From: a virus
Length of the DNA stretch: 64,000 nucleotides
Reading direction: 5' to 3' (one strand)
IMG/VR virus record: IMGVR_UViG_3300043774_000178
Span: 50,091-114,090 of that record
Part shown: positions 1 to 64,000 of the stretch, one piece after another
How positions within the stretch are numbered: position 1 is the stretch's first letter
Layout: each line of letters begins with the position of its first letter
Notes under the pieces: generated by a model
What the model was told of the DNA's origin: nothing
Database searches by the model: none
What the model saw: only the letters and a program-made list of their open reading frames with translations
Position numbers and translations under genes: made by a program

Positions 1-582
1 AGTCCATTTAATAGAAAGGAAACTGAAGAGAAGTTCTTAAAAGTATATCCAGATGCTGTTAAAGTAAGAGACATATATGGGGAAGGTTATATAACTGATA
101 GCTATCTTATTGCACCTGAAGGACACTCAATAGCTAATTATAAAGCTGATAACTTTAACGGTAAAATAATTATGAATTCCTATGATGTACTAGATAGTAG
201 TGGTGCTGTAGTAGGTACATACCGACTACAGAAACAAGAGAATAATAATCAAATGGAAGAAGTTGTTACAGGTGTAGAAGGTAAAGTTATTGACTTCTTT
301 AGTTATGAAAACTATAATGACTTTAACAGAGGAAAAGCTTTTGAGTATACTTCAAAACAAGGTACAGTAATTAAGCTTGCAAACTGGAAAGACATCTTTG
401 GTGCCAAGTTAGCATGGGCTAGATATAAGGACATATGGGATTACAATAGATTTATTCCAAATGAAAATATAGAAAAGATAACTGGTAACCAGCCTGGTGC
501 AAATTTAAGTTCTTATGAAAATAAAAATGCTCCTGATGGACTTCCTCCAATTGATAGAACATCCCCTTCATGTGGAGGGTAA
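1..582 (+). CDS. 3' end of a gene starting upstream of the window (likely large virion/cargo protein)
   Basis: Frame 1 is open from base 1 (SPFNRKETEEKF...) through the 172..582 ORF to TAA; lies directly before a giant ORF. Confidence 0.6.
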   Translation, partial: SPFNRKETEEKFLKVYPDAVKVRDIYGEGYITDSYLIAPEGHSIANYKADNFNGKIIMNSYDVLDSSGAVVGTYRLQKQENNNQMEEVVTGVEGKVIDFFSYENYNDFNRGKAFEYTSKQGTVIKLANWKDIFGAKLAWARYKDIWDYNRFIPNENIEKITGNQPGANLSSYENKNAPDGLPPIDRTSPSCGG

Positions 583-612
583 TTAGTATCTTAGTATAAT
601 AATCTTTAAGAA

Positions 613-3600
613 ATGCCTTGCAGAATACAAATTGAAGAAAAAATAAGGACTCAAGCAGAAGATGCTATCAGACCTTATAGAGGAAGAGACTACATAAAGC
701 TAAGAGTAGAAGCTAGTAACGTAAATAAAAGATATGGTTACCCTGTTGTACAAGTATCACAATGGGAAGCTGACATCTATGATGTAAATGTAAATGTTCC
801 TGAGCCTTTGATTGAAGAGTACTATCAGAATGAACTCAGAAAAGAAGAGGAAGAAGCAAGACAAAGTCAGATAGAAGATGCTGAAAGAGCAGGTGAAATA
901 TATAATGATAGATACCTGTTTGATAATAAACAACTTGTCTTAAAGACAATGGCAGAGCAAGGGGTTGATGACTATGATGAAGTCATGAGATCTCTTAAAG
1001 AAGATAGAATAATGCAAGTAGCCAAACTCCTGGGAGAAAGATTCCAGAAAGCATTTGGTATACCACATGAAGTTATCACAGCAGCACAAGCAAGAGAGTT
1101 ATTAAGAGGTACTAATATACCTTACACAGGTGAGGCAGCATTCTATTATGGGAATGTTATATATGTAGTAGAAGGTAATATGAAACCTAGTGCAATACTT
1201 CATGAGTATGCACACCCTTTTATTCAAGCATTAGAAAAAGATAATCCACAGTTATTTGAAAGATTGTTTTACAATCTAGCTACCTATGATGTAGGTCAAC
1301 AAATCATTCAAGAGATAGAGTCTAAGTACCCTGAGCTTGAAGGAGATACGCAAAGATTTAAACAAGAAGTTTTAGTTACTGCACTTGAGAGAGCAGCACT
1401 AGATAACTTAGCTGAAATAGAAAAGAATGATCCTGACTTTGACAACTTCATTTCTCAGTTATTATATGCTATAAAGAAGATAATAAGAAAGCTTGTAGAT
1501 AAAGTAAACTTAAAAGAGCTTAGTCCTAATACTACAATGGAAGAGCTTGCTGATATGTTTCTTGATCCACAGTTTGTAATTGAAGTTCCTAAGTTCTCAG
1601 AAGATTCCTTTGTATACTTTAAAAAGAATCTTAGTGATTTTACTACACAGCTTCAAGACATAAAGTATGATTCTCTAATTGATACAATTAATAGAGTACA
1701 TCAGGAAGCTAAGTATGAGATTGCAGCAATTAAAGCAGCACCTTTTAGATTAACAAAAGAACTTTCTGGTAAGGATGGTATAAAATTATTAAGAGGTGTA
1801 GAAGGAAGTTTAAAAAACTTTCAGACATATGAAAAAGATCCATCAAAAGCTGATCCTCAAGTAGTAGCTGATGCTATGTTAGACCATACGGAAGAGTTTA
1901 ATAAAAGAGCATTAGCATTGATTAACAGCATGAATGAGATGGAAGTCTTTGCTGAGAATATTGAGAAGGTTCTTGATGAGATGAAAGAAAACAAGGAGCA
2001 CTTTACTTCTGTAGGTATCTCCAAGATAATGTACTTCAAAGATTTTATAGCAAGACAAAGTGAGTTCATAGATGAGATAAAGGAAATATCCGGGCTCAAG
2101 AAAACAAATGAGTTCTATAAGAAACTTAACTCTATTGACAATACACTACAGGGTGCATCAAAACAGATTAAGAGATTACAAAGAGAGTTTGTAACAGACT
2201 TCTTTGGTAAATCTACTAATCTTATGACTACTAATCTGGAAGAAGGTATAAAGGAAAGGATTACTAAGGTATTTAAAGCAGATGGTCTTAGTGATGAGAT
2301 GATTAATGAGTTTTACAAAACAGTAATTAATACTCCAAACGGTAAAACTATTACAATTAAAGATGCAAACTATCCTCTCAATCCTAAGAGAGCTCAGAGA
2401 CTAATCAATGAAGTAAATGAATACTTTGCTAAAAGACTTGGTAAAGAACAGATAGATGATTTTATAGAAGGGAGAAGAGATGACTTAGGTTTCTTTAGTG
2501 CATGGATTACTCCTTATGCAAATATTGATGATCCTCTAGTAGGTTCATTTGCAAACTTTATAAAAAGAGAACTAAAGAAAGCAGAGAATAAAAGTTTAAG
2601 ACAAGCAAATGATATTGCTCAAAGAACTTTTCAGTTACTTAAGGATGTAGGATATAATCCTAATAGTACAGGGCAGCTAGCTAAGATGGTTTTATTTACA
2701 GATAAGGTAGGTACCTTAAATGATAAAGGAGAGTATGAAGAGTTTGAGGTTAGAAGTTTCATGGACAAGTTTAAAAACTGGAGATATGAAAGAGGAAAAC
2801 TTCAGCATGAGTTTGATGAGGCTAGAGAATCTAAAGATAAAGATGCAATTAAAAAAGCTTATGATGCTCTTTTAGAGTTTGATGAGAAGTACATGCATAG
2901 AAGGTATAAGAAAGAGTACTATGATTTACAAAAGATTTGGAAAGAAGGAGCAAGAGTAATTGACCCCTTTACAAAGGAAGAGATAGTTGTTTCTAAAGAA
3001 GATGCATTTCAGGCATGGTTAGAAAGACAAACAGCACTAGATAAGTTATCAGTTGTAAAGAATGTACACTTTACTGAGTTAGAAGATGTAGAAGGTTTCT
3101 CAATGGCTGATGCAGCTAATGCTGAATACCAAAGATTATTTGATGTATATAATCCAGACAATACACCTAAGACTGGTGAAGAGCTTAGAAAAACTTTATT
3201 AAGAAGATTCTACAGATCTGAATCAAGAAAGTTCTATGAGTATCCTATAAGTATGGATAGAGTACAGCAAGATCTAGATAACTTTATAATTAAACTTGCT
3301 GGTGAAGGCATCACATTAGAAAACAATGAAGAAAAGTTTAATGAAAAACTTGAGAAGTTTATAAGCGTAAACTTCAGAACAGCATATACAGATGAGTACT
3401 ATTCTGAAAAAAGAAGAATACTATCTGATATTAGAGCAATCAACAATAGAGCAAAAGCTAATCAAGATATTCTAGATAAAAGAGAAGACTTAAGTAAACA
3501 GTTATTTGAGTTAGTAAATCTTGTACTTGATAAGAATGGTCAACCTAATGGTATTGAGTTTACTCCTGAGCAGATAAAAAGAGTTAAGACACTAGAAGAA

Positions 3601-6474
3601 GAAATAGCTACTATTGATGCTCTGTATGATAAGAAGAGTGGATTAGCATTTGATGACTTAGATAGATACAGAAAGTATGAGTATAAGCTTGCTAATAACA
3701 AAAGTCTAACTGAATCAGAAGAAATAGATTATCAGAATTTATTAAAAGCAAAGAATGAATTTGGTCTAAGTGCTGTTGAAAAAGCTAGTTTAGATGCTTT
3801 GTGGATTGAGTATAGGGGATTAGCTCAGAAACAACCTACTGAATATTACTTAGAAGCATTTGAGTATGCACTAGGTGGTTTAAATGTAGATCCGATTACT
3901 ATGGATAATGCTGATGAATGGATCAATGGTCCAGAAGTAATAAAAGCATTAGCTGAAAATCCTAAGTTTAAAAACTGGTTTCTTAGAAATCATATTGTTA
4001 AAGAAGTATTTGATGCCTCTGTTTCTGAAATGGTGCCTAAATATTTTAGAACATCTGTTTGGAGTGTATCAAGACCTTCCTCAGAAAGTAGTTACAAGAA
4101 AACAACTTTGGTACATCCTGTAACTGGAGAACCTTTAGTTATTCCTGGAGTACCTGCTGGTAAATACTCATATCAAAAAATAAAAGATCAGTATCTAACA
4201 ATTCCTAAAGGTTCAGATAAAAAACAATATGTAGGAAAAATCATAGATAACATGGGTAACTTTCTACCTAGAGAGTATAACCCTAATGATCCTGATTCTG
4301 CATATGATAAAGCTTTTATTAACGAAGAGTATGAAGCTCTAGATAAAAATAGCTCTCAGTTTAAACTTCTTGAAGAACTTAAAAAGATATTCTTAGAAAT
4401 TCAAGAGGAGACAACTAATTCAACTAAACTGTATTTAGATCTTCCTAGGATGAGGATGGTATCTAATTTAGAGTATGTTCAATCTGGTCAAGGAAGGGAA
4501 GACTTTAAAACTAAGTTAGAGGGAGTTACATCTGTCATAAAGGCAATGGCAGGTAAAGATAGAGCTGCTGATGCTGCAGAAGATGGATTTAATGCTGATG
4601 TTGAAAGACAGTATTTAATAACTACTGATATGCAAGGTAAACCTCTCAGCAGAATTCCTGTAAGAGGTTTGTATAAACTCAAAACAAGTGAAGCTTCTCA
4701 AGATGTATTAAAAGTACTTTATGATTATTTATACTCTATAAATGAGAGCTCAGCATTAAGAGAATCAGAACCATTGGTAAATGCAGTTAGTGATGTATTA
4801 AATGATCCAGCTAATGCTATCAAGAAAATGGATGGTATTAGTAAGCAAATTAGAAAAGCTACTGGTAAACTTCAGTTTATTCCTAAAGGTAAGGGTAATC
4901 TTAGAGCTCAATCTATTGATTATCTTATAGATAAAGTATACTACGGTCAAGGAAATGATACTCTTACAGAAGAGAATCCATTACTTGCTAAGTTTAGTAA
5001 CTTCTTAATGAGAGCTGCAAGTAGATCTTTCATTGCATTAGATGTACCATCTGCACTTAAAAACAGATTTGGTATGATCTTCCAAAGTCTTATTGAAACT
5101 GCTGGTGGAAAGTTTGTTACACCTATGACTCTAGCTAAAGGTAGAGCAAAGTCTTTTACTACAATAGTTGAGTTAAGTTCTAAAGGTATCTATGATAGAG
5201 GACCAAAAAGTCTTGACTTACAGATTATGGAATACTTTGATCCTATAACCGGTAAGACTAAGAAAGACTTTGGTAAATCTTCTTCTAGAACTTTTATGAA
5301 AGATATGATGGACTTCAGTTTTCTATATGACTTTAGAAGACTAGCTGAAGTTGAAGCATCGTTACAAGTATTCTGGGGGATGATGTACCATAAAAAGGTA
5401 ACTCAAGTACAAGCAGATGGTACAGAAAAACAATTAGACTACGCTGATGCATTTGAACTTGATCCAGAGACTAAGCAAATAAAACTTAAAGAAGGTATTG
5501 ATCCTGAGTTTGCTCCATATGAAGTAAACCATACATTCACAGAAGGAGATACTATGAGTAGTATAGCTAAGAAGTATGGGATTACAGAAGATGACTTAGC
5601 AGCTAGAATAAGAAGAGATGATCTTTCTGATGTAGAACCAGGAACAACTTTAGAAATAGGTAAGAGTACCAAGTTTTTAGATTTCCAACAACAGGTTACT
5701 AATATAGGTAAGATGTTGAATGGTCAGGTAAACTCACTTGATAGTTCACAAGCAGATAAGTTTCTTCTCTATAGACTCTTCACCTTCTATAAGAAGTTTG
5801 CTACAGGTATGTTCCTAAATAGATTCCAAGCAGACCTAGCTAAAGATAATAGATGGGGTCATGTATATAACTGGGATTTAGGTACTACCTCAAAAGGTTA
5901 TTATATATCTGCATACCAAGGTATATATAAAACTCTAAGAGATTGGGGAGCTTACTATCCTATGATGACAGATGAAGAAAAGATAGCTATTAGAAAAGTT
6001 GTTACTGAAATTGCTGGAGTAATTGTACTAGGACTAGCTATAGGAATGTTATTTGGATATGATAAAGGAGATGAAGAAAGGTTTGAGAAAATGAGACTCC
6101 GTAATGAGAAGTATGGAGAACTAGGTGGTAAAATCACTAATCATATTCTCTATCAGTTAATGATGGTTAAGCAGGAGAATGAGGCCTTTGTACCAATACT
6201 AGGTACATCAGAGATGGTTAAGTATGGAGATAAGACATCAATTGTATTTGGACCTACCATCAATCTCTATGTTAAAATACTAGCTGACTTATGGAATACT
6301 GCTACAGGAAATCCTAAAGCACTTTATAGAAATGATGCTGGACCATATCCTTGGCAAGAAGAAGGTAGATATAAACTATGGAACCACTTGTTCTCATTGT
6401 ATGGTATTAAAGGTAAAACTTATGATCCTATACATGCTATCAAATCAGCTGAGACATTCCAAAATCTGAAGTAA
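613..6474 (+). CDS. Giant (1953 aa) crAss-like virion/cargo protein with N-terminal zincin-like metallopeptidase motif and a LysM-like domain
   Basis: ILHEYAHPF (HExxH) at about aa 195-203; HTFTEGDTMSSIAKKYGITEDDL...VEPGTTLEI LysM-like segment at ~5520-5660; size and position typical of Crassvirales cargo proteins. Confidence 0.7.
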   Translation: MPCRIQIEEKIRTQAEDAIRPYRGRDYIKLRVEASNVNKRYGYPVVQVSQWEADIYDVNVNVPEPLIEEYYQNELRKEEEEARQSQIEDAERAGEIYNDRYLFDNKQLVLKTMAEQGVDDYDEVMRSLKEDRIMQVAKLLGERFQKAFGIPHEVITAAQARELLRGTNIPYTGEAAFYYGNVIYVVEGNMKPSAILHEYAHPFIQALEKDNPQLFERLFYNLATYDVGQQIIQEIESKYPELEGDTQRFKQEVLVTALERAALDNLAEIEKNDPDFDNFISQLLYAIKKIIRKLVDKVNLKELSPNTTMEELADMFLDPQFVIEVPKFSEDSFVYFKKNLSDFTTQLQDIKYDSLIDTINRVHQEAKYEIAAIKAAPFRLTKELSGKDGIKLLRGVEGSLKNFQTYEKDPSKADPQVVADAMLDHTEEFNKRALALINSMNEMEVFAENIEKVLDEMKENKEHFTSVGISKIMYFKDFIARQSEFIDEIKEISGLKKTNEFYKKLNSIDNTLQGASKQIKRLQREFVTDFFGKSTNLMTTNLEEGIKERITKVFKADGLSDEMINEFYKTVINTPNGKTITIKDANYPLNPKRAQRLINEVNEYFAKRLGKEQIDDFIEGRRDDLGFFSAWITPYANIDDPLVGSFANFIKRELKKAENKSLRQANDIAQRTFQLLKDVGYNPNSTGQLAKMVLFTDKVGTLNDKGEYEEFEVRSFMDKFKNWRYERGKLQHEFDEARESKDKDAIKKAYDALLEFDEKYMHRRYKKEYYDLQKIWKEGARVIDPFTKEEIVVSKEDAFQAWLERQTALDKLSVVKNVHFTELEDVEGFSMADAANAEYQRLFDVYNPDNTPKTGEELRKTLLRRFYRSESRKFYEYPISMDRVQQDLDNFIIKLAGEGITLENNEEKFNEKLEKFISVNFRTAYTDEYYSEKRRILSDIRAINNRAKANQDILDKREDLSKQLFELVNLVLDKNGQPNGIEFTPEQIKRVKTLEEEIATIDALYDKKSGLAFDDLDRYRKYEYKLANNKSLTESEEIDYQNLLKAKNEFGLSAVEKASLDALWIEYRGLAQKQPTEYYLEAFEYALGGLNVDPITMDNADEWINGPEVIKALAENPKFKNWFLRNHIVKEVFDASVSEMVPKYFRTSVWSVSRPSSESSYKKTTLVHPVTGEPLVIPGVPAGKYSYQKIKDQYLTIPKGSDKKQYVGKIIDNMGNFLPREYNPNDPDSAYDKAFINEEYEALDKNSSQFKLLEELKKIFLEIQEETTNSTKLYLDLPRMRMVSNLEYVQSGQGREDFKTKLEGVTSVIKAMAGKDRAADAAEDGFNADVERQYLITTDMQGKPLSRIPVRGLYKLKTSEASQDVLKVLYDYLYSINESSALRESEPLVNAVSDVLNDPANAIKKMDGISKQIRKATGKLQFIPKGKGNLRAQSIDYLIDKVYYGQGNDTLTEENPLLAKFSNFLMRAASRSFIALDVPSALKNRFGMIFQSLIETAGGKFVTPMTLAKGRAKSFTTIVELSSKGIYDRGPKSLDLQIMEYFDPITGKTKKDFGKSSSRTFMKDMMDFSFLYDFRRLAEVEASLQVFWGMMYHKKVTQVQADGTEKQLDYADAFELDPETKQIKLKEGIDPEFAPYEVNHTFTEGDTMSSIAKKYGITEDDLAARIRRDDLSDVEPGTTLEIGKSTKFLDFQQQVTNIGKMLNGQVNSLDSSQADKFLLYRLFTFYKKFATGMFLNRFQADLAKDNRWGHVYNWDLGTTSKGYYISAYQGIYKTLRDWGAYYPMMTDEEKIAIRKVVTEIAGVIVLGLAIGMLFGYDKGDEERFEKMRLRNEKYGELGGKITNHILYQLMMVKQENEAFVPILGTSEMVKYGDKTSIVFGPTINLYVKILADLWNTATGNPKALYRNDAGPYPWQEEGRYKLWNHLFSLYGIKGKTYDPIHAIKSAETFQNLK

Positions 6475-6508
6475 AAAAAAAGGGGAGCTCAATTAAGAAC
6501 TCCCCTTT
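6475..6508. terminator. Likely bidirectional intrinsic terminator between convergent gene blocks
   Basis: A-tract then AGGGGAG...CTCCCCT hairpin then TTT, between + and - operons. Confidence 0.75.
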
Positions 6509-6538
6509 AAACTTTAATCATTTATAAACTACACAAGT

Positions 6539-6712
6539 TTATTCTCCTTTTACAAACTTCAGTGCATCAATGAATTTGTCAACATCTTCAATGTGTACTG
6601 TGTTATCTCTTTTATCTACTTGGTTTTCACCACCTACAGTAATATATAATTCTGAATCTTCATAATCAATAGATACTGTAGTACCATTTGCATCTGTAAA
6701 TACTATTGTCAT
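6539..6712 (-). CDS. Small hypothetical protein (57 aa)
   Basis: MTIVFTDANGTTVSIDYEDSELY...; ATG overlaps upstream stop; below ORF-track cutoff. Confidence 0.55.
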   Translation of the reverse strand: MTIVFTDANGTTVSIDYEDSELYITVGGENQVDKRDNTVHIEDVDKFIDALKFVKGE

Positions 6713-7086
6713 AAGAATTGATTTAAGTTTGGTCTAAAATAGTTTGGACCTTTAGTTATCTTTCCATCTGCTCTCAAGATAGGTTTTCCATCTTCTCCAA
6801 GTTTACTCATATTACTGGAATGGATCTCATCAAATACGTCCTCAATTATGTGATGCATTCCGTGTTTTAGGATTGTACCACATAGGATATATAACATATC
6901 TCCTAGAGCATCAGCAATTTCTTCAAGAGATTGTTTAGCACATGCTTCTAAATACTCACCATTCTCTTCATCCATTAATCTGTATCTTAGTTGACTTTCA
7001 GGCCACTTAATTTTATCTGGAGTTTTTCCATTCTCTTGTCCAAAAGCATTATGGAATTCTTCTACTTTCTCAATTTGTTTTTTCAT
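6709..7086 (-). CDS. MazG-like / PRA-PH-family NTP pyrophosphohydrolase
   Basis: VEEFHNAFG, EENGEY, EIADALGDMLYI, EIHSSNMSK, DGKITKGPNYFRP motifs. Confidence 0.85.
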   Translation of the reverse strand: MKKQIEKVEEFHNAFGQENGKTPDKIKWPESQLRYRLMDEENGEYLEACAKQSLEEIADALGDMLYILCGTILKHGMHHIIEDVFDEIHSSNMSKLGEDGKPILRADGKITKGPNYFRPNLNQFL

Positions 7087-7156
7087 GGTGCGAATTTAAA
7101 AAAAAATAGGAGAGACTACAAGAGCCCCTCCTATTATGCTAACCTAACTGCAATGG

Positions 7157-8413
7157 TTATAAGAATAAATTAGACCCGTTAGAGTCATCATCATCTTTAA
7201 AATCTAAATCAAAATCAAAGAAGTCAGTATCTTTTTTTTCTTCTTCAAGTTTCAGTTCATTCTCCATAGCTACATGATCTTCAGGAGTAGGAGTTATTGA
7301 ATCACCTTCCCAAGCAAATGGTTCTTGCTCTTCAGTAACTTCTGTTTCCCATACTATAGCTTCTAGAACTTTAGTATCTTCTTCAACTTTTTCTATCATA
7401 GCCTCCTCATGAACTTCTACAAATGTTTTATCTTCAGGGATAACTATAGAAACTTCACTAGCAATAACATCATCTTCATATTCACCATCCTCAAGATCTT
7501 CCATAAATGCTTCCCGCATCATTTCAAAATCTTCATCCATACCAATAAATGCATCAGATACTTTAGGATCTGTTACTTCTGCTGACTGAGCATTTGTAAT
7601 TTCTTCTATCTGATCTAGTATATTTGTTTGACCTGGATATGCATACAAAGGATCTATTGGTAAAACCACATCTCCTACTACAGAAACAGATACACCTGGG
7701 GTATCTAATTCTTCTGTAAGTACAAAGTGCAATACTCTCTGATCCTCCATCCACGTTCTAGGATGAGATTGTTGCAAAGCTAGAGTAACATGATTATAGA
7801 ATGCCCATAGGGTATTCTTACCACCATTATAGAAAAAGCTAGGTTTAGTCATCTGATTCCTTACAAAGCTAGCTTGCTCAGTATTAAGTACCTCATACTC
7901 AGCAAATAGGATACCTAGTATCTCAGCTTGTCTTCTATCAGTAAGTTGGATAGACTTCATTTCATTCTTTGCATCTACTAACTGATCATAATACATCATA
8001 GCATTAGTAATCTGAGCTTGCATACTTGCAATTGTATCAGCATCTGCAGAACCAGTATGCTTACGATTATAGCTACCCATATCACCTGAAATCATAACTG
8101 CACCACTAGCATTTATATAAGTACCAATAGCACATTTAAACCTCATTTGTTTATTATAACTGTTTGCCCATGCAAACATCAATGACAACTCGGGATCACT
8201 ATTATACTCTAACTTGTATATACCCTGTGCAATTTGTCCATCATGAGTACATCTGTACTCTTCTTCTACAATTCCAAAACCTTGACTAGTAAGCTCTTGA
8301 AAAGCATAGTCAATAATAGATTCATGAGATATAACAGTGTAAGTGTCCGCATGATTAGGTAGCGGAACATTTACAATATAATCTCTAGTTACGTTTTTAA
8401 TTTTTCTTGGCAT
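7157..8413 (-). CDS. DUF932-like domain protein with long acidic C-terminal tail
   Basis: TYTVISH, WANSYNKQM, RKHTG, TLWAFYNHVTLAL; D/E-rich last ~150 aa. Confidence 0.6.
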   Translation of the reverse strand: MPRKIKNVTRDYIVNVPLPNHADTYTVISHESIIDYAFQELTSQGFGIVEEEYRCTHDGQIAQGIYKLEYNSDPELSLMFAWANSYNKQMRFKCAIGTYINASGAVMISGDMGSYNRKHTGSADADTIASMQAQITNAMMYYDQLVDAKNEMKSIQLTDRRQAEILGILFAEYEVLNTEQASFVRNQMTKPSFFYNGGKNTLWAFYNHVTLALQQSHPRTWMEDQRVLHFVLTEELDTPGVSVSVVGDVVLPIDPLYAYPGQTNILDQIEEITNAQSAEVTDPKVSDAFIGMDEDFEMMREAFMEDLEDGEYEDDVIASEVSIVIPEDKTFVEVHEEAMIEKVEEDTKVLEAIVWETEVTEEQEPFAWEGDSITPTPEDHVAMENELKLEEEKKDTDFFDFDLDFKDDDDSNGSNLFL

Positions 8414-10410
8414 TAGAATAAACTTAATTGTGATTTATTTGGTTCTAGATTATGTATCTCTTTCATAATCTTTTCTAAATAGAATTCATAGTTCAAATCA
8501 TATTCACCTATATCTTTCTTGACATAATCAATAAAGAGAGTCTGCAACCACTTACCAGCAACAACCTGAGTAGTTCTCTTATCCAGATAATTATACTTTA
8601 TAATCTTAGAGCCCTTGTTAGATACATAGTACCTAATAGTATTCTGCAGTTTATCTTTCTTATGTACGTGATTTACAACATATTCCTGATTAAACTGCCA
8701 GTCACCCTTTATCTTTTTACCTGCACAGAAGTCATAGATATTTCTCTGATTAGCTAAAAACTCTATAGGATCAACACCATGAACAAAATAATAGAAGATA
8801 GCTTTAGGAATAACTAAAAAGCTTTTGTTCTTGTGTAATGCTAGACCGTGGAATTCAAATCTACCTTTACACTTTACTGCATTGTAATAATACTTTTTAT
8901 CATCAGTCTTATAGAATACATAATGAGGATTATCTTTCTTGATTCCTCTTAATGTTTCTAAATCAACTTCTTTAGGAGTATTTACAGCTATGTAGTTATT
9001 CACATCACCAATAATCATTTTATCATAGGTATCATGCTCTAGTTCTAGATTAGTAATCTGTTCCCATTCTTTACAGATCTCATAGTATTTATCTTCATAC
9101 TCTCTTGGGATCATAGTCTCAAGACCATCAGTATTCTGCATCAACGGAATAGCACCAGGAATCCTTTCACTTACCATCTCATACAGTAATGCTAGACTAA
9201 GTTGACCATTAATAGTAATCCTCATAGTAAACTCAGGATCATATAGAAAACTGTTCTCATCATTACTAAGACCATAAGTAGAATTCAGAATAATCTTGTA
9301 TACATAATTTCTGACATCTTTCTTACTGATCTTTCTTCTCTCATTAAAGAACCATTCATACTGCTCACAGAAATCTTCTTTAGGTAAATGTGCAGGAGAC
9401 CATCTGTTTCTAATAGCAAGATTAGGATAGAAACTTACAACATCTGATGTCATAATTATTACATCCTTATCTGACTTATAGATACCAGCTTTCCTAGCAC
9501 CATGAATACCACCTAATCCAAAGTCTGTCTTAACTCCTTTGTACTGTATTGAATATTTAAAGCCACCTTTAGTCTGATCAGGATATACTATTATCTCCCG
9601 GAATCTACTAATTAGTTTTTGAAAGGTAGCTGTTTTGAAATCAAGATAGTCAAGTAGTATATCTTTTACATGTATCTCTGTTCTCCTAGTTCTAAGTTGT
9701 CTTATCTCATTTTTCTTATAGCCCATTTTCTGACTCAAGAAATGAAGAAACAAGTCTTTAGATATCTTAGTTTCAGAAGCACTGAAAAGATTAATGTTAT
9801 ACTCTTCTGTAAGTGTCTTACGTAAAGCAATCTGACTCTTACTAAGTTGCATAATTTTCTTAGTAGAGTTAACATCATTCTTACAATACTTGATTATCTC
9901 TTTTATCTGATCAAGAGTTTTTATCTCAGTACTATGATGAATAGGCATATCAACTATGTTGTCCCAGTCCATTGTGTACTGTATCCACTTTAATGAACTT
10001 CTCTTAGCTGCATTATCCCAGTGATTAAGTTTGAATACATCTACCTGGTTAATTTGAATATCCCAAGGATTAAATTCCAGAAACTTATCTTCATTCTGTC
10101 TTTGAATAATATCTTGAGCTTTTCCATATATCCATCTAGCTACTTCTTCTGGATTCATATGTACTAGTTGCTCATGACTTCTAAGAATGTATTCAGTTAT
10201 CTGACTATCAAACCCTAGTCCATTAAAGCTTACATGCCACTCATCTAGTTCTATATTTCTGATAAGAAATTCTATCAGTTTTTCTGTGTCATTTTGAAGC
10301 CTATGTATTACAAAAACTTCTGTATCATCTGTTTTAATATCCTGAAACACAGCAACAAAGCAGTTGCTCAAAGTTTCATAGTCCATGACGTAATGTGTAC
10401 GTTGATGCAT
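8413..10410 (-). CDS. polB: DNA polymerase family B with 3'-5' exonuclease
   Basis: Exo motifs DYE, FNGLGFD, YCKND; polymerase motifs DVVSFYPN, KIILNSTYG, NTDG. Confidence 0.92.
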   Translation of the reverse strand: MHQRTHYVMDYETLSNCFVAVFQDIKTDDTEVFVIHRLQNDTEKLIEFLIRNIELDEWHVSFNGLGFDSQITEYILRSHEQLVHMNPEEVARWIYGKAQDIIQRQNEDKFLEFNPWDIQINQVDVFKLNHWDNAAKRSSLKWIQYTMDWDNIVDMPIHHSTEIKTLDQIKEIIKYCKNDVNSTKKIMQLSKSQIALRKTLTEEYNINLFSASETKISKDLFLHFLSQKMGYKKNEIRQLRTRRTEIHVKDILLDYLDFKTATFQKLISRFREIIVYPDQTKGGFKYSIQYKGVKTDFGLGGIHGARKAGIYKSDKDVIIMTSDVVSFYPNLAIRNRWSPAHLPKEDFCEQYEWFFNERRKISKKDVRNYVYKIILNSTYGLSNDENSFLYDPEFTMRITINGQLSLALLYEMVSERIPGAIPLMQNTDGLETMIPREYEDKYYEICKEWEQITNLELEHDTYDKMIIGDVNNYIAVNTPKEVDLETLRGIKKDNPHYVFYKTDDKKYYYNAVKCKGRFEFHGLALHKNKSFLVIPKAIFYYFVHGVDPIEFLANQRNIYDFCAGKKIKGDWQFNQEYVVNHVHKKDKLQNTIRYYVSNKGSKIIKYNYLDKRTTQVVAGKWLQTLFIDYVKKDIGEYDLNYEFYLEKIMKEIHNLEPNKSQLSLF

Positions 10411-10483
10411 GATATATAGTTTTATTATATAAGAAAGGGAGAGCTACCGCATAACCCTCCCTTGTCTTATTTTGACAGAGTAA

Positions 10484-10858
10484 TTACTTTTTCATAAAGG
10501 ACTCGAAGTCAAACTCCTTACAGTTTACCCCAAAAGTAGTAACAAGTCCTTTAATAGCCTCATGATCTTCAAGATAGAATTCTTGAAAGGTTTCAATGGT
10601 TCTTCTTTCTTCTTTAACTGATCTTCCATTTGGTCTTTTAGTTTTAAGAGGAGCAGGATCACCATTATCATCTAGCTTAGGAAGCATGTGTAAAGTTGTC
10701 TTAGTAATCCTACTAATAACAACAAATACTTTTGTTCCTGGATCCCATATACATTCTACATATGGACAATCCATTGATAAAGGAATCATTCTAAATGTTT
10801 GGTCTTCATTCCAAGAAGACTTAACTAGGAGCATATTGCCTCCAATGTTTGAACTCAT
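10484..10858 (-). CDS. Hypothetical phage protein
   Basis: 124-aa ORF in operon, followed by terminator-like hairpin. Confidence 0.7.
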   Translation of the reverse strand: MSSNIGGNMLLVKSSWNEDQTFRMIPLSMDCPYVECIWDPGTKVFVVISRITKTTLHMLPKLDDNGDPAPLKTKRPNGRSVKEERRTIETFQEFYLEDHEAIKGLVTTFGVNCKEFDFESFMKK

Positions 10859-10886
10859 AATTGTTGGTTTTTTTAATGTTTACAAA

Positions 10887-11453
10887 TTAACCTAGAATTT
10901 TTTTGTTTTGCAAATCTTTGATATCTACAGTTAGTCTTTCCTTTTCTAGGTCTGGTTTACTACAAAGTTCACCTACGGATCTTAGTAAATCTTCTGAAGT
11001 TCCTAAGAGTTCTGCATAAAGACTAAAATAGTTTTCTGGAAACATATAACTGTTTACATAAACATATGTACTACTACTCTTGTCAAAATGATCTCTTACT
11101 TTGCGCCTTATTTGCATACTTAGCTGACTATACTTACCATTAATGAACTTCATCCAATCAGATTTTAAATCAGCAAAATCAAATATTACAACTGTTCTAC
11201 CATCTGCAAGTTTGAAATAATCACTTATTCTTTTATGCCCTAGTAACACAGTTTTCTCAAACTTGTGATACTCAGCATCTTCTCTTGCAGGATATACAGC
11301 TATAAATTTAGCATCCTCAGAGGATACATGTCCATCCCAGTGAACATAAGTCTGTTCTGGAATAGCTACAGCACCTCTTTTAATACCAAGGAGCGGATAC
11401 CACAACACCTTGGATTTTTGAAAATAGCTTTTATAAAGCGCATCAATTGCCAT
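10887..11453 (-). CDS. Hypothetical phage protein
   Basis: 188-aa ORF, tightly packed in operon. Confidence 0.7.
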   Translation of the reverse strand: MAIDALYKSYFQKSKVLWYPLLGIKRGAVAIPEQTYVHWDGHVSSEDAKFIAVYPAREDAEYHKFEKTVLLGHKRISDYFKLADGRTVVIFDFADLKSDWMKFINGKYSQLSMQIRRKVRDHFDKSSSTYVYVNSYMFPENYFSLYAELLGTSEDLLRSVGELCSKPDLEKERLTVDIKDLQNKKILG

Positions 11454-11458
11454 AAAGC

Positions 11459-12487
11459 TTAAAGTTTTAAGTTACCCAATGCAAGCTCATAAGGAAGAGT
11501 ATAATCTCTTTGTTTGTAGTGATAGTCTAAGACTTCCAATACATGTTTGAAATTATTCTCCCATACTTTCAGAGTTTGTTCTGATACTTGATAAGGATAA
11601 ATCTGGTTATATTTATCTACTACAATGAACGTGAACACCACTTTCCAATATTCAGCATCAGGTCTGTGTCTAATAAAGTTATTTATTGTCAAGCCTAAGT
11701 ACATCATAGCTTGAATATCATAACGATAATAGTCAACAGATTTTGGGAAATCTTGAATCAGCTTACCGGTTAGCTTAAGGTCATTGATAAATATAGTTCT
11801 AGATGATTCTTCTATAACTAGATTATCAACAACTCCTTTTAAACCAAAATCATGATTTTCTAAATCAGTTTTCAACATGAGTTCATTCATACAGGACATG
11901 GATTGCGGACCACTTGTCCCTAATTGGAGAAGAGCTTTTACTCTGTCATCTGCTCTTATTATTCCAACAACTTCTTCTGCTTGCATTTTTACTGCAGCAT
12001 CTATTACAGTTTTGTTTTTCTTAATCTTAAGAAAGTTAAAGTACTCTTTGTTATTATCTGTAAGAATCTTCTCTAACCTCTGAGCATCAGTCTTAAGACT
12101 CTGGTACAAGTTTACAGATAGCAAGTATGTTAGTATCTCATTACTAAAATCTCCAAGATCCAGTGCAGGGTTATTCATCTGAAGATAATAATTATTAAAG
12201 ATATGATCTAACAATAGTCTATTACTATCTGTAGGAATTTTACCAGGGAGCATAATAAACTGTTCATCAAAACTTTCTGGTTCAAGTAACAAACAGTGTG
12301 TTGCCCTACCTGCTACTAGGTGGGCATCAACACTATCTTCTCTTTGCTTAAGTATATAATGGCTATAGAATAACCTAGGTGAGAATAAAAGCTTATTTAT
12401 GCTTGAGTAACTAAAATAAAACTTCTCTTCATAAAATTTCTGAATCTCTTCAGATGAAATCAAAATTGATTGTGTTTGTATTGACAT
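11459..12487 (-). CDS. PD-(D/E)XK exonuclease (RecE/DUF3799-like)
   Basis: FSYSSINKL, GRATHCLLLEP, KGVVDNL...INDLK, YRYDIQAMMY. Confidence 0.8.
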   Translation of the reverse strand: MSIQTQSILISSEEIQKFYEEKFYFSYSSINKLLFSPRLFYSHYILKQREDSVDAHLVAGRATHCLLLEPESFDEQFIMLPGKIPTDSNRLLLDHIFNNYYLQMNNPALDLGDFSNEILTYLLSVNLYQSLKTDAQRLEKILTDNNKEYFNFLKIKKNKTVIDAAVKMQAEEVVGIIRADDRVKALLQLGTSGPQSMSCMNELMLKTDLENHDFGLKGVVDNLVIEESSRTIFINDLKLTGKLIQDFPKSVDYYRYDIQAMMYLGLTINNFIRHRPDAEYWKVVFTFIVVDKYNQIYPYQVSEQTLKVWENNFKHVLEVLDYHYKQRDYTLPYELALGNLKL

Positions 12488-13613
12488 GTTCTACCTCCTG
12501 TGTATAATTATCTTTTAGGTTTACTATTAATTCTTCATTCATGAGTTTATCAAACTCTTCACTCATAGTCACAGCTTTTACTTGAAAGTGTTTTGAATAA
12601 GATCCTGGAATATTATTCTGAAACTTATTAAGTAAATGCATTAGATTGTCTCTTGTAAGAGCATTCTTATCTCTAAGAATCTCTACACAGTCATCCATAC
12701 CGGGTGATAGATGTCTATCAAATCCCATATAACTTTTAAGAGCTTTAAAGTTTACATGATTCCTACTAGGCATATCAGATATCCTACTACCAAAATCATA
12801 AAACAAATCTACTAGATAAAGTATGCTACCTACATAATCACAGTTTGCCATAATCTCCATAGCAACAGTCCAGTTCTCTTTATCTGAGCTCATGAACATA
12901 TCACTAATAGCTTTATGCATATCAGCATCAATTACTACAGCTTCTGGACCATTGATATAAGGCATAAGAGCTACTTCTTGAGTAAGTTGTTTACTAACAA
13001 TAGAATCATATAAATCCTTATGTGCATCAGCTACTTTATAAAAAGTTTGTCTGTTTCTAGTTACTCCTTTATCTCCATAATAAACTTTAGCAAGACGAAA
13101 AGGTAAATTAACTTCTGTGAATACTTTAGCAGTAAAGTTATCACCTAAGATTACTACATTTTCTGTATAAAATTCTAGAGCTGTCTTAAGTTTATCATAA
13201 TAGTAACTATCAATATGGTTACCTTCTTTACAAGATTCTATAAACTCTGTGAATGATTGCGTATCACAGGTATGATACCAGTTATCATCAAATAAATTAA
13301 ACCCAGTCTTTCTACCTGCAAAGATATGACTTGCTTTATCAGGATCTCTTACTATTTTGATACCATACTGAGAACCTAGATCTTTCAGTTTAACTCTTGG
13401 AATACTAACACCAGGTAGAAAATAGAAAGTATCCCCTTTTTGAGGGGAATAACTTTCTAATACATCATTCTGAGTAAAAGACAAATCACCTATAGCATTA
13501 AAGCTACCAGTTATCATATCTACAGAAGTTTCAATATAAAACTTAAAGCAGTCGTTTACAAAGTTATCTGCTTCTGTTAATCTAATTACTAAATAATTTT
13601 TCAAAGAACTCAT
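12450..13613 (-). CDS. Hypothetical protein with possible BRCT-like N-terminal segment
   Basis: FYFLPGVSIPRVKLKDLGSQYGIKIVRDPDKASHIF resembles the BRCT pattern; adjacent to AAA ATPase. Confidence 0.5.
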   Translation of the reverse strand: MSSLKNYLVIRLTEADNFVNDCFKFYIETSVDMITGSFNAIGDLSFTQNDVLESYSPQKGDTFYFLPGVSIPRVKLKDLGSQYGIKIVRDPDKASHIFAGRKTGFNLFDDNWYHTCDTQSFTEFIESCKEGNHIDSYYYDKLKTALEFYTENVVILGDNFTAKVFTEVNLPFRLAKVYYGDKGVTRNRQTFYKVADAHKDLYDSIVSKQLTQEVALMPYINGPEAVVIDADMHKAISDMFMSSDKENWTVAMEIMANCDYVGSILYLVDLFYDFGSRISDMPSRNHVNFKALKSYMGFDRHLSPGMDDCVEILRDKNALTRDNLMHLLNKFQNNIPGSYSKHFQVKAVTMSEEFDKLMNEELIVNLKDNYTQEVEHVNTNTINFDFI

Positions 13614-13618
13614 AACTA

Positions 13619-14794
13619 TTATTTTACAGCCATTTTAACTACAGCAGGATTCATCATCAACTTAGCCCATTTAGTCTTATTACCATTTACAATCTCCTTG
13701 ATAATAAAATACTTAAGGTCATCTGTGAATACATCACATCCTGTAGTAAGTTTAATTACTCTATTTATCATTTGATCACTAACTGGTTTTGTCTCAGAAT
13801 GAACAAGACAATAGTTAATCATCCTAGTTGCAATTACACTAGAGATATCTGCTCTAAAGTTACCTCCTTGATTTACAGAAGAGTTAAGAGCTCCTACTAC
13901 ATATGCTTCATTAGGATTTGTCATCATATCTTCAGGAGATATAATCTTATCCAAGTTGTTATTAATGAACATAGTAAATAGACTAGATGTTTCTGAACCT
14001 ACAGAACCTTCACCAATCATTTGGACTAATGGAAGCTCATCTTCAAACTTATCTATAGAACTAATAGAGTTGAAGAATGTAGTAATTGCACGAGGATTAA
14101 CATTAGAGTTAATAACTTCTGGGTTCATCAATAGGAAGTTGATACATCTACCATCAATACTAGCAGTCTCCGCCCACTTAGCCCATACTTTCTCATCAAA
14201 CTTTACCTCAACAGAAATAAATCTAGTCTTCTGAGCTATATCCAAACTAGTAACATTATAGTCACCATTATCTGGATTAGTAGTCAATACAATATGCCAG
14301 TTCTTAGGAAGCTTCCAAGAGATGTACTCTTGTCTATCAATCAATTCCATAGTTGCTTGCATGAATCTTTGATCTGCACGAGTATAATCATCAAGAATCA
14401 AGAAGCCACCCTCACCTTTACCTTGAATCCACTCAGGAGATGCATGCGACATTCTACTTTGTCCACTAGGTCTAAAGCCTGCTTTTACATAAGTCTCAAG
14501 TAAAGTTTCTTGAATCCACTTCTTAGCACCATCTTTGTTTTCAATCTCAAACTCTTTGAATGGAAAACCAACCAAGTCACCAAGCTCCTCTATCTGACTC
14601 AAATTTAATTTAATGACAGCCATGTTCATCTCTTTTGCAAGTTGCATTAGAGATGAAGTCTTACCAAGACCAGCTTCACCTTCAATATTTACAGCTACAG
14701 GTACTTTACCTTTTGTTTGAATATGCTGATTATTCTTTACCATGTGTCCCAAGAAGGACTTTAACTCATCAATATTTAACTTTACTTGACTCAT
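13619..14794 (-). CDS. MoxR-like AAA+ ATPase
   Basis: Walker A GEAGLGKT, Walker B FLILDDYTRA, LTTNP, DIAQKTRF, NPR. Confidence 0.88.
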   Translation of the reverse strand: MSQVKLNIDELKSFLGHMVKNNQHIQTKGKVPVAVNIEGEAGLGKTSSLMQLAKEMNMAVIKLNLSQIEELGDLVGFPFKEFEIENKDGAKKWIQETLLETYVKAGFRPSGQSRMSHASPEWIQGKGEGGFLILDDYTRADQRFMQATMELIDRQEYISWKLPKNWHIVLTTNPDNGDYNVTSLDIAQKTRFISVEVKFDEKVWAKWAETASIDGRCINFLLMNPEVINSNVNPRAITTFFNSISSIDKFEDELPLVQMIGEGSVGSETSSLFTMFINNNLDKIISPEDMMTNPNEAYVVGALNSSVNQGGNFRADISSVIATRMINYCLVHSETKPVSDQMINRVIKLTTGCDVFTDDLKYFIIKEIVNGNKTKWAKLMMNPAVVKMAVK

Positions 14795-14803
14795 ACTCTT
14801 TTA

Positions 14804-14956
14804 TTAATATTTCCAATTAAAACCTATTTCAAACAAAGGTGTAATATGTAAAGCATATACATTTGCTTTAGCATCTACATTACTTTTACTAAAACCAATA
14901 ACCATTGGTATAATCCATGAAAACTTTGTCTCAATTTTTCCTTCGTACTTACTCAT
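14804..14956 (-). CDS. Small hypothetical protein (50 aa)
   Basis: MSKYEGKIETKFSWIIP...FNWKY fills the gap; start overlaps upstream stop. Confidence 0.45.
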   Translation of the reverse strand: MSKYEGKIETKFSWIIPMVIGFSKSNVDAKANVYALHITPLFEIGFNWKY

Positions 14957-16251
14957 AACTCTAATCTAATTACTTTACCTGGTAATTCATTATTCATACC
15001 AGATCTCTCTGATAATACCCACAATACTGGGGACTTAGGTTTTACTGAAGTGTGCCATTCACCATCAGTAAAATAAACTAAGCTTGTATACTTCTTAAGG
15101 TTTTGATTGTAATAATCCAAAACAGGATCAAACTCAGTACCACCTCTACCACCTACCTTGATTTGGTTCTTACCATTATAAGGTTCTATAGATCTAATTA
15201 CAGTATCACATTGGATAATAGTAATATCTACTCCTGTTTTATGGATGTGATGTATCTCATTCATAAACTCAAGTAACTCATCATCTGATACTGAACCAGA
15301 AGTATCAATAGCTAGTAGCATGTGTTGTCTCATCTTTATCTTCAAACCTGGATTATCAGAATACCTTTTATTCTCTTTTCTCCTAAGTTTCTTGGTAAAG
15401 ATTCTTGTACTTACACCTGTGAATCTTCTGATATAAGCTCTCCAATTGAACTTTGCTTTCTCAATTTTTGCAAGCTCTAGTAGATGCTTCTCAATATTAC
15501 CAGGAACAGATCCTCTTTTCTTTACAGTTTGCTCAGCAGCTTCACCCAATAGCCTATCAAGTTGTTGCTGTACAATCTTCTTCTCTGCTTCAGATAGATT
15601 CTCAAAGTCTTCCCATGTACTATGATCAGGAATACCATCACCGGATTCCATCTGATCACATAGTTGATCAAAGTTAGGACAACCAGAAGAACCATCCTTT
15701 TCCTTCTTATCCTTAGCTTCTTTAAGCTTATCATAATAATATCTACAACCAGCTTTAAGATCTAGATTCAACTCAGGATAATCTTCAATCATTATACCTC
15801 TTTGCGGAAGCTTAGATATTTCATTCACAGCATCTTCTAAGGACAATGCACCAGAATCAATCTTATCAGTAATAGATTTCTTAAGATTCTCATACTGTTC
15901 CTTAGTATACTCATCTCCAGGAAGATAACCCTTGTCAATATACTGATTAATCTCCATGTCCATTGCTATATTAGCAAGCTTCTTGTCAGGAAAATTAAAG
16001 TACATAGATAGGTGAAAATAAGCAATATGCAGTAGCTCATGCTTTAGAATACCAATCCTGTGATTATCAGTCATTCCTTGCCAGAAGTTTTCATTTATAG
16101 TAAGTTGATAGTTAATACCATTCTTACTAACACCGGCAGTAGGAATCCTGTTATTCCATACTTTATTCAACATGATAAGAAAGAACCCATAGAAGGGCTC
16201 TTTCCACATCAATTCTTTACTAGCTTTACCTAGTGTATCCTCTTTACTCAT
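14953..16251 (-). CDS. DUF2201-type metallopeptidase plus vWA domain protein
   Basis: PTAGV, LKHELLHI (HExxH), ANIAMDMEINQ; MIDAS DTSGS, QCDT, GRGGTEF, YFTDG. Confidence 0.88.
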   Translation of the reverse strand: MSKEDTLGKASKELMWKEPFYGFFLIMLNKVWNNRIPTAGVSKNGINYQLTINENFWQGMTDNHRIGILKHELLHIAYFHLSMYFNFPDKKLANIAMDMEINQYIDKGYLPGDEYTKEQYENLKKSITDKIDSGALSLEDAVNEISKLPQRGIMIEDYPELNLDLKAGCRYYYDKLKEAKDKKEKDGSSGCPNFDQLCDQMESGDGIPDHSTWEDFENLSEAEKKIVQQQLDRLLGEAAEQTVKKRGSVPGNIEKHLLELAKIEKAKFNWRAYIRRFTGVSTRIFTKKLRRKENKRYSDNPGLKIKMRQHMLLAIDTSGSVSDDELLEFMNEIHHIHKTGVDITIIQCDTVIRSIEPYNGKNQIKVGGRGGTEFDPVLDYYNQNLKKYTSLVYFTDGEWHTSVKPKSPVLWVLSERSGMNNELPGKVIRLEL

Positions 16252-16640
16252 TTCTTTAGAGTTAGGTTAAAATCTAAATTCTTTGTAGGATAACCCATAT
16301 TATCTAGCATTTGAACAAGCTCTCCTACATGTCTTTCTAGAAATGCAGTTACAGATTCTTTGTCAGCTTTCATTGATATTAAGACACTTAACCCTTTAGC
16401 ATAAGTAAACGGACTATCAAAATCATAATACTTTGAAAGCTCTTTAGCAACTTCAGGTGCATTTGATTTCCATTCACTATATGTTAAACGGGAGTACTTA
16501 AATATATAAAGCAACCATCCAAAATCAGAATCTTTGAAATTAAATGCTTCAACTGCTTTATACGCTAAATGTCCATTATCTTCATCAGGAGATAAAAACA
16601 TGTTTATAATATTATCAGCTTCTTGTCTTGTAATTTTCAT
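16248..16640 (-). CDS. Hypothetical protein
   Basis: 130-aa ORF translationally coupled in the AAA/vWA operon. Confidence 0.7.
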   Translation of the reverse strand: MKITRQEADNIINMFLSPDEDNGHLAYKAVEAFNFKDSDFGWLLYIFKYSRLTYSEWKSNAPEVAKELSKYYDFDSPFTYAKGLSVLISMKADKESVTAFLERHVGELVQMLDNMGYPTKNLDFNLTLKK

Positions 16641-16987
16641 CAGTCTTCAATTTTTAAAGTTCTAATCATCCACTCTTCAGGTTTACCAGACTTAATAGCC
16701 TTAAACCATTCTTTTGCACTAGGAATATATCCAAAGCAATCCTCTTTTACATGCTGTTCACCAATGTATCTAACATAGACATCTTTTCCATCAGAGTTAG
16801 TAATTATCATACCAAATCTTTGTTCACATTCAAATATACCTTCACTGTGATGTCTAAACATTCTATGCTCACTATGACCTACCCAAGCCTTAGTAGCATC
16901 AAACCATTCATGAATTTTAATATAGTCAGTTGCTACACCTCCCCATTTTCTTGCAGAGGATCTAGCATGATCCCAAGGATGTGCCAT
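16640..16987 (-). CDS. DUF6915-like His-rich protein
   Basis: MAHPWDHARSSARKWGG..IHEWFDATK..HRMFRHHSEGIF..IGEQHVKED. Confidence 0.75.
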   Translation of the reverse strand: MAHPWDHARSSARKWGGVATDYIKIHEWFDATKAWVGHSEHRMFRHHSEGIFECEQRFGMIITNSDGKDVYVRYIGEQHVKEDCFGYIPSAKEWFKAIKSGKPEEWMIRTLKIED

Positions 16988-17391
16988 TACTTTGCTGATT
17001 TTTCAATTAAGTTACCTTCATGAGTATATTGCTCATAATCAATTACTCTAATATTATTATCAATTGAGTATTGTCCAGATGGAACCATTATAGATACTGT
17101 ACCGTAACCACCTTCATTATTATACCAATCTTCTATGTCTTCAAGAAGTTTATTATATGTAAAGTCTTCTATTCTAGATTTCAAACCTGAACTTAAAACA
17201 CAAAGTTCAGGACTATCAAAATGTACATTATCTTCTACATCTTCTACAGCATCAATAGGTTTAGTACAGTACTGAATCTCTTCAATTTGACCAGAGTCTC
17301 CTGATCCATCATATCTTATCAAAATACCTGTAACACCCATACCAGATAATTCTAGCATAAGCTCTGTCATTTCTAATTCTGTCATAATCAT
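16987..17391 (-). CDS. DUF6878-like protein
   Basis: YDGSGDSGQIE and DWYNNEGGYG motifs; adjacent to the DUF6915-like gene. Confidence 0.7.
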   Translation of the reverse strand: MIMTELEMTELMLELSGMGVTGILIRYDGSGDSGQIEEIQYCTKPIDAVEDVEDNVHFDSPELCVLSSGLKSRIEDFTYNKLLEDIEDWYNNEGGYGTVSIMVPSGQYSIDNNIRVIDYEQYTHEGNLIEKSAK

Positions 17392-17810
17392 TTTGTTTTG
17401 TAAAACCGTCCTAATATGTTTCCATTTAGGAATTCTTCTTTCTCAAGTACCTCATACAGGAACTGATGTTTTGTTTCTTGATATGTTAACTCTGTAGATG
17501 AATAGCATATTCTAAGAATTTCTCTTTTGATTACTCCTCCTGTTTTTGCAAAGTCCTTAAGTATCTTATTACTACTATAGTACTTCATAAAATTAGGTAC
17601 AAGCTCTCTCCTGTACTTTTTTAGCCTTTTATCTGTAGTCATAGCTAAAGCTTTCTTACCTAATGGTTTTTTAACATTAGCATAGAAGTTCTTTTTACCT
17701 ATGTACCTTACAGATTTACCATCAATAATAGCTGACATTTCATATATAAAACCTACAGCTCCTTCAGGAATTGATAGTTCATCAAATTCCTTTCCTTCAT
17801 ATATCCACAT
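17388..17810 (-). CDS. GIY-YIG-like nuclease
   Basis: GFIY...YIGKK, YYSS, REIL, E..Q, NGNI. Confidence 0.7.
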   Translation of the reverse strand: MWIYEGKEFDELSIPEGAVGFIYEMSAIIDGKSVRYIGKKNFYANVKKPLGKKALAMTTDKRLKKYRRELVPNFMKYYSSNKILKDFAKTGGVIKREILRICYSSTELTYQETKHQFLYEVLEKEEFLNGNILGRFYKTK

Positions 17811-18069
17811 TTTCTTTAAGTTGACTGATTAAGAGTAAATAATCTACTATTTCAAGTTTTAGTTGAGTATTTTCTGACCTTAAATTCATATTGTCTTCTT
17901 CTAGAAGTTCATTCTGTTCTTCAAGCTGAGATTTTTCATCTTTAAGTTCAGTTATTTCATTTATGTAATCTGTTTCTAGTACTTCAAACTCTTGTCTTAA
18001 ATCTTTAAAATAACTATTAGTATAATCAAGATATGTTTCAACCTTGTCCATTAATTTTTGTACACTCAT
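17797..18069 (-). CDS. Coiled-coil hypothetical protein
   Basis: Heptad Leu/Glu pattern. Confidence 0.65.
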   Translation of the reverse strand: MSVQKLMDKVETYLDYTNSYFKDLRQEFEVLETDYINEITELKDEKSQLEEQNELLEEDNMNLRSENTQLKLEIVDYLLLISQLKENVDI

Positions 18070-19043
18070 AATATTTGTTTTAGTAATGGGAATAACTTAT
18101 CTCTCACAGCTTCAATACCATGTATGTTTACAGAGTCTGATAGATCCTTTTCCATATCTAGTATAATATAATCAATACTATATTTCTGTTTGTACTTTTC
18201 CATAGAAGCAATACCTGCCTCATCATTGTCAAACAAAGTAATAATCTTCTTATACTTAGATCTTAGCATTACCATATCAGATTCTCTTATCATACTATTC
18301 TCACTGTCTGGAGCAATTGCTTCTATGTTCTTAATACCCAAAACATTAAAACACATTAAGTCTTTGAGTGAAGATGTAATAATCAGATAATCAGCAGTAT
18401 AAGTTAGTTGATTTAAACCTTGAATATAATTAGTAACCTTTATAAATTTCTTAGCTACATTCTTAGGAGAATAGATTTTGTATAGAACACCGTCATCTCT
18501 AAAATAACCATAGATATGGTTGTATTCAAAGAGTATAGAGTTTACACTACCATCTTCTTCTACCTTCTGCATGTTAAAGAACTTTAGTGGAACAACATTA
18601 TATCTATCAAGCATCTTAGAACTAATCTTAAATCTTGACCAATAGCTTTGATCTAGATTATTCCAGTGCCTCATTTCATAATCAACTACTTTATACTTAT
18701 CATGTACTTTGAACTCTCTACTTGTAGTAGGTGACTGGTTCTTTAGATACTCAGTATAGTCTGAAGTAATCTTATTTACTGTTTGAACAAAGGTTAGATT
18801 ATACATACGCATAACCATGTTCTTACCATCACCATGATACCCGGTAGAGAAATCTTTAAACCTATAATCATTAATTGACTTACTATAATAGACATACATA
18901 GATGGAGTCTTCTCATGTCTAAACACTGAGAATAACTTCACATCTTGACCAGTAAGACTTTCATTAAGATTCAAATAGTGTTCAAATATCCATGTATTTG
19001 GTACTTCATTAAGTCCCTCAAATATGTTCTTTGTAGATAGCAT
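18066..19043 (-). CDS. DNA primase (DnaG/TOPRIM, crAss-type)
   Basis: EKTPS..FKDFSTG degenerate ZBD; TSSLKD; TOPRIM LFDNDEAG; KDLSD; start placed at MLSTK because the upstream extension overlaps a terminator. Confidence 0.82.
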   Translation of the reverse strand: MLSTKNIFEGLNEVPNTWIFEHYLNLNESLTGQDVKLFSVFRHEKTPSMYVYYSKSINDYRFKDFSTGYHGDGKNMVMRMYNLTFVQTVNKITSDYTEYLKNQSPTTSREFKVHDKYKVVDYEMRHWNNLDQSYWSRFKISSKMLDRYNVVPLKFFNMQKVEEDGSVNSILFEYNHIYGYFRDDGVLYKIYSPKNVAKKFIKVTNYIQGLNQLTYTADYLIITSSLKDLMCFNVLGIKNIEAIAPDSENSMIRESDMVMLRSKYKKIITLFDNDEAGIASMEKYKQKYSIDYIILDMEKDLSDSVNIHGIEAVRDKLFPLLKQIL

Positions 19044-19058
19044 AGCAAATGAATAATA

Positions 19059-19090
19059 AAAAAGGGAAGCCATCTCTGACTCCCCCTTTC
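19059..19090 (-). terminator. Intrinsic terminator
   Basis: Minus strand GGGGGAGTC-AGAT-GGCTTCCC followed by T-tract. Confidence 0.65.
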
Positions 19091-19102
19091 CATCCTAATT
19101 GC

Positions 19103-19780
19103 TTAGTCTAATGAGAAGTCAGTAGCAGCTCTCTGTGGAATATCCAAGTCATCATCACCAAATGATCCAACTTCACGAACTTCCATCTTCTTGAGATGCT
19201 CTTCCTCGTTAAATTTAATTACATTTCCTCCTACAGGAGCAATAGCATAAGCTCCTTTAGAACCTTTTGCTAACCATAAGTCATAATTGGTATAACCATT
19301 CTTACCCTCATACTCTTTACCAGCAATACAGAAATCTGCAAGCTTGTCTTTGTATGGAGCATCAGCATTAAAAGCATCTACAAATTCTTCAATTGTATCA
19401 TGCTTATTATCCTGTGCAAGAAACCAATCACTTATACCAAGAGTAGAAGTAAGATTCTTCAAGAAAATCATAATAGATTTATCTCTCTGAACTTTGATAC
19501 CACTCTTAGTTACACCATCAGCAAATGCATATTGAGAAGCTTTCACTCTACCAATCTGACCTGCATAGTGACCTTTGCTGTCATCATCTTTGTCAATCAT
19601 GAATCCCTCAAATCCTTCAATAGGTTGAGTTTCTACATTTAAAATCAAATGATATGCTCCATCAATAAACTTAAATTTCTCTAGCATTGCGCTATTGATT
19701 TTCAAAGTATAGTTACCTGGTGCAATTGTTTTAGGTAGTCCTGAACCACCTTCTGTTAATCCTGTTGTGCTTAAAGCCAT
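19103..19780 (-). CDS. Putative ssDNA-binding protein
   Basis: APGNYTLKI N-terminus, acidic aromatic C-tail (DDDLDI...DFSLD), follows Sak4-like ATPase. Confidence 0.55.
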   Translation of the reverse strand: MALSTTGLTEGGSGLPKTIAPGNYTLKINSAMLEKFKFIDGAYHLILNVETQPIEGFEGFMIDKDDDSKGHYAGQIGRVKASQYAFADGVTKSGIKVQRDKSIMIFLKNLTSTLGISDWFLAQDNKHDTIEEFVDAFNADAPYKDKLADFCIAGKEYEGKNGYTNYDLWLAKGSKGAYAIAPVGGNVIKFNEEEHLKKMEVREVGSFGDDDLDIPQRAATDFSLD

Positions 19781-19797
19781 TTTGTTTGTTTTAGTTG

Positions 19798-20547
19798 TTA
19801 ATCAATAAATACTTTGTCCCAGTAAGTTTTATACTCACCGTTCTCATCAATTTCAGAAATCACTATTTCAGCATTGCTTAGATGTGCAGGTCTTGCACCA
19901 CAAGCAATATCATCATTAGTTTTGAAGCTGAGAATATTCTTATTCCCTTTTCTATAGAGATAACCAATAGCATCAGAATTAGAAGTTGTAATTCTTTTTA
20001 GCTTACCAGTTAGATCTAAATCAAGAGAGTTGAATGTTCCTCCTGCTTTCTCAAGCTGAGTATCCTTTACGTGACCTACAAAGATTACATATGGAGCCCA
20101 TGTCTTGATATAATCAATAACCTTTGTAAATGCTTGTCTAGTCCAGAAATAACCAGAACCTTCAGGTAAACCCAATATGCTACCATACTTCTCTTTACCA
20201 CCACCTGGATTAAACCAGTTCTTACCCATAGGGCTACGTGAATAGAGAGCTTCTGCATAAGGAATAACCATTTCTTCTAATGCAGTGATAGTATCAACAG
20301 CTATAATCTTATAAGGATTACCTGCTTCTTTGATTGCATTACCAACTTCTTTGATTTCCTCAAAGGTGTTAGCTTCTACCTTCATTGCATTAAGATACTT
20401 AGTACCACCTTCTAAATCTAGAATAAGACAGTTTGGTAATTCAGATAACAAGCTTGTCTTACCTGTCTTAGGTTTAGAAAATATAATAAGATTCTTTGGA
20501 CTGAGGCTTTCTGGAGCCACTCTAGATTTTGGCAATATTATTCCCAT
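19798..20547 (-). CDS. AAA_24 / Sak4-like ATPase (recombination)
   Basis: SKPKTGKT, LILDLEGG, IAVDTIT, FVGHVKD, SDAIGY. Confidence 0.82.
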   Translation of the reverse strand: MGIILPKSRVAPESLSPKNLIIFSKPKTGKTSLLSELPNCLILDLEGGTKYLNAMKVEANTFEEIKEVGNAIKEAGNPYKIIAVDTITALEEMVIPYAEALYSRSPMGKNWFNPGGGKEKYGSILGLPEGSGYFWTRQAFTKVIDYIKTWAPYVIFVGHVKDTQLEKAGGTFNSLDLDLTGKLKRITTSNSDAIGYLYRKGNKNILSFKTNDDIACGARPAHLSNAEIVISEIDENGEYKTYWDKVFID

Positions 20548-21095
20548 GGAGCTTTGTCTTTATTGTGAATAAGTTCATTTAACCACTTCTTGTTACTTAC
20601 TGGTTTCTTTAACAGAATAGCAGCAAGATCCCTTAATGTGATTTGACTAAGCGGTGCATCTGAATCAGGATCAGGAAGATCATCAAAGTCGGGAAAAGCA
20701 CTTGTCTTTTCCTCTTCTCTTTGAATCTCAATCTTAATTAACTCAGACACAGGAACTAGATACCTCATACTAGTATTGTTATGAGCTGACGGTTCAGTCT
20801 TATCATACTCTTCTTCAAAATGAGGATTAAACCTCCATTTGTAAAGAGTTCTGTTTGGATCTTCAGGTTCAAGTTCTACACTGGTAAACTCAGTATAGAT
20901 GTCTTTACCCTTTCTAAATTCGCTTTGGAAGAATCCTATGCACATTTCTGACTTTCCTTTTGGGAAATATGCACACTTTGGTATAAACAATGGATTTTCT
21001 TCTTGTAGAATTTTGAATTTCCACTCATGATGCTTAATCAGCTCTTCAGTCTTCTCCTGTCTATTGACAGATGACGATTTTGTTGTAAGACTCAT
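20538..21095 (-). CDS. Hypothetical replication-region protein
   Basis: 185-aa ORF; C-terminal TLRDLAAILLKKPVSNKKWLNELI. Confidence 0.7.
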   Translation of the reverse strand: MSLTTKSSSVNRQEKTEELIKHHEWKFKILQEENPLFIPKCAYFPKGKSEMCIGFFQSEFRKGKDIYTEFTSVELEPEDPNRTLYKWRFNPHFEEEYDKTEPSAHNNTSMRYLVPVSELIKIEIQREEEKTSAFPDFDDLPDPDSDAPLSQITLRDLAAILLKKPVSNKKWLNELIHNKDKAPWE

Positions 21096-21098
21096 AGT

Positions 21099-22112
21099 TT
21101 AATTTTTAGTTGATAATCTTCTTTCTTGTTGTGGAGGTGTTGGCATTTCCACAATCTTCATCTTTTCAAATTCAGCTCTAAAGAAACTTAGTCTAGTGTC
21201 ACCATTTCTACATTTAAGAAAGTGTAATACTATAACTCTGTCATCTTCAATCATATACCTATCAGGACCATAATACCTAATCTTCTGCTTAGCAGGTCTA
21301 TTGATACCTATAACAGTATCAGCATGCTGTAACAGAGCATCAGCCCCAAACAAATCAGATTCAAGTACATAATTACCATACTTACCTTCTTCACTTCTCT
21401 CTGGGTTATCTATGTTCCTATTGAGCTGACTTAGCACAATAAAAGCCACAGGAAATACCCTCTTGAGTAATGTAAGAGCTTCACCAAGATTGTTAAGCAT
21501 ATCATGCTTATCTTTCTCATATGGAGCTTTCTTAAATAATAAAGAGTGATCTATAGTAATCAGCACCTTTGTAAAAATCATATTCCCGTCCTGATCATAC
21601 TTAGCATTTGCAAACATGTAATCCCTCACAATCTCCTTAAATTCATCTATAGTACAAGGAGTTTCTACTACGTCTATTGGATACTTAATTTTCAGCTTAG
21701 CATAATCATAACATTTTTGTAAATCAGAATCACTTAGTTTTCCATCAGCACTACATAAGTACTTATAAGACCTGCCAATTACACTGGAATACTCACGTAT
21801 TGCAGAAGTTCTAGCTAGCATCTCAAACTGGAATTGCAGAACTCTAAAATTCTCACCTTGGTTGAGTGGGAAAGATTCCCTTACAATCTGTTCTGCAATT
21901 AAGGTTTTACCACTAGCTGGTCTGCCACCAATAACAGTAAGAGTATTCCACTCTATACCATCTGTGGTAGCATCATTAAACTTTGGCCAAGGAGTTCTTA
22001 AACTCTTTATAGAACCACGCATTCTACCCTGTAGATACTTTAAAGATTCTTGAAATCCTTCCTTTTGGCTAGCCCACTTCTTCTTAGACTTAACCTCATT
22101 TGTATTATCCAT
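21099..22112 (-). CDS. dnaB: DnaB-like (SF4) replicative helicase, C-terminal domain only
   Basis: GGRPASGKT, FQFEM, IDHSLL, LSQLNR, SDLFGADALLQHAD, KCRNG. Confidence 0.9.
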   Translation of the reverse strand: MDNTNEVKSKKKWASQKEGFQESLKYLQGRMRGSIKSLRTPWPKFNDATTDGIEWNTLTVIGGRPASGKTLIAEQIVRESFPLNQGENFRVLQFQFEMLARTSAIREYSSVIGRSYKYLCSADGKLSDSDLQKCYDYAKLKIKYPIDVVETPCTIDEFKEIVRDYMFANAKYDQDGNMIFTKVLITIDHSLLFKKAPYEKDKHDMLNNLGEALTLLKRVFPVAFIVLSQLNRNIDNPERSEEGKYGNYVLESDLFGADALLQHADTVIGINRPAKQKIRYYGPDRYMIEDDRVIVLHFLKCRNGDTRLSFFRAEFEKMKIVEMPTPPQQERRLSTKN

Positions 22113-22117
22113 GAAGC

Positions 22118-22294
22118 TTATTTGTTTTGTAACTCTTTCTTTACTCCCTGATATATAAAATGTGTCAGAGTAATCACAATCTCTATGAGTATATACTGCA
22201 TAAAGTTTATAGGGAGTATAAAATTATCTACAATAACACAACCAACTGCAGAGCCAATTATTGCTACTAAGACAAGTTTAAGAGAATCTTTCAT
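22118..22294 (-). CDS. Small membrane protein (58 aa)
   Basis: MKDSLKLVLVAIIGSAVGCVIVDNFILP...; two hydrophobic segments. Confidence 0.55.
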   Translation of the reverse strand: MKDSLKLVLVAIIGSAVGCVIVDNFILPINFMQYILIEIVITLTHFIYQGVKKELQNK

Positions 22295-22890
22295 ACCACT
22301 CTCTCACTAAAATGTTTTTCTTCATAATCATTCCCTCCATTAATATACATATTACAATAATCAGCAAGCTCAGATTCAAATGTTTTCTCAGCTGTATTAG
22401 TTTTACGGATAAAGTACTGAGAAGTTCTCATGTATTTGTACCCTTGCCTCTCGAACGTGTCAACATATAGTTTAGTAGCTGCAATGATAGTACTCCAATT
22501 ATAATTGTGATTATCAAAAAACCATCTAAAAGCATTCTCAAGATTCTTTTTATCAGAGCGTGCATACTTGTTACTTGGAAGCTTTAATTTAGGAAAAATT
22601 TCTGAATATTCTGCTATCATCTTGTCAAAATCTTTACCCAATAATTGTGTAGAAGTCTTCTTTTTACTAGTCTTGAAGAACTTATCCATTTCCTTGAGTA
22701 TGAACAATGACTTACCAGTTAGCTTATCACTCTTTTCATCTATCCAATCACCTACTAACCTTGCATGTTCTACATTAGAAGCTATAAGTTTTGGTACAAT
22801 GTTGTTTTGTTTACAGTGAAGAAAGTACAACTGATTTGGTGTTAGATTATTCTGTATCAGTATCTCATAAATTTCTGTCATAGTTACCAA
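22291..22890 (-). CDS. Putative replication initiator / helicase-loader-like protein
   Basis: Precedes helicase; YSEIFP...YMRTSQYFI resembles phage initiator C-terminus. Confidence 0.45.
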   Translation of the reverse strand: MVTMTEIYEILIQNNLTPNQLYFLHCKQNNIVPKLIASNVEHARLVGDWIDEKSDKLTGKSLFILKEMDKFFKTSKKKTSTQLLGKDFDKMIAEYSEIFPKLKLPSNKYARSDKKNLENAFRWFFDNHNYNWSTIIAATKLYVDTFERQGYKYMRTSQYFIRKTNTAEKTFESELADYCNMYINGGNDYEEKHFSERVV

Positions 22891-23597
22891 ATTAGATCAA
22901 AGTTATACAACTTTTTTACAATATCCTTAGCCTCAACAAATACGTTCTTAGAATCCCAATCATCATAATTGTTATACTTAGCAGAAGCAGGGTGAGTTAC
23001 ATGATACTTGTAGCAGTTATCATTTATTGCATCTGCCCAATCTGAAGCTTTCTTGCCAGCAAATATATAAACAAGACCCGGACAATACCAAGATAACCAA
23101 TCAAGAATGTATGCTATAAATGGTTGCCAAATAAGATAGTGTTGACCTATCTTACCTATAGAAGTTGTAAGAGCAGTATTTAATAATAAAACACCTTGGT
23201 TTGCCCATCTAGTTAAGTCTTTATCATAACAGATATTCTCACCATTGTACACAGTATCATTTATTGCTCTAAATACATATCCTAGACTAGGTTGCATTAT
23301 ATCAGTATCCTTTAGACTAAATGCTATACCATCTGCTTGATTTATTCCTGGATATGGATCTTGACCAAGTATGACTACTTTAAGCTGATCATAAGGACAT
23401 TCTTCAAATGCTCTAAACCAATTCTTTATTTGTGGTGTAAATCTTTTACCATCTCTTGATTGTGCAGCTAAAGCAAGTATTATATTCTCAAAGTCTTTAC
23501 TATATATAAATCCTCTGAAGATTCTTGCCCAACCAGATGGTTCTAGTTTAGCTATCATTTTATCTTTTATCTCTTCTATATTCAGTGTGTTAGACAT
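22884..23597 (-). CDS. ung: Uracil-DNA glycosylase family 1
   Basis: KVVILGQDPYP, ADGIAFS, WANQGVLLLNTALT, HPAS. Confidence 0.95.
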   Translation of the reverse strand: MSNTLNIEEIKDKMIAKLEPSGWARIFRGFIYSKDFENIILALAAQSRDGKRFTPQIKNWFRAFEECPYDQLKVVILGQDPYPGINQADGIAFSLKDTDIMQPSLGYVFRAINDTVYNGENICYDKDLTRWANQGVLLLNTALTTSIGKIGQHYLIWQPFIAYILDWLSWYCPGLVYIFAGKKASDWADAINDNCYKYHVTHPASAKYNNYDDWDSKNVFVEAKDIVKKLYNFDLIW

Positions 23598-23626
23598 AAA
23601 TTTCTATTTTTGTTAAAAAGTTTATT

Positions 23627-23938
23627 ATGGCAATTAAAGTAAAGGAACTTAAGGATGATGCTCTTATTGATGTGAAAGTCAACAAGAACTATTACATGAT
23701 GCTTAAGAATGCATTAGCTTTCATCTTTCAACATATCCCAGGAGGTGATGACAAATCTGAGTCTTTAGATAGAATCATGAATGCTAAAACTGATGAGATG
23801 AATCATGCTGAAGTAAGCTTCTATACCGTTACTTTAATGCTTGCAGAGATTGAGAAGATTGCTAGAGATCAAGAATTGTATGATGAGAAAGAAGTTCTTG
23901 AACCAGGTGATGAAGGTTATGTAGAACCTACAGAATAA
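23627..23938 (+). CDS. Hypothetical protein, lone + strand gene within - arm
   Basis: 103-aa ORF with genome-typical codons; TATTTTTG (TAnnTTTG) upstream. Confidence 0.75.
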   Translation: MAIKVKELKDDALIDVKVNKNYYMMLKNALAFIFQHIPGGDDKSESLDRIMNAKTDEMNHAEVSFYTVTLMLAEIEKIARDQELYDEKEVLEPGDEGYVEPTE

Positions 23939-24299
23939 TATTCATATCTCTTCCTAGATCATTACAAGACTCAATAGCTGAACTTATTTCTTCAGTTGTA
24001 CATTCTCCAAATGACTTAAAAGTCATCTCATCTTCATCATACATAACAAGACCTGATCTCTTTTTTATGATGTTCTTCATCTCAGTAAAAGAATAACCAA
24101 GCTCTGATGCAAGAACCCTAATACATGCATGGACTTTTGATATCTGTGCATTATTAGCTTTCTTCCCTTTGGGAGATATGAATATCTCTACCATATCTCC
24201 CTCTTTTAGTTTCTCCAAAAATAAATTAAAAAGTATTTTATCTTGTTTACTAGAAAAACTCATCTTAGAGTCTTTCTTAACTAATACTGCAGAATACAT
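23928..24299 (-). CDS. NinB/YbcN-like protein
   Basis: NNAQISKVHA..LASELGYSFTEMK..KSFGECTTEEISSAIE pattern. Confidence 0.5.
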   Translation of the reverse strand: MYSAVLVKKDSKMSFSSKQDKILFNLFLEKLKEGDMVEIFISPKGKKANNAQISKVHACIRVLASELGYSFTEMKNIIKKRSGLVMYDEDEMTFKSFGECTTEEISSAIESCNDLGRDMNIIL

Positions 24300-24300
24300 A

Positions 24301-24555
24301 CTAAGAAATTTTTGATGACTTAGAGAATAGAGAAATAAGGCATTGTAAATCTTCTAAAGTATTTATAGTAAGATCTATTTCATAACAGAATACTTTCCAT
24401 TTATTACGCGTACTCTCATCATCAGAACTACTTATAAGAGTTACATGATCATTTAGTTTGAGTAAGTAATAGTAATAATCTGTCTTATCTCCAGACTCTT
24501 CTTTAGGTACATTTACAATTTCAAAACCTTCTTCCTCTAATTCTATCTCTGTCAT
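24301..24555 (-). CDS. Hypothetical protein
   Basis: 84-aa ORF in operon. Confidence 0.6.
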   Translation of the reverse strand: MTEIELEEEGFEIVNVPKEESGDKTDYYYYLLKLNDHVTLISSSDDESTRNKWKVFCYEIDLTINTLEDLQCLISLFSKSSKIS

Positions 24556-24561
24556 AATTCA

Positions 24562-25008
24562 TTAATTTTTCTTGATAAACCTTCTTATTATTTCTACTGG
24601 GTAGTTCATTATTACATTCATGAATTCAGAAGATACATCAGGTTTTTTATGGTCATACTCACCATGAGTTTTAATCCTAGAAGTTCTAAGTTGCTCAATA
24701 GATAGAAGTGCCATATAAATATTATCCTGATCTTCAGAAGAAAACATAGAACCTAATGTATCTCTTTCTTCTTCTGCAATAAGTCCCAAAGATAATAATA
24801 AGTTTATTTCACAAATGAATATGAAATCAGTTACTGAGCCAGTTTTTGAACCACTCATATAACTCCACCATAAATAGTTTGTTTGCTTGTCAGATACAAG
24901 AGTCATTTCAAAATGCTCTTTGATTATCTTCCCTGTAAGTTTATTAACCTTCTTTAAAATCTCTTTATCAGTTATCCTGGATAGCAGGTTGCTGTGAGGT
25001 TTCACCAT
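24562..25008 (-). CDS. Hypothetical protein carrying the MFxSxDxDN motif
   Basis: 148-aa ORF. Confidence 0.6.
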   Translation of the reverse strand: MVKPHSNLLSRITDKEILKKVNKLTGKIIKEHFEMTLVSDKQTNYLWWSYMSGSKTGSVTDFIFICEINLLLSLGLIAEEERDTLGSMFSSEDQDNIYMALLSIEQLRTSRIKTHGEYDHKKPDVSSEFMNVIMNYPVEIIRRFIKKN

Positions 25009-25195
25009 CCCTTACTTTTTTAGGACCAATAACTACAGCATCTTGTACTACTTTGTCAAGTATCTGAGTATGCTGGTTAATAGCAGTAGCCTCAAGATCC
25101 ATTTTAGATACTACACTTAGTATAGCACTTTCTACCTCATTCTCCGGAATTAGTACAATCCTTGTTGTACCATTTAAAATCACATCTACTCTCAT
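24968..25195 (-). CDS. Hypothetical protein
   Basis: 75-aa ORF. Confidence 0.6.
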   Translation of the reverse strand: MRVDVILNGTTRIVLIPENEVESAILSVVSKMDLEATAINQHTQILDKVVQDAVVIGPKKVRDGETSQQPAIQDN

Positions 25196-25254
25196 AGGTT
25201 ATAATTTAGTGATCATCTTTATATAAACACGAGATAACTACTAGAAATAGTATC

Positions 25255-25776
25255 TCACTTAAGCTTGTCAGCAAGCTTTTTAACTGTGACTGAATAATGT
25301 GGACCCGCTGCATAGCTATCTGCAAGATAAGAATAATATTGACTTTCTGTTTTGCACTCTGATAAGTAAGTAGCCTGATACAGAGCATAGTCTACTACTG
25401 ATTCTTTCCAATTTGCATATACTGCATGACCAAACTGAGTACCTAGATTATTACTAATACGCAGTCTTGCTTCTCTCATACCAAAGAGATTATTATTCCT
25501 TTTACAAATCTTAGAAGTAAATGTACCTGACTCTATAATAGCTTGTGCAAGTACAATATGAGGGAACTTAACATTTAACTCCTTCATATACTTCATTACA
25601 TTTTCTTTAGTCAACTCTTCAATCTCAGGTTTAATAACCTTGTCTTTGTATACAGTAACTACTTTTACTTTTTCCAATACTAGTGGTGGTTTTGTTGCAC
25701 TTAATATTGTAAATGCTGCAATCATACCACCTACAATAACTACACTTGTTTTAAAACTAATCAGTTGTTTATTCAT
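25255..25776 (-). CDS. Membrane-anchored glucosaminidase (GH73/FlgJ-like) peptidoglycan hydrolase
   Basis: N-terminal TM helix; VLAQAIIESG, NNNLFGM, YA..P.Y; start moved to MNKQL because the upstream extension runs through the tRNA. Confidence 0.8.
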   Translation of the reverse strand: MNKQLISFKTSVVIVGGMIAAFTILSATKPPLVLEKVKVVTVYKDKVIKPEIEELTKENVMKYMKELNVKFPHIVLAQAIIESGTFTSKICKRNNNLFGMREARLRISNNLGTQFGHAVYANWKESVVDYALYQATYLSECKTESQYYSYLADSYAAGPHYSVTVKKLADKLK

Positions 25777-25801
25777 ATTATTTGATTTGGTTAATAGATA
25801 G

Positions 25802-25873
25802 TAGTTCCACCTGGACTCGAACCAGGAATACAAGCTTAGAAGGCTAGTGTTATATCCCTTTAACTATGGAACT
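25802..25873 (-). tRNA. trnR: tRNA-Arg(UCU)
   Basis: AGTTCCA TA GTTA AAGGGATA TAAC A CTAGC CTTCTAA GCTTG TATT CCTGG TTCGAGT CCAGG TGGAACT A; cloverleaf with one anticodon-stem mismatch; CCA not encoded. Confidence 0.92.
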
Positions 25874-26231
25874 ATTCTGTGATCTTAATAGTGATAGTAT
25901 CATCACCATTTTTTGCCACTATATAAGAAGGTTCTGAAATTATGATTTCTACCTCTTTGTTATTTACAAAAATAGCATAATTTTTATCATTATGCTTTTT
26001 TAGATACTCATGGTACTTAGCTATATAATATTCCTCTTTGTACTTGACTTTATAGTTATATCTACCATGACAAGAGTTGTATCCTCTCTGCATTAATGGT
26101 GCAACTTTCTCACAGGCATCACTTGTATGGTAACCTTCTTTTAATAGATTCCCCACTAGATATGCGAGTCTTGCTGTTTCTTCTTCTGTCCACCTTGTGC
26201 TTTTTTTCTCCATGATTATCATAGTAGTCAA
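25872..26231 (-). CDS. Myb/SANT-like (RsfA-like) HTH protein
   Basis: RWTEEETARL...ACEKVAPLMQRGYNSCHGRY. Confidence 0.6.
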   Translation of the reverse strand: MTTMIIMEKKSTRWTEEETARLAYLVGNLLKEGYHTSDACEKVAPLMQRGYNSCHGRYNYKVKYKEEYYIAKYHEYLKKHNDKNYAIFVNNKEVEIIISEPSYIVAKNGDDTITIKITE

Positions 26232-26394
26232 TTATAAATCCAATAGCAACAATTATATTAAGACCGAATGAGGTAATAATCTCATATACATCCTCATAGA
26301 TGTTTGTAGTAAGGTGTACATGTCCTACAACCCAAAATGGTATGGATAAGTTTTGACTTACCCATACCACCATGTATTTTAAGAACTTAATCAT
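26119..26394 (-). CDS. Small membrane protein
   Basis: WVSQNLSIPFWVVGHVHL and a second hydrophobic helix. Confidence 0.55.
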   Translation of the reverse strand: MIKFLKYMVVWVSQNLSIPFWVVGHVHLTTNIYEDVYEIITSFGLNIIVAIGFIIDYYDNHGEKKHKVDRRRNSKTRISSGESIKRRLPYK

Positions 26395-26747
26395 TTCTGT
26401 AAAGACATCAAACTATCTATTTGAGCAATTCCTTTATCAACAGCAACAGCAATTTTATCAGCTTCAACATTCAAGCTATCATACATAGAAGATAATCTTG
26501 CTACTTCAGCTACTGCATTTTTGTAATCTTTGCTATTCTTTGATGCACCTGCTCCTTCAAGTCTGAATACAAAAGTTTCTGCCTCAGCTTTTTGATCAAT
26601 TATGTAATGAATCTTCTGTGTAATCTCTTCCATTTTAATACCTAGAGATTCAACTTCTTTACTCTTTAGATCAATTTGTTCTTGAATTGGATCTACACAA
26701 GCTGTTAATAATAAGACAGTTGCAATAAAATAAAATAAATTTTTCAT
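26391..26747 (-). CDS. Lipoprotein with coiled coil
   Basis: Signal peptide with lipobox LLTAC. Confidence 0.7.
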   Translation of the reverse strand: MKNLFYFIATVLLLTACVDPIQEQIDLKSKEVESLGIKMEEITQKIHYIIDQKAEAETFVFRLEGAGASKNSKDYKNAVAEVARLSSMYDSLNVEADKIAVAVDKGIAQIDSLMSLQK

Positions 26748-26795
26748 AATGTTTGGTTTTAATCTCCTTCTTCAGGATTTATTGGTTTAACAAAA

Positions 26796-26993
26796 TCAGG
26801 ATAGATGTGATTCATTCTGTTCCTCTGAAGCAAGAATCCCATTACTGTCCATTTCCTTCCTATCTGAGCATATCTCTTCTCCCTCAGATAGTGTAATTTC
26901 TTTATCTTTATACCATCTCTCATAACTAAAGTTTTCTGGTACCTCACCATATTCATTCATCAGATCTATGTAGATCTCCTTCATTCTGCCCAT
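26796..26993 (-). CDS. Hypothetical protein
   Basis: MGRMKEIYIDLM start, overlapping upstream gene. Confidence 0.5.
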   Translation of the reverse strand: MGRMKEIYIDLMNEYGEVPENFSYERWYKDKEITLSEGEEICSDRKEMDSNGILASEEQNESHLS

Positions 26994-27300
26994 TACTTAA
27001 GCTCTTTAAAATTAATAATTCTTCACCACTTAAATCTTCAGGTTTGTAATCAGGTATCTCAGGTGGATAATCACCTTCATAATAAGGCTCTTTCTTATGC
27101 CCAAAATATATTGGTCTCATATCCTGCTTACCTGAGTACATTACATACAAAACTTTAGCAACTTCTTCAGGAAATGGATATAGCTCAATAAATTCATCGT
27201 AGCTAACACCAGTCTTTATATACCTTCTTATTGGGAGTAAAGGTTTTTTATTGCGTGTAAGATATGATAGAGCATAAAGAATTTGCTCATGACTATACAT
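26953..27300 (-). CDS. Hypothetical protein
   Basis: 115-aa ORF. Confidence 0.6.
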   Translation of the reverse strand: MYSHEQILYALSYLTRNKKPLLPIRRYIKTGVSYDEFIELYPFPEEVAKVLYVMYSGKQDMRPIYFGHKKEPYYEGDYPPEIPDYKPEDLSGEELLILKSLSNGQNEGDLHRSDE

Positions 27301-27319
27301 AAACTTAAAATGTTTAATG

Positions 27320-27571
27320 TTAGAATTCTAAACTTAGATTCTCTAATTCTACAAGAAGACCCTTATCTGATAGTTCATTTTGAAGCTCAAACATATCAAT
27401 ATAGTTGCCTGTCTTTATTTCACACTTACCTACATTATGGGTTATAATAGCACACTGTTCAGCTTGCTCTTTTGAGTGATCACAGTGAATGATCAAGCAT
27501 CTAATTACATGTTGATATGTATTATCAGAGTCATTGATCAAAATAAGTGAATGTGTCTTTTCCAAAACCAT
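27320..27571 (-). CDS. clpS: ClpS-like N-degron adaptor
   Basis: LILINDSDNTYQHVIRCL..HSKEQAEQCAIITHNVGKCEIKTG. Confidence 0.85.
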   Translation of the reverse strand: MVLEKTHSLILINDSDNTYQHVIRCLIIHCDHSKEQAEQCAIITHNVGKCEIKTGNYIDMFELQNELSDKGLLVELENLSLEF

Positions 27572-27607
27572 CTTGTTTAATTTAAATTACAAAAAAAATT
27601 ACATACT

Positions 27608-28702
27608 CTAAAGTTTAATGTTAAAGTTCTTCCAAGTGATTTTCTTCTCATCATATCCCTCCAAAGCACTTTTCACCCATGTTTCATCCATAGTATTCAT
27701 GTAACATAGTATGTGAATAGTAGCAGTTTCATCTGGGTTCAACCTAAGTAATCTACCTATCCTCTGAGCAGACTTTCTCTCATTGCCATAAGCATGGAGT
27801 ATTATACCTTGCCTTAATTCTGGTATATTTATACCCTCACTAAGTTGTAATACACATGATAATTTGTTTATCTCACCTTTCTTAAATCTAATTAAATTAT
27901 CATGAGATTCTGGATTTGTACTATGATAGCTATCCTTGCAAATTTTATCTGCCTGCTCTTGTGTATTAGCGAATATGATGCACTTAGACTTGATACTTTC
28001 AGCAAGGAGCTTTGCATATCTTTCCTTAGATGGATATTCCATCATGGCTTTCATACGCATTACTCTTGCTATCTGTACTGACTTCTTAGTACTTGCATTA
28101 TCAACTCTACTACACCAGTAGTTATAGCTTGCTTGTTCTGTAGTATAGAATGTACCTGACTTTGCACTTACATTTTTATTTTTACTATCTAACCTAAGCT
28201 CATGTACTATAATCTTGTAATCATTAAGAATGTTATCATCAATTGCATCATCAGTCAGATAAGTATATACTACCGGACAATACTCATTAATCATTTGTCC
28301 TTTCTCAGAACTACCATACTTTGGTGGAGTACCTGTTAGACCAAGTATCCTACCTTGAAATGCATCTAAGAATTTTCTATGACTATCAAGTAATGAATGT
28401 ACCTCATCTAGAATAAGAATATCATACTCTCCTGGATGATGCTTAGTTAGACTTAAATAAGTACTAAAGGTAGCATTATCTAACACTCTGGTTTTGTTGA
28501 ACTTAGATGCTTGTACTCTCCATTCTGTCATGACTGTAGTCTTTGGAGTTACAATCAGTACATTCTTAAGAGGAGTAACATGTTGTTCAAGATACATTAG
28601 ACCAACCAGGGTTTTTCCAACCCCAGTTGCTAAGCCTAATGTACAACCTAGTTTACCTTCAGTAGCTTTTAAAGCTTCCTTCTGGATATCATCACGATTC
28701 AT
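27608..28702 (-). CDS. SF2 DExH helicase
   Basis: ATGVGKT, LDEVH, GLTGTP, SEGINIP, QRIGRLLR. Confidence 0.9.
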   Translation of the reverse strand: MNRDDIQKEALKATEGKLGCTLGLATGVGKTLVGLMYLEQHVTPLKNVLIVTPKTTVMTEWRVQASKFNKTRVLDNATFSTYLSLTKHHPGEYDILILDEVHSLLDSHRKFLDAFQGRILGLTGTPPKYGSSEKGQMINEYCPVVYTYLTDDAIDDNILNDYKIIVHELRLDSKNKNVSAKSGTFYTTEQASYNYWCSRVDNASTKKSVQIARVMRMKAMMEYPSKERYAKLLAESIKSKCIIFANTQEQADKICKDSYHSTNPESHDNLIRFKKGEINKLSCVLQLSEGINIPELRQGIILHAYGNERKSAQRIGRLLRLNPDETATIHILCYMNTMDETWVKSALEGYDEKKITWKNFNIKL

Positions 28703-29034
28703 ATTTCTTGGTATTCGGTTACAAGTTTAAGTATTTTATAATCATTAGCTTTTAATAGGTTTATAGCAGCTTGTATTTTCAGATCTGTTGATTCTTCTTT
28801 TACAGGTTGCTCAGGTATTACTTCACGGTTTAATACTTTGTATTTATCATTTCCTATGTATCTGTAGTATATATTAATACAAGCTGCAACACTCCTACCC
28901 ATTTGCTGAGCTACACTTTCTATGTTTACATTTTTATGTGAGTAATTGTCAGGGTTTACACCATTTAAAGAAATCAACTTGGCTATTTCTTTATTACTCC
29001 ATCTACCATAACGGTTTTTAGCTTCTGCTGTCAT
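28699..29034 (-). CDS. Myb/SANT-like HTH protein
   Basis: RWSNKEIAKL...VAQQMGRSVAACINIY. Confidence 0.55.
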   Translation of the reverse strand: MTAEAKNRYGRWSNKEIAKLISLNGVNPDNYSHKNVNIESVAQQMGRSVAACINIYYRYIGNDKYKVLNREVIPEQPVKEESTDLKIQAAINLLKANDYKILKLVTEYQEI

Positions 29035-29051
29035 AAGATTAAATTTTAAGG

Positions 29052-29459
29052 TTATTTTAAGTATCCTAACTCACGTGCCTCTTTTGGATGAGAGTGACAC
29101 CACTCATGGCATTCTCTACATGCAGCAAGCCAAGTAGCTTGTGCTAATGTATTTATGCCTCTGTAAGCAGTATGATGAATATCACACGCATTACCTTTAC
29201 AAACTCCTGGTAGATTTATCTCACACATAGGATGTTTTGTGAGATATTCTTTCCTCATTAAACTATAAGCTTTGTCAAGAGCTTTTTGTTTCTCTGATTT
29301 CTGAGCTATTCTGGAAGATGAAGGAGCAGACTTTGGTTTCTGTGACTTATTTTCTTTGCTTTTGTGGCAACTCCAGCAGTGTTTACAGTATCTGCTACCT
29401 TCATGATTCTTCCAGATAGGACCTTCCTTCTCACAAATACTACATATTTTAAACTTCAT
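29052..29459 (-). CDS. Zn-finger / HNH-like nuclease
   Basis: CxxC pairs, CE...C...DIHH...CRECHEWCH. Confidence 0.7.
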   Translation of the reverse strand: MKFKICSICEKEGPIWKNHEGSRYCKHCWSCHKSKENKSQKPKSAPSSSRIAQKSEKQKALDKAYSLMRKEYLTKHPMCEINLPGVCKGNACDIHHTAYRGINTLAQATWLAACRECHEWCHSHPKEARELGYLK

Positions 29460-29827
29460 TCAACATAACTTACTTCATAAACATAGATTATATAATCATA
29501 CATTACAGAAATGGTCCCAGGCTCAACATAATTTATAATTATATTACATGAAGTATTGGTTTCATCTAAAGCATCCCACATAGCAAGTTCTTCTGTGTCT
29601 ACAATCTTATCAAAAACCTTATAAGTACTTTCTGCAACATCATCTGCTAAAAGTGTATTATTCTGCAGAATAAAGTTTATTACAGTATACTTGGGTTTTT
29701 CCCATTCCCAATCCTCTCTAGAATCACTCCAGTGACCAACAGTAACCTGATCTGTATGAATAATGGATCTTTGTCCCTGTACTACTAGAGATAGAAACAG
29801 ACAGAGTATTAATAGTAATCTTTTCAT
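29456..29827 (-). CDS. Secreted hypothetical protein
   Basis: Sec signal peptide MKRLLLILCLFLSLVVQG. Confidence 0.65.
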   Translation of the reverse strand: MKRLLLILCLFLSLVVQGQRSIIHTDQVTVGHWSDSREDWEWEKPKYTVINFILQNNTLLADDVAESTYKVFDKIVDTEELAMWDALDETNTSCNIIINYVEPGTISVMYDYIIYVYEVSYVE

Positions 29828-30009
29828 AGTGTATTTCTTTGTGATTTTAACTTTTGGATATACAATATTGCATCCATTAATTCTTCTTGTAAGTGATTTA
29901 AGTAATCATCAGTATTATTCTCTTCAAGAGTAGTACCATACTTAGTTATTCCTCTCTCTGATCTTTCTTTAAATTTTTCTATTACATCTGCTACAATTTT
30001 GTCTTTCAT
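29824..30009 (-). CDS. Small conserved phage protein (all-alpha NTP-PPase-like)
   Basis: RSERGITKYGTTL...HLQEELMDAILY. Confidence 0.6.
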   Translation of the reverse strand: MKDKIVADVIEKFKERSERGITKYGTTLEENNTDDYLNHLQEELMDAILYIQKLKSQRNTL

Positions 30010-30010
30010 A

Positions 30011-30235
30011 TTATTCCATTACTAAGTGATACCCAGATAATATCTCACGGATGTTATCTCTTAATGTCTCAAATGCTCTACTAACATCTTCCGGTAACTG
30101 GTCATCATACTTAATTCTATTTCTAAGCATTTGATCAATATCCTGTACAGCTAGCTTCCATTTATAACCATCTAATGCATCTCTAGCATCTTGTGCTTCT
30201 TCTACAGAATCAAACTTTATTATTATCTTTCCCAT
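30011..30235 (-). CDS. Hypothetical protein
   Basis: ALDGYKWKLAVQDIDQMLR. Confidence 0.6.
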   Translation of the reverse strand: MGKIIIKFDSVEEAQDARDALDGYKWKLAVQDIDQMLRNRIKYDDQLPEDVSRAFETLRDNIREILSGYHLVME

Positions 30236-30407
30236 TCTTCAAGTATTTTTTCTCAAACTTATCCCAGCCTTCAAAGTTAGCAATCATTAAGTCAAGAGAT
30301 ATCTCCTCTTCATGCTCAGAACACATATTTATACCTTTGATGTCTAAATCAGGACTATACCTTTTGGTAGCTGGAGCTCCACACTTAATACATGTTTCTT
30401 TGCTCAT
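30210..30407 (-). CDS. Small Zn-ribbon protein
   Basis: CIKCGAPAT...MCSEH. Confidence 0.55.
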   Translation of the reverse strand: MSKETCIKCGAPATKRYSPDLDIKGINMCSEHEEEISLDLMIANFEGWDKFEKKYLKNGKDNNKV

Positions 30408-30547
30408 TCTTCTGATTTAAAGGTTAATTACTTTCTTTCTTTTTCATGAATCTTTCTATGGCTTCTTCTGTGTTTTCATAGATGTACCAAGCATCTTCAC
30501 CACATTCTTTTGCCCATTCAATAAATTCTTCTAATAGTTCTTCCATT

Positions 30548-30838
30548 CTATTCTGATTTAAAGGTTTCAACATCAATAGTACCATCCCTGTATTCGGTTA
30601 CTATTGTTTCACCAAAGGTTTCGTTGTAGTATTGTTCTGCTTCTCTATCTGGGTTATCTTTAACATCATTGTCACCAGCGTAGTAAGCCTTTTTTATCTG
30701 CTCTTTCTCCTTTTCTAAGGCTTTCTCTACTAATTCATCTTTGAGTTCAAAGAAATCATTTAGATTAATTTCTTTTTGTCTTAATCTTTCTTCTAATTCA
30801 ATGATTCTGTCTGCTAAATTTTCCACTGCTGTTTTCAT
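30548..30838 (-). CDS. Hypothetical protein
   Basis: MKTAVE...EKEQIKKAY...AEQYYNETF. Confidence 0.6.
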   Translation of the reverse strand: MKTAVENLADRIIELEERLRQKEINLNDFFELKDELVEKALEKEKEQIKKAYYAGDNDVKDNPDREAEQYYNETFGETIVTEYRDGTIDVETFKSE

Positions 30839-31131
30839 ATCTCCTCAATAAATTGTTTAACTTCTTGCCAATATTTTTCACTTAATTCTAATTTTTTATC
30901 AATTCTAAAAGCTGATAATAGTTTATTGATTTTCCAAACAACATTTTCTTGGTTTTTCAATATCTCATCAACTGCAATTAATGCGCATAGTTTAGCATTA
31001 TTGTCACTTGATTTTATATTAATATCACAACTAAGTTGCCCTGCTATTGTTGATTCTGTTGGTATTACTGCTGGGGGCATTTTCATCTTCATTTTACCAA
31101 CTAACTCTTCCGCTTTTTCTTTTGCTGTCAT
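30835..31131 (-). CDS. Hypothetical protein
   Basis: MTAKEKAEELV...AKLCALIAVDEIL...YWQEVK. Confidence 0.6.
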   Translation of the reverse strand: MTAKEKAEELVGKMKMKMPPAVIPTESTIAGQLSCDINIKSSDNNAKLCALIAVDEILKNQENVVWKINKLLSAFRIDKKLELSEKYWQEVKQFIEEI

Positions 31132-31781
31132 AAATTAAATGCCTTTACTGTATACTCAAATGGATTACCCTCAATACCCTTTACTAAATTTAACATCTCC
31201 TGTGCTATCTCTTTTATTTCTAACTGAGCATGTTCAGAGTTTCTAAGCTCTTGAAAGTGTGCAAAGCTTCTGAAGTTAAACATTACATCCATAGTAATTT
31301 GAGAGTTAAATGTTTTAAAGAATCTTGCTGATTCCTTAGCTCTCTTTCTACCAAGTATAGGAGTAAGTTCTTCTAAACACTTGTGGTACATGTTATTACC
31401 TAGGTCTGCATACCAATTAAGATACTCATACCATGTAAATATCTCAGTCTCCACAGTACTGATCTGGATATCCTTCCAATCTTCAGGGAGATACATCCTG
31501 TCCTCCTTAAGCTCTTTATACCTAGCAGACTCTCCATTAATACTAACTCCAATCCGGTGCTTTAGTAAATGAATATGTGATGCCTGATCACAAGTAACTA
31601 AGAAGTGTAAAGAGCTTTTCTCAAATGGTGTGTGATGACCCTCTGAAGCAAGCATAGATAATAACTGTGGTATTCTATTTACCTTATCTTCTGTTAGGTC
31701 TCTACTTGTGGATGTCCAAGCTGACTGAGCATGAATAGTATCAGACCCATACCAACCTAATAGTTCTACTGTGTTCTCCAT
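31128..31781 (-). CDS. thyX: FAD-dependent thymidylate synthase
   Basis: GHHTPFE, LLKHRIGVSINGESARY, KESAR, FNFRSF..F.ELR..HAQLEI. Confidence 0.92.
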   Translation of the reverse strand: MENTVELLGWYGSDTIHAQSAWTSTSRDLTEDKVNRIPQLLSMLASEGHHTPFEKSSLHFLVTCDQASHIHLLKHRIGVSINGESARYKELKEDRMYLPEDWKDIQISTVETEIFTWYEYLNWYADLGNNMYHKCLEELTPILGRKRAKESARFFKTFNSQITMDVMFNFRSFAHFQELRNSEHAQLEIKEIAQEMLNLVKGIEGNPFEYTVKAFNL

Positions 31782-31782
31782 C

Positions 31783-32040
31783 CTACTTCTTTTTAAATTG
31801 TTCAAACCATTCTAAATCTTGTTTAAGAAGTAATTCCTGAAAGGGTTTTACATTGGTACCAAAATGTTTAGACCTTTGTGTTAATAATTCAATTACTTCT
31901 TCCTCACTATACATTCTTTCAGCTATCCATTTAGCACCTTCTATAAAAATTCTTCTATAAATTTCTGCACTTCTATCTGTACCATCACATCCATCAGGAT
32001 ATAATATCTTAGCAGCTTCTTCAAGTGTTTCTTTATTCAT
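31783..32040 (-). CDS. Hypothetical protein
   Basis: ETLEEAA...EGAKW..ERMYSEEEV...WFEQFKKK. Confidence 0.6.
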   Translation of the reverse strand: MNKETLEEAAKILYPDGCDGTDRSAEIYRRIFIEGAKWIAERMYSEEEVIELLTQRSKHFGTNVKPFQELLLKQDLEWFEQFKKK

Positions 32041-32041
32041 A

Positions 32042-32452
32042 TCAAATCTTTTTAAGTATTAAACATCCTTCTGAGTCAAGTTTTGGTATTGCTCTGTCAC
32101 ATAATCCATCTTCATCCCATTCTAAATCTGAATCATGCTTTACAATGTTTCCTGTTCTTGAATTTTTCATTATAATCTCAACTTCAATTTCTGTTGGGTG
32201 CAGTATTTCATACAACTCCATTGCTTTTTTGAATCCTTGTTTAAATCCATATTCAGTATCATCTTGTGCCGTTGGATATATTGAATGATTTTTAGCAAAA
32301 TCTTCAGCCAACTTCTCAACATCAACTACTCCAAATATCTCATCACAGTTTTGTTTGGATAGAAGTGCAGTAGCACATGCTAACATATCTTCATCATTAT
32401 AGAACTTTAGCTTATACAGCTGTTCTGGTGTCTTAATAAGTATTGCTTTCAT
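32042..32452 (-). CDS. Hypothetical protein
   Basis: 136-aa ORF. Confidence 0.6.
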   Translation of the reverse strand: MKAILIKTPEQLYKLKFYNDEDMLACATALLSKQNCDEIFGVVDVEKLAEDFAKNHSIYPTAQDDTEYGFKQGFKKAMELYEILHPTEIEVEIIMKNSRTGNIVKHDSDLEWDEDGLCDRAIPKLDSEGCLILKKI

Positions 32453-32657
32453 CTTCTAATTCTTTAAGTAAAGCATCTGCCATTTTAACTGACCATTTTG
32501 CAATAACCTCTCTGTCATTATCTCTTTGAACATATTTTTGCATACAAATACCCTGTAAAGCTAACCCAGCAAAGTATTCTCTTTTGGTTAGACCTATTTG
32601 TGTAAAACCTAAATTGGTATCAATCATTGCAAATGCCCCTTGTTTTCCATTTTCCAT
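32433..32657 (-). CDS. Small conserved phage protein
   Basis: GLTKREYFAGLALQG...ADALLKEL motif. Confidence 0.7.
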   Translation of the reverse strand: MENGKQGAFAMIDTNLGFTQIGLTKREYFAGLALQGICMQKYVQRDNDREVIAKWSVKMADALLKELEDESNTY

Positions 32658-32658
32658 A

Positions 32659-32994
32659 TTATAAATTTTTAGAAATATACTCTAATACTTCAGGAGAAGC
32701 ACTAGCTTTAAACTTACCCTGATTTATGTAGTCAAACATTCTATAGAATACCATAGCATTGTCCTGTATATTATCAAAGCTATTTATTCTATCCAGTTTT
32801 TCTGTGACATAACCATACTGGTTATCATAAGTATTCCATATATCTGTGGCAATACTTTTCATCTCATTAAATATTTCTTGACTTGGTGTTTCCATATTAC
32901 TTAATCTTTTTAAGTTCTCTTTTAAGTTGCTTAATTTCTCCTTCAATACTCTCAATAAAAGCCATCCAGTGGTCATACTTTCTTTCTCTTTCAT
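32659..32994 (-). CDS. Hypothetical protein (start probably later, at METPS)
   Basis: ORF overlapping the next gene. Confidence 0.55.
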   Translation of the reverse strand: MKEKESMTTGWLLLRVLKEKLSNLKENLKRLSNMETPSQEIFNEMKSIATDIWNTYDNQYGYVTEKLDRINSFDNIQDNAMVFYRMFDYINQGKFKASASPEVLEYISKNL

Positions 32995-33226
32995 CTAAAA
33001 GTTCTTGAGCAAGATCAGCAACTATATCACAGGCATTAAACCAAAGTTCTTCAGGACAGAGATCATCACCTTCTTCTATTTGCTCATCAGTTGCACCAAT
33101 AGATCTTAAATATTCCTCTTTCTCTTCATATAATCTTTTTAACTTAGCTGTATCATCTGGATATAAAGGATATCCATTAGTAAAATAATCTAACTCTTTT
33201 TGACTAAATTTCTTTTTCTTTTTCAT
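32897..33226 (-). CDS. Hypothetical protein
   Basis: 109-aa ORF. Confidence 0.6.
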   Translation of the reverse strand: MKKKKKFSQKELDYFTNGYPLYPDDTAKLKRLYEEKEEYLRSIGATDEQIEEGDDLCPEELWFNACDIVADLAQELLDERERKYDHWMAFIESIEGEIKQLKRELKKIK

Positions 33227-33284
33227 AATATTTTTTAGTTAAAAAAGTCAGGACAGATGTTACTCTATCCTGACTATTATAATC

Positions 33285-33791
33285 TTATTTTCCTTTCAGT
33301 CTTGGTAACTGATTAGGATTTTCTGTTAAACTCATAAAGTTTTTAGGTAGAATTCCTTCCTGTATAAATATACTAATTATCTCATCCTTAGATATTTTAA
33401 GATCTTTGAATGTTAGTACATTTCTAAAGTTTGGATCTGTCTCATCATTGTTTAACAAGAAATCAGTGATCGGAGAATCTGGAAATAGTGTCTTGAAGAT
33501 AAAGTTAGTATATCTATTAGTAAGCTTCTGCTTATATAGATTGATTACTACTTGTGCTCGCTGATACACTTTACTGACTCTTTGCTTTTTCTTACTACAC
33601 ATGGTAGCAAGCTCTTCTTTACTCATAGCACTAAGACCATATAGTGCTCTTTTGTAAAGATAATTCTGATATTGAGAGTAAGTATCTTGTTCATACTGTA
33701 CGTATGTTTTTCCTGCATACAGTTGATAGTTTTCAAGTTTACCACTATACTCAAATTTCTGCTGTTGTTTCATTTTCATATTCATATACAT
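33285..33791 (-). CDS. Hypothetical protein
   Basis: 168-aa ORF flanked by terminator-like hairpins. Confidence 0.7.
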   Translation of the reverse strand: MYMNMKMKQQQKFEYSGKLENYQLYAGKTYVQYEQDTYSQYQNYLYKRALYGLSAMSKEELATMCSKKKQRVSKVYQRAQVVINLYKQKLTNRYTNFIFKTLFPDSPITDFLLNNDETDPNFRNVLTFKDLKISKDEIISIFIQEGILPKNFMSLTENPNQLPRLKGK

Positions 33792-33855
33792 TTACTTAAT
33801 TAAAAAAAAGAGGAGATACGAATAATCATACCTCCTCTATAACTAAACCTAAACC

Positions 33856-34314
33856 TTAGACAATGTCAAAGTTGTCATTAGCTTTGATACCTGATTGTTT
33901 AGTCTTATATGCTGCACGCAATTCTTCAACATTGTCATGTTGAATTGTGATATCAGCAGTCTTAGGATTTTCTGAATACCGTGTTCTACGGTAAATAGGA
34001 TCTCCATTAAGAGTACACACAATTCCTGTGTCACCTGCTACTTTTAAGTCTAATTCAGGTTTACGGAATGGAGTTATAGACTCTTCTACCCAGATTGCTC
34101 CTGGTAATTCTTGTCCAACTTTGTAGTCAAGCTCTTGTAACTGGTCAATGTTACCTTTTAACAAGAAGCTTACACGTTTCTTTTCTAAGAAACCATTAGC
34201 ATTAATCAAATTACGAGTTTGTGAAAGTGTAATGTATCCGTACATAGGATTGCTTGATACATTTACTACAGATCCTGTTGCAGAGTCTCCCTCTACGATT
34301 ACTTTTGAATTCAT
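33856..34314 (-). CDS. Hypothetical beta-rich protein, possibly ssDNA-binding
   Basis: 152-aa ORF with own terminator; acidic end. Confidence 0.6.
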   Translation of the reverse strand: MNSKVIVEGDSATGSVVNVSSNPMYGYITLSQTRNLINANGFLEKKRVSFLLKGNIDQLQELDYKVGQELPGAIWVEESITPFRKPELDLKVAGDTGIVCTLNGDPIYRRTRYSENPKTADITIQHDNVEELRAAYKTKQSGIKANDNFDIV

Positions 34315-34421
34315 CTTTAAGATAATTTTGGTTAAACAATAAAATAGATGTGAGTTAATATACTATACACAAGCTAACTCATGCTGTGTGTAAGTGATAG
34401 TGCTTATTGCGCAATTGGGCA

Positions 34422-34703
34422 CTATATATCCAAGGAATCAGAAAGATCTATGATGTCATCAAATGGTGTGTCATCTGATGGTATATTGTTTATTTCCTCA
34501 TCTTCTAATGGTAGATAATCAAAGTCATAATGTTTGTCTGGGACTTGTTTATCTACTGCTGAACCGGAAAATGGATTAAGTATGGATTCACCATAATCAA
34601 GAGAGATGAGGTATTGTATATCCTGTTCAGTAAGATCAAGATACTCCTCTATGGTGAGGTAAACCGTTTTACCAGTAGGTAGCTGAAATAACAATTTAAA
34701 CAC
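34422..34703 (-). CDS. Acidic hypothetical protein
   Basis: FQLPTGKTVYLTIEEYLDLT; D/E-rich tail; start uncertain. Confidence 0.55.
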   Translation of the reverse strand: MFKLLFQLPTGKTVYLTIEEYLDLTEQDIQYLISLDYGESILNPFSGSAVDKQVPDKHYDFDYLPLEDEEINNIPSDDTPFDDIIDLSDSLDI

Positions 34704-34849
34704 AAATAAGCGTAAATATATTACATTTTCATACTCAACAAGTTAAGTGTGCTTATTTAAATGCATTATATAGCTACATGATAAAGGGAGTATATTTCAA
34801 CTCCCTGTTTTATCATTGGTCTATGAAAGTATACAGCAGATATACTATC

Positions 34850-35272
34850 TTAAAAGGGTACTGGAATCCAATCATAAGGATCTCCTTCTGGATTTAGTCT
34901 AAAATCTTTGAGATCTACAGAATACTCACCAAAATCACCTGGAAGTTGTATCCTTAGTGGACTATATTTAGTATATCCACTAAATGAAATCACTCTAACT
35001 TCTATAAATCCATTTTGATTGTAAGGAGATGCTGCTACTAGATCATACATCTGATTGTACTTCAGTTTCTCAACACTGATAAACCCCATATAGTTATCTT
35101 TAGGAGGTCTTGGTAATTTATTACCAAGTACAAGAGATATGAAATAGTTTGATGCAGTATGATTCTCAGATATTAATTCAGATAACAAAGTTACTATGTC
35201 TGGATTACTATTCTTGAGTAACTGCTTGAGACTATTACTTATATCAGTGTTGGTGATATTGATCTGTATCAT
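34850..35272 (-). CDS. Hypothetical protein
   Basis: 140-aa ORF. Confidence 0.6.
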   Translation of the reverse strand: MIQINITNTDISNSLKQLLKNSNPDIVTLLSELISENHTASNYFISLVLGNKLPRPPKDNYMGFISVEKLKYNQMYDLVAASPYNQNGFIEVRVISFSGYTKYSPLRIQLPGDFGEYSVDLKDFRLNPEGDPYDWIPVPF

Positions 35273-35574
35273 AGTGCATCTTTTAAAGTATTAACTATTT
35301 CACTTCTATGATGAGCTCTACCCATTACTAGTATGAGGTATGTTGCTTCATTCATATGGTTGATTTGTGCAATAGCTTTCTCTAATGCAAGTGCAAAGTC
35401 TGATTCTGTTTTTAGAGCATTAAGACCAATCTCTATAATCTCATATAATCTGTCATCAGTTATGCCAAGCGCATCTGCAAGATTAGTGCTATCATCATTG
35501 ATGATTAGAAGCTTGTACTTTTGATTAGGAATGTACGTGTTTTCCTTTTTTTTTTTCTTGAATAAGTTGAACAT
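35269..35574 (-). CDS. Hypothetical protein
   Basis: 101-aa ORF. Confidence 0.6.
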   Translation of the reverse strand: MFNLFKKKKKENTYIPNQKYKLLIINDDSTNLADALGITDDRLYEIIEIGLNALKTESDFALALEKAIAQINHMNEATYLILVMGRAHHRSEIVNTLKDAL

Positions 35575-35869
35575 AAGTTTGTTTTTAAGGTGAATATATA
35601 GCTAAGCAGGAGAATTAATACTCTCCTGCTATAAAACAATATAGTTCTAACAAGAACCATAGAATGATGGATATCTTGTATCCTTTATTTAAGAGTGAAT
35701 CCATTGTCTACAAGAATTAGAATGTCTACTGTGTTTTTGTTGTTTCTTCACATGCTTACGATGCTTCTTGTAATTAAAGCCTCTGTGTTTGGGATACTTA
35801 TCCCGTGTGTTAGCAGAAGACACTACTGGTAATGCAATCAGAATTGCAATAATCAAATGTTTAATCATA

Positions 35870-36082
35870 TTATTTGTTTTTAGGGTTTAAATATTCAACA
35901 ATTTTTGTGGGCATACGTCCACTGTTTAATACTGCTATACCAGCAGTGATATCTGATTCAGCCCATATTGTAAAGACTTCTTCATTACTCCATACTTTAA
36001 ACGGTACAAGACCTGCAGTATGGAGTTCATACATCTGCTCAACATAGTCATCATAGTATTGGTCATATATAGGATCTTGCAT
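35870..36082 (-). CDS. Hypothetical protein
   Basis: 70-aa ORF. Confidence 0.55.
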   Translation of the reverse strand: MQDPIYDQYYDDYVEQMYELHTAGLVPFKVWSNEEVFTIWAESDITAGIAVLNSGRMPTKIVEYLNPKNK

Positions 36083-36324
36083 CAGTCATGACTTTTAGGT
36101 GTAACGCCTACTATTTGATCAGGTGTATATTCATCTAATGCTTTTATATAAGCTTCTATAGCTGTGTCAGCGTGTATAGTCACTACTGATACAGAGTATC
36201 TTTGACTACCAGGTTGTATTCTGACCAAATATGCTTGGTTATCTCCACCAAAGAATTCTCTAAATGCAGTTAGTATAGCTTCCTCAGAAGCCATGCCATT
36301 CATCATTAGAATAATCTTCTTCAA
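36082..36324 (-). CDS. Hypothetical protein
   Basis: 80-aa ORF. Confidence 0.5.
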   Translation of the reverse strand: MKKIILMMNGMASEEAILTAFREFFGGDNQAYLVRIQPGSQRYSVSVVTIHADTAIEAYIKALDEYTPDQIVGVTPKSHD

Positions 36325-36508
36325 GCATTTGCTCTAAGAAATTTTGAGCTATCTCACCATGAATCTCAAACTTAGGTTTTACAGGTGTAGCAACTTGCTT
36401 AGCTCTAATAAGCATTTTAAGAGTGTTACGGAGGTGATTAACGTCCATATCATCAACATTAATCTTTTGACCATTCCTCATGGTCCAATAAACTGGTTCT
36501 TTAATCAT
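36284..36508 (-). CDS. Small conserved phage protein
   Basis: YWTMRNGQKINVDDMDVNHLRNTLKML motif. Confidence 0.65.
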   Translation of the reverse strand: MIKEPVYWTMRNGQKINVDDMDVNHLRNTLKMLIRAKQVATPVKPKFEIHGEIAQNFLEQMLEEDYSNDEWHGF

Positions 36509-36523
36509 AATTATAAATTTAAG

Positions 36524-36790
36524 TTAGTAATCAAGTTTCTGTATTTCTTTTTGGATAAATTCTAGTCTTGCCTCTAGATTTCCATATTCATTAAATGCTA
36601 GTAATTCTGCATCACTAAGTTGTGCTTTATATTCTTCAACTGGTTTATTCATATAGTTACCTAAATGAATATATTCTTCTTGACTAATAAGATTTGATTC
36701 TAACAATCCTCTTAACCAGCCCATTATACCGCCTCTAAACTTATCTTTGTTTTGCACCATAAGTTTTAATAGTTCTTTGTCTGCTCTCAT
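36524..36790 (-). CDS. Hypothetical protein
   Basis: 88-aa ORF. Confidence 0.6.
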   Translation of the reverse strand: MRADKELLKLMVQNKDKFRGGIMGWLRGLLESNLISQEEYIHLGNYMNKPVEEYKAQLSDAELLAFNEYGNLEARLEFIQKEIQKLDY

Positions 36791-36824
36791 AATATTATTA
36801 ATTAAGTTTCTATAAGTTATGTTA

Positions 36825-37555
36825 AGTAAAACTACAAGTCAAACTCTGCTTTACAGTATGAGAGTTTATGCCTGAAACCTTGTAGTCTACTCAACAACCA
36901 GAAGTGTTAGCCCGTTGCTGTCCCTAGGGAGTGCTGGCATGTGGTTACTGGTTAAATACCCCTCTGCACTCAGTTGTAATAGTATTGGTTGTAGCTCAAT
37001 TTAAAAGTAAACATCATTCAAGATAGCGTACTGTGAACACTTCTATATATCTATAGAGCTATCACTATCTTATAGTTTAAATTAAATCATAACTAAGAGT
37101 TCTTATACTACTCTTAAATCAACTATTACAACTGCTCACCCTTGGGAAGTGAGAATGGTGCATTAGTACCTTGCATACTCTTACAAGGATTAGTTATTTC
37201 TGTCTTCCAGTGGTACTTCTACCTGCAATTTTAACTACTCCAATTGCATAAATTACTTTAAGTATAAAGCTTTCGCATTTCACTTATGCCTTTCTTACAA
37301 AGATGATTAGTCTTCTCAACCTTTACAGAGGTTTAGTTAGGAGTTACATACAGCTAACAAGTAATCATCTTGTTTCTTATAATCTTACTGTAATAAGATT
37401 AAATCACTGACATAAATAGTACTCTCACAAGGTTGCAACCCTTGAGGATGTAGTCATTCCATTAAGAGCCCACAGTAATAGACTGACGAGATCTACTAGT
37501 AGCATTTCCTTACCTGCTTGGATGAGAGTATAAGCAGTTTTATATCATGCTTAGG
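36825..37555 (-). ncRNA. Candidate large structured non-coding RNA (or cluster of RNAs)
   Basis: ~730 nt with no ORF of 60 aa or more, containing many long complementary pairings (see findings); strand inferred from context. Confidence 0.55.
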
Positions 37556-37563
37556 ATATGTCT

Positions 37564-37809
37564 TTAGATATTATCAATACATATTAATGAATCTAAGTCA
37601 GCGTATTTACCTGTGTATACTTTGCCCGACTGTGATTCTACTTTGATACTATCTTCAGAGACTTCAAGGAAATACTCTGTCTTAATATGCTTAGAAGTTT
37701 TGGGAGAATGATGCTCTACAGCATTATTGTGTCCTAATATACATCCTACAAAGAATGTAATAATAGCATAAATAGTGAATGCGAATGCAAGTTTACCATT
37801 GTTAATCAT
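37564..37809 (-). CDS. Membrane-anchored hypothetical protein
   Basis: MINNGKLAFAFTIYAIITFFVGCILG TM helix; upstream Tyr-rich extension judged spurious. Confidence 0.6.
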   Translation of the reverse strand: MINNGKLAFAFTIYAIITFFVGCILGHNNAVEHHSPKTSKHIKTEYFLEVSEDSIKVESQSGKVYTGKYADLDSLICIDNI

Positions 37810-37929
37810 ATAATTGAGATTTGAGTTACTGAAATTAATTCCCCGGAGAATATGTGGCTCTAATAGATAATAATAATAGTATAGATAGAGATAGAGATAG
37901 TAAGTAAGTATGTATAAAGATACTTGTAT

Positions 37930-38121
37930 ATACTGACCAATAGCCATATTCTTAAATTGTATGTGGAGTATGAGTAGGGATTATTCATACTGACCAAGGT
38001 TGTTGTAGATATGTGGTGGTTGATTATCAACTAGTTAGCTCTTAATGAATCTTAATTAATCCATAGTAACTTCAATAACATACTAGTTTATCACTAGTAT
38101 ATACTGACCATGTATTGACCA
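37930..38121. repeat. ATACTGACCA direct repeats
   Basis: Copies at 37930, 37987, 38101 and variant GTATTGACCA at 38112. Confidence 0.7.
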
Positions 38122-38239
38122 TACCTTTACAACCCCACTCTGTTTTGAGCTGTTTAACTTAAGCCGCAGACGAAGTCTGCTTAATAGCAAAAACAATAAC
38201 CCTACACTGTATATCAGTATAGGGTCATTGTGGATTGGG

Positions 38240-38635
38240 TTAAATCTCAGCCTCAGCTTGTTCCTCAATCACAAAGCCAAACATGGATGCAGTAGTAACT
38301 ACAGCACTTGCAAGATGGCTTAGGGTCCAAAGTATGATGAGCTCACCATTCTCATCGCGCTTAGCATCCTGTGTAGTAGGATCCCACACAGTACTAGCTT
38401 TAGCACTGTACTTACGTCCTACAACAAACTCTGCATCAGCATGGTTATAGGTACCTGCATAAACCTGTGCTGTAGTAGCAATGCCATCTACATCAATGGT
38501 TGCGAGTTTATACTCAGTACCATTAGAGTTGGTGAATGTTTGTGCACTAAGTGGTGCAACAAGCTTAGCACTTTTACGCGCTTCATAGCTAATTGTTCCA
38601 TTAGCTAAGTCTACTCTTTTCATTTTCATAATCAT
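38240..38635 (-). CDS. Early-region hypothetical protein (OB-fold-like?)
   Basis: 131-aa beta-rich ORF downstream of motif 38676. Confidence 0.65.
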   Translation of the reverse strand: MIMKMKRVDLANGTISYEARKSAKLVAPLSAQTFTNSNGTEYKLATIDVDGIATTAQVYAGTYNHADAEFVVGRKYSAKASTVWDPTTQDAKRDENGELIILWTLSHLASAVVTTASMFGFVIEEQAEAEI

Positions 38636-38728
38636 AAAAATTAGAAATTAAACAATCATTTATCCAACTTAGTTATGAGCTGTTTAATAAAAAAGCCGCA
38701 TGCGTAGCATGCTACAAGTGTGGTTAGC

Positions 38729-38826
38729 AATTCCCACTTGGGTATATATTATTACCCATTATGTGAATACAAATTCCCACTTGCTATTAAAACCTTCCCG
38801 TGTGAAGAGTTTGAAATTCCCACTTG
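38729..38826. repeat. Three AATTCCCACTTG repeats at exact 43-bp period
   Basis: Copies at 38729, 38772, 38815, separated by unique 31-bp spacers. Confidence 0.85.
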
Positions 38827-38843
38827 AGTAGAAAAAAAGGGGA

Positions 38844-39110
38844 TTATTCATCCCCTATTAATCTCATGTCTGTGGTTTGAGCTAAATCATTAAGATATTC
38901 AAAGCTCTGTTTCATACTCATAAACAGATTTGCTAATGTCCAATCACATGTTGTAGGATTTCCTGGTCCTTTATAGTAAGTACCATACTTCTTTGTTTTT
39001 GGATCATAAAAGTAGAACCCCATGATATCTATATTTCTACTCATGAATAGTTCTTTCATTTTCCAACGGAGATCCTTTAGCATTTCTAATTCTATTTCTT
39101 TCTTTGTCAT
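38844..39110 (-). CDS. Early cassette hypothetical protein
   Basis: Motif upstream, terminator overlapping stop. Confidence 0.65.
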   Translation of the reverse strand: MTKKEIELEMLKDLRWKMKELFMSRNIDIMGFYFYDPKTKKYGTYYKGPGNPTTCDWTLANLFMSMKQSFEYLNDLAQTTDMRLIGDE

Positions 39111-39170
39111 GATATATAGTTTTAGTTAATAATTGTGAGCTGTTTAAAGAGGTAAATAATAAAGGGGATA

Positions 39171-39392
39171 TTACTCCCCTTTATTAAGATGTTGTTTTAA
39201 CATCTTAATTAAATGCTCAGCTTGTTCATTGCTTAATTTAATTATAGCAATTTCAGCTGAATCAAATGACATAAAAAGTTCTAACTTTTCTTTACCATTT
39301 GATTGTACAGAAATACATACATCTTGCCCATCTAATTCATTTAAGCTTGATGATGTCTTTGCATTATTAATAATGTTGTTTAGTATATTCAT
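39171..39392 (-). CDS. Early cassette hypothetical protein
   Basis: Motif upstream, terminator overlapping stop. Confidence 0.65.
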   Translation of the reverse strand: MNILNNIINNAKTSSSLNELDGQDVCISVQSNGKEKLELFMSFDSAEIAIIKLSNEQAEHLIKMLKQHLNKGE

Positions 39393-39468
39393 AACAATAA
39401 ATTTTAATACTAGTTATGAGCTGTTTATATTTAAAAAAAGAAGAGGAGCCTAAGCCCCTCCACCTTAA

Positions 39469-39687
39469 TCAGATGTCATCCTCCATGTTGATGGTAGGAC
39501 GTAACTGTGCTATGTCTGCATCTTGATACAGAGAGTCACGGTACTTAACAAGTTCACGTAATGATAAGCAGTCCATAGCCTCAATGAGTGCTTGCTCTTG
39601 AGCCTTGTGTGGACGTAGGAATAGTATCCCTGCAATCTCCATTACTACATCATTTTTGTTTTCTTTTGCTTTAGTTAAATTAAACAT
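39469..39687 (-). CDS. Early cassette hypothetical protein
   Basis: Motif upstream; GAGGGGC-TTAG-GCTCCTC plus T-tract downstream. Confidence 0.65.
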   Translation of the reverse strand: MFNLTKAKENKNDVVMEIAGILFLRPHKAQEQALIEAMDCLSLRELVKYRDSLYQDADIAQLRPTINMEDDI

Positions 39688-39750
39688 GATAAATAAATTT
39701 TAAGGTTCATATTAGTTTTGAGCTGTTTATTCTGGTAAGTAAAAAGGGGA

Positions 39751-39945
39751 TTATATTTTCCCCTCTTCACTCAATTCTATGATAGTCATCAGTGCAGCAA
39801 AGATGGATATTAATCCCCCCACTACTACGTATCCTGATTCACTAGCAATAGTACTGAATCCACACTTAGGACATATTAAGAATATGAACCCAGCACCTGC
39901 AAGGTAATACCCGCAGAATGTTACTAAAAATAAAAATGTTTTCAT
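39751..39945 (-). CDS. Early cassette small membrane protein
   Basis: Two TM helices with CPKC loop. Confidence 0.65.
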   Translation of the reverse strand: MKTFLFLVTFCGYYLAGAGFIFLICPKCGFSTIASESGYVVVGGLISIFAALMTIIELSEEGKI

Positions 39946-39994
39946 AGCTTATAATTTTAAGTATAGTATATGAGCTGTTTAAAATAAATGGGGA

Positions 39995-40084
39995 TTAATA
40001 TCCAATCCCCATTGCAAAGCAATACAACTCTAGTAAGAACCAGAGTATGATTGCAATTTTGTAACCTCCATCTAGATACTTCAT
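39995..40084 (-). CDS. 29-aa hydrophobic peptide
   Basis: MKYLDGGYKIAIILWFLLELYCFAMGIGY; ATGA overlap with upstream gene. Confidence 0.5.
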   Translation of the reverse strand: MKYLDGGYKIAIILWFLLELYCFAMGIGY

Positions 40085-40236
40085 GATTCCTGTATAAATA
40101 GTGAAGAAACACCTGCAACTCCTGCAAGTGCAAATAGTACTAGCCACCACTGGCTTTCACCATCAATCAATGCACCGATTGAGATAGTCATTACACCAGC
40201 TAAATAAATCTGAACCAATCTTAATACTTTTTTCAT
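40081..40236 (-). CDS. 51-aa two-TM membrane protein
   Basis: MKKVLRLVQIYLAGVMTISIGALIDGESQWWLVLFALAGVAGVSSLFIQES; motif upstream. Confidence 0.6.
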   Translation of the reverse strand: MKKVLRLVQIYLAGVMTISIGALIDGESQWWLVLFALAGVAGVSSLFIQES

Positions 40237-40301
40237 GATACTTGTTTTATAGTTTAGATATAGTACATGAGCTGTTTATATTAAAAAGAAAGAAAAGAGG
40301 A

Positions 40302-40466
40302 TTACTCCTCTTTCTTTCTACACACGTTGAATATAACGTACTCTCCGGCAGTATGAATCTGATACTTCTTAAGAGTTTTAGCAGTCAACCATTGGTTAAG
40401 CTTTTGTTGCATCTGAGTTAACGCTTTGGAATCAGATGCAGGAATTGAAAATATATCTACTCGCAT
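40302..40466 (-). CDS. 54-aa early protein
   Basis: MRVDIFSIPASDSKALTQMQQKLNQW...; motif at 40495; terminator overlapping stop. Confidence 0.6.
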   Translation of the reverse strand: MRVDIFSIPASDSKALTQMQQKLNQWLTAKTLKKYQIHTAGEYVIFNVCRKKEE

Positions 40467-40838
40467 AATACAAAATTTAGTTTAAGTACAGTCTTGAGCT
40501 GTTATACCTATATGTATATAATATATAATACTTTGCGCGTGTATAATATATACATGAGCTTGGTTGTGTCACATGATACAACACATACTATATACAATAT
40601 AGTACCCATAGTAACTCACATAGCCTAAGCAAAGTATTGAGCTGTTGCATGCAAAACATTTTCTCCTGGAAAGAATTACTTGATTTATTCTATATATATG
40701 AGATGCCTTGCTGTAGAAGCATAGGGGGTGCCCCAGGTTTGCGCGGTGGGTGGGGTCTATATATTAAGGACCCATCACAATCTCTAGTATACTGTGAAAC
40801 CAAATACACCATAATAGTTTTTGATATATCTTTACACT

Positions 40839-41471
40839 ATGGCTTATATAGAACACAACTTCTTTCCTCTTAAGGTATTTGTTAGAAATGAGTATATGTA
40901 TCAACATACTAAGGGTGAAGGAGAGTTTACCCCGGGGGTAGTTATCTCAGTAAGATGTATGCCGGGACAAGCAGCATTGTTCCAGGTACTTTTAGAGAAT
41001 GGAGTACTTAGAGATAAGTTACCTTCTCATGCTTTACTTACCAAGGATACTCTCCCAGATCCTGATCTACCTTTTCATTATCTACAGATATGGAATTGCT
41101 TTTCATACAACTTTACTTTACTGCATCTATCATACTTATATGATACACCTGTAGAAGTATATATGAAGGATAGGAAGTTCTACCCAGGTAGTTATTATGG
41201 TACAATCAACTGGGGAGCTAATGACCTTAACTCAGACCTGTCTCTAGCAGAAGATCCTCTAGAACATAAGTCACATCATATTATATTACTTGATAATGGG
41301 CAGATAGCACTGCAACCTAACAATCGTATTAAATGGTCTGAACCTTCATTTGTAACTAAACCTTTTCCTGAGAGACCTGACTATCTAGTTAATAAGGATT
41401 ACTATAACTGTGAGGGTTATGAGAAATGGAATACTGAAGATTCAGAAAGAATGTTTTATGATAATGAATAG
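40839..41471 (+). CDS. Conserved phage hypothetical protein
   Basis: MAYIEHNFFP..VRNEY..DKLPSHA..LQIWNCFSY..EHKSHH..NGQIALQPNNRI. Confidence 0.75.
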   Translation: MAYIEHNFFPLKVFVRNEYMYQHTKGEGEFTPGVVISVRCMPGQAALFQVLLENGVLRDKLPSHALLTKDTLPDPDLPFHYLQIWNCFSYNFTLLHLSYLYDTPVEVYMKDRKFYPGSYYGTINWGANDLNSDLSLAEDPLEHKSHHIILLDNGQIALQPNNRIKWSEPSFVTKPFPERPDYLVNKDYYNCEGYEKWNTEDSERMFYDNE

Positions 41472-41599
41472 TATCTCATGGTGATACTGTTGCCATGATT
41501 TAAGTACCAGGAAGCATACCGTAAGATCTGCTCACTACACTGGTCATTAGTTACTGGGAAAGCAATTAAGGTACCTAAGATTGTATAACCAGTAACACA

Positions 41600-41644
41600 C
41601 CCAGACAAGTTTCTCTGATCAAGAATTACTGTCTGGGTTTTTTT
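41600..41644 (+). terminator. Intrinsic terminator
   Basis: CCCAGACA...TGTCTGGG followed by T7. Confidence 0.7.
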
Positions 41645-41755
41645 ATTATATTCGTAACCTATTTTGGTTATAGTAGTAGATTCAGTTAGGTACCAAGGAA
41701 TCCTCCATATATTGGGGGATTTTTTGTATATTATAGTGTATCTAATTTAAAAACT

Positions 41756-42616
41756 ATGGTAGAGAGAATATCTCGCAACATTCACAAATTTTCGTTTACT
41801 ACAAATAAAGGAGAAGTTGCTGTGCTTTCAGATGTACATTGGGACAACCCACATTGTGATAGAAAGCTTTTAAAAAAACACCTTGACTATTGTTTAGATA
41901 AAAACATTCCTGTAATTATAGTAGGGGATATGTTTTGTCTGATGCAAGGTAGAGGAGATAACAGAAGAAACAAATCTGATATTAGACCTGAGCACAATAA
42001 TGCTAGATACCTAGACTCAGTTGTAGAAACTGCTGTAGAATGGTTTACACCATATGCGGGTATTCTAAAGTTAATTACTTATGGAAACCATGAGACAGGT
42101 ATAATTAAGTATCAAGAAACAGATGTCTTACAAAGATTTGTTTCATTGTTTAATTATGCTAATAAGTCTACTGTAGAACTAGGTGGTTATGGTGGATGGA
42201 TCATTTATAGTTTTAAAGACAGTAGTGTTACTAATGCAAGTTTTAAACATAAATACTTTCACGGATCTGGTGGAGGCGGTATTGTAACTAAAGGTGCAAT
42301 CAACCTTACAAGAGCTCTAGAGATATATGAGAACTTTGATATATTCTCAATGGGTCATATACATGAGAACTCTTGTCGTACTGATGTTAGAGAATGTCTT
42401 GAAACAAATGCTGGTAACTATGAGATTAAAAAAAGATATATTCATCATTGTATCACAGGTACATATAAGGAGGAATATGGAGATGGTTATGGTGGATGGC
42501 ATATTGAGAGAGGTGCACCCGCAAAACCATTAGGTGGTAGGATACTTAAGATGTCTGTAAAAAGAGTAAATAAGAAAGCTGTTAAGATGGTAGATAGTAC
42601 CAGTTTTCCATTATAA
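41756..42616 (+). CDS. Calcineurin-like metallophosphoesterase
   Basis: SDVH, GDMF, GNHE, FHG, GHIH motifs. Confidence 0.88.
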   Translation: MVERISRNIHKFSFTTNKGEVAVLSDVHWDNPHCDRKLLKKHLDYCLDKNIPVIIVGDMFCLMQGRGDNRRNKSDIRPEHNNARYLDSVVETAVEWFTPYAGILKLITYGNHETGIIKYQETDVLQRFVSLFNYANKSTVELGGYGGWIIYSFKDSSVTNASFKHKYFHGSGGGGIVTKGAINLTRALEIYENFDIFSMGHIHENSCRTDVRECLETNAGNYEIKKRYIHHCITGTYKEEYGDGYGGWHIERGAPAKPLGGRILKMSVKRVNKKAVKMVDSTSFPL

Positions 42617-42640
42617 TTAGTATATTATAATAAAAGGACT

Positions 42641-42778
42641 ATGGCAAAGATTAAAGAGAACATTCTCAAACTAACAAGCAGCACTGTATCAAGACCAGGA
42701 GTACATGCTAAAACAAAAACTTCTAAACTTAAGTCTAGCAAACATTATAAAAAAAATTATCGCGGACAAGGTAGATAA
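42641..42778 (+). CDS. Small highly basic protein (45 aa)
   Basis: MAKIK...RPGVHAKTKTSKLKSSKHYKKNYRGQGR. Confidence 0.65.
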   Translation: MAKIKENILKLTSSTVSRPGVHAKTKTSKLKSSKHYKKNYRGQGR

Positions 42779-42905
42779 TCAAAATTATTTTTATATTTGT
42801 TCTGCTTTTGAACTTTGGTTAAATAATCGAATGGTGATGTAAACTCCTGGTAAATATCAGGAGTTTATTTTTTTGTATATATTTGTACAAACCAACATTA
42901 AGCAT

Positions 42906-43163
42906 ATGTCTTTAAAGTATGTTACTAAACCTGTAACTGTAGATGCAGTAATCTGGACAGGTGATAATCGTAATGAGATATGGAAACTCTGCACATTATG
43001 TTATTTTAATACTGACTTTAATACTAGTGATTTAAGACTAATGGTGCAGACTCAGGATGGAATTATAGAAGCTAATGTAGGAGACTATTTAGTAAAAGAT
43101 CAGTATGATACGTATCATGTATATACACCTACTAGGTTTCTAGAAAAATATGACAAAGCATGA
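42906..43163 (+). CDS. Widespread small phage protein (KP-V-V-[DE]-A-WTG...GDY family)
   Basis: KYVTKPVTVDAVIWTGDN...TQDG...ANVGDYLVK...FLEKYD. Confidence 0.7.
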   Translation: MSLKYVTKPVTVDAVIWTGDNRNEIWKLCTLCYFNTDFNTSDLRLMVQTQDGIIEANVGDYLVKDQYDTYHVYTPTRFLEKYDKA

Positions 43164-43239
43164 CTTACGTAGCAACAGTGTCAGGAGTAGTACCTGTATG
43201 GGTGTCCACAGCAACCTTTAATTTTAAATATAATATAGT

Positions 43240-43425
43240 ATGAGTCAAAACACACTACTAGTAGTTACAGAGGAGAATGGTAAAGTAGAAGTAAGTTTAA
43301 ACGTAAAAGATTTACCAGATGCTTTTGTAATTGGAATATTAGAACAAGTAAAGTTTAATATCCTAAATAGTCAAGAACCTGCAATTAAAGAAGCAATAGA
43401 ACCATCTAAAAAGTATGAAGCATGA
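43240..43425 (+). CDS. Hypothetical protein
   Basis: 61-aa ORF, VIGILEQVKF. Confidence 0.55.
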   Translation: MSQNTLLVVTEENGKVEVSLNVKDLPDAFVIGILEQVKFNILNSQEPAIKEAIEPSKKYEA

Positions 43426-43718
43426 GCATGGGAATAAGAGAGGTTAAAGTACCTACATTTGGTGAGCAGCTGATGGAGATAAGTATTGAGACTCCACCAA
43501 GCAACACAGTAGAAAAAGTAAAGCATATGTTTGCTGAGATAGCTGAGATTATAAAGAATGATTATCAGTCTAACAACAGACATCCATTAAAGAGTATGTT
43601 ATTTGATCATGCAGTAGGAGAAATAGTATCTGCACAAATGGCAGTAGAGAAAGTATTAACAATGAAACACTATACAGAAAATGAAAACACTGAGGGGAAA
43701 CAGGATACTGATAAGTAA
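43422..43718 (+). CDS. Acb2/Tad1-like helical hairpin protein (putative nucleotide-signal sponge)
   Basis: TFGEQL...VEKVKHMFAEIAEII...AVGEIVSAQMAVEKVLT resembles the Bacteroidota-type Acb2/Tad1-hairpin pattern. Confidence 0.55.
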   Translation: MSMGIREVKVPTFGEQLMEISIETPPSNTVEKVKHMFAEIAEIIKNDYQSNNRHPLKSMLFDHAVGEIVSAQMAVEKVLTMKHYTENENTEGKQDTDK

Positions 43719-43959
43719 GCCTGCAGTTAAAGAATCTTTTTTAGAATTATCTGATAAAGACAAAGCATTAATAGAAGCAGAACTAAGAAAGAGCTGGTCA
43801 TCACTAGATGTATATGCAGTAGGAGAAACTGTAAAAGATATATCTGCTGGTGATAAGGTTTATGTAAGAGCAACTGCATTAGAGTTATCTGAGAAGATTG
43901 AAGTAGATGGAGAAATGAAATTTATGATTCATGAACAAGATGTAGCAATTATTTGGTAA
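43681..43959 (+). CDS. groES: GroES-like co-chaperonin
   Basis: LRGNRILI, VYAVG, AGDKVYV, IEVDG...IHEQDVAII. Confidence 0.75.
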   Translation: MKTLRGNRILISKPAVKESFLELSDKDKALIEAELRKSWSSLDVYAVGETVKDISAGDKVYVRATALELSEKIEVDGEMKFMIHEQDVAIIW

Positions 43960-44076
43960 TTTTATTACTCTCTTAATTTTCTCGCTAGGTAAGGAATCCC
44001 CACAAAAATTAATCTGTGGGGATTTGTTTTGTACCAAACTTTTTACTATATTATAAGTGTAATATATATTTGTACT

Positions 44077-46131
44077 ATGGATATTCTAAATTTTATAAAC
44101 TGGAAAAGAAGCAAAAGACAAGTAACTTCTGCTCCACCAAACTCATTCATACCACTAGGTATTCCTGATGGAAAGAGAGATGATGATTATTTAGCAGTTA
44201 ACATCAGTGCTGCTGACTTTGCTGCTTCAGTAAGTACTGCTGGTCCACAAGGACCTCAAGGAGTACCTGGTCCCACTGGACCTACTGGTGCAACAGGAGC
44301 TGCTGGACCGCAAGGTGCACAGGGACCACAAGGTTTGCAAGGAACTCCTGGAGCTGTAGGACCTGCTGGTTTAAATTGGCAAGGTGTATGGTCAGCACTA
44401 AGTACATATGCTCCTGATGATGCAGTATCATTTAGTGGCTCTTCCTACTTTTGTTTAAATGCTGTAGGACCATCTGTTTCTGATCCTGCTACTGATACTG
44501 TTAACTGGGCCCTATTAGCAAACATTGGTGCTACTGGTCCCCAAGGAATTCAAGGTATACAAGGTATCCAAGGTGTAGCAGGTGCAACTGGTGCTGCAGG
44601 TCCCGCTGGTCCTCAAGGGATAGCTGGTCCTCAAGGTATTCAAGGTGTTGCTGGTCCCGTGGGTCCTGCTGGACTTAACTGGCAAGGAGTGTGGTCTAAC
44701 TTAGGAGTATATGCAGTAGATGATGCAGTATCTTTTGGAGGAGCCTCATACTTTTGCATTAATCCTGTAGGACCTTCTATACTTGATCCTTTTACAGATA
44801 ATACTAACTGGGCATTGCTTGCTCAACAAGGTGCAACCGGTCCTCAAGGTCCAATTGGATTAACAGGTCCTGCTGGAGCAACAGGTGCTACAGGTGCTCC
44901 AGGTCCTAATCAACTTATTATAGATAGTACTGTTATATCAGGTGGTAGTGGAAGAAGAGTTATTTTTGAAAGCTTATTGAATAAAGTAACTGAAGATGCA
45001 AGGTTTACATATACTAGTGCTTCAGGTACATTAAATAATACAGGTCTAGCTAACACAGCTACCAACTCTTCATTTGGAGCAAGTGCTTTACAAGGAACTA
45101 CAACTGGTCAGTTTCTTTCAGCTTTTGGTCTAGGGGCACTTCAGAATAATAATACTGGTCAATTCAATACTGCTGTAGGAAGTTATACTTGTAATACATT
45201 GACTACTGCAAGTAATAATACTGCTGTAGGTTATGCAGCTCTTAATAATAGTAATGCTGCTGACAATACAGGAGTTGGTAAATCTGCAGGAGCAGTACTT
45301 ACTACAGGTAAGTGGAATGTTGCAGTAGGTTCAGAATCAATGAATATTGGTGCTAACTCTTCTACTAAATCAGTAGCTGTAGGTTATAGAGCTTTATATT
45401 CCGCAACTTCTAACTCTGTTGCTGTAGGTTTCCAAGCATTGATGTCAAACCTTTCTGTTGAAATGGTAGCTGTTGGTGACTCTGCTTTAATGTCAAATAC
45501 TTCAGGTACCTCAAATACAGGAGTTGGATTTAGTGCACTTAAGTTAAACACTACAGGACTTAGCAATACAGCTTTAGGTTATAAATCTTTATCTTCAAAT
45601 ATAGTTGGAGCAGCTAATACTGCTGTTGGTTCTGGAGCATTACAATTAAATACTGCAAGTAATAACATAGCAGTAGGTTTTGATTCTTTATCACTTAATG
45701 TATCTGGAGCAAATAATACAGCAGTTGGTACCCAAGCATTGTTAAGTAACACTTCAGGTTCAAGTAACATTGCTCTTGGTTTTCAAACTTTAACAGATAA
45801 CACTATTGGAAATAATAACGTAGCAATTGGAGAATCCTCTTTAACAGATAACACTGGAGATGGGAATATTGCAATCGGTACACAAAGTGCTAGTGATAAT
45901 GTAACAGGTAATAACAATATTGTAATAGGTGCTAGTACTACAACTCAAGACTTTAACAACTCATTTATTCTAGGTAACTCTGCTCAAGCAACTGCAGATA
46001 ACCAAGTTGTTATTGGAACAAATGCAGATCCTTTAGGAGCAACTACTGCAGGAGCTGTTGTAGCAGATTGGAAATGGGAAGTTAGAATTAATGGTCAAAA
46101 CTTCTACATACCAATGAGACTTATTCCTTAA
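44077..46131 (+). CDS. Tail fibre / adhesin with collagen repeats, two CBM-like modules and NTAVG beta-roll repeats
   Basis: (GxY)n tracts; duplicated LNWQGVWS..Y..DDAVSF.G.SYFC module; many N-T-A-V-G repeats; start placed at MDILNF. Confidence 0.8.
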   Translation: MDILNFINWKRSKRQVTSAPPNSFIPLGIPDGKRDDDYLAVNISAADFAASVSTAGPQGPQGVPGPTGPTGATGAAGPQGAQGPQGLQGTPGAVGPAGLNWQGVWSALSTYAPDDAVSFSGSSYFCLNAVGPSVSDPATDTVNWALLANIGATGPQGIQGIQGIQGVAGATGAAGPAGPQGIAGPQGIQGVAGPVGPAGLNWQGVWSNLGVYAVDDAVSFGGASYFCINPVGPSILDPFTDNTNWALLAQQGATGPQGPIGLTGPAGATGATGAPGPNQLIIDSTVISGGSGRRVIFESLLNKVTEDARFTYTSASGTLNNTGLANTATNSSFGASALQGTTTGQFLSAFGLGALQNNNTGQFNTAVGSYTCNTLTTASNNTAVGYAALNNSNAADNTGVGKSAGAVLTTGKWNVAVGSESMNIGANSSTKSVAVGYRALYSATSNSVAVGFQALMSNLSVEMVAVGDSALMSNTSGTSNTGVGFSALKLNTTGLSNTALGYKSLSSNIVGAANTAVGSGALQLNTASNNIAVGFDSLSLNVSGANNTAVGTQALLSNTSGSSNIALGFQTLTDNTIGNNNVAIGESSLTDNTGDGNIAIGTQSASDNVTGNNNIVIGASTTTQDFNNSFILGNSAQATADNQVVIGTNADPLGATTAGAVVADWKWEVRINGQNFYIPMRLIP

Positions 46132-46134
46132 TGT

Positions 46135-46257
46135 ATGAATAAAGAAGAAGCAATTAGTATCATCGAGCAAGCATTAAATGCTGCCACAATTAAAGGAATC
46201 TATAGCCTGTCAGATGTACAGGCTATACTCCTTGCTTTAGAAGAACTTAAAAAGTAG
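46135..46257 (+). CDS. Small protein (40 aa), possible fibre chaperone
   Basis: MNKEEAISIIEQALNAATIKGIYSLSDV. Confidence 0.5.
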   Translation: MNKEEAISIIEQALNAATIKGIYSLSDVQAILLALEELKK

Positions 46258-46261
46258 AGTA

Positions 46262-46771
46262 ATGGATATTCTAAATTGGTTGTATCTCAAGAGACAACAG
46301 TTAATTAAAACAACTGTTAATAATCCTGATACAGATCTACTAGTATTAGGTGCAGAAGTACCCTTTACAAAGCGTGATGATGGTTATCAGAATTATGCAA
46401 TGACTGTTGCAGATTTCACTGACCAAATAAAAGGATACAAAAGCTATACTGCATTAATAACACAATCAGGTATTAATCCTCCAGTAGCTACTGTATTAGA
46501 AAATACACTAGATGTAAACATTACATTTACTTATGATGCTGTTGGTCAATATAGTGCTCTATTAGATCAAGCAATCTTCCCTGATCCAAATCAATATGTG
46601 ACTGTATCACAGAACATGTATGTAAATGGAGCAAATGAGATTTGTAATGTTAATGCTCTCCCGGTATTCTTTAATGCTATAGGTATAGTAAGTTATGAGA
46701 ATTTACTACCTGCAGATAGTATCATAGGAGATTACACACCTTGTGTACTTGAAATAAGAGTTTATAATTAA
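46262..46771 (+). CDS. Putative structural/fibre protein
   Basis: MDILNW N-domain paralogous to 44077; YKSYTALITQSG..PVATVLENTL. Confidence 0.65.
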   Translation: MDILNWLYLKRQQLIKTTVNNPDTDLLVLGAEVPFTKRDDGYQNYAMTVADFTDQIKGYKSYTALITQSGINPPVATVLENTLDVNITFTYDAVGQYSALLDQAIFPDPNQYVTVSQNMYVNGANEICNVNALPVFFNAIGIVSYENLLPADSIIGDYTPCVLEIRVYN

Positions 46772-46910
46772 TTTATTACAATGGAACCATTTTCTAAAGA
46801 AACCTTACTTGCAAAACTTATTGAAAAATATAGGTACCTAAATGATAAGGATGCTACTGCAAGAAAAGTATATGATCAAATAATTGAAAGCTATTCTAAA
46901 ATAGAAAATC

Positions 46911-47753
46911 ATGTTAAATAATCTTACAAATTTCTTCAATCTTATTAAAGGTAAGATGATGAAGACAACTCCTGAACCTGATGATTTAATTATCTTAGGT
47001 ACAAAGGATTCAAGGTACAACGGTGGATACAAACCCACTGGTATTAAAGTATCAGACTTTACTTCTGGTTTACAAGGTGATAGACTTGTAGCTGGTACAA
47101 GAGAAGTTGTGTTAACTGATAATGGTGGTGATGCAGAATTAACATTTAATGCAGGTACTGCAGTAATTCAAACTTCAAGTTCTGGAGCTGATCTATTTAT
47201 CAGAACATTAACTGGAGATGATATTATCCTTGAATCAGGAGATGATATTAGACTACAAGGTGATCAAGGTACTTATGATGCTGAGGCTGAGGGTGGAGAT
47301 ATAAATCTTTTTGCTGGAAATGGTTCTGATGGTAATACAGCTAATGCAGGTTCTGGTGGAGATGTCAGAATTGAAGCTGGAGCTGCAGGTAACAGTATAT
47401 CAGGCTCTCAAGGAGAAGGTGGGTTTGTAACTATTGAAGCTGGTTATACTACAGCGTCTGGTCTACCAGGTGGTAGTATAAATCTTTATCCAGGTAATAG
47501 TGATAGTAATATATATGGTGATGTTATTATCAGTGGTAACTTTACATGGGAATTTTCTACAAGAAACGCATCACTTTTATTTCCAGCAGTAACTCTAGCT
47601 ACATTACCAACTGCAGTTTCAGTACCTGGAGCAAGAGCGATGATTGCTGATTCTAGTGTAGCTGCATCAGGTAACTTTGGTGCTATTGCTGCAACTGGTG
47701 GTGCTAATATAGTTCCTGTATTCTCAGATGGTGTAGATTGGTTAATAGGATAA
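46911..47753 (+). CDS. Putative tail fibre/spike protein
   Basis: Gly-rich GGDI/GGDV repeats; C-terminal VPVFSDGVDWLIG. Confidence 0.65.
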   Translation: MLNNLTNFFNLIKGKMMKTTPEPDDLIILGTKDSRYNGGYKPTGIKVSDFTSGLQGDRLVAGTREVVLTDNGGDAELTFNAGTAVIQTSSSGADLFIRTLTGDDIILESGDDIRLQGDQGTYDAEAEGGDINLFAGNGSDGNTANAGSGGDVRIEAGAAGNSISGSQGEGGFVTIEAGYTTASGLPGGSINLYPGNSDSNIYGDVIISGNFTWEFSTRNASLLFPAVTLATLPTAVSVPGARAMIADSSVAASGNFGAIAATGGANIVPVFSDGVDWLIG

Positions 47754-47765
47754 TAAATAGAAATT

Positions 47766-48146
47766 ATGTCAATAGGAAATTTAAAAGATTCAGGTAACCA
47801 AGGTAATAACTTTCCCTTTCAACTCAAAGTATTACAAGGGTTACAAGCAGTGTTAGATAATAATTGTTGTGTAGATATACTTGCAGTATTATCAGATATA
47901 GATGTCAAATTAACACCTCTTGAAAGGACTCCAGATGTAATTAGTACAACAGGATCAGGAACAACACCAGTAGGTGCCTATAGCGTATCTATTGCAAATG
48001 TAGGTGCATCAGCTGGAATAGTTAACGGACAATCAATACCAGCAGGTACAGTACTTAACTTTGATGCAGGAGTATTAAATAATACACTTCGTACTCTTGC
48101 ATATGATGCAACTGGTACAACATTTATAATTACATCACTTATTTAA
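47766..48146 (+). CDS. Putative structural protein
   Basis: 126-aa ORF in late operon. Confidence 0.6.
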   Translation: MSIGNLKDSGNQGNNFPFQLKVLQGLQAVLDNNCCVDILAVLSDIDVKLTPLERTPDVISTTGSGTTPVGAYSVSIANVGASAGIVNGQSIPAGTVLNFDAGVLNNTLRTLAYDATGTTFIITSLI

Positions 48147-49423
48147 TGGGTACTATAGTCTCATCTAGCGGAGCAAGTAGTTTTAGTATACTTAATGGTC
48201 TACCAATGCTTACAGATGCATTTGGTAGATTAAGAGTATCTAGTCCTTTAACACTATTTGATTCCTCTCATAGATATAAGGATAATGGTCTATGGAATAG
48301 TTCTACGGCTAGTGGTGGTACTGTAGTATTTAGTCCTAATGAAGGTTTAGTAAATTTAAATGTAAATACTACTAGTGGTTCTCAAGTACTTAGAGAGACA
48401 ACCAAAGTATTCTCATATCAACCAGGTAAGTCATTACTAGTAATGAACACATTTGTAATGGCTACTCCTCAAGATAATCTAAGACAAAGAGTAGGTTATT
48501 TTGGAACAGATAATGGTATATATTGCCAATTAGAAAATTTACCTAGACCTATAGTAAGTTTTGTAGAAAGAAGTCTAGTTACAGGAGCAGTTACAGAAAC
48601 AAGAATTAGTCAAAATGGTGGAACATATGGAGTAACTGATACTGGATGGAATGTGGATCGTTTAGATGGAGCAGGACCTTCAGGAGTTACTTTAGATATA
48701 ACCAAAGCTCAAATCATGTTTATGGATATTGAGTGGTTAGGTGAAGGGACTGTAAGAGTAGGATTTATTATTGATGGTAACTTTATAGTTTGTCATAAAT
48801 TCAATCATGCTAATCTAATTACATCCACTTATATTACTACAGCATCTCTTCCTTTAAGATATGAGATAACTAATTTAGATACTACAGCATCTCCTAGTAC
48901 ACTAAAACAAGTTTGTTCTAGTGTTATATCTGAAGGAGGTTATGAACTTAGAGGAGCTCAGTTAGCAATAGGTACACCTATTACATCACCTACAAGTTTA
49001 GCAGTTGCGGGTACATACTATCCTATTGTAAGCATAAAGCTTAGATCAGGATATTTAGACGCTGTAGTTATACTAACTGCATTATCTATTATGGGAGTGT
49101 CTACAGGTATATATAATTGGCAAATAATAGCTAGTGGTACCACAACCGGAGGAGCATGGGTTCCAGCTGCAGTAGATTCAGCTGTAGAATATAATATAAC
49201 AGGAACAAGCTTTGCAGGTGGTAGAATACTAGCATCTGGTTTTATTACATCTAGTACACAAGCATCGGTAAACTTAGATATACTTAAAGAAGCTTTATTT
49301 GCTTTTCAGCTTGAAAGAAATACTTTTACTAGTACTCCTTATGAGATTACATTGGTAGTAAGTGCTAGTACTAATACAGAACTTATTTATGCCTCAATGG
49401 ACTGGGAAGAAGTCAGTAGATAA
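48146..49423 (+). CDS. Putative structural protein (DAFGRLRVS family)
   Basis: DAFGRLRVSSP, YQPGKS, DIEWLG.G.VR.GF, SVISEGG. Confidence 0.7.
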   Translation: MGTIVSSSGASSFSILNGLPMLTDAFGRLRVSSPLTLFDSSHRYKDNGLWNSSTASGGTVVFSPNEGLVNLNVNTTSGSQVLRETTKVFSYQPGKSLLVMNTFVMATPQDNLRQRVGYFGTDNGIYCQLENLPRPIVSFVERSLVTGAVTETRISQNGGTYGVTDTGWNVDRLDGAGPSGVTLDITKAQIMFMDIEWLGEGTVRVGFIIDGNFIVCHKFNHANLITSTYITTASLPLRYEITNLDTTASPSTLKQVCSSVISEGGYELRGAQLAIGTPITSPTSLAVAGTYYPIVSIKLRSGYLDAVVILTALSIMGVSTGIYNWQIIASGTTTGGAWVPAAVDSAVEYNITGTSFAGGRILASGFITSSTQASVNLDILKEALFAFQLERNTFTSTPYEITLVVSASTNTELIYASMDWEEVSR

Positions 49424-49433
49424 CTTATAGATA

Positions 49434-50021
49434 ATGAGTACAAGAATAGATTTAAAAACACAGTGTGAGTCTTCATTAGGTTCTGAGTTAACAAAAACTG
49501 GACAAACAGTTTCATACCGCACAGGAGATGATGGAGATATAGAAGCTGGTAGAGATGTGAGTTTCTTAGTACTTCCTTCTAATAATCCATTTGGAAACAC
49601 TAATAGATTTACTGATGAGTTAGGTGGTCAAAGTTATGCAAATAACATAGTTATTGATTGGTCTACATATGACGGAACTGAAGTACTAGGTTATTACAGA
49701 ACTATATCACCAGTAGATGTTACTTGGAATGTAGCTATTGATTCAGCATTAGCTTTATCAGTTGGTTCTTATACCTCTGGTTGGAGACTTCCAAATAAAA
49801 GAGAAATGGAGAACATATTTAACTATGGTTTATCTCAATGTATGAACTATGCTCCATTTAATATAATAAACACTATATGGATTTCAACTACATATACTGC
49901 ATCCACAACACTAGCATATACAGCAACAGTTAGTTGGATTAATTTAAGTGCTAAGTCTGGTACTGGTGGTAGATATATTGGAGTTAGAAATTTTACAGTA
50001 ACAGGAACAATATTAACGTAA
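49434..50021 (+). CDS. DUF1566 (Lcl C-terminal, CLec-like) domain protein
   Basis: KTGQTVSY..GDDG, TWNVA, GWRLPNKREM, WIST. Confidence 0.75.
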   Translation: MSTRIDLKTQCESSLGSELTKTGQTVSYRTGDDGDIEAGRDVSFLVLPSNNPFGNTNRFTDELGGQSYANNIVIDWSTYDGTEVLGYYRTISPVDVTWNVAIDSALALSVGSYTSGWRLPNKREMENIFNYGLSQCMNYAPFNIINTIWISTTYTASTTLAYTATVSWINLSAKSGTGGRYIGVRNFTVTGTILT

Positions 50022-50023
50022 TT

Positions 50024-50260
50024 ATGGCAACTTATAAATTTCCAGAGTTTAATGTAGAGATAGTAAACCCTACAGTAACTATAAATATGAATACCATAGG
50101 AGATATGGCTATTGATCAACTGTTATCTGTAGATATAGTACTTTCTGTACCAGGAGCAACATTTGGTGTAAGAATGGAAAATATGCCATACGTTGATACA
50201 TGGGAAGATTCTGATGTACCTGGTATGGTAGATATTGCATTACAAGCATATGAAGTATAA
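50024..50260 (+). CDS. Hypothetical protein
   Basis: 78-aa ORF coupled to the DUF1566 gene. Confidence 0.6.
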   Translation: MATYKFPEFNVEIVNPTVTINMNTIGDMAIDQLLSVDIVLSVPGATFGVRMENMPYVDTWEDSDVPGMVDIALQAYEV

Positions 50261-50559
50261 TGGCAGAAGTAACACTACAAGGTACACTAGTAGTAGGACC
50301 AAATGAACTATTTAAATGTGCATCTGGTAAAACTGCTAAAGTAAAGTATATTAAACTTTACAATTCTATTGCTTACAATGTAACATTATCAAAGTTTGAC
50401 TTTGATATATCCAGTACCATAAATCTTTATTCATTAACTCTTGATCCAGGAGATTCTGTGTCAGATGATACTCAGTATTTACTTCAAGGAAAGGATAGTA
50501 TATCAGTAACTAATTCAGCAGTAAATACTACATACTTAATTTTACTTGATGTAGTATAA
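50260..50559 (+). CDS. Hypothetical structural protein
   Basis: 99-aa beta-rich ORF. Confidence 0.6.
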   Translation: MAEVTLQGTLVVGPNELFKCASGKTAKVKYIKLYNSIAYNVTLSKFDFDISSTINLYSLTLDPGDSVSDDTQYLLQGKDSISVTNSAVNTTYLILLDVV

Positions 50560-51548
50560 TGGAATTAATTGATTCATCAGGTAATGTTTTTGGTACTAGT
50601 AAAGTTACAGTTACTAAGTCAGATGGTAAACCAAAAACACTGGGTGGAGGAGGTGGTTCTCCTACTGGACCTGCAGGTGGAGATTTATTAGGAACATATC
50701 CTAATCCTACTGTAGATTGGAGTAATGGTACAGGTACATATAGTTCTTTATACTACCCATTATCAAGTAACCCATCAGGATATCTTACATCTGCAGCATT
50801 ATCTGGATACTTAACGTCTGCTACAGCTGCAGCAACATATTATCCTTTAACTAATCCTTCTGGGTATATTTCAGGAATAACTAGTGGTGATGTAACTGCA
50901 GCACTTGGATATACCCCATATGATTCAGCTAATCCTTCTGGATATATTACATCATCTGCTTTAAGTCCATATCTCACTTCAGCAACTGCTGCAAGTACAT
51001 ATACCCCACAGAGTAGAACATTAACTATTAATGGTACTACACAAGACTTATCAGCAGATAGAACATTTACAATATCTGCATCAGATCCTTCAGGATACAC
51101 GACTATAGTTAAACCTGCAAATCAAGATGTAACTAATGCAGGGTTAACTGTTGACACACATTTTCAATTTGCTGTAACAGCTGGAGGACATTATCTTATA
51201 GATATGGATATTGCCTTAGCTGCTAATAATACCACAGGAGATTATATATTTGACTTTGAGGTAAGTGCTGGTACAATGACTGGTAAAGGTACTTGTCAAA
51301 CTCTAACTGCTACAGGAGGTATAAGTAATATCATAGTAACAGCAGCAGCTGCTACAAGTACTACAGATATATCTACAGGATCTGCTACAGCATCATTAGA
51401 TGATGTATTTACAGCAAGAGTCTTATTTGCATTTTCTGTATCTGCTAATGCTACATTTAGATATAAGTTTGGAAACGCTACTCCTGCAGCTGGTAGAACC
51501 TCCAGAACTTGGAAAGGTTCTATCTTGAGATATAAGAGCTTGGATTAA
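50559..51548 (+). CDS. Tail fibre-like protein with NPSGY repeats
   Basis: GPAGGDLLGTYPNPTV; repeated YP..NPSGY[LI]; RTLTINGTTQDLSADRT. Confidence 0.7.
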   Translation: MELIDSSGNVFGTSKVTVTKSDGKPKTLGGGGGSPTGPAGGDLLGTYPNPTVDWSNGTGTYSSLYYPLSSNPSGYLTSAALSGYLTSATAAATYYPLTNPSGYISGITSGDVTAALGYTPYDSANPSGYITSSALSPYLTSATAASTYTPQSRTLTINGTTQDLSADRTFTISASDPSGYTTIVKPANQDVTNAGLTVDTHFQFAVTAGGHYLIDMDIALAANNTTGDYIFDFEVSAGTMTGKGTCQTLTATGGISNIIVTAAAATSTTDISTGSATASLDDVFTARVLFAFSVSANATFRYKFGNATPAAGRTSRTWKGSILRYKSLD

Positions 51549-51597
51549 ATAATTAAGTATTTTCCTGTATATTGCAGAATATTTTGTATATTATAAT

Positions 51598-52020
51598 ATG
51601 AGATTTTTGTTTATACTCTTATTAATGCTTATTTCTTGTACTCCGCAACGGAGATTAGAAAGATTGCTTAAGAAGCATCCTGAGTTAACTAATGTTGATA
51701 CAGTAGTAATAAGAGATACTATTAGAATCACAATTCCTAAAGTTAGAATAGATACAGTAGTTAACATAGAAGAATTATGGGATACTGTATATCTTGAGAA
51801 AGATCAACTCACTGTAAAAGTTTGGAGAGACAGATACAACAAAGTATATATTCAAGGACAGTGTGACACTGTGTTTATTGAAAAAATTATAGATAGAAGA
51901 GTCCCTGTAAAAATATATGAGAAGACTCCTATTTGGAAAAAAGTTCTTTATTGGACACTTGCTATCGTTATAGCATTCTTAGCTTTTTATATTATAGTTA
52001 ACGCAATCTTTAAAAAATGA
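51598..52020 (+). CDS. Lipoprotein with C-terminal TM helix (unimolecular spanin candidate)
   Basis: Lipobox LISC at the N-terminus, TM helix at the C-terminus, upstream of lysis genes. Confidence 0.6.
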   Translation: MRFLFILLLMLISCTPQRRLERLLKKHPELTNVDTVVIRDTIRITIPKVRIDTVVNIEELWDTVYLEKDQLTVKVWRDRYNKVYIQGQCDTVFIEKIIDRRVPVKIYEKTPIWKKVLYWTLAIVIAFLAFYIIVNAIFKK

Positions 52021-52277
52021 GCACATCAGATATAACAATGTTTGTGATAGGAACAGCTACACTAATTATTGGCTACTTCCTTAGATTAGTTCACAATGAC
52101 GTTAGAAAAAACACAGAAGAACAAGGAAAACTCAAAGGTAAGATAGAACTTGTAGAACAAGAATCAAGACTTAAATACCAAGCAATTCAAGAACAGACTC
52201 AGTTAGAAATTAAGAGTCTTGCAAGAAATGTCAGTGAGCTTTCAGATGCAGTAAAGCAACTGATACTAAATAGATAA
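52017..52277 (+). CDS. Holin-like/lysis membrane protein
   Basis: N-terminal TM helix plus coiled coil, directly before endolysin. Confidence 0.5.
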   Translation: MSTSDITMFVIGTATLIIGYFLRLVHNDVRKNTEEQGKLKGKIELVEQESRLKYQAIQEQTQLEIKSLARNVSELSDAVKQLILNR

Positions 52278-52293
52278 ACAAATAAAAACCAAC

Positions 52294-53175
52294 ATGACAG
52301 TAGTATTAAAAAAGGGGAGCAAAGGAGAGTCTGTAAAGACTCTACAAGAGTTTCTAAAGATTCCTGTAGATGGTATCTTTGGATCAAAGACTGAATCAGC
52401 TGTAAAAAGCTATCAGAAAAAAGCAGGACTTGTACCTGATGGTATTGTAGGTCAAAAGACCTGGGCTGTAATGGGAATACTCAATACAGATAATGCAGAG
52501 AATCAAGAAGTAGAAGAAGCTCTTGAAATTAAAAAGCATTATATGCCAGAAGGAACTTACTTCAAAGGACCTGTAAAAAAGCAATGGATATTCTTACACC
52601 ACACAGCAGGATGGCATAACCCATACCAAGTAGCTGATATGTGGGCTAGAGATACTAGAGGTAATGTAGGTACTGAATTTGTTTTAGGAGGACAATCTGT
52701 AAAAGATGGTAATGCTAAATATGATGGTGAACTTATACAAGTATTTCCAGAGTTTGCATACGGATGGCATACAGGTACAGGTAACTCAGTAATGCACAGG
52801 AATTCAGTAGCTATTGAAGTATGTAACTTTGGTGGTATTAAAGATGGTAAGACTTATGTAGGAGTTAAAGCAGACCCCTCACAGATAGTTAAACTAGCTA
52901 AGCCATTTAGAGGATACCAATACTGGCATAGATATTCTGATGAGCAAATTAGAGTACTGAAGCAATGGATCCTCTATTGTGCTAATAGATATAATATTGA
53001 TCCTACAGTAGGATTAGTAGAGTGGGTAAAAGAGAAAGGAGCAGATGGATTTGATGTATTAGATCTAGCTAAGGCACAAAAGACTCCTGGACTATACACA
53101 CATACTAATGTTATTAGAGGTAAAGTAGATATGTTCCCGCAGCAGGAGCTGATTGATATGCTGCTCAGTTTATAA
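52294..53175 (+). CDS. Endolysin: PG-binding domain plus N-acetylmuramoyl-L-alanine amidase
   Basis: LKKGSKGESVKTLQ..DGIFG..T..DGIVG; IFLHHTAG, SVAIE, YTH..K.D. Confidence 0.88.
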   Translation: MTVVLKKGSKGESVKTLQEFLKIPVDGIFGSKTESAVKSYQKKAGLVPDGIVGQKTWAVMGILNTDNAENQEVEEALEIKKHYMPEGTYFKGPVKKQWIFLHHTAGWHNPYQVADMWARDTRGNVGTEFVLGGQSVKDGNAKYDGELIQVFPEFAYGWHTGTGNSVMHRNSVAIEVCNFGGIKDGKTYVGVKADPSQIVKLAKPFRGYQYWHRYSDEQIRVLKQWILYCANRYNIDPTVGLVEWVKEKGADGFDVLDLAKAQKTPGLYTHTNVIRGKVDMFPQQELIDMLLSL

Positions 53176-53190
53176 CTTAAATTAATAATT

Positions 53191-53352
53191 ATGAAAAAAG
53201 AACAAATCTTAGGGATTGCAAGACACGTCCTTACTTTTGTAGGAGGTTTCTTGGTAGTGAAAGGTGCTATTGATGAGTCCGTACTTAATGAACTTATTGG
53301 AGGTGTTATTGCACTTGCAGGTACTATTTGGTCAATTGTAGATAAGAAGTAA
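53191..53352 (+). CDS. Holin (two TM helices)
   Basis: MKKEQILGIARHVLTFVGGFLVVKG...IGGVIALAGTIWSIVDKK. Confidence 0.7.
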   Translation: MKKEQILGIARHVLTFVGGFLVVKGAIDESVLNELIGGVIALAGTIWSIVDKK

Positions 53353-53353
53353 G

Positions 53354-53512
53354 ATGAAGTTTAGAAATGGATGGAAAGCAAGGAATAAGCAATGGGATAA
53401 GTTTGCTTTTAGATTCAGATTGGGTTTCCTTGATATAGTTACTGTAGAGGTAGATGTTTCCAGAGATTTCTATTTACTTACTATCTTCAATCTAACGATT
53501 AAGAACAGATAA
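53354..53512 (+). CDS. Small hypothetical protein (52 aa)
   Basis: MKFRNGWKARNKQWDKF... Confidence 0.5.
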   Translation: MKFRNGWKARNKQWDKFAFRFRLGFLDIVTVEVDVSRDFYLLTIFNLTIKNR

Positions 53513-53623
53513 TAGTAACTAATTGATAATGAGATCCAGGTGTTGATTCACCTGGATTTTTTGTTTAAACATATTTCATTTAAACTTATTTCATATATTT
53601 GTGTAAATAAACACATAGAAGTT

Positions 53624-53914
53624 ATGGAAGAACCAACACAAGAACAACAGTTAACAGCAGAGGAGTTAGCTGAAAGAAAGGAACAGATGTATCAGTTTTA
53701 CACTGAGTCCATGAGGTATTTAAAAGCTCAGTTTGAATATGAAGAGATGCTTTTAAAAATTGATGCTGCAAGATTTGAAAGAATTAAACTTCAGATGCAA
53801 CATGCTATGATGACTAATCCACCAGAAGATATGGATGAGTCTCAAGAAGAAGCTAAAGAACTTTTCAAAGAAGAAATTAAAACTGAACAGAAAAAGAAAC
53901 TTAGGAAGATGTAA
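53624..53914 (+). CDS. Hypothetical coiled-coil protein
   Basis: Start MEEPTQ after TATATTTG promoter-like element. Confidence 0.65.
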   Translation: MEEPTQEQQLTAEELAERKEQMYQFYTESMRYLKAQFEYEEMLLKIDAARFERIKLQMQHAMMTNPPEDMDESQEEAKELFKEEIKTEQKKKLRKM

Positions 53915-53916
53915 TT

Positions 53917-54306
53917 ATGGCACTAGTAAATCAAGTGCAGAAACGCGTCAAAATGCCAAAGTGGAATATTGTTAAGTATCAGATCCTTACTCACTGTTAT
54001 ATAAACAACATAACAGTGAGTAACTCTGATCTTGATTGCTTGACACTTTTAAGTTTTAATCAACCAATTGAGCTTACTCATTTTTGTTATGATGCGTCTG
54101 CAGAAGAAGAGTGGATATTCAAGACTCCACAAACAGTAAGAAATTGTATTAACAAAGCAGAGAAGAATAACTTAGTAGTTAAGGACTCTGGCAACAAAAA
54201 GATAATAATGCTTAATCCTGAACTTAAGGTTCAAACTGAAGGTACTATATTACTAGATTTTAAATTTTTAGCAAATGATACCCAAGAAACCGAAAGTGAT
54301 AATTAA
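53917..54306 (+). CDS. Winged-HTH-like hypothetical protein
   Basis: TPQTVRNCINKAEKNNLVVK; precedes the IHF-like gene as in crAss-like capsid modules. Confidence 0.55.
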   Translation: MALVNQVQKRVKMPKWNIVKYQILTHCYINNITVSNSDLDCLTLLSFNQPIELTHFCYDASAEEEWIFKTPQTVRNCINKAEKNNLVVKDSGNKKIIMLNPELKVQTEGTILLDFKFLANDTQETESDN

Positions 54307-54697
54307 GCAGTTATCAGAAGAGATTGATGTTTCAGAAGATACTATAGATGATATTGTAGAGGCATACTATAAAGAAGTAAGAAGAACACTTTCAGGTATG
54401 GAACATATTAAAGTTAAGCTAATAGGAATAGGTGACTTTATGATGAGAAAAACTATAGTATCTTCATCAATCAAAAAGTATAAAGAAAGATTTGTAAGAA
54501 GTAAGACAGATACATTTCAAAACTATCATGATAAGAAAGGTATAGAGGAGAAAATTAAAAAGCTTCTAAAGGCTGAGGAGCTTATAGAAGAATTTATAAA
54601 AACAAGAAATAAGTTTAGAGATGAAAGGAAGGTTCGCAGAAATATGGAAGAACAAAGCTCAAATAATGGAGGGGATCAAGAACAGGTTGATTCATAA
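54275..54697 (+). CDS. HU/IHF-like DNA-binding protein
   Basis: IIKQLSEEIDVSEDTIDDIVEAYYKEVRRTL...VKLIGIGDF. Confidence 0.7.
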   Translation: MIPKKPKVIIKQLSEEIDVSEDTIDDIVEAYYKEVRRTLSGMEHIKVKLIGIGDFMMRKTIVSSSIKKYKERFVRSKTDTFQNYHDKKGIEEKIKKLLKAEELIEEFIKTRNKFRDERKVRRNMEEQSSNNGGDQEQVDS

Positions 54698-54929
54698 TGA
54701 ATTTGTGGAAGATGTATCTAGAGCTAGAATGGAAGTATGTAATGCTTGTGATGCAAAAGATGTAAAAGGTAAAGAGTGTGCTATACCTGGTACACAACCA
54801 TGTTGTATGATGTGCGGATGTTCTTTAAGTTTTAAAACAAGATCCTTATCATCAGCATGTCCTGCAAATAAATGGTACGCTGTTCTTACTGAGGAAGAAG
54901 AAGATGAACTAGATAAAAAGATGAAATGA
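54621..54929 (+). CDS. Cys-rich Zn-binding protein
   Basis: RMEVCNAC...CCMMCGCSL..KTR...CPANKW. Confidence 0.7.
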   Translation: MKGRFAEIWKNKAQIMEGIKNRLIHNEFVEDVSRARMEVCNACDAKDVKGKECAIPGTQPCCMMCGCSLSFKTRSLSSACPANKWYAVLTEEEEDELDKKMK

Positions 54930-55759
54930 GTATAATATTTAATGCAGAAGATCATAGTTATAAAAGCTTAGACTCTTCTGAAGAAATTAAATGGATAAGT
55001 GTTACATCACTTGTTTCCCAATTTAAAGAACCTTTTGATTCTGAAAAGGTAGCTGCTAGAGTATCCAAGTCTAAGAAGTCTAAGTGGTATGGTATAGAGC
55101 CTAAGAAGATATTAGAACTATGGAAAGCAGAATCAGATAGAGCTATTACACTAGGTACCTTTTATCATAATCAAAGAGAAGATGACTTATGCTCTCTAAG
55201 TTCTATTGAAAGAGAAGGTTTACCTATTCCGGTATACAAACCTATAGTAGAAGGTAATAAGAAAAAAGCACCAGAACAAAAACTTACTGATGGTATATAT
55301 CCAGAGCATATGGTATATCTTAAGTCAGCAGGTATATGTGGACAATCAGATCTTGTAGAAGTAGTAAATAACAAAGTATATATCATTGACTATAAGACTA
55401 ACAAGGAAATAGTAAGAGAATCATTTAAAGATTGGGAAGGTAAAAGCAAAAAGTTACTTACACCTCTAGATAACCTAGATGACTGTAACTTTTACCACTA
55501 TGCTTTACAACTCAGCATTTATATGTATATTATAATAAAACATAATCCTAGATTGAAACCAGGGAGTATATTTATCCATCACATCAAATTTGAAGAAGAA
55601 GGAAAAGATGAGTATGGATATCCTATCACAAAGTATTCTCTTGAAGGTGACCCAATTGTAAAAGAAGTTATACCAATTGAGGTACCTTATTTAAAAGAGG
55701 AAGTCATATCAGTAATACACTGGCTACATGATAATAGAAGTTCAATTAAACGTAAATAG
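54926..55759 (+). CDS. PD-(D/E)XK (Cas4-like) nuclease
   Basis: SVTSL, GTFYH, E..., GQSDL, IIDYKT, YALQLSIY. Confidence 0.85.
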   Translation: MSIIFNAEDHSYKSLDSSEEIKWISVTSLVSQFKEPFDSEKVAARVSKSKKSKWYGIEPKKILELWKAESDRAITLGTFYHNQREDDLCSLSSIEREGLPIPVYKPIVEGNKKKAPEQKLTDGIYPEHMVYLKSAGICGQSDLVEVVNNKVYIIDYKTNKEIVRESFKDWEGKSKKLLTPLDNLDDCNFYHYALQLSIYMYIIIKHNPRLKPGSIFIHHIKFEEEGKDEYGYPITKYSLEGDPIVKEVIPIEVPYLKEEVISVIHWLHDNRSSIKRK

Positions 55760-55761
55760 TT

Positions 55762-56031
55762 ATGAGGTTTTATAAAATAAATAACTGTGGATATGGTAAT
55801 CCAGATCTATGGTACTTTGATGAATTAAAAGCTATTAAATTATTTAAATACAAAGGAAATTTACTTTGTTACTTTAAAAATAACTCAACAGACTATGTTG
55901 GATTTGTAGTATGTAAAGATTCACACATTATACGCAAGGCTTATGTTGCAAAAAATTTTTGGGATGGTTTAAAAAATATATTTGGTCTTCCTGAAAAAGC
56001 TGCAATAGAGAACTTACCTTGGGAGAAATAA
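55762..56031 (+). CDS. Hypothetical protein
   Basis: 89-aa ORF. Confidence 0.55.
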   Translation: MRFYKINNCGYGNPDLWYFDELKAIKLFKYKGNLLCYFKNNSTDYVGFVVCKDSHIIRKAYVAKNFWDGLKNIFGLPEKAAIENLPWEK

Positions 56032-56040
56032 ATTAAAAAA

Positions 56041-56556
56041 ATGATAGTAAGACTGTTTGATGTTCAGAATGGAGCTGTAGTACCTACAGAACATTGTTAT
56101 ACTTTAAAAACACTTAAGAAGATAATGGATAAGTATCCAGAAGACTATCTTAAAGTATATCAGTATCTATTCTACATGACTTGTCCTAATCCAGATATGA
56201 ATCCATTCTTTCATACTCCTGAGATTGACAAAGAAGAAATTATATTAGAAGAGATAGAAGCAGAATTCTCCTCCGAGGATCAAGCAATAAAACTAGCACT
56301 ACAGTTTTGTGAAGATATGTACGCAACTCCAACTGCAAGAGCATATAAAGGTATGGCATCTATGTTAGATAGATTAGCTAGATATATGGAGCATACACAG
56401 ATTACTGCGGGTAGAGATGGGAATATCAACTCACTAATTGCAGCTGCAAAAAACTTTGATCAAATAAGAGCATCTTTTAAAGGTGTATATAAAGACCTTC
56501 AAGAAGAGCAATCATCTAGAGTACGTGGAGGTCAGGGCTTAGCTTATGACATGTAA
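56041..56556 (+). CDS. Conserved crAss-like protein preceding TerL (possible small terminase)
   Basis: Ends in VRGGQGLAYDM; overlaps the TerL start. Confidence 0.55.
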   Translation: MIVRLFDVQNGAVVPTEHCYTLKTLKKIMDKYPEDYLKVYQYLFYMTCPNPDMNPFFHTPEIDKEEIILEEIEAEFSSEDQAIKLALQFCEDMYATPTARAYKGMASMLDRLARYMEHTQITAGRDGNINSLIAAAKNFDQIRASFKGVYKDLQEEQSSRVRGGQGLAYDM

Positions 56557-58760
56557 TGGAATTCTGGAATAACATACCTACTTGGGATAATGGTACATGG
56601 ACTACTACAGACTTTGCTAGTAGACAAGACTTTACTACATATCTACTTACAATATTTAAAGAACCTGGACAGTATAACTTTAATCAGGTAAGTGCAGATG
56701 TCTTTAATGAGCAGTCAAGACTCTTTAGACAAAACAAAGTATACTGTACTGCACCATTTAAGTCTAAAGACTTTATAGCTTACTGGGATGATCAAAAATC
56801 TAAATGCAGACAAGGTATAATAGTTAAGGACAAACGTAATGAGTGGTATGTAACTAGAGACTACTATATGTGGTTAAACTTCTTACCAATCTTTGATAAA
56901 GAGCAACAGAAGTTTGACTTTGCTAAAATTAGAGATGCGCAGTATCATATGGCTCTATATGAGCTACTAGCAGAGATGCATTATAAGCACTCAGCTATTC
57001 TTAAGAAACGTCAGATAGCATCATCATACTTTCATGCTGCTAAGTTTATAAACCAGTTATGGTTTGAGGCTGGGGTTACACTTAAGATGGGGGCTTCTCT
57101 TAAAGACTATATCAATGAGAAAGGTACATGGAAGTTCCTAGATGAGTATGCAGCATTCTTAAATGAACATACTGCTTGGTATAGACCAATGACTCCACAC
57201 AAGGTAATGATGTGGCAGCAAAAGATTGAAGTTAGAAAAGGAGATAGAAAAGCTGAGGTAGGTCTCAAAGGTACAATACAAGGTATGTCATTTGAGAAAG
57301 ATCCAACTAATGGTGTTGGTGGACCGGTAAAGTTCTTCTTTCATGAAGAAGCGGGTATTGCACCCAAGATGGATCAAACATATGAGTACATCAGACCAGC
57401 AATGAGATCTGGTATGATTACTACAGGTATGTTTATAGCTGCAGGATCTGTTGGTGATTTAGATCAATGTGAGCCATTGAAAGAAATGGTACTTAATCCA
57501 GAAGCTAATGATATCTATGCAGTAGATACAAATCTTATTGATAAGAATCATACAATAGGAAGATCAGGACTATTTATACCTGAACAGTGGTCAATGCCAC
57601 CACATATAGATGAGTATGGTAACTCACTTGTAAAAGAAGCATTAGAAGCACTGGATGAGCAGTTTATAACTTGGAAGAAAGAACTCTCACCAGAGCAATA
57701 TCAGCTAAGGATATCACAGCACCCTAGAAATATAGAAGAAGCATTTGCTTATAGAAAAGCATCTGTATTCCCACAGAATCTAGTAGCTGCACAATTAAGA
57801 AGAGTAGAAGAGAAAGAATACTCCTATGAGTTCTTAGATATATACAGAGATGAGAATGGATTACCTAAAGTAAAAGAAACTAGTAAACTTCCTATACTTG
57901 ATTTTCCTGTATCTAAAAAGACTGAAGATAAAACAGGTACACTTGTAGTATGGGAAAGACCTATCAAAGATCCGGTGTTTAACAAACACTACTATGCATC
58001 TATTGACCCTGTATCAGAAGGAAAGACAACTACCTCAGAATCATTATGTTCCATATATGTAATGAAAGCAGCGGTTGAAGTACAGAAGCATTCTGCAGGT
58101 GAAGTACAGAACTACATAGAACAAGATAAAATAGTAGCAGCTTGGTGTGGTAGATTTGATGATATCAAGAAGACACATGAGAGACTAGAGCTAATAATAG
58201 AATGGTATAATGCATGGACAGTAATAGAGAATAACATATCTCTATTTATACAGTACATGATATCTAGAAAGAAACAGAAGTATCTTGTACCAAGAACTCA
58301 GATTCTATTCTTAAAAGATCTAGGAGCAAATGCTAACGTATTTCAGGAGTATGGATGGAGAAACACAGGTAATCTATTTAAGTCACATCTAATATCTTAT
58401 GCTATTGAATACATAAGAGAAGAGTTAGATACTATAACAAAAGATGATGGTACTGTAGTAAAGACTCACTATGGTATTGAGAGAATACCTGATCAAATGT
58501 TACTTAAAGAAATGCAAGCATATCAGGAAGGACTTAATGTTGACCGTTTAGTATCCTTTGCTGCACTAGTATCATTTATGAAAATACAGCAATCTAATAG
58601 AGGTTTTGCTAAAGATATAATAATGGATGATGCCTCTAAAAACTTGCAAAAGTCAGAAAATTTGTATAAATTATCTCATAACCCTTTTCGGCATATGGGA
58701 AAGGGTAGAAATGTAATGGGGCAAAGTTTTAAAAGATCCGCATTCAAAAACTTTAAATAG
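56556..58760 (+). CDS. terL: Terminase large subunit
   Basis: LKKRQIASSY Walker A variant, FFHEEAG Walker B, nuclease SIDPV, IENN, NVDRL. Confidence 0.9.
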   Translation: MEFWNNIPTWDNGTWTTTDFASRQDFTTYLLTIFKEPGQYNFNQVSADVFNEQSRLFRQNKVYCTAPFKSKDFIAYWDDQKSKCRQGIIVKDKRNEWYVTRDYYMWLNFLPIFDKEQQKFDFAKIRDAQYHMALYELLAEMHYKHSAILKKRQIASSYFHAAKFINQLWFEAGVTLKMGASLKDYINEKGTWKFLDEYAAFLNEHTAWYRPMTPHKVMMWQQKIEVRKGDRKAEVGLKGTIQGMSFEKDPTNGVGGPVKFFFHEEAGIAPKMDQTYEYIRPAMRSGMITTGMFIAAGSVGDLDQCEPLKEMVLNPEANDIYAVDTNLIDKNHTIGRSGLFIPEQWSMPPHIDEYGNSLVKEALEALDEQFITWKKELSPEQYQLRISQHPRNIEEAFAYRKASVFPQNLVAAQLRRVEEKEYSYEFLDIYRDENGLPKVKETSKLPILDFPVSKKTEDKTGTLVVWERPIKDPVFNKHYYASIDPVSEGKTTTSESLCSIYVMKAAVEVQKHSAGEVQNYIEQDKIVAAWCGRFDDIKKTHERLELIIEWYNAWTVIENNISLFIQYMISRKKQKYLVPRTQILFLKDLGANANVFQEYGWRNTGNLFKSHLISYAIEYIREELDTITKDDGTVVKTHYGIERIPDQMLLKEMQAYQEGLNVDRLVSFAALVSFMKIQQSNRGFAKDIIMDDASKNLQKSENLYKLSHNPFRHMGKGRNVMGQSFKRSAFKNFK

Positions 58761-58765
58761 AAAGC

Positions 58766-61513
58766 ATGCAAGTATATAACGCATTACAATTAAAGAAGGG
58801 AGCAAAAGTTCAGCATAATAGAATGGGTAGTATTACCCAACCTCTTCAGTTTTTACCAAAAGACCAGAAGGATCAAGAGTGGGCTGCTTGGAACCTAGAC
58901 TGGTTGGAATGGAATGGATTGAAACAAATCCGTATGAATGCTAGAAGATTAATGAAGAATTATAAACTAGCAAAAGGTGTAATAGATAAGTCAGATTATA
59001 TTATTGAGGAGGACAATGAGTATAGAGACATTGTAGAGACTTTAACAAAAGAAGATAACTCTGCACTTGAGCTTAAGTTCTATCCCATCATACCTAATGT
59101 TATTAATGTTCTAGTAGCTGAGTTTGCTAAAAGATCAACTAAGCTTACATACCGTGCAGTAGATGAGTTCTCCTATAATGAAATGATGGAGCAAAAAAGA
59201 GCTGCTGTAGAAGAAGTACTCTTGTCTGATGCTAAGGTAAAAATAATGTCAGCTTTGATGGCTCAAGGATTAGAACCTCAAAGTGAAGAAGCTCAGCAAC
59301 AAATGTCTGATGATGCATTAAAAAGATTACCAGAAATAGAAATGTTCTTCAAGAAAGATTACAGATCTTTAGTAGAACAGTGGGCATCACATCAACATAA
59401 AGTAGATGTTGAGAGATTTAAAATGGATGAGCTTGAGGAAAGAGGATTCAGAGATATGCTCATTACAGATAGAGAATTCTGGCACTTCCGTATGATGGAA
59501 GATGATTATGAAGTAGAGCTTTGGAATCCGGTATTATCTTTCTACCATAAGTCTCCAGATGCTAGATATATATCACAAGCAAACTGGGTAGGAAAAACTG
59601 ACATGTTTACTGTAGCTGATGTTATAGATAGATATGGATATCTAATGACAGAAGAACAACTTGAGGCATTAGAAGCTATCTATCCTATTAGATCTGCAGG
59701 ATATAATATTGGTGGTATGCAGAATGATGGTTCATACTATGATGCTACTAAGACTCATGAGTGGAATACAAACTTACCATCTTTAGCATATAGACAATAT
59801 ACCTCTATGGTATCAGGTTCTATACTTGAAGGAGGAGATGTTATATCACAGATACTTGCAGAAGGAGAAGATTATAATGTTGCAGGTACAGCATACTTAC
59901 TCAGAGTATCTACATGTTACTGGAAATCACAGAGAAAAGTAGGACATCTTACAAAAGTATCTGAGTCAGGTGAAGTATCTACTGAGATTATAACAGAAGA
60001 CTATAAAGTAATTGATAAACCTATCTATGACACCAGACTCTTCCAAAATAAGACAAAGGATAATGTAATATTTGGAGAGCACATAGATTGGATTTGGATT
60101 AATGAAGTATGGGGAGGAGTTAAGATTGGTCCTAATATTCCATCATTCTGGGGTATGAATAACCCTGGTGGATTTACACCTATCTACATAGGAGTAGATA
60201 AGAATAAAATAGGTCCACTTAAGTTTCAGTTTAAAGGTGACAGTAGTTTGTATGGATGTAAACTACCAGTAGAAGGATCTATCTTCTCTGATAGAAATAC
60301 TAAGTCTACTGCACTACTTGACTTAATGAAGCCATACCAGATTGCATACAACATAGTAAACAATCAGATTGCTGATATACTAGTAGATGAACTAGGTACT
60401 ATCATCATGCTTGACCAGAATACGTTACCTAGACACTCATTAGGAGAAGATTGGGGTAAAGGTAATCTTGCTAAAGCATATGTGGCAATGAAGAATTTCC
60501 AGATGTTACCACTGGATACTTCTATTACAAATACAGAGAATGCATTAAACTTCCAGCATTTCCAAAAGCTTGATCTATCACAGACAGAAAGACTTATGTC
60601 TAGGATCAATCTTGCTAACTACTTTAAGCAGCAAGCATATGAAGTTATAGGTGTTAACCCACAACGTATGGGTCAACAGTTATCACAACAAACTGCTACT
60701 GGTGTAGAACAAGCTGTGTCAGCATCATATGCACAAACAGAGATGTTCTTTATTCAGCACTGTGATTACTTGATGCCTAGAGTACATCAGATGAGAACTG
60801 ACTTAGCACAGTACTATCATTCTACTAAACCATCTGCAAGACTTACATATACTACAACAGCAGATGAAAAAGTAAACTTTGAGATTAATGGTACTGATTT
60901 ATTACTAAGAGACTTAAATATCTTCTGTACTACAACAGCTAATAACAGAGCAGTACTAGAGCAACTTAAGCAGATGGCAATGAGTAATAATACAATGGGT
61001 GCATCTATCTATGACTTAGGTAAAGTAATTCAGTCTGACTCACTCTCTGAACTTAATACTGCTCTTAAATCTTCTGAACAAAAACAACAGGAGATGAAAC
61101 AACAAGAAATGCAGAATCAACAGCAAATGCAACAACAGCAACAACAGTCTCAACAAGAACTTGAGAAGATGAAGATTGATGCAGTAGCTGCTGAGAAAGA
61201 GAAAGATAGACAAAGAGATATCTTGGTTGCAGAAATCAGAGCAGCTGGTTATGGATCAATGGTTGACGTAAATAAAAATGAGGAATCTGACTATGTAGAT
61301 GCCATGAAAGAAATACGTCAAACAGAACAGTATCAAGAACAGACTTCATTGGAAAGAATGAAAGAGTCTAATAGAACTATGCAGAACTCTGCAAAGAATG
61401 ATATTGAAAGAGAAAAGATCCAAGCTCAAAAAGATATAGCTGATAAACAGTTACAGATAGCTAGAGAAAATAAAAATAGATTTGATTCTGGTAAGGGAGA
61501 AAAATCCAAATAG
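58766..61513 (+). CDS. Portal protein (crAss-type)
   Basis: 915 aa following TerL; FYPIIPNVINVL, LMKPYQIAYN, GVNPQRMG; Q-rich coiled-coil C-terminus. Confidence 0.85.
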   Translation: MQVYNALQLKKGAKVQHNRMGSITQPLQFLPKDQKDQEWAAWNLDWLEWNGLKQIRMNARRLMKNYKLAKGVIDKSDYIIEEDNEYRDIVETLTKEDNSALELKFYPIIPNVINVLVAEFAKRSTKLTYRAVDEFSYNEMMEQKRAAVEEVLLSDAKVKIMSALMAQGLEPQSEEAQQQMSDDALKRLPEIEMFFKKDYRSLVEQWASHQHKVDVERFKMDELEERGFRDMLITDREFWHFRMMEDDYEVELWNPVLSFYHKSPDARYISQANWVGKTDMFTVADVIDRYGYLMTEEQLEALEAIYPIRSAGYNIGGMQNDGSYYDATKTHEWNTNLPSLAYRQYTSMVSGSILEGGDVISQILAEGEDYNVAGTAYLLRVSTCYWKSQRKVGHLTKVSESGEVSTEIITEDYKVIDKPIYDTRLFQNKTKDNVIFGEHIDWIWINEVWGGVKIGPNIPSFWGMNNPGGFTPIYIGVDKNKIGPLKFQFKGDSSLYGCKLPVEGSIFSDRNTKSTALLDLMKPYQIAYNIVNNQIADILVDELGTIIMLDQNTLPRHSLGEDWGKGNLAKAYVAMKNFQMLPLDTSITNTENALNFQHFQKLDLSQTERLMSRINLANYFKQQAYEVIGVNPQRMGQQLSQQTATGVEQAVSASYAQTEMFFIQHCDYLMPRVHQMRTDLAQYYHSTKPSARLTYTTTADEKVNFEINGTDLLLRDLNIFCTTTANNRAVLEQLKQMAMSNNTMGASIYDLGKVIQSDSLSELNTALKSSEQKQQEMKQQEMQNQQQMQQQQQQSQQELEKMKIDAVAAEKEKDRQRDILVAEIRAAGYGSMVDVNKNEESDYVDAMKEIRQTEQYQEQTSLERMKESNRTMQNSAKNDIEREKIQAQKDIADKQLQIARENKNRFDSGKGEKSK

Positions 61514-61612
61514 CTATATAATGCCAGAAAAGAATTCTAGTATGTAAATTTTACAAGTTTATCACAAAGAAAATTGTTATATTAAATTAAGTAGTAAACA
61601 AAACCAACAATT

Positions 61613-62857
61613 ATGGAAGACACTAATAAGAGTGCAGAGGTAGCTGACTCTACAACGGTAGAGCAGGTAGATGTAAATCTTGATGAGTTATTTGGTGCAC
61701 CCGGTGCAGAAAGCGTAATGCTACCAAGTGATGAAGAAGAAGAAAAAAAGAAAACAGTTTTTAGTTCAGAAGGAACTGTAGATGTATCGTTCATTGACAA
61801 GCCTGGAACACCTCAAGAAACAGTTGAGGAGAAGCAAGAAGTTCAAGAAGCAATAGCTGCACTTGATGATCTTATCTCACAAGAAGAAGAAGCTGGTAAC
61901 AAGGGAAGACCTAAAGTAGATAAATCAGGTCTTGCTGAATTAGCTTCAAAGATGATTGAGGAAGGAACTCTATTTCCTTTTGATGATGACAAAGCTTTAG
62001 AAGATTATACTACTAAAGATTTCCGTGAATTATTTGAAGCTAACTTTAAAGAAAGAGAAAACAGTATTAGAGAAAATACTCCAAAAGAATTCTTTAAAGC
62101 ATTACCTCAAGAACTTCAAGTAGCTGCTAAATATGTAGCAGATGGTGGACAAGATCTTAAAGGTTTATTCAGAACTCTTGCACATGTAGAAGAAATCAGA
62201 GATTTAGATCCTTCACATGAAAATGATCAAGAAGAAATTGTAAGACAGTATTTATATGCTACAGGATTTGCAGATGGTAATCCTGAAGAGATAGAAGCTG
62301 AGATACAAGATTGGACTGATATGGGTAAACTTGATCAGAAAGCTCAACAGTTTAAACCGAAGTTAGATAGAATGCAAGAAGAAATTGTTGCAAGACAGCT
62401 AGCTGAACAAGAAGCAAAAAAGGAACAGCAGGAAAGACAAGCTAAGCATTACATGGATAATGTTTATAACACACTTTCAGTAGGTGAATTAAACGGAGTT
62501 AAACTAGATAAGAAGACTCAAGGTTTACTTTACTCTGGTCTTGTTCAACCTAACTATCCTTCTATATCAGGAAGACCTACAAACTTACTTGGTCACTTAT
62601 TAGAGAAGTATCAGTTTGTAGAACCAAGACATGATCTTATTGCAGAAGCACTATGGTTACTTGCTGATCCAGATTCTTACAAAAACAGAATTAAAGAACA
62701 AGGAGGAAAACAAACTACAGAAAAAGTAGTAAGACAACTAAAGACTGAAGAGAGTAGAAAGTTGTCATCTTCTAGTGCACATGAGGAAGAGTTCACAAAA
62801 AGAAAACCAACAAGAACAGTATCCAGGCAACAGAATAATATTTTTAAACGCTTTTAA
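61613..62857 (+). CDS. Acidic scaffold-like protein between portal and MCP
   Basis: E/D-rich N-terminus; conserved crAss gene position. Confidence 0.65.
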   Translation: MEDTNKSAEVADSTTVEQVDVNLDELFGAPGAESVMLPSDEEEEKKKTVFSSEGTVDVSFIDKPGTPQETVEEKQEVQEAIAALDDLISQEEEAGNKGRPKVDKSGLAELASKMIEEGTLFPFDDDKALEDYTTKDFRELFEANFKERENSIRENTPKEFFKALPQELQVAAKYVADGGQDLKGLFRTLAHVEEIRDLDPSHENDQEEIVRQYLYATGFADGNPEEIEAEIQDWTDMGKLDQKAQQFKPKLDRMQEEIVARQLAEQEAKKEQQERQAKHYMDNVYNTLSVGELNGVKLDKKTQGLLYSGLVQPNYPSISGRPTNLLGHLLEKYQFVEPRHDLIAEALWLLADPDSYKNRIKEQGGKQTTEKVVRQLKTEESRKLSSSSAHEEEFTKRKPTRTVSRQQNNIFKRF

Positions 62858-62886
62858 CTAGTAACTAATAAATAAACAAATAAACA

Positions 62887-64000
62887 ATGGCAACTCCAGT
62901 TTTAAACAATGGTATATTCCTGCGTGATACTGCATACAATGCTACATCACACGTGGATTCTTACCACTTAACAAACATGTTGAAGGATGCAGAACCTATG
63001 GATCTTGGACCAGTAGACCTTTGGGCTATGGCACAGAAAGTAGAAATGCCCCTTTATCAGATGTCCTCATTTGGAGGAAAGAATGTAATCATGGTAGACA
63101 ATGCTCGTGGAGAGTATAAGTGGCAGACTCCTGTCTCTATTGATCTACCATATATCATTGAAGACATTGAGCCTCTTAATGAGTTCAAGGGTGTAGATGG
63201 TACTACTTTCAAAATCAAGATTAACAAACGTGAGTTTGGTCACGGAGATATCTTGACTTATGACAAGTACAATGGTGTAGAGATGTATGTTACCCAAGAA
63301 GACATTCTTCCTGTAGGTGATGGATTCATCTATACTGTTCAACTTGTTAACAATGACAACTACAAGTTCTTAGAGAACAGGTATCTTGCTAATGGTACTA
63401 AAGTATTCCGTAAAGGTTCTGCTAGAGGTGAATATGGTGAAAGATTTTCTGACATCATCACTAATGCAGGATTCCGTGAATTCTATAACTATGTAGGTGG
63501 TGCTGAAGCTCACGTTCACTATTCAATCTCTTCTCGTGCAGATTTGATGATTAAAGGTGGAATGAATGCAGATGGTACTGTACCTGTTACTGAAATCTGG
63601 AGAACATTTGACAAGGGTCTTGATCCATCAATTGCATCTCTTGAGGACATGGTAAAAGTTATGGGTAAAGATTCTGTAAAGAAAGCTTTTGATAACGGTA
63701 ACCTTTCACGTACATTCTTGACCAATATGGAAGCAGCTCACTTGAGCAAAATTGCTTCTGACATTGAGACTTACTTGATGTGGGGACAAGGAGGACGAGT
63801 TAAGCAAGATGGTCCAGATGATATCAGATTGTCAGTGGGTCTTTGGAAGCAGTTGGATAACTCATTCAAAAGAGTATACAACAAGAATAACTTTACACTT
63901 GATTTATTCCGTGGAGAAATCTACAACTTCTTCAATGGTAAGGTTGAGTTCCAAGGTCCAGATCCAAAAAGATCTCTAGTAGTTCAAACTGGTATGGGTG
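62887..64000 (+). CDS. Major capsid protein (truncated by window end)
   Basis: Open frame MATPVLNNGIFLRDT...HVDSYHL...YLMWGQGG...GLWKQL to the end; TerL-portal-scaffold-MCP synteny. Confidence 0.85.
   Translation, partial: MATPVLNNGIFLRDTAYNATSHVDSYHLTNMLKDAEPMDLGPVDLWAMAQKVEMPLYQMSSFGGKNVIMVDNARGEYKWQTPVSIDLPYIIEDIEPLNEFKGVDGTTFKIKINKREFGHGDILTYDKYNGVEMYVTQEDILPVGDGFIYTVQLVNNDNYKFLENRYLANGTKVFRKGSARGEYGERFSDIITNAGFREFYNYVGGAEAHVHYSISSRADLMIKGGMNADGTVPVTEIWRTFDKGLDPSIASLEDMVKVMGKDSVKKAFDNGNLSRTFLTNMEAAHLSKIASDIETYLMWGQGGRVKQDGPDDIRLSVGLWKQLDNSFKRVYNKNNFTLDLFRGEIYNFFNGKVEFQGPDPKRSLVVQTGMG

Follow-up and report, generated by a model that had tools for sequence, protein, structure and literature searches.

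Twister ribozymes are common, and to our knowledge, the role that they play in bacteria and phages is still unknown. In the class considered here (twister type P1, Rfam RF03160; Roth et al. 2014, as summarised in PMC5408937 and PMC8501958), the segments follow each other as P1, UAA, P2, GC, P3, P4, GUCCCAAGC, P4', GUAAA, P2', GAGGG, and P1' (Table 1 of PMC8501958). The highly conserved bases of this ribozyme are located in loops L1 and L4, base pairs connect the CCC of L4 to the GGG of L1, and the RNA is cleaved at the U-A step of L1, adjoining P1 (PMC5408937). Known twisters carry a P3 stem in 78% and a P5 stem in 1% of the cases (PMC6154101). Self-cleaving ribozyme classes are found clustered in phage-related DNA (PMC10085705), and it was by means of this clustering that twister-sister, pistol, and hatchet came to light (Weinberg et al. 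2015, as described in PMC10085705).

The locus described here is a gap between genes in a window of 64,000 nucleotides (the whole stretch of DNA that was analysed), taken from a 114-kb IMG/VR virus with an estimated completeness of 96%. The portal protein of this phage is 23-33% identical to crAss-like phage portals (Bacteroides, Flavobacterium, and Cellulophaga), and the genome that hosts the gap is that of a freshwater crAss-like phage. Between ~33 and 40 kb of the window, every gene is small and located on the minus strand, and the gap (36791-37563) runs from the stop of the ORF at 37564 to the start of the ORF at 36790. The original prediction had called this region gene-free, and it was right to do so: no minus-strand ORF of at least 30 aa lies within the gap, the stretch is non-coding, and the four ORFs on the plus strand measure 30 to 42 aa. 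P0001, the first ORF downstream of the gap (88 aa), belongs to no family, and no informative Pfam or PHROG family was obtained for P0001 to P0004 and four other neighbouring proteins. Neither the gap nor the 15 kb around it had a DNA match among GenBank phages, an Rfam search of the gap returned no match at gathering thresholds or at E values up to 10, and a literature search for the motif strings produced nothing relevant. A published catalogue of structured-RNA candidates from IMG/VR (PMC10690425) may include pieces of the motifs reported here.

With P0003, a small protein encoded just downstream of the gap, as the anchor, we fetched 80 related viral loci. BLAST comparison of the gap with these loci yielded short blocks of 87-100% nucleotide identity, in the company of an anchor protein that was merely 45-75% identical, and these blocks defined three minus-strand units, namely, A (36886-36831), B (37171-36954), and C (37530-37419), of which no further copies were found elsewhere in the 114-kb phage. 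The gap is made up of small RNA modules, shuffled independently of each other, within an early-gene leader, and it is laid out as follows.

37531 to 37540, minus strand: promoter-like motif AAACTGCTTA, which abuts the first base of module C on its 5' side
37419 to 37530, minus strand: module C, with near-invariant end blocks and a variable middle
37172 to 37418, minus strand: lineage-specific spacer containing several local hairpins, among them AGAUGAUUA/UAAUCAUCU (fold z = -0.92)
36954 to 37171, minus strand: module B, a twister-like ribozyme candidate (covariation, fold z = -3.83, twister segment match)
36887 to 36953, minus strand: spacer with the hairpin AACCAG/CUGGUU (matched only in the near-identical locus L003; fold z = -0.66)
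36828 to 36886, minus strand: module A, a bulged hairpin and then UUUU
36524 to 36827, minus strand: A/U-rich leader (36827-36791), then P0001 (36790-36524)

The promoter-like motif, in the form AAACWGCTYA, occurs 9 times in the window versus 1.16 times expected, with eight minus-strand copies between 37531 and 40277 that mostly head small ORFs. It is also found upstream of B or C modules in other phages, and the ORF at 36790 lacks a copy. On the basis of this distribution, AAACWGCTYA might well be a promoter, and a transcript probably starts near 37530 and passes through C, the spacer, B, and A into the ORF at 36790. One of the originally named helices, TAAGCA/TGCTTA, overlaps the motif. A fixed-distance promoter test on module B itself revealed no conserved position upstream of it beyond -5, and a leader element, AACUUAUAGAAACUU, was also observed 3' of B modules in other phages.

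That the region would be densely base-paired, as originally described, does not hold for the gap overall, with minimum free energy (MFE) z scores of -0.52 (plus strand) and -1.33 (minus strand) relative to dinucleotide shuffles. When the minus strand was folded piecewise, only 36954-37171 beat chance (0 of 200 shuffles), and its MFE structure comprised all four helices of module B, i.e., the junction noticed before and an additional outer helix; the remaining pieces scored from -0.3 to -1.4. Every helix named in the original prediction was indeed found in place, and three structures received comparative support: module A, covering ACTACAAG/CTTGTAGT with AAACTCT/AGAGTTT; module B, covering the TGCAC/GTGCA junction, CTCAC/GTGAG, and the 13-bp helix; and module C, covering TACTCTCA/TGAGAGTA. 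Such support did not extend to AACCAG/CTGGTT, AGATGATTA/TAATCATCT, and AATCTTA/TAAGATT, since no more than two near-identical relatives (L003 or L125) contain the sequences in question.

Module B, the unit that can be placed beside a described class, consists of the following parts.

37171 to 37166 with 36959 to 36954, minus strand: flanking helix (MFE fold and register test)
U37165 / A37164 A37163, minus strand: cleavage site predicted by analogy with twister
37162 to 37158 with 36969 to 36965, minus strand: helix UGCAC/GUGCA
37157 to 37154, minus strand: CAUU
37153 to 37135, minus strand: hairpin of CUCAC (37153-37149), loop UUCCCAAGG (37148-37140), and GUGAG (37139-37135)
37134 to 37122 with 36983 to 36971, minus strand: base of the long variable stem
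36970, minus strand: single A
36964 to 36960, minus strand: GAGGG

The alignment of 24 distinct copies of B showed the closing helix UGCAC/GUGCA, the 5-bp hairpin with its invariant loop, and the long stem, with an insert that ranged from about 10 to 285 nt. The proposed partners could pair in 97.5% of the cells, compared to 88% when partners were shuffled and 31-49% when they were slid, and changes on both sides of a pair, i.e., compensatory changes, were observed in 14 of the 24 pairs, including all five of the hairpin. Among 122 copies, the column pairs with the highest mutual information were exactly the proposed Watson-Crick pairs. The module is intergenic: of 112 copies, 2 fall within a same-strand ORF of at least 40 aa and 8 within a reverse-strand ORF of at least 60 aa. 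The window's own copy scored 99 bits with covariance model R1. More than 120 IMG/VR stretches matched the exact 5' pattern of B, and 77 of the 80 listed IMG/VR loci had an R1 match, at 55-109 bits; the other three were two copies cut off at the locus end and one chance match. A search of bacterial genomes (596 Gb) with the B pattern gave, among the matches listed, 5 real copies out of 80, the rest being chance matches. The real copies include a Sediminibacterium contig and a contig from a Chitinophagaceae metagenome-assembled genome, which hints at the host group. In GenBank phages, the minimal B query found no copy.

Compared segment by segment, module B (helix, UAA, UGCAC, CAUU, no counterpart of P3, CUCAC, UUCCCAAGG, GUGAG, long stem plus A, GUGCA, GAGGG, and the return strand of the helix) has the same element order as twister. 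The first internal loop, U|AA opposite GAGGG, is identical and has a covarying helix beside it, the hairpin loop agrees with that of twister in the central seven bases (UCCCAAG), whose CCC is complementary to the GGG, and both RNAs have a variable flanking helix in equal register, termini in the outer helix, and a phage-related context. In total, fifteen bases of B match twister at equivalent structural places. The U at position -1 was present in 119 of 126 copies, and GAGGG, which lies outside the retrieval pattern, includes the active-site guanine in twister, and agrees in full with the L1 entry of Table 1 in PMC8501958, was intact in 148 of 154 real copies; the invariance of the AA and of the hairpin loop is partly by construction, since both were in the search pattern. 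The helix corresponding to P2 showed compensatory changes from C:G to U:A in two of its five pairs (in 30 and 15 of the 122 copies, respectively). The loop of the hairpin that corresponds to P4 has U for G in the first and G for C in the last position. The CCC of L4 and the GGG of L1, the two invariant sides of the putative pseudoknot T1, were complementary in every copy, with one C-to-U change that keeps a G.U pair.

The analogy with twister also led to the prediction of the outer helix before it was seen, with the bases 5' of the conserved U pairing with those 3' of GAGGG. In this register (-2 onwards with +1 onwards after GAGGG), an average of 3.48 of 6 positions were paired, versus 2.81 +/- 0.095 for mismatched flanks (z = 7.1). 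Other registers scored at or below the control, except for the same helix one pair further in (z = 5.4). Examples of the flanking helix are GGGTTGC|T...GAGGG|GCAACC and TTTCAC|T...GAGGG|GTGAAT.

The likeness does have its limits. The second loop of B reads CAUU, CAUAA, or CACAA, and the end of its L4 is GG, so that with CAUU in place of GC, the second pseudoknot of twister (T2, between the GC of L2 and that at the end of L4) cannot form as the usual two pairs, with room for at most one C:G pair. In a model that we infer to be consistent, a U.G pair would close the loop, and a bulged G would pair with the invariant C of CAUU. Where twister has an A-rich 3' strand of L2 (GUAAA or AUAAA), B has the long stem and a single A; this stem, in the position of the rare P5, is always present, with a sequence-conserved base (CAGUUGUAAU/AUUACAACUG), while P3 is never present. 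Decayed copies of B have lost the twister loops and retain the base of the long stem, which might therefore have a role of its own. Furthermore, Rfam models did not match B at E values up to 10, either in the window region or in a 60-nt minimal copy (L107:2870-2975), and RF03160 found no match in the whole phage genome. Given the differences in the second loop, the ends of the hairpin loop, and P3 and P5, as well as the blindness of Rfam, we do not classify B among the canonical twisters; judging from its close analogy, it is probably a twister-like variant that works in the same way. As far as Rfam is concerned, the original statement that no family could be assigned stands, but the stretch is not wholly unassignable, since one of its units adjoins a known class. 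All considered, we find it likely that the gap is a minus-strand leader of independent modules and spacers in which B represents a variant of the twister self-cleaving ribozyme, with predicted cleavage between 37165 and 37164.

Alternatively, B could be a structured cis-regulator that does not cleave, a three-way junction with a pseudoknot that binds a ligand or protein and whose twister-like loops are the result of convergence. With ~28 invariant unpaired bases around its junction and a possible loop-to-tail pseudoknot, B does look aptamer-like, about a quarter of the copies end 30-60 nt ahead of an ORF start, and the deviating second loop and the lack of Rfam matches would fit as well. However, the distance between B and the next ORF varies from 14 to >1300 nt, and no family of downstream genes is tied to B beyond that of P0003, which was itself used to fetch the first loci. 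Convergence would also have to account for fifteen twister-matching bases and a flanking helix in the exact register, and, finally, for the company that B keeps: Rfam scans of 40 related loci identified canonical hatchet ribozymes (RF02678) in four of them (L101, L093, L085, and L119), at 78-82 bits versus a cut-off of 51, on the same strand as B and about 1 kb upstream (the window itself contains no match to RF02678). We therefore consider a non-cleaving regulator unlikely and retain the reading of B as a self-cleaving twister variant. In L119, the hatchet comes first, then two small ORFs, modules A and C, a C-like module (L119:1004-1082), B, and finally an ORF. The presence of hatchets in four related arrays gives these loci the look of a ribozyme-rich leader, and such a leader probably cuts early transcripts.

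The two remaining modules are A and C. Module A is built from the following elements, both on the minus strand.

Stems, minus strand: outer stem ACUACAAG/CUUGUAGU and inner stem AAACUCU/AGAGUUU
Loops, minus strand: conserved internal loop GUUUCAGGCAU and apical loop CAUACUGUAAAGC

In ~25 distinct copies of A, 100% of the cells were paired, compared to 35-59% with slid partners, compensatory changes were found in both stems, and U.G pairs suit the minus strand only. The module is usually located 2-8 nt ahead of a C or B module. Its 3' flank differs between copies (UUUU, UAUUAA, UAUAUA, or ACUAAUG), and since the bases that follow do not form a conserved U-run, A is not simply a terminator; we rejected it as an intrinsic terminator, with no call made by a terminator scan either. 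As a side observation, the apical loop of A (CUCAUCCUGUAAAGCAG) resembles the junction of C (CUCAUCCAAGCAGG).

In module C, three elements can be distinguished.

37530 to 37523 with 37427 to 37420, minus strand: closing helix UACUCUCA with UGAGAGUA
37522 to 37513, minus strand: invariant junction UCCAAGCAGG
37444 to 37428, minus strand: hairpin CAAGG-GUUGCAA-CCUUG, abutting the closing helix

We counted at least 119 IMG/VR contigs with the 25-nt 3' block of C. The 87 distinct copies had an almost invariant 5' block (UACUCUCAUCCAAGCAGG, with UU inserted in some copies) and an almost invariant 3' block (CAAGGRUUGCAACCUUGUGAGAGUAC), and the middle between them measured 24-203 nt. The blocks can form an 8-bp closing helix that is continuous with a 5-bp hairpin with a 7-nt loop; these helices are near-invariant and draw no support from covariation, and three G.U pairs are compatible with the minus strand only. 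Some copies have a longer 3' strand, complementary to eleven bases of the 5' block, after two extra hairpins, and a closing helix in fixed register for the variable middle gave a weak signal (z up to 3.5). Of the checks suggested along with the original prediction, covariation among homologues gave compensatory changes in B and A and invariant helices in C, and the Rfam search, run on the window, minimal B, and minimal C at gathering thresholds and at E values up to 10, matched no family.

Several identities were considered for module C. The 8-bp helix with its stacked 5-bp hairpin and 7-nt loop has the arrangement of an acceptor and T-arm, as in tRNA-like processing signals (RNase P substrates, tRNA punctuation), but the loop does not follow the T-loop consensus, there is no CCA, and with a middle of such variable length, a conserved anticodon arm is missing; neither ARAGORN nor the Rfam tRNA model found anything at C in the window or in 21 loci, and we rejected C as a tRNA or tRNA-like element. 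A retron, which might explain the inverted ends and variable middle, was rejected as well, no reverse transcriptase having been found in the phage genome. Similarities to twister-sister (RF02681; PMC5660989) can be pointed out (UCUCAU versus GCUC|AU, CCAAG versus GCAAG, and the loop GUUGCAA versus GUGCAAGU), but in C, the first two strings are on one strand, without a helix between them or an internal loop opposite, and Rfam gives no match, so this likeness is a lead only. A by-eye comparison of C and A with the published consensus structures of hatchet, pistol, hammerhead, and HDV-like ribozymes did not produce a convincing match.

The original prediction was that of one large non-coding RNA, and the idea of a single structured RNA of ~700 nt, acting as a unit in the manner of GOLLD or ROOL, deserves consideration. 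Like these, the gap is non-coding and phage-borne, with a structure predicted from sequence; it has a lone promoter-like motif at its 5' end and a hairpin followed by UUUU near its 3' end, with no minus-strand ORF between them, and one relative, L125, keeps C, the middle, and B in the order of the window. GOLLD and ROOL, however, are single units of several hundred nucleotides that are conserved whole, whereas the units here are independent and 60-220 nt long. While the window has the order C, spacer, B, A, other loci were found with B, C (L036); C, B (L006 and L023); A, C (L017); A, B, B (L027); C, A, C, B (L016); or three copies of B (L038). In L003, with a P0003 that is 99% identical, window positions 36958-37412 are missing as an exact 455-nt absence, and the 245 nt that separate C from B recur in L125 alone, a near-identical phage (96% identity). 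In addition, the fold of the whole gap is no better than that of its shuffles, no fold shows a long-range helix between modules, the U-run after A is not conserved, and there is no Rfam match to GOLLD or ROOL in the gap. With modules that occur separately, reordered, and in multiple copies and a middle that is not conserved, a single conserved 700-nt RNA is ruled out as the common form, and we judge it very improbable that the gap of this phage acts as one unit. What stands of the original prediction is a conserved, structured, non-coding RNA, divided over three separate units of ~60-220 nt.

The precise gain or loss of modules between the window and L003, and their varying order and copy number, could also mean that the modules act as DNA and shuffle early-gene cassettes, be it as protein-binding or recombination sites or as small mobile elements whose ends are inverted. 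The conserved end blocks of C, inverted repeats around variable content, and the palindrome GGTTGCAACC in its hairpin would be in line with this. Nevertheless, the pairing of B and A is maintained by compensatory changes, G.U pairs exceed A.C pairs on one strand (43 versus 18 on the gene-sense strand of B), all B copies in the 80 loci oriented by P0003 are on the gene-sense strand, and the unpaired conserved bases of B match an RNA catalytic core, which leaves this explanation, in our view, very improbable. A run of micro-ORFs separated by ordinary terminators, named with the original prediction as what might overturn it, can practically be dismissed: very small genes do lie all around and hairpins followed by T-runs are often seen upstream of B in other phages, but the gap lacks minus-strand ORFs of at least 30 aa, in many copies, the covarying hairpin interrupts the frame that the AUG within UAAUG would open (e.g., AUG CAC CAU UCC UGA), and conservation tracks base pairs rather than codons.

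Conservation, base pairing, strand, modularity, and the agreement of B with twister segments are what the data show directly. If, then, module B is a twister variant, the catalysis, cleavage site, transcript limits, and purpose that we infer would fit together as follows. The U|AA strand opposite GAGGG, the flanking helix, the 5-bp helix, and the UUCCCAAGG hairpin, through its CCC-GGG contact, would build a twister active site, placing the predicted self-cleavage between U37165 and A37164. The upstream piece, with module C and the spacer, would end in a 2',3'-cyclic phosphate, and the downstream piece, containing the ribozyme, module A, the leader, and the ORFs, would carry a 5'-OH at its start, together with a compact fold. 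In bacteria, RNA ends of the 5'-OH and cyclic-phosphate type are generally expected to alter susceptibility to 5'-end-dependent RNases. No RtcB ligase was found in the phage genome. The likely purpose of cleavage would be to separate parts of the early transcript and to alter the stability or translation of the downstream message; in other systems, ribozymes at the 5' ends of messages have been reported to permit downstream translation (PMC8501958; PMC13725137). Modules A and C, for their part, are most likely further processing signals, although a stabilising function may apply to them too. We tentatively speculate that A, C, and the C-like module of L119 could all be RNA-cutting signals, either new self-cleaving classes or recruiters of host RNases, and that freshwater crAss-like phages might punctuate their early transcripts with interchangeable strings of such elements, including twister-like and hatchet ribozymes.

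Our main result is thus a widespread candidate for a twister-like ribozyme that current models miss. Since B keeps L1 and the hairpin loop, alters the second loop, and always has a stem that is otherwise rare, it is a natural case for testing which elements of the fold catalysis depends on, and since homology models miss it, Rfam-based surveys of viral metagenomes arrive at too low a count of such ribozymes. The module has a defined setting, in the leaders of early-gene cassettes of an abundant group of uncultured phages and beside hatchets, and this setting is a concrete one in which to study how self-cleavage serves a phage. Modules A and C, without known relatives, are good candidates for a screen like that which yielded twister-sister, pistol, and hatchet.

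The arrays share several properties with the known ribozyme-rich neighbourhoods, in which, as here, different classes lie close together, on one strand, in intergenic regions, and near phage genes. Unlike those neighbourhoods, they also hold two modules, A and C, that match no known class, and whereas the genes next to the known examples are those of Mu-like prophages, the ones described here are located in the early-gene leaders of freshwater crAss-like phages.

Between this phage and a near-identical one (locus L003), the non-coding leader shows an exact 455-nt difference, window positions 36958-37412, which comprise the middle section and the twister-like ribozyme candidate (module B), corresponding to L003:4552-4556. 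Similar short strings bound this difference (UAUUUA after module C and UAUUUA after module B), as if whole modules were gained or lost through recombination at such strings. Four loci hold decayed or divergent B-like copies, in which the long stem keeps its conserved base (CAGUUGUAAU/AUUACAACUG) and the twister-like loop, GAGGG, or the 5' half is missing:

L016:4209-4328, B-like copy
L228:2476-2593, B-like copy
L129:8445-8571, B-like copy
L105:3024-3145, B-like copy

True module B copies were present in contigs filed as bacterial genomes, namely, L233 (Sediminibacterium sp.), L228 (a Chitinophagaceae metagenome-assembled genome), L214, L227, and L264. Each of these contigs is a prophage or else a phage contig that was binned with a bacterium, and Chitinophagaceae emerge from them as possible hosts.

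The promoter-like motif AAACWGCTYA occurs nine times in the window (1.16 expected), with eight copies on the minus strand of the early region (37531-40277) and one outside it (57656-57665). The copy at 37540-37531 could form a hairpin with an upstream UAAGCA, and pairing of this type is also present 5' of modules in other phages.

Upstream of the leader lies a listed open reading frame:

37564-37947, minus strand, 127 amino acids

Its N terminus starts with a Tyr/Leu low-complexity run, and its homologues in other loci measure 81 amino acids, a length that fits a putative start at ATG 37809-37807; such a start would leave a second gene-free stretch of ~335 nt upstream (37810-38145).

Related contigs carry phage-borne tmRNA genes a few kilobases from the module arrays, and several loci gave tRNA matches of 95 to 145 nt:

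L067:8190-8524, tmRNA (100 bits)
L101:8424-8820, tmRNA (63 bits)
L070:6748-6892 and 6983-7081, overlong tRNA matches
L120:11695-11805, overlong tRNA match
L013:9460-9569 and 9700-9794, overlong tRNA matches

Because a normal tRNA is far shorter, the latter suggest that phage tRNA genes contain insertions or introns.

Finally, an additional conserved module was found between modules C and B:

L119:1004-1082, C-like module
L013, about 4534-4612, further copy
L016, about 3780-3860, further copy

Both its hairpin (AAAGG-AUCGCAA-CCUUU) and its ending, ACAGAGUAC, resemble those of module C.

Follow-up and report, generated by a model that had tools for sequence, protein, structure and literature searches.

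The cluster of short repeats that forms the head of the minus-strand replication-gene arm in a freshwater crAss-like phage is, on balance, best explained as an immediate-early module of autonomous units, each of which would have a phage-specific promoter with an injected gp66-type RNA polymerase as the candidate reader. The array lies in a window of 64,000 nucleotides (positions 50,091 to 114,090 of the IMG/VR virus record IMGVR_UViG_3300043774_000178) and its units are headed by the upstream block (A)AACAGCTCA. In the proposed mechanism, a unit would begin with a bipartite promoter, in which a 9-11 nt upstream block serving as the specificity element is followed 2-3 nt later by an ACTAnTnTT(A/G)A box. 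The second part would be a short AT-rich leader with one small ORFan, whose ATG lies about 30 nt past the block, or with a non-coding RNA. The unit would be closed by an intrinsic terminator consisting of a hairpin, whose loop often includes the stop codon, and a U-tract. Transcription is expected to start at the signal.

On the plus strand, the motif reads TGAGCTGTT, which corresponds to AACAGCTCA on the minus strand. Nine exact copies in a single orientation are present in the window, starting at positions 38146, 38676, 39136, 39417, 39719, 39971, 40268, 40495 and 40638. Shuffled versions of the window contained 0.8 +/- 0.84 copies of TGAGCTGTT and none of 100 shuffles reached nine. Thus, the window count and the shuffles bear out the original prediction, according to which nine copies occur here in one orientation and none elsewhere. 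The genome-wide motif scan that had been suggested as a check led to the same result because the full genome of 114,090 bp still holds nine copies, all of them at window positions 38146-40646, and none in the opposite orientation. Seven of the nine copies can be extended to AAACAGCTCA, and a search of the array allowing one mismatch revealed no further copy of the 9-mer. The additional partial copy that had been reported is probably the sequence CCAAGCTCA at 40555-40563, which has two mismatches. From its head to its end, the array contains the following features:

40638..40646, minus strand: motif copy 1 (cAACAGCTCA), with which the array begins; a divergent fdx-like gene lies 190 nt away, and no terminator precedes the copy
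the 143 nt that follow copy 1, minus strand: only a doubtful 33-aa ORF and the degenerate CCAAGCTCA at 40555-40563
40495..40503, minus strand: motif copy 2, 28 nt to the ATG of the 54-aa ORF
40302..40466, minus strand: 54-aa ORFan; relatives have homologues (38-74% aa identity) that are preceded by five other motif types
40293..40314, minus strand: hairpin and T-tract terminator, in whose loop the 54-aa ORF has its stop codon
40268..40277, minus strand: motif copy 3 (AAACAGCTCA), 31 nt to the ATG
39995..40236, minus strand: two-ORF unit, a hydrophobic 51-aa ORF (40081-40236) and a hydrophobic 29-aa ORF (39995-40084) with an ATGA overlap
39987..40013, minus strand: hairpin and T-tract terminator
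39971..39980, minus strand: motif copy 4, 25 nt to the ATG
39751..39945, minus strand: hydrophobic 64-aa ORF; the near-isogenic relative has a cassette gene with 84% identity to it, there placed behind TACCTCTT
39741..39764, minus strand: GGGG..TAA..CCCC hairpin, the stop codon lying in its loop, and T-tract
39719..39728, minus strand: motif copy 5, 31 nt to the ATG
39469..39687, minus strand: 72-aa ORFan, no Pfam or PHROG match
39442..39461, minus strand: hairpin and T-tract terminator, its sequence kept in the near-isogenic relative, where the next motif differs
39417..39426, minus strand: motif copy 6, 24 nt to the ATG
39171..39392, minus strand: 73-aa ORFan, no Pfam or PHROG match
39157..39186, minus strand: hairpin, its loop containing the stop codon, and T-rich tail
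39136..39145, minus strand: motif copy 7, 25 nt to the ATG
38844..39110, minus strand: 88-aa ORFan, 51% aa identity to a cassette gene of L013
38838..38856, minus strand: hairpin and T-tract terminator of the 88-aa unit
38719..38826, minus strand: three repeats containing CAAGTGGGAAT with a 43-nt period and no motif ahead, 98% identical in the near-isogenic relative, whose array is otherwise replaced
38698..38712, minus strand: short UACG-loop hairpin, then GGCTTTTTT
38676..38685, minus strand: motif copy 8, 40 nt to the ATG of the 131-aa ORF
38240..38635, minus strand: 131-aa ORFan, with only three close homologue clusters among 5.8 billion proteins
38172..38231, minus strand: long hairpin (38193-38231) and T-tract, then a short UUCG-loop hairpin (38172-38186)
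38146..38155, minus strand: motif copy 9, the final one; the next 200 nt or so contain no ORF
after copy 9, minus strand: three TTGGTCAGTAT repeats in the ORF-less stretch of about 200 nt, then a 127-aa ORF, then an ORF-free region

Most of the units follow the order that had been proposed for them, namely motif, leader, ATG, an ORF of 50-130 aa and terminator. However, the first (40646) and the last (38154) unit are not simple cassettes and lack a clear ORF. In the window array, 24-40 nt separate the end of the motif from the ATG, and the ORFs comprise 54, 51 (plus the overlapping 29), 64, 72, 73, 88 and 131 aa. The motif copies are located about 11 nt 3' of a hairpin plus T-tract. A strict hairpin and T-tract is found at most 45 nt upstream of six copies, and a seventh (38154) is preceded by a hairpin with a weak T-tract. 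In several units, the stop codon is placed inside the loop of the terminator hairpin. As to the membrane peptides that had been noted among the products, three ORFs (51, 29 and 64 aa) appear hydrophobic by eye. None of the cassette ORFs of the window matched a Pfam or PHROG family, and the cassette proteins of a relative had no match in PHROG either. Moreover, an Rfam search of positions 35500-41500 gave nothing above threshold, and no match was obtained by blastn of the array against GenBank phages. The cassette genes presumably serve host takeover or anti-defence.

The same architecture was recovered in a comparison set of 35 related arrays with 252 sites. An ORF begins a median of 31 nt (IQR 28-33) past the block at 198 of these sites, the median ORF length being 70 aa, and non-coding units are headed by the block as well. 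A hairpin with a T-tract is present in the 45 nt upstream of 69% of the sites, as compared to 3% of shuffled controls, and is absent at 20 of 34 first sites of arrays. In the related arrays, the median gap between the end of the upstream stem and the block is 11 nt, which leaves no room for a separate promoter between the two. Furthermore, tetraloop hairpins like the one at 38698..38712 lie ahead of the last two motif copies in most of these arrays. The downstream box ACTAnTnTT(A/G)A is common to the clade, with a fixed, type-specific offset. By contrast, the upstream block of 9-11 nt differs between relatives and falls into at least 17 lineage-specific types, among them TACCTCTT, ATACAGCT and AACATCTT. 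The block changes its type array-wide from one relative to another, a feature that the original prediction had missed.

Several pairs of arrays illustrate this change. A near-isogenic relative is collinear with the genome studied here (90-99.5% nt identity) and has its array replaced; it carries TACCTCTT seven times, confined to the array. A search for a longer contig of the TACCTCTT phage returned the known contig only from the viral scan, and the same contig along with short ones from the metagenome scan. The orthologous first cassettes of L043, L025 and L061 have kept both flanks and differ in their 10-11 nt blocks. Conversely, the window and the L053 lineage have AACAGCTCA in common despite distant backbones. 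Array-wide switching might proceed by stepwise change or by module replacement, and gene conversion between cassettes could, besides selection, be partly responsible for the identity of the blocks within a genome. Taken together, the restriction to one region and one strand, the fixed distance to the ATG, the position after a terminator, the dissimilarity to the host-type boxes of late genes, the architecture in 35 arrays and the presence of a gp66-type polymerase in a genome that lacks sigma factors and T7-type polymerases argue for the early promoter that had been proposed, while the start site and the reader of the signal are assigned here as the probable parts of that proposal.

The block is identical within a genome and different between lineages. 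Thus, its reader should be a lineage-specific phage factor that is present at the start of infection. One candidate alone was found, the gp66-type RNA polymerase of the virion (4075 aa, DFDVD), which is injected and probably reads the motif. A virion RNA polymerase had been anticipated from what is established for crAss-like phages, and the genome of this divergent member indeed encodes one: the 4075-aa protein contains a gp66-type core with DFDVD, and hhalign aligned it to gp66 of phi14:2 with a probability of 97.6% and an E-value of 3e-12, spanning the DFDxD centre. A profile search of the PDB sequences with the polymerase core gave no match, and domain searches of the genome revealed neither sigma-70 domains nor a T7-type polymerase. 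The gp66 protein of phi14:2 acts in early gene transcription and its promoter is undefined. Among crAss-like phages, early transcripts have been mapped in phi14:2 alone; no motif common to them was detected, and the early region of phi14:2 contains no comparable repeated block or array, just the leader-like word TAAAACTA. In G003 and G018, which have direct terminal repeats, about 19-21 kb separate the array from an end. The positions are inconsistent and allow no inference on which DNA enters first.

A stronger version of this explanation would be that the injected two-barrel polymerase itself reads the block as a specificity code, with at least 17 orthogonal promoter/polymerase pairs and with type switching giving rise to transcriptional incompatibility groups. 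We put this version forward tentatively and regard it as possible rather than probable. If it is true, the incompatibility groups would insulate the immediate-early programme from co-infecting relatives or parasites, and cassettes could still move between types. The comparison of polymerases gave mixed results. G004 shares 88-99% aa identity with G001 and G017 in replication and head genes, whereas its polymerase block is only about 40% identical and its motif type differs. G004 and G023 both have AACATCTT, yet their polymerases are only 40-54% identical and show no segment of locally raised similarity. Across 45 genome pairs, motif distance and polymerase distance were weakly correlated, with a Spearman rho of 0.27, which does not exceed the values of some unrelated proteins (range -0.10 to 0.33). 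Likewise, Mantel-like correlations of block distance with 14 proteins were all weak. The polymerase of this phage has a single close relative (84-87%), on a contig that ends short of the array, and none of five contigs from other AACAGCTCA phages carries a polymerase.

The fact that block type does not cleanly track the polymerase also fits a different explanation, in which host RNA polymerase fires the units from the shared AT-rich box and the block is an operator for a phage repressor or activator that times the early genes or switches them off, as known from lambdoid immunity operators. In this case, ACTAnTnTTAA would be a -10/-7-like element and the T-tract of the terminator an upstream element. 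The box is constant across types and the block alone varies, as expected for a constant enzyme and a variable protein, and array and block are replaceable as a module in a near-isogenic backbone. However, the primary-sigma promoters of Bacteroidota have the consensus -33 TTTG / -7 TAnnTTTG, in which the TAnnTTTG box precedes the start site by about 7 nt, and the shared box does not match the -7 consensus TAnnTTTG that is used before the late genes of the same genome. There, TATATTTG boxes precede plus-strand late genes at 42792, 42878, 44065 and 53594. By contrast, TAnnTTTG does not occur on the array (minus) strand between 36750 and 42780, and neither a -35/-10 nor the Bacteroidota -33/-7 pattern was found at the array units. 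In sequence, the array signal is unlike the host-type TAnnTTTG boxes of the late genes. Moreover, the T-tract is often absent ahead of the first array copies. No protein specific to arrays of the same type emerged, the window and L053 sharing the block and zero cassette proteins, and no G004 protein is unusually close to its G023 counterpart. An operator alone would also leave unexplained why a non-consensus host promoter stands in every unit. Thus, we consider the operator unlikely.

Still less probable, in our view, is that the block works at the RNA level (processing, anti-termination or translational control) on a long early RNA that starts at an upstream promoter and reads through leaky or anti-terminated hairpins. 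T4 RegB/RegA and nut/put sites would be the models, and a phage-specific protein would be the recogniser. The location of the block, which invariably lies on the coding strand, right after each terminator and at a fixed distance of about 30 nt to the start codon, would suit such a signal. However, canonical strong terminators after nearly every ORF of 50-130 aa make a polycistronic design unlikely, and upstream of copy 1 the motif itself is the only promoter candidate. Furthermore, the block also begins non-coding units, and a complementary RNA partner is absent from the module.

Two other kinds of reader were tried and rejected. The idea of an RNA guide was dropped because 7-mers complementary to a module's own block were not above controls within the module, the palindromic type excepted. 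A reader protein encoded in the array was discarded since, among proteins detectable by tblastn, no cassette protein is common to the window and other AACAGCTCA arrays.

The content of the arrays turns over rapidly. The cassette proteins of the related arrays form 82 clusters, 46 of which are singletons, and some cassette gene families occur behind up to 12 block types. The same gene families behind different blocks indicate that exchange is independent of block identity. Relatives had been suggested as the place to look for cassette swaps at the motif, and 67% of the homology breakpoints indeed fall at most 45 nt from it, as compared to 27% for random positions. Thus, the integron-like library that had been envisaged stands as regards cassette-by-cassette gene turnover with junctions at the signal, but not as regards its machinery. 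A profile search in which positive controls matched detected no tyrosine integrase (PF00589) in the genome, and no attC-like structure was seen, the unit borders being GC-rich terminator hairpins and a direct-repeat block. The suggestion that the 9-mer itself is the shared motif for exchange had to be abandoned because it is lineage-specific and not common to relatives. The terminator-promoter junctions probably double as exchange points between relatives, which would turn the array into a library of small early genes with rapid turnover. That the block serves primarily as the core site for an integron- or shufflon-like exchange of cassettes, be it site-specific or homology-driven, and only secondarily for expression, would agree with the variable content, the breakpoint clustering and the stop-plus-terminator hairpin GGGGAGTAATCCCC that recurs across different cassettes and genomes, but is very improbable in a genome without tyrosine integrase, for a block that is no inverted repeat and has no attC-like structure, and with a fixed ATG spacing that suggests expression.

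An immediate-early module with a phage-specific promoter would be relevant beyond this genome. crAss-like phages rank with the most abundant of all known phages, and their injected polymerase is structurally unusual and has a promoter that is as yet undescribed, for which the array signal is a testable candidate. The array supplies a clearly delimited signal of about 22 nt for in vitro testing, and the relatives provide a natural variant panel with the same genes, leaders and terminators and different upstream blocks. With such a panel, the determinants of specificity could be mapped, and orthogonal parts for transcription might be obtained. Moreover, the array would mark the immediate-early genes, a large pool of small ORFans and non-coding RNAs that turns over fast and whose members are likely to act on the host in the first minutes of infection.

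Individual traits of the array have counterparts in known systems. As in an integron, single-gene cassettes are lined up in order and are rapidly gained and lost; however, integrase, attC and a common Pc promoter are missing, and each unit has its own putative promoter and terminator. The host-takeover module of SPO1 and the phage 'morons' consist of very small early or single genes with their own promoter and terminator, read from host sigma-A promoters, and resemble the array in that small early genes are equipped individually. To our knowledge, neither a lineage-specific signal nor type switching has been described for them. In the T7 group (T7, T3, SP6, K11), a promoter of about 20 bp combines a variable upstream specificity block with a conserved initiation-proximal block. 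Promoter copies are nearly identical within a genome, blocks differ between relatives and the covariation of promoter and polymerase is proven. The array likewise shows a variable upstream block and a conserved downstream box, with copies that are alike in a genome and blocks that differ among relatives. However, the T7 polymerase is a single-subunit, Pol I-like enzyme and the crAss-type two-barrel polymerase belongs to an unrelated family.

The promoters P1-P3 of the N4 virion RNA polymerase are DNA hairpins with a stem of 5-7 bp and a loop of 3 nt. In contrast, the block described here is not palindromic, the nearby hairpins vary in sequence and would act as terminators of the preceding unit, and short tetraloop hairpins occur only before the last two copies. 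The Thermus phage P23-45 has AT-rich pre-early promoters, with 14 start sites and one strongly conserved motif, which is kept in relatives that have the polymerase and missing in relatives that do not (10.1101/2022.12.01.518664). With N4 and P23-45, the array has in common a phage-specific motif at what would be the first-expressed genes, a virion-carried polymerase and hairpin-terminated units. P23-45 is set apart by a polymerase that forms a fusion with the tape measure protein. The closest published concept are the PeSL cassettes of the T4-type phages RB49 and phi1, i.e. modules of an early promoter and a stem-loop, through which recombination shuffles genes between phages (Arbiol et al. 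2010, PMC2839356). PeSL regions are hyperplastic, contain many small non-essential ORFans and have strong, early promoters (PMC2839356). A promoter adjoining a stem-loop terminator amid small ORFans would be the shared principle, and the breakpoint clustering observed here fits recombination by modules. However, PeSL promoters are sigma-70-like and read by the host polymerase, whereas the signal of the array departs from the host consensus, is lineage-specific and switches array-wide, and its units form one contiguous array that heads the early arm.

The array of AACAGCTCA copies is real and highly non-random. On the plus strand, where the word reads TGAGCTGTT, nine copies are present in the window, all between 38146 and 40646 and none on the other strand; dinucleotide-preserving shuffles of the window gave 0.8 copies on average and three at most. 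The original observation of nine copies in one orientation was confirmed, and a scan of the whole virus record (114,090 bp, of which the window is 50091-114090; completeness estimate 96%) recovered the same nine and none in the opposite orientation. The word extends to AAACAGCTCA in seven of nine copies. Allowing one mismatch to TGAGCTGTT revealed no extra copy within the array, and a degenerate copy, CCAAGCTCA, lies at 40555-40563. The layout that had been described for the cassettes also holds: read on the minus strand, the usual unit consists of a hairpin with a T-tract, a few bases, the motif, an AT-rich leader of 24-40 nt and an ATG, followed by an ORF of 54, 51 (plus an overlapping one of 29), 64, 72, 73, 88 or 131 aa and the next hairpin. 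Two units are atypical, as copy 1 precedes 143 nt with a doubtful ORF only and the last copy about 200 nt without an ORF.

Related IMG/VR loci (L-numbers) were fetched via the neighbouring PHROG 3704 protein and then via the polymerase core, and 11 further whole records were added to the comparison. AACAGCTCA is common to a few contigs only (L053, L128, L140, L159, L184 and L191). Most other relatives have the same architecture at the same place with a different word, here called the block, that is identical across the copies of each genome. These blocks include ATACAGCT, (T)AACTGTGT, GTACTGTGT, AACCTCTCA, AACATCTT, TACTTCTTT, TACCTCTT, ACCATTTT, ACTTTTAT, CAACTTTAT, TGTTGCAAC, ATCCCCTTG, ATCACCTTG, AATCTTTAA, GCCGCTTTT, TTTACAACC, TTCTAGCCC and TCTCCACTT. 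In whole relative genomes they cluster in the array, with scattered extra matches elsewhere at most.

Architecture of 35 arrays comprising 252 sites
Sites with an ORF of at least 25 aa: 198 of 252
Distance from block end to ATG: median 31 nt (IQR 28-33)
Cassette ORF length: median 70 aa; at most 130 aa in 96%
Hairpin plus T-tract within 45 nt upstream of the block: 69% of sites; 3% in shuffles
Distance from stem end to block: median 11 nt

In most types the block is followed by a box, ACTAnTnTT(A/G)A, at an offset of 1-4 nt that is fixed for each type; the L053 lineage carries ACCTnTnTTGA in its place. When the sites are anchored on the box, A at -10 and C at -9 are nearly constant and variation falls mostly between about -8 and -3. 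Judged from this alignment, which was made by eye and is not a formal model, the block types look like variations on one theme. This clade-wide view, in which one scaffold carries 17 or more block types, is an addition made by the present follow-up.

The block can change while its surroundings are conserved. In the first cassette of three loci (L043, L025 and L061), both flanks are homologous and the 10-11 nt block differs, being AGTAACTGTGT, ATCACCTTGT or ATCCCCTTGT. The genomes G018 and G019 share a median protein identity of 85% (polymerase core 96%), and the former uses GTACTGTGT at 10 of 10 sites and the latter TAACTGTGT at 7 of 7, with identical terminators ahead of the differing blocks in at least one orthologous position. 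The follow-up also adds a module replacement between near-isogenic phages. For about 45 kb the contig behind L009 runs collinear with our genome, with a nucleotide identity of 90-99.5%, and it aligns only patchily with genome positions 87047-90838. Its array carries seven copies of TACCTCTT, which is found nowhere else in 48.5 kb, and its cassette genes show 41-84% identity with the window's. Evidently, the array was replaced as a module through recombination in conserved flanks.

The genes behind the blocks turn over rapidly. The 198 cassette proteins form 82 clusters, with 46 singletons, and for several families the number of different block types in front ranges from 5 to 12. The 54-aa protein is the only one from the window that was found again in several other genomes, where five other block types precede it. 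For the 131-aa protein, a set of 5.8 billion proteins contained three close homologue clusters, and no window cassette protein matched Pfam or PHROG. The loci L012 and L013 are identical through terminator, block and half of the leader and then continue into different genes. When same-type arrays are compared, homologous segments end within 45 nt of a block in 67% of cases, compared with 27% for random positions, figures that are descriptive only because array pairs are not independent. The idea of an integron-like library stands as regards gene turnover, with its 82 clusters and breakpoints near the block, and is limited to it: unlike an integron, the array has no attC sites, its cassettes each carry a putative promoter, and a search of the genome for a tyrosine integrase was negative.

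The stop codon often lies within the loop of the terminator hairpin (GGGG..TAA..CCCC), so that the 5' arm codes for the final residues (Gly-Glu and similar). Such GGGG..TAA/TAG..CCCC hairpins occur at 60 of 251 sites, an identical one, GGGGAGTAATCCCC, is present in 11 loci, and the element looks like a portable stop-plus-terminator module. In the window, hairpins of two kinds were located:
39157-39186, 39741-39764 and 40293-40314: examples with the stop codon in the loop
38698-38712 and 38172-38186: short hairpins ahead of the last two motif copies

The short kind precedes the last two copies in most arrays examined, usually with a tetraloop (UUCG, UACG and similar) and with AGCTTT-like sequence downstream instead of a long T-tract. 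It spans block types and concerns only two of the nine copies in the window.

The large terminase shares about 25% identity with its counterparts in Crassvirales and flavobacterial crAss-like phages, and PHROG matches include DNA polymerase, helicase, portal, terminase and tail fibre. The genome consists of a plus-strand structural arm, a minus-strand arm (small genes, then replication genes) and a second plus-strand block. The array forms the very head of the minus-strand arm, and its divergent plus-strand neighbour is the PHROG 3704 gene. Two sets of features bear on transcription:
Genome 38445-50672: 4075-aa protein with DFDVD
Window 42792, 42878, 44065 and 53594 and genome 12244, plus strand: TATATTTG boxes ahead of late/structural genes

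With a polymerase core profile built from six clade members, hhalign aligned 502 columns of the 4075-aa protein with gp66 of Cellulophaga phage phi14:2 (probability 97.6%, E 3e-12), and the catalytic motifs coincide in the alignment. This gp66 is the virion RNA polymerase for which transcription of phi14:2 early genes has been demonstrated. Neither a sigma-70 region 2 or region 4 domain nor, in a T7-family search run without a positive control, a T7-type polymerase was found in the genome.

The block signal is quite probably a promoter. This is the best reading because the signal is strand-specific, lies about 11 nt after a terminator and about 30 nt before an ATG, is restricted to the initial 2.5 kb of the early arm and also heads non-coding units. 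Moreover, the gap between terminator and block leaves no room for a second promoter. Since block types differ between lineages and do not vary within a genome, the reader of the block must be phage-specific and present at DNA entry. This reader would be the injected virion polymerase, the only such candidate found. Promoter and virion polymerase taken together are the leading interpretation, to which we give an even chance or slightly better.

The main rival assumes a host-polymerase promoter in the shared box and a lineage-specific operator. The primary sigma factor of Bacteroidota recognises the -7 consensus TAnnTTTG, to which the block signal is dissimilar and which is absent from the array strand between window positions 36750 and 42780. 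The TATATTTG boxes match this consensus 5-107 nt upstream of plus-strand genes and are probably host-polymerase promoters of the late programme. Such a division mirrors phi14:2, in which early genes are read by the phage polymerase and later genes by the host polymerase. Genome comparisons bear on the virion polymerase as reader in different ways. G004 shares 88-99% protein identity with G001 and G017 in replication, packaging and head genes, and differs from them in the giant virion proteins, including the polymerase (about 40% identical), and in the promoter type, a natural experiment that agrees with the polymerase as reader. G004 and G023 both use AACATCTT, their polymerases are 40-54% identical and no locally similar segment was found between them. 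Over 45 genome pairs, block distance and polymerase distance are correlated with a rho of 0.27, which is within the range of unrelated proteins, and the comparison does not single out the polymerase. The contigs of the other AACAGCTCA phages and of the TACCTCTT phage end short of the polymerase gene. An RNA-level signal or a recombination site, the latter recalling the breakpoints near the block, ranks well behind the host promoter with operator. An RNA guide complementary to the block was excluded, as block-complementary 7-mers in the modules did not exceed controls, the palindromic type apart.

The giant virion proteins of G004, including the RNA polymerase, are unrelated versions of those in G001 and G017 (21-55% identity), and the case is a modular replacement of the ejected-protein set:
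G004 80059-117546 and 549-6200: exchanged giant-protein block relative to G001 and G017

Several further elements were found in and around the arrays:
Window 38719-38826, minus strand: three repeats that each contain CAAGTGGGAAT, at a period of 43 nt, in the interval from a terminator to the hairpin after it
Window 37930-38111, minus strand: ORF-free stretch after the last motif copy, with three TTGGTCAGTAT repeats
Window 36825-37555, minus strand: ORF-free stretch of about 730 nt
L053, complement of 4213-4311 (4557-4655 on the array strand): GGAATGTT cassette
L012, complement of 6279-6375 (1626-1722 counted from the fdx-like gene): GGAATGTT cassette
L323, 1231-1360, and also L140 and L191: GGAATGTT cassette
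Window 40839-41471, plus strand: PHROG 3704 protein (labelled 'ferredoxin')

The CAAGTGGGAAT repeats have no motif in front. They are 98% identical in the near-isogenic relative despite the replaced surrounding array, are absent from all other fetched relatives, and may serve as protein-binding iterons or belong to an RNA. Downstream of the TTGGTCAGTAT repeats lies a 127-aa ORF whose beginning is oddly rich in Tyr and Leu. The ORF-free stretches after the last motif copy had no Rfam match; the early region of phi14:2 produces abundant early non-coding RNAs. The conserved GGAATGTT cassette (about 95-130 nt; GATATAA..GGAATGTT..CCTGGGG.., with its own terminator at the end) occurs behind three different block types and is a small-RNA candidate expressed from this class of promoter; no equivalent was seen in the window. 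The PHROG 3704 protein was detected in 444 relatives and is 90-99% identical in the 80 of them that were listed; across five whole relatives, identity is about 76% for terminases and 50-65% for replication proteins. Of 30 other polymerase-bearing clade contigs, 23 lack the gene, which behaves like a recently spread accessory gene. Finally, a second repeated word (CATTCTATTCTGATTT in G001 104537-106100; TCTATTCTG in G002 75020-79072) is clustered at a distance from the early array, with 5-6 copies all on a single strand; it may mark another class of promoter or a group of regulatory sites.

In presumed mechanism, the promoters of virion RNA polymerases are the closest known systems. The N4 virion polymerase uses hairpin promoters, a defining feature from which this array differs. 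In the T7 group, a variable specificity block stands beside a conserved initiation block, as do the variable block and the conserved box here. In Thermus phage P23-45, 14 pre-early start sites share a conserved AT-rich motif (10.1101/2022.12.01.518664). No definition of the early promoter of a crAss-like virion polymerase was found in the literature searched, and the array makes this promoter directly testable. The PeSL cassettes of T4-type phages are the published system that most resembles the array in its architecture and evolution; in them, a strong early promoter is combined with a stem-loop terminator and recombination between modules shuffles small ORFans (PMC2839356). However, PeSL promoters are sigma-70-like and show no type switching. 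The array is best classed with phage early promoter-terminator cassettes.

Follow-up and report, generated by a model that had tools for sequence, protein, structure and literature searches.

Covarying mini-hairpins beside early promoter motifs of an uncultured crAss-like phage as candidate template-strand elements

The early gene array and its two mini-hairpins

The window analyzed here is the whole 64,000-nt stretch that forms bases 50091 to 114090 of a 114,090-bp contig (34% G+C). In its layout the genome is that of an uncultured crAss-like phage; its terminase and portal matched phrog_6681 and phrog_6547, and the terminase is about 25% identical to Crassvirales terminases. A 4075-aa ORF carries the sequence DFDVD within a segment, GSDFDVDK, that aligns to the gp50 polymerase of crAss001, and tblastn returned crAss polymerase homologues. 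A phmmer search of the DFDVD region against PDB sequences gave no matches, and neither the 4075-aa ORF nor the small early proteins had matches in PHROGs or Pfam. By these alignments the genome encodes a homologue of the crAss-type polymerase that the first-pass annotation of this DNA had presupposed. The two ends of the genome (1 to 200 and 113890 to 114090) are similar but not identical, an imperfect overlap that may reflect a circle closed across a variable or duplicated gene.

From about position 40466 leftwards the genes lie on the − strand, so the + strand is their template, as had been supposed. This gene block is headed by small cassettes of one gene each, arrayed over 2.5 kb, and on the coding strand the early motif [T/A]TAAACAGCTCA stands before every cassette. 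We counted seven strong and two weak copies of the motif, all on one strand and, within the genome, confined to the array; the bare 8-mer AACAGCTC occurs three further times elsewhere in the genome, inside coding sequence. The motif is not sigma-70-like. Megablast of the region against phage records returned no matches, and an Rfam scan of 36000 to 41000 returned no credible family. A near-identical metagenome contig (L219) lacks the whole cassette of an 88-aa gene (39158 to 38860), with the junction falling within the flanking terminator and promoter sequences.

Two strong copies of the motif are accompanied by a perfect 6-bp hairpin with a 3-nt loop. The mini-hairpin H1 (38698 to 38712, +) reads GCATGC-GTA-GCATGC on the template strand and GCATGC-TAC-GCATGC-GGCTT on the coding strand, where the last five letters are a tail (38693 to 38697; AAGCC on the + strand) that abuts the stem directly. 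Downstream of it in the coding direction is a motif copy at 38677 to 38687 (+), which reads GAGCTGTTTAA (coding strand TTAAACAGCTC); the ATG of the next gene, which encodes the OB-fold protein described below, follows after about 40 nt. The mini-hairpin H2 (38166 to 38180, +) reads GCAGAC-GAA-GTCTGC on the template strand and GCAGAC-TTC-GTCTGC-GGCTT on the coding strand, with its tail at 38161 to 38165 (again AAGCC on the + strand and GGCTT on the coding strand) and a motif copy, GAGCTGTTTAA, at 38147 to 38157 (+). The sequence and position of both hairpins, including their GAA and GTA loops after AAGCC, are exactly as the first-pass annotation gave them; the gap between motif and hairpin, which it put at 10 to 12 nt, measures 8 nt at H2 and 10 nt at H1. 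Its remark that the stems differ while pairing is kept also held, with compensation at the two pairs by which H1 and H2 differ (T-A becoming G-C, and G-C becoming A-T).

Across all 114,090 bp of the genome, H1 and H2 are the sole perfect hairpins that have six or more pairs, at least four of them G:C, around a 3-base loop, although a count of two is not significant by itself, the mean in sequences simulated with a Markov model of matched dinucleotide make-up being 1.7. What is significant is their placement beside two of the seven strong motif copies, together with their conservation in relatives. They are also the genome's only matches to a rule requiring a stem of at least 4 bp, a T-N-C loop and a GC(C)TT tail. 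Since only two of the seven to nine motif copies have this module (two of the seven strong ones), the motif evidently works without it. Directly upstream of each of the remaining five strong copies, which have no mini-hairpin, there is an ordinary terminator hairpin with its T run.

The two hairpins bracket an early gene on the − strand (38240 to 38635) that encodes a 131-aa protein. Its family alignment and predicted structure indicate an OB fold followed by a disordered acidic C-terminal tail (pLDDT 81), and its best structural matches were SSB, PriB and IF1 at Z scores of 7 to 8; with moderate confidence, these predictions suggest an SSB-like protein. The family occurs in several of the related lineages and is very divergent, with 11 to 28% identity between lineages. 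Between the terminator of the upstream 88-aa gene and H1 there are three exact copies of a 12-bp repeat, AATTCCCACTTG, with a 43-bp period (38729 to 38826, +; 0.34 expected). In L218-type relatives the spacer before H1 has two copies of ATTCTTGGATTCCTAA instead.

The motif copy beside H2 heads a stretch of about 200 nt (37948 to 38146) without a convincing ORF; for the slightly longer region 37930 to 38146 (−) the mechanical ORF list gives overlapping 56- and 61-aa ORFs with TTG starts and the start of a 127-aa ORF (37564 to 37947). The stretch contains repeats of GGTCAGTAT (complement at 37930, 37987 and 38101) and two conserved blocks, AGCTAAC and the palindrome TTGATAATCAA, of which the palindrome covaries, being CTGATTATCAG in L177. 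Almost every distant lineage read (L160, L172, L177, L183, L206 and L222 among them) has GGTCA repeats at the corresponding place; the exceptions were L169, with GGTCTGA-type repeats, and L185, with none in the stretch read. The stretch behind the H2 promoter may correspond to a non-coding RNA or to an origin. The metagenome contigs L219 and L220, which are independent of each other, both stop at position 38026, in the middle of a palindrome (between TTGAT and AATCAA); the assembly may have broken at a hairpin there, or the end may be real.

Conservation and covariation of the module in related phages

Relatives were fetched in four ways, by a ferredoxin-like neighbor gene, by the gene between the hairpins, by motif patterns and by protein homologues. 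In the relatives the module has a constant order on the coding strand: a stem of 3 to 7 bp, a T-N-C loop, a (R)GC(C)TT tail, a gap of 3 to 13 nt and then the lineage's own early motif. The hairpin itself measures 15 nt in this window and as little as 9 nt in relatives. Both the H1 and the H2 site are kept as a module around the OB-fold gene in all examined lineages that have this gene family. The proposal that the hairpins adjoin a promoter motif was upheld in every lineage examined, the hairpin always lying upstream of that lineage's own motif, at a distance that varies over the 3 to 13 nt given above.

The stems of the relatives are free in sequence (GCATGC, GCTTGC, TGTTGC, TGTCC, GATGC, TGGCT, GAAACTT, GCC, TGC, GTC and others), and pairing is kept throughout. 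H1 is identical in L218 to L221 and becomes GCTTGC-TAC-GCAAGC in L222, a compensatory change from A-T to T-A; H2 is likewise identical in L218 to L221, and distant lineages have other stems at the same site. In 30 module sequences from at least 12 lineages, compiled with the inner three pairs required and the outer three not, 83.9% of cells were paired, against 48.6% in shuffles. The covariation score of these sequences was 0.885, against 0.224 in shuffles, a value that none of 500 shuffles reached, and slid controls scored 0.05 to 0.28. All six stem pairs change on both sides. From these sequence comparisons we take it that the mini-hairpin structure is under selection.

The tail is as constant as the stem is variable: (R)GC(C)TT was present in all 36 compiled modules and abuts the stem whatever the stem length. 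On the coding strand the loops were TTC (17 of the 36), TAC (11), TGC (6) and TCC (2), that is, G-N-A with a free middle base on the template strand; the presence of a GNA loop in 36 of 36 was a criterion of compilation and not an independent result. The closing pair was C-G in 30 modules and T-A in 6. Two further counts bear on the loop. At sites chosen by the OB-fold neighbor alone, a TNC hairpin with tail was counted by eye in 20 of 20 distinct H1 sequences and in 16 of 20 distinct H2 sequences, the H2 exceptions being L222 (GCAC-TTT-GTGC without the tail) and L177, L236 and L238 (GAGCC-TAAA-GGCTC or GAGCC-TAAC-GGCTC, with a 4-nt loop). In 1.02 Mb of related loci, distinct hairpins with the tail and a stem of 5 bp or more numbered 57; 23 of these had TNC loops, where about 3 were expected. 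Three close pairs of phages differ in the loop at N alone (TAC in L206 and TGC in L227, TTC in L185 and TAC in L203, TCC in L160 and TTC in L235). Loss of the GNA loop in relatives, which the first-pass annotation had named as grounds for giving up its proposal, was thus not what we saw; the loop is kept on the template strand. The second stem pair was G:C or C:G in 22 of 29 distinct modules, and many template-strand cores are exactly GCGNAGC or CCGAAGG.

One lineage, L214, carries the element along its whole array, with a perfect GCC-TNC-GGC at five of its six early promoters and a degenerate GCC-TGC-AGC at the sixth; four of the six also have a canonical terminator just upstream. The search for the module beside the motif in Crassvirales, recommended at the outset, was successful in at least 12 related lineages but found none in the 12 kb at the start of phi14:2 or in the part of crAss001 that was scanned, about 100 of its 102.7 kb, and the module therefore concerns one environmental clade. 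Scanning viral contigs with the pattern GCGGCTT-N(1-14)-AAACAGCTC gave mostly chance matches and one true relative.

The motif that follows the module differs from lineage to lineage. Repeated motifs found at the same place in related phages were TATACAGCTTT, AACATCTC, CCACTCATAA, TGCCGCTTTTAACT, AACCTCTCA, TACTTCTTT, AACAACTTTA and GCAACTTTTATAG, which by our own reading have the skeleton wACnnCTywwwACT in common. Motifs differ even between close phages: over the region corresponding to 38147 to 40650 of the window, loci in the range L138 to L217 whose ferredoxin-like neighbor is 88 to 98% identical have AACAGCTCA, TACAGCTTT, AACATCTC to AACAACTTTA and others, each of them with this skeleton. 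From the sequences, the divergence of the motifs looks like promoter specificity coevolving with a phage protein. In the relative L018 (1380 to 1680) another repeated box, TAACCCTTATAATA, stands before the next small genes, after the non-coding region, and may represent a second promoter class.

The acting strand and rival explanations

The conserved loop reads T..C in the coding strand but G..A in the template; this asymmetry excludes an operator of the symmetric duplex kind and is indicative of a form that is single-stranded. Either nucleic acid could in principle supply that form, and the models suggest that the 6-bp stems of the window would fold as DNA or RNA alike: nearest-neighbor DNA folding of the template (+) strand hairpins gave −4.9 and −5.5 kcal/mol with z-scores near −2, values from which a GNA-loop term is probably absent, and the predicted RNA folds of H1 and H2 reach −8 to −9 kcal/mol. 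Three observations favor the template-strand DNA over the RNA. We know of no special stability of U-N-C triloops. Stems of only 3 bp occur in 12 of the 36 modules, and in the two examples that were folded as RNA the hairpin either did not form or was no better than in shuffles. The third is that G-N-A closed by C-G defines a class of exceptionally stable DNA mini-hairpins, for which two or three pairs suffice (PMC13037366; PMC3201870). H1 has the core of this class, two G:C pairs closing GNA on one strand (GCGTAGC); the H2 core, ACGAAGT, is closed by C-G with A-T as its second pair. Against the reading as a DNA hairpin counts the fact that 3-bp inverted repeats are unable to extrude as cruciforms alone, and conservation of the loop could equally reflect a requirement for U-N-C in the RNA. 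A reading of the loop as a UUCG tetraloop was rejected, as it breaks the stem register. Asymmetry of G:T wobbles was also discarded as a test of strand; only modules with 3-bp stems have wobbles, all of them T(5'):G(3') and at the outer positions, and these are explained by flank composition and are uninformative.

Weak terminators were the alternative that accompanied the original proposal. The OB-fold gene has a canonical terminator of its own (38193 to 38231, −), a 17-bp stem followed by TTTTT that ends 12 nt upstream of H2, and the upstream 88-aa gene has one at 38838 to 38856 (−), 125 nt upstream of H1. For H1, for H2 and for nearly all modules read in relatives, a canonical terminator with long stem and T run is found 12 to 170 nt upstream, with no ORF between; the promoters that lead the arrays of L214 and L182 have none, and none was evident upstream of H1 in L172 and L230 or in L185 and L203. 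Neither H1 nor H2 therefore stands at the 3' end of a transcription unit, since the canonical terminators precede them. H1 is followed by GGC and then six T's and was flagged as terminator-like by a terminator scan, and H2 has no T run. A T-rich tail was found in 16 of the 36 modules and is rare at H2 sites. The idea of weak terminators is weakened by the separate terminators upstream and by a T run in only those 16 modules, H1 keeping its terminator-like appearance, and on sequence grounds H1 and H2 are unlikely to be ordinary terminators. They share with Rho-independent terminators a GC-rich hairpin on the coding strand and, at H1, the following T run. They differ in that they come after another terminator, have no conserved T run, have stems down to 3 bp and conserve both loop and tail.

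A more specialized role at the RNA level would be that of auxiliary (tandem) intrinsic terminators or insulators against read-through into the next promoter, or of protective 3'-end hairpins. Relative to the motif, the mini-hairpins stand where the other five cassettes have their canonical terminators, T runs recur at H1 modules in several lineages, the hairpins of the window are predicted to fold as RNA at the energies given above, and H1 with its T run was flagged in the terminator scan. The promoter-early stem-loop (PeSL) cassettes of T4-type phages, in which GGGG...CCCC terminators are paired with sigma-70 promoters, provide a precedent for promoter-adjacent stem-loops that terminate transcription (PMC2839356). 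As a whole the array does match that type, with a stem-loop and an early promoter around small variable ORFs and with shuffling: it consists of small single-gene cassettes, each with a stem-loop beside an early promoter, that near-identical genomes gain and lose. The match, however, fits the canonical terminators of the array and not the mini-hairpins: these accompany a terminator and have a conserved TNC/GNA loop together with an RGCTT tail. Nearly every module read moreover has a strong canonical terminator before it, with no gene between; H2 and most of its orthologues have no T run; at H1 GGC stands between stem and T run; 3-bp versions are conserved though predicted not to be stable as RNA; and the T-N-C loop and the RGCTT tail, both conserved, have no known role in termination. 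We consider an RNA-level element of this kind possible but unlikely.

Two other explanations leave the element in DNA. Template-strand mini-hairpins could be single-strand initiation or primase-loading signals of an origin that would also take in the SSB-like gene and both sets of repeats, GGTCA and 12-bp. Hairpins of the same class mark primase sites, for example at the G4 and St-1 complementary-strand origins and at ssiA of RSF1010 (PMC13037366), and the modules here flank the OB-fold, SSB-like gene and adjoin iteron-like repeats. Yet H1 and H2 are both on one strand, a promoter motif lies 3 to 13 nt from each module in every lineage, and in L214 mini-hairpins front six cassette promoters, five with the perfect and one with the degenerate form. 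It is because of these three features that a role in transcription initiation is ranked first, and we hold a replication element to be distinctly unlikely. The remaining explanation, that the inverted repeats are duplex sites for a regulator, for example in autoregulation of the OB-fold gene, draws on the bracketing of one conserved gene by two sites and on a common box of about 10 nt upstream of the stem at H1 and H2 of some lineages. Its half-sites, though, are free in sequence, both between H1 and H2 and between lineages, and what is conserved is pairing together with an asymmetric T..C loop, for which a symmetric dimer on duplex DNA would not select. A protein operator therefore appears highly improbable, and a duplex operator was rejected as the main reading on account of the free half-sites and the asymmetric loop.

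A proposed role in initiation and its comparison with known systems

The reading that we prefer, and to which we would give slightly less than an even chance, is by analogy that of a DNA mini-hairpin, formed by the template strand, which aids initiation at selected early promoters. H1 and H2 would then be promoter-proximal cis-elements acting as single-stranded DNA, placed just upstream of the promoter of the OB-fold gene and of the promoter of the non-coding GGTCA-repeat region behind it. At each of them the template strand would fold into a C-GNA-G mini-hairpin with a conserved 5'-AAGC(C/T) flank. Where supercoiling or SSB-type proteins unwound the promoter, the hairpin on the template strand might remain folded, and it could in this way mark and hold the opened promoter. 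The folded hairpin might also offer the injected crAss-type polymerase a fixed double-/single-strand junction by the lineage motif or the start site. In vitro the gp66 polymerase of phi14:2 transcribes only single-stranded or denatured DNA, and no common motif was found upstream of the early transcripts of that phage (bioRxiv 10.1101/2020.03.07.982082).

In a stronger version of the proposal, which we regard as quite improbable, the hairpin and RGCTT would themselves be the immediate-early start signal of the two-barrel polymerase, with the start at the purine that abuts the stem. This signal would drive the OB-fold SSB and the non-coding or origin transcript, and the OB-fold protein, which evolves fast, would then help to open or specify the lineage-specific motif promoters of the other early cassettes. 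The result would be a two-step early cascade analogous to that of phage N4 and built from unrelated parts. In N4, early transcription is carried out by the virion polymerase first and then by gp2 with RNAPII.

No promoter has so far been established for a crAss-type virion RNA polymerase, and we found no paper describing hairpin promoters for such enzymes. A covarying, strand-specific mini-hairpin beside early motifs offers a concrete template that can be tested with a crAss-type polymerase. If helping initiation from the template strand is indeed its function, hairpin promoters would have arisen independently for two unrelated injected polymerases, and the natural uses of GNA mini-hairpins would extend past N4 and single-strand origins. 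If it is not, the module remains a conserved regulatory element, placed around an SSB-like gene in uncultured phages of a widespread group.

GNA mini-hairpins have two known natural roles, as promoters of the N4 virion polymerase (PMC4496689) and as primase sites on single-stranded DNA (PMC13037366), with GCGGAGC known from the former and CCGAAGG from ssiA of RSF1010 (PMC13037366; PMC4496689). The d(GCGNAGC) initiation sites, those of the G4, St-1 and alpha3 origins and RSF1010 ssiA (CCGAAGG), resemble the elements described here in belonging to the same sequence class, in lying on one strand only and in the replication-type neighbors, here an SSB-like gene and repeats (PMC13037366). They differ in that our elements are each linked to a promoter motif and share one strand, and in that the genome of a relative can have as many as six of them.

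The N4 promoters are template-strand hairpins with a GGA or GAA loop that are activated by SSB and direct a start at a fixed distance (PMC4496689). Like N4 P1 to P3, the elements here are short inverted repeats with a 3-nt template G-N-A loop closed by C-G (GTA and GAA on the + strand), and some relatives have the identical GCGGAGC core (PMC4496689; PMC13037366). The stems also correspond, at 6 bp here and 3 to 7 bp in relatives against 5 to 7 bp in the N4 type. Both lie upstream of early genes in a phage with an injected polymerase of its own, and both have a link to single-strand binding, through E. coli SSB in N4 and through the neighboring SSB-like gene here. The differences are several. 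The hairpin accompanies only some early promoters, two of the seven strong copies in this genome (five perfect and a sixth degenerate in L214), whereas the N4 type would have it at all of them; the middle loop base is free here, where N4 prefers a purine; the N4 start lies 11 nt from the loop center, and spacing to the next conserved element is variable here; some stems have no more than 3 bp; and after the hairpin comes a separate motif that is specific to the lineage. The polymerases differ as well, that of N4 being a T7-like single-subunit virion enzyme and the candidate here aligning to the two-barrel gp50 polymerase of crAss001, for which reason the resemblance is one of analogy and not of membership. 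Of the N4-like hairpin promoters first proposed for this locus, then, what stands is a real, strand-specific, covarying, GNA-looped and promoter-adjacent hairpin; what does not carry over is N4's fixed geometry, given a spacing of 3 to 13 nt, or a place at more than two of the seven to nine motif copies. If the analogy is sound, an N4-like principle would here be served by an unrelated enzyme, outside the N4 promoter family.

Follow-up and report, generated by a model that had tools for sequence, protein, structure and literature searches.

The window analyzed here, a 64,000-nt stretch of a virus record, carries among its early genes an array that is a conserved, mobile, protein-free module, built of three evenly spaced copies of a single 15-nt motif. 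This module most likely docks a protein, and we tentatively favor a reading in which the repeats, which lie behind an intrinsic terminator and ahead of the next early promoter, are helically phased sites on DNA that are bound by a conserved protein of the host or of the phage core. Few known phages are as abundant as the crAss-like ones, and the workings of their early regions are almost wholly obscure. The array is a sharply defined noncoding element of about 100 nt, which is common in lake populations, is subject to strong purifying selection, and moves as a unit from phage to phage with no linked protein gene. Identifying its ligand would reveal a novel regulator of early phage transcription or, alternatively, a host factor that the phages must neutralize, and either outcome would provide a handle on the hosts of these phages.

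We infer that the virus is a freshwater crAss-like phage, rather than an N4-like one, because of the DFDVD motif in a 4076-aa ORF and the scarcity of Shine-Dalgarno leaders. The ORF lies just upstream of the window (G000:C1:38442-50672) and has the motif at residue 2518; in crAss-like phages, DFDxD forms the catalytic motif of the virion polymerase (bioRxiv 10.1101/2020.03.07.982082). Searches for Pfam, PHROG, and PDB sequence matches to this ORF returned none, and the DFDVD motif is the sole pointer to its being a putative virion RNA polymerase. A Shine-Dalgarno-like leader precedes 4 of 75 long ORFs, a scarcity that we take to fit a Bacteroidota-type host. The plus-strand block of the genome holds tail-fiber and structural genes, and the minus-strand block holds small ORFs with no family match followed by replication genes, namely those for a DnaG-like primase, a DnaB-like helicase, an AAA_24 protein, a PD-(D/E)XK nuclease, UDG, and ThyX. 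An early promoter-like motif, AACAGCTCA, is present in nine copies, on the minus strand only and confined to positions 38146-40638 of the window (2.5 kb), each with a terminator before it and a small gene after it. This stretch constitutes the early cassette region, with the array sitting between cassettes 7 and 8. Viral contigs contain hundreds of relatives of a ferredoxin-like gene at 40821. The cumulative GC-skew minimum falls near the array; it coincides with a switch in gene orientation 2 kb away and leaves the array unresolved.

On the plus strand, the exact 12-mer AATTCCCACTTG occurs at positions 38729-38740, 38772-38783, and 38815-38826, and the 114,090-bp virus record has no further copy; the two 31-bp spacers are unlike each other in sequence, and the unit period is 43. 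An earlier note, made from the sequence alone, had described just such a 12-bp repeat with unique 31-bp spacers at an exact 43-bp period, and its exact copies are there; the length of 12 bp holds for exact identity in the window, but the conserved unit is longer, about 15 nt. By a rough estimate, three exact 12-mers at two equal gaps are expected about 1e-8 times per 64 kb, which is far beyond chance, and the nonrandom nature of the array is confirmed by its conservation in other phages. As the surrounding genes are all on the minus strand, we read the array on that strand, where the repeat takes the form CAAGTGGGAATT. A plus-strand ORF of 43 aa (38700-38831) covers the array; since 43 is not a multiple of 3, this ORF reads the repeat in three frames, and the repeat is therefore not a coding one. 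A blastn search of a phage database with 3 kb around the array gave no match, a literature search on the motif strings returned nothing relevant, and a putative overlap of the contig ends was not confirmed.

Along the direction of transcription (minus strand), the array opens with repeat 1 (38815-38826), which is invariant in all relatives and in four metagenome studies. It is followed by the 31-nt spacer alpha (38784-38814), with a possible hairpin AAAC-CTTC/GAAG-GTTT that would hold an invariant CGG in its loop; by repeat 2 (38772-38783), an exact and likewise invariant copy; by the 31-nt spacer beta (38741-38771), which is rich in A/T and in TA steps and has a small GGGTA/TACCC pairing; and by repeat 3 (38729-38740), the right edge of the mobile module, from which point the relatives differ downstream. 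On the upstream side lie an 88-aa ORF (38844-39110, minus strand) that has no family match and is context outside the module, its predicted intrinsic terminator (38838-38856, minus strand), and the left junction, comprising the terminator T-run and CTACT (38827-38837, minus strand), which is the same behind four different upstream sequences. On the downstream side are a degenerate inverted copy of the repeat on the plus strand, CAAGTGTGGTT (38715-38725), a hairpin followed by GGCTT (38693-38712, minus strand) that is probably part of the next promoter and lies outside the array, the early promoter-like motif TAAACAGCTCA (38677-38687), one of the nine minus-strand copies, and the 131-aa ORF that this motif precedes (38240-38635, minus strand). 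The inverted copy had been reported in the earlier note and is present; it is not conserved in two close relatives (L328 and L342), and a single-nucleotide polymorphism falls at 38715. The 131-aa ORF, which is again context only, has no family match, and its homologues are limited to one other viral contig and three protein clusters; more generally, the neighbors of the array are ORFs of 51-131 aa, none with a family match. In the window and its close relatives (the window group), the array starts 5 nt past the terminator T-run. No early promoter motif precedes it, the next promoter lies downstream, and the gap from the terminator to repeat 1 is too short to hold a promoter.

Two minus-strand hairpins with three-base loops, GCATGC-TAC-GCATGC (38693-38712) and GCAGAC-TTC-GTCTGC (38161-38180), share an arrangement in which GGCTT comes next and then the early motif, the second hairpin preceding the motif copy at 38157. 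The GCATGC hairpin also lies upstream of the same 131-aa gene in L004, there behind a different repeat array, and its conservation as a hairpin is supported by the compensatory variant GCTTGC-TAC-GCAAGC in L328 and L342. Since the T-run is missing at the first hairpin in L004 and at the second hairpin, these structures are probably promoter linked and not terminators. Another repeat family occupies a noncoding stretch of about 200 nt (window 37930-38130, minus strand) that comes right after the last AACAGCTCA motif (38147-38157) with its hairpin; in this family, TGGTCAGTAT occurs three times (period 57 and 114) along with a variant, TGGTCAATAC; given its location downstream of an early motif, it is probably in a transcribed leader or noncoding RNA. 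L310 has a similar sequence, CGGTCAGTATA, on the upstream side of its array.

When viral and metagenome contigs were scanned for the pattern, at least nine further environmental phage contigs proved to carry this array, among them two more near-complete genomes. Its close bearers are L304 (on the same contig as L005 and L089), L347, L328, and L342, and the more distant ones are L310 (with four copies), L316, L359, L085, L233, and L236; L085 belongs to the 116.7-kb genome G006 and L233 to the 125.9-kb genome G007, whose GC content is 25.9% versus 33.8% for the window genome. A further locus, L345, shows eight motif copies at 42-43 nt in a 0.9-kb noncoding region of a 271-kb metagenome contig, one of them within a perfect 16-bp palindrome. 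A logo of 32 units defines the conserved core as 15 nt, cCCAAGTGGGAATTT on the minus strand, with invariant positions G, T, G, G, G, A, and A and nearly invariant flanks; an AT-rich tATA is placed 6-9 nt before the core and TTT(G) directly after it. The motif ends in a T-run. Among nine nonredundant arrays on different contigs, 21 of 23 intervals measure 41-44 nt, the number of repeats ranges from 3 to 8, and the spacers range from near identical to unalignable. Spacer alpha can be aligned in 10 arrays, with C27, G28, and G29 invariant; spacer beta has diverged in the relatives at constant length. The earlier note had held that a repeat or period not conserved in close relatives would argue against any function, and had proposed comparing their copy number and spacer content: both repeat and period are conserved, while copy numbers vary and spacers have diverged. 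In all seven phage contexts the motif points in the sense of the early genes, and in the window genome (G000), G006, and G007 the array sits 0.4-2.4 kb into the early region. Loci of other phage kinds (L209/L222 and L214), in which the 8-nt core recurs three times at 39-42 nt with different flanks, were rejected as members, and putative "GGGAA" half-sites at half the period were likewise set aside: the small peak at +22 stems from homologous alpha spacers, of which the truly invariant part is CGG. In bacterial genomes, at least 71 runs have three copies of the 8-nt core; those listed are all ORFs or tandem repeats of whole units, with no counterpart of the array among them.

Comparison with L328 shows the array to differ at 7 of 98 positions, which are distributed as 0 of 36 in the repeats and 7 of 62 in the spacers. 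The nucleotide identity to this relative is 93% for the array and 72% for the adjoining 131-aa gene, and even the spacers are better conserved than the neighboring gene. In the contigs of four metagenome studies no variant falls within the three 12-mers; single-nucleotide polymorphisms are seen at 38757, at 38787/38788 (three studies), and at 38715, and many more in the flanking genes. One sequencing run (X2) contains an alternative beta half-spacer and both downstream versions, with a loose end at 38729. The motif is under purifying selection.

The junction consisting of the T-run, CTACT, and repeat 1 is common to the window, L304, L328, L342, and L347, and what lies on either side of the array changes. 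The gene upstream is the same in the window and L342 and a different one in L304 and L328. Downstream of repeat 3, the hairpin and the 131-aa gene follow in the window, L328, and L342, and two copies of a second kind of repeat, TTCTTGGATTCC, 70 nt apart, follow in L304 and L347; in L004, the 131-aa gene and its hairpin are preceded by this second kind of repeat instead of the array under study. In natural populations the array is kept while the upstream 88-aa cassette is deleted (X7) or replaced (X9), with contig joints at 38835 and 38855 in X7 and X9; in X9 the array contig in which the cassette is replaced has about tenfold the depth of the contig with the upstream cassette of the window. 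In five near-complete genomes whose ferredoxin-like protein is 89-92% identical, no such array is found anywhere. The array is thus a common, mobile, and dispensable accessory module. The earlier note had placed it in a "cassette slot," which is right and can be sharpened, in that the array is itself a mobile module with left and right edges of its own. No ORF within 3.5 kb of the array is shared among the contexts beyond the closest relatives, and when all ORFs of G000 were compared with the array-less genomes G001, G002, G003, and G005 and the array-bearing G006 and G007, no gene tracked the array. The early promoter-like motifs differ among the bearers (AACAGCTCA here, CTAACCC..ACT in G006, AACAACTTA in L310, and TACCTCTT in L304), which suggests that early promoter specificity evolves fast. 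With the promoter motifs varying and the array motif constant, the ligand should be a host factor or a core phage protein.

Other repeats occupy comparable places in these genomes. A third family, ATTCTTGGATTCCTA(A), consists of two copies 70 or 117 nt apart (L004 3781-3912; L005 2393-2475 on the minus strand, the same contig as L304; L116 12364-12448; L347 about 860); it is found in the slot of the array upstream of the 131-aa gene in L004 and directly after the array in L304 and L347, and its spacer is partly conserved between L304 and L116. The array of L345 (6600-7250, minus strand) is adjoined by GGTATTAAAGAGGTATT-like and TTTTAAGAGA-like direct repeats, three times each, which lie between divergent genes with no family match. 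The sequence TACATATAGT recurs three times with a 40-bp period in four contigs (L057 1695-1784, L067 2710-2799, L071 144-233, and L075 1472-1561), and in L057, L067, and L075 this set is located about 100-180 bp upstream of the ferredoxin-like gene in a divergent intergenic region. Directly upstream of the array in G006, at about 66,800-66,880 (L085 minus 7115-7230), lies an "empty cassette," in which no ORF separates an early promoter motif from the hairpin and T-run that begin about 10 nt behind it; behind a T-run, AGTAATTAG is duplicated on both sides of this cassette.

In the reading that we tentatively favor, the three invariant 15-bp motifs would serve as recognition sites for one trans-acting protein, itself conserved across hosts or part of the phage core, and would most likely be read as double-stranded DNA. 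A center-to-center distance of 41-44 bp is close to four helical turns and would put all sites on the same face of the helix. The TA-rich spacer is predicted to be easily bent, and the bound proteins could then interact in a single nucleoprotein complex, sitting right behind the intrinsic terminator and ahead of the next early promoter. There it may act as a barrier or switch for early transcription at the boundary between cassettes, or else titrate the bound factor; a role as a gene-specific operator is unlikely, since the downstream genes differ. Of the features expected of phased sites, which include a protein that binds them, a conserved site and a whole-turn spacing that is kept when the spacers change are seen. 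The strict 41-44-bp period retained over diverged, TA-rich spacers would argue for DNA, although the constant spacer length could come in part from common descent, and the palindromic copy in L345 and the degenerate inverted copy in the window fit duplex recognition. RNA structure predictions point the same way to the extent that RNAalifold found no consensus structure, the fold z-scores of the spacers are mixed (mean z -0.9, equal on both strands) with those of L345 unstructured, and the predicted exposure of the motif in RNA is 0.38 versus 0.38 in shuffled controls. Pulling against DNA sites are the gene comparisons, which yielded no candidate for the binding protein and no consistently adjacent gene; the L233 array, which lies between a promoter-like site and a strong terminator, both in the sense of the motif, and looks like a small transcription unit; and the spacers, which show some apparent compensatory changes in the alpha stem and whose conservation above that of the neighboring gene would be needless if they only set a length. 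The earlier note had offered either phased protein sites or a minimal repeat-spacer RNA, and of this proposal the notion of a multivalent recognition array stands, with motif and period conserved, while its guide form is rejected and its iteron form has become unlikely.

The main alternative, possible if doubtful, is a small noncoding RNA, in which a minus-strand transcript shows CAAGUGGGAAUUU three times between variable stem-loops and acts in trans, either as a decoy or sponge of a conserved RNA-binding factor or as a triple seed, during host takeover or counterdefense. The order in L233/G007 (upstream terminator, promoter-like site with a TACATTTG box, array, terminator) fits such a unit, and the terminator after the array has an 11-bp stem, a T7 run, and a fourth partial copy of the motif. 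The G006 array has a phage-type early promoter motif at about 80 nt on its upstream side, oriented as the array is, although a hairpin and T-run follow that promoter motif. In the window group, however, only 5 nt part the array from a terminator T-run, and a promoter motif is missing. The motif keeps the early-gene sense in the seven phage contexts. A product acting in trans would suit its independence of neighbors and the want of a linked gene, and the conservation of the spacers above that of the adjoining gene also speaks for this reading; the early intergenic regions of the crAss-like phage phi14:2, very highly transcribed as noncoding RNAs of unassigned function, offer a precedent (bioRxiv 10.1101/2020.03.07.982082). 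The alpha stems vary around an invariant CGG loop with two-sided changes in 5 pairs versus 2.6 in shuffles, and 73% of cells are paired versus 66% in shuffles, figures that were each reached by 6 of 500 shuffles and that form a weak test, as the structure was drawn from one of the sequences. The hairpins that the earlier note saw in the two spacers do pair in the window but are inconsistent across relatives and have no RNAalifold consensus; the sense strand folds no better than the other, the motif is not preferentially unpaired, Rfam gives no match, and a flexible RNA would not demand so strict a period of 41-44 nt. An overlapping and rather unlikely idea is a nucleic acid decoy, whether RNA or replicating DNA, whose three 15-nt motifs would soak up one conserved host factor early in infection. 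If true, the target might be, for example, a defense sensor or global regulator of the Bacteroidota-type host, and the module would be a protein-free accessory cassette for counterdefense or takeover, shuffled between phages like the small early genes nearby.

It is improbable that the repeats are tandem, sequence-specific signals at which the RNA polymerase of the phage itself would stop or pause, backing the terminator and insulating the next early unit: their orientation is always that of transcription, the array lies 5-30 nt past a terminator T-run in the window group and G006/L359, the motif ends in a T-run, and it is absent from all genes of the genome, but promoter specificity has diverged among these phages while the motif is invariant, a row of stops would work without a constant 43-nt period, in L233 the array is followed by a normal terminator, and the absence of a 12-mer elsewhere is uninformative. 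Three tandem promoters, in which a TTG-type box after each repeat and a TA-rich box 17-18 nt on would set transcription starts at the repeats, are a quite improbable solution; the logo does have TTT(G) after the core and tATA 6-9 nt before it, and the beta unit reads TTGTAT-N18-TATATA, yet these hexamers are not the most conserved part, alpha-type units have no good -10 box, a promoter scan of the minus strand of the array found nothing above shuffles, the motif is upstream of no other gene, and the units do not contain the -7 box TAnnTTTG of the Bacteroidota-type host that the Shine-Dalgarno-less leaders suggest. Absence from the five near-complete close relatives argues against a replication origin or packaging site, which we consider very unlikely even though there is a single locus per genome with direct repeats at a helical period, AT-rich repeats adjoin it in G006/L359, and the GC-skew minimum is near; the loci examined have no substitute 43-period array near the ferredoxin-like gene, the skew minimum coincides with the orientation switch, no linked initiator gene was found, and it counts further against origin iterons that no gene covaries with the array. 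That the array has no function, being a recombination scar or selfish repeat, would be in keeping with its accessory and mobile nature and is nonetheless a slim prospect given a motif that is invariant across genomes of 26-34% GC and four studies while its surroundings vary.

Least probable, to a degree that we regard as near negligible, is a CRISPR-like, TIGR-like, or other guide array, for which the repeat-spacer look and the one alternative half-spacer in a natural population might speak; the earlier note had entertained a guide-like RNA. That suggestion fails on the spacers, which are inherited and diverge slowly rather than turning over, and none of which matches the genome; targets are lacking, there is no Tas or Nop protein, the repeat measures 12-15 nt, and the box rules are not obeyed. 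The repeat (12 nt exact, about 15 nt conserved) contrasts with the identical repeats of about 21 nt or more of CRISPR and virus-borne mini-arrays, and the spacers are homologous across phages with divergence by point changes, their longest match in their own genome being 13 nt. In Rfam scans no CRISPR-DR family scored, and neither the gathering threshold nor an E-value cutoff brought up anything meaningful for the array. Repeat 1 with the upstream UUUCUACU presents what we take to be a resemblance to a Cas12a handle; this was rejected, as it fits one repeat only and has no Rfam support. Arrays of GTGGGAAT at a 44-74-nt period were absent from 401 sampled genomes of the phylum of a Flavobacterium MAG, which may not be that of the host. 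TIGR units are about 36 nt long, with alternating edge and loop repeats, two 9-12-nt spacers, and box C (CCA) and box D (TG) (PMC12045711; bioRxiv 10.64898/2026.09.09.750476); with a 43-nt unit, one conserved block, and no intervals of the CCA-9 nt-TG type, the array does not qualify by these rules (PMC12045711; TIGRFinder preprint). A search of the genome for the Nop domain (PF01798) gave nothing at E<=1, though it is not exhaustive, as Tas proteins are remote from this Pfam model. Two other families were discarded: a ToxI-like type III antitoxin, which would call for tandem repeats identical throughout with a toxin endoribonuclease gene behind them, in view of a unit of which only about a third is conserved and downstream genes that differ and have no family match, and a Chi-like hotspot, whose 9-mer counts of 0-40 per genome in 41 genomes, of a phylum that may not be the host's, resemble those of a reversed control.

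Several known systems nevertheless bear comparison with the array. Mini-CRISPRs, RNA anti-CRISPRs, and TIGR arrays (PMC12045711) share with it a phage-borne repeat-spacer look and, in one relative, a terminator after the array, and differ in that its repeat is too short, its unit is 43 rather than 36 nt, and its spacers are not variable guides. The phage phi14:2 is of the same kind, with a giant virion protein bearing DFDxD and long noncoding early stretches (bioRxiv 10.1101/2020.03.07.982082). Those regions are 0.7-1.7 kb long, with no comparable threefold repeat and no sequence similarity to the array. CsrB and RsmZ are small RNAs that act as protein sponges through a motif with a GGA triplet. 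Like them, the array has several short motif copies between stem-loops, is terminator ended in one relative, and would act in trans; unlike them, it has a motif of 13-15 nt that is not predicted to be exposed, and its transcription is putative. We know of no use of CsrA in the likely host phylum. On the DNA side stand the arrays of directly repeated sites, as in the iterons of plasmids and phages, the operators of P2-type repressors with half-sites two turns apart, and the sopC centromere of the F plasmid with its 43-bp units. Relative to these, the present array is dispensable, has no linked initiator, repressor, or ParB gene, and is spaced at four turns instead of the usual two; whereas sopC repeats its whole unit, the array conserves 15 of 43 bp. 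What it has in common with all of them is the layout, in the form of short same-orientation repeats with whole-turn spacing at one locus between transcription units.
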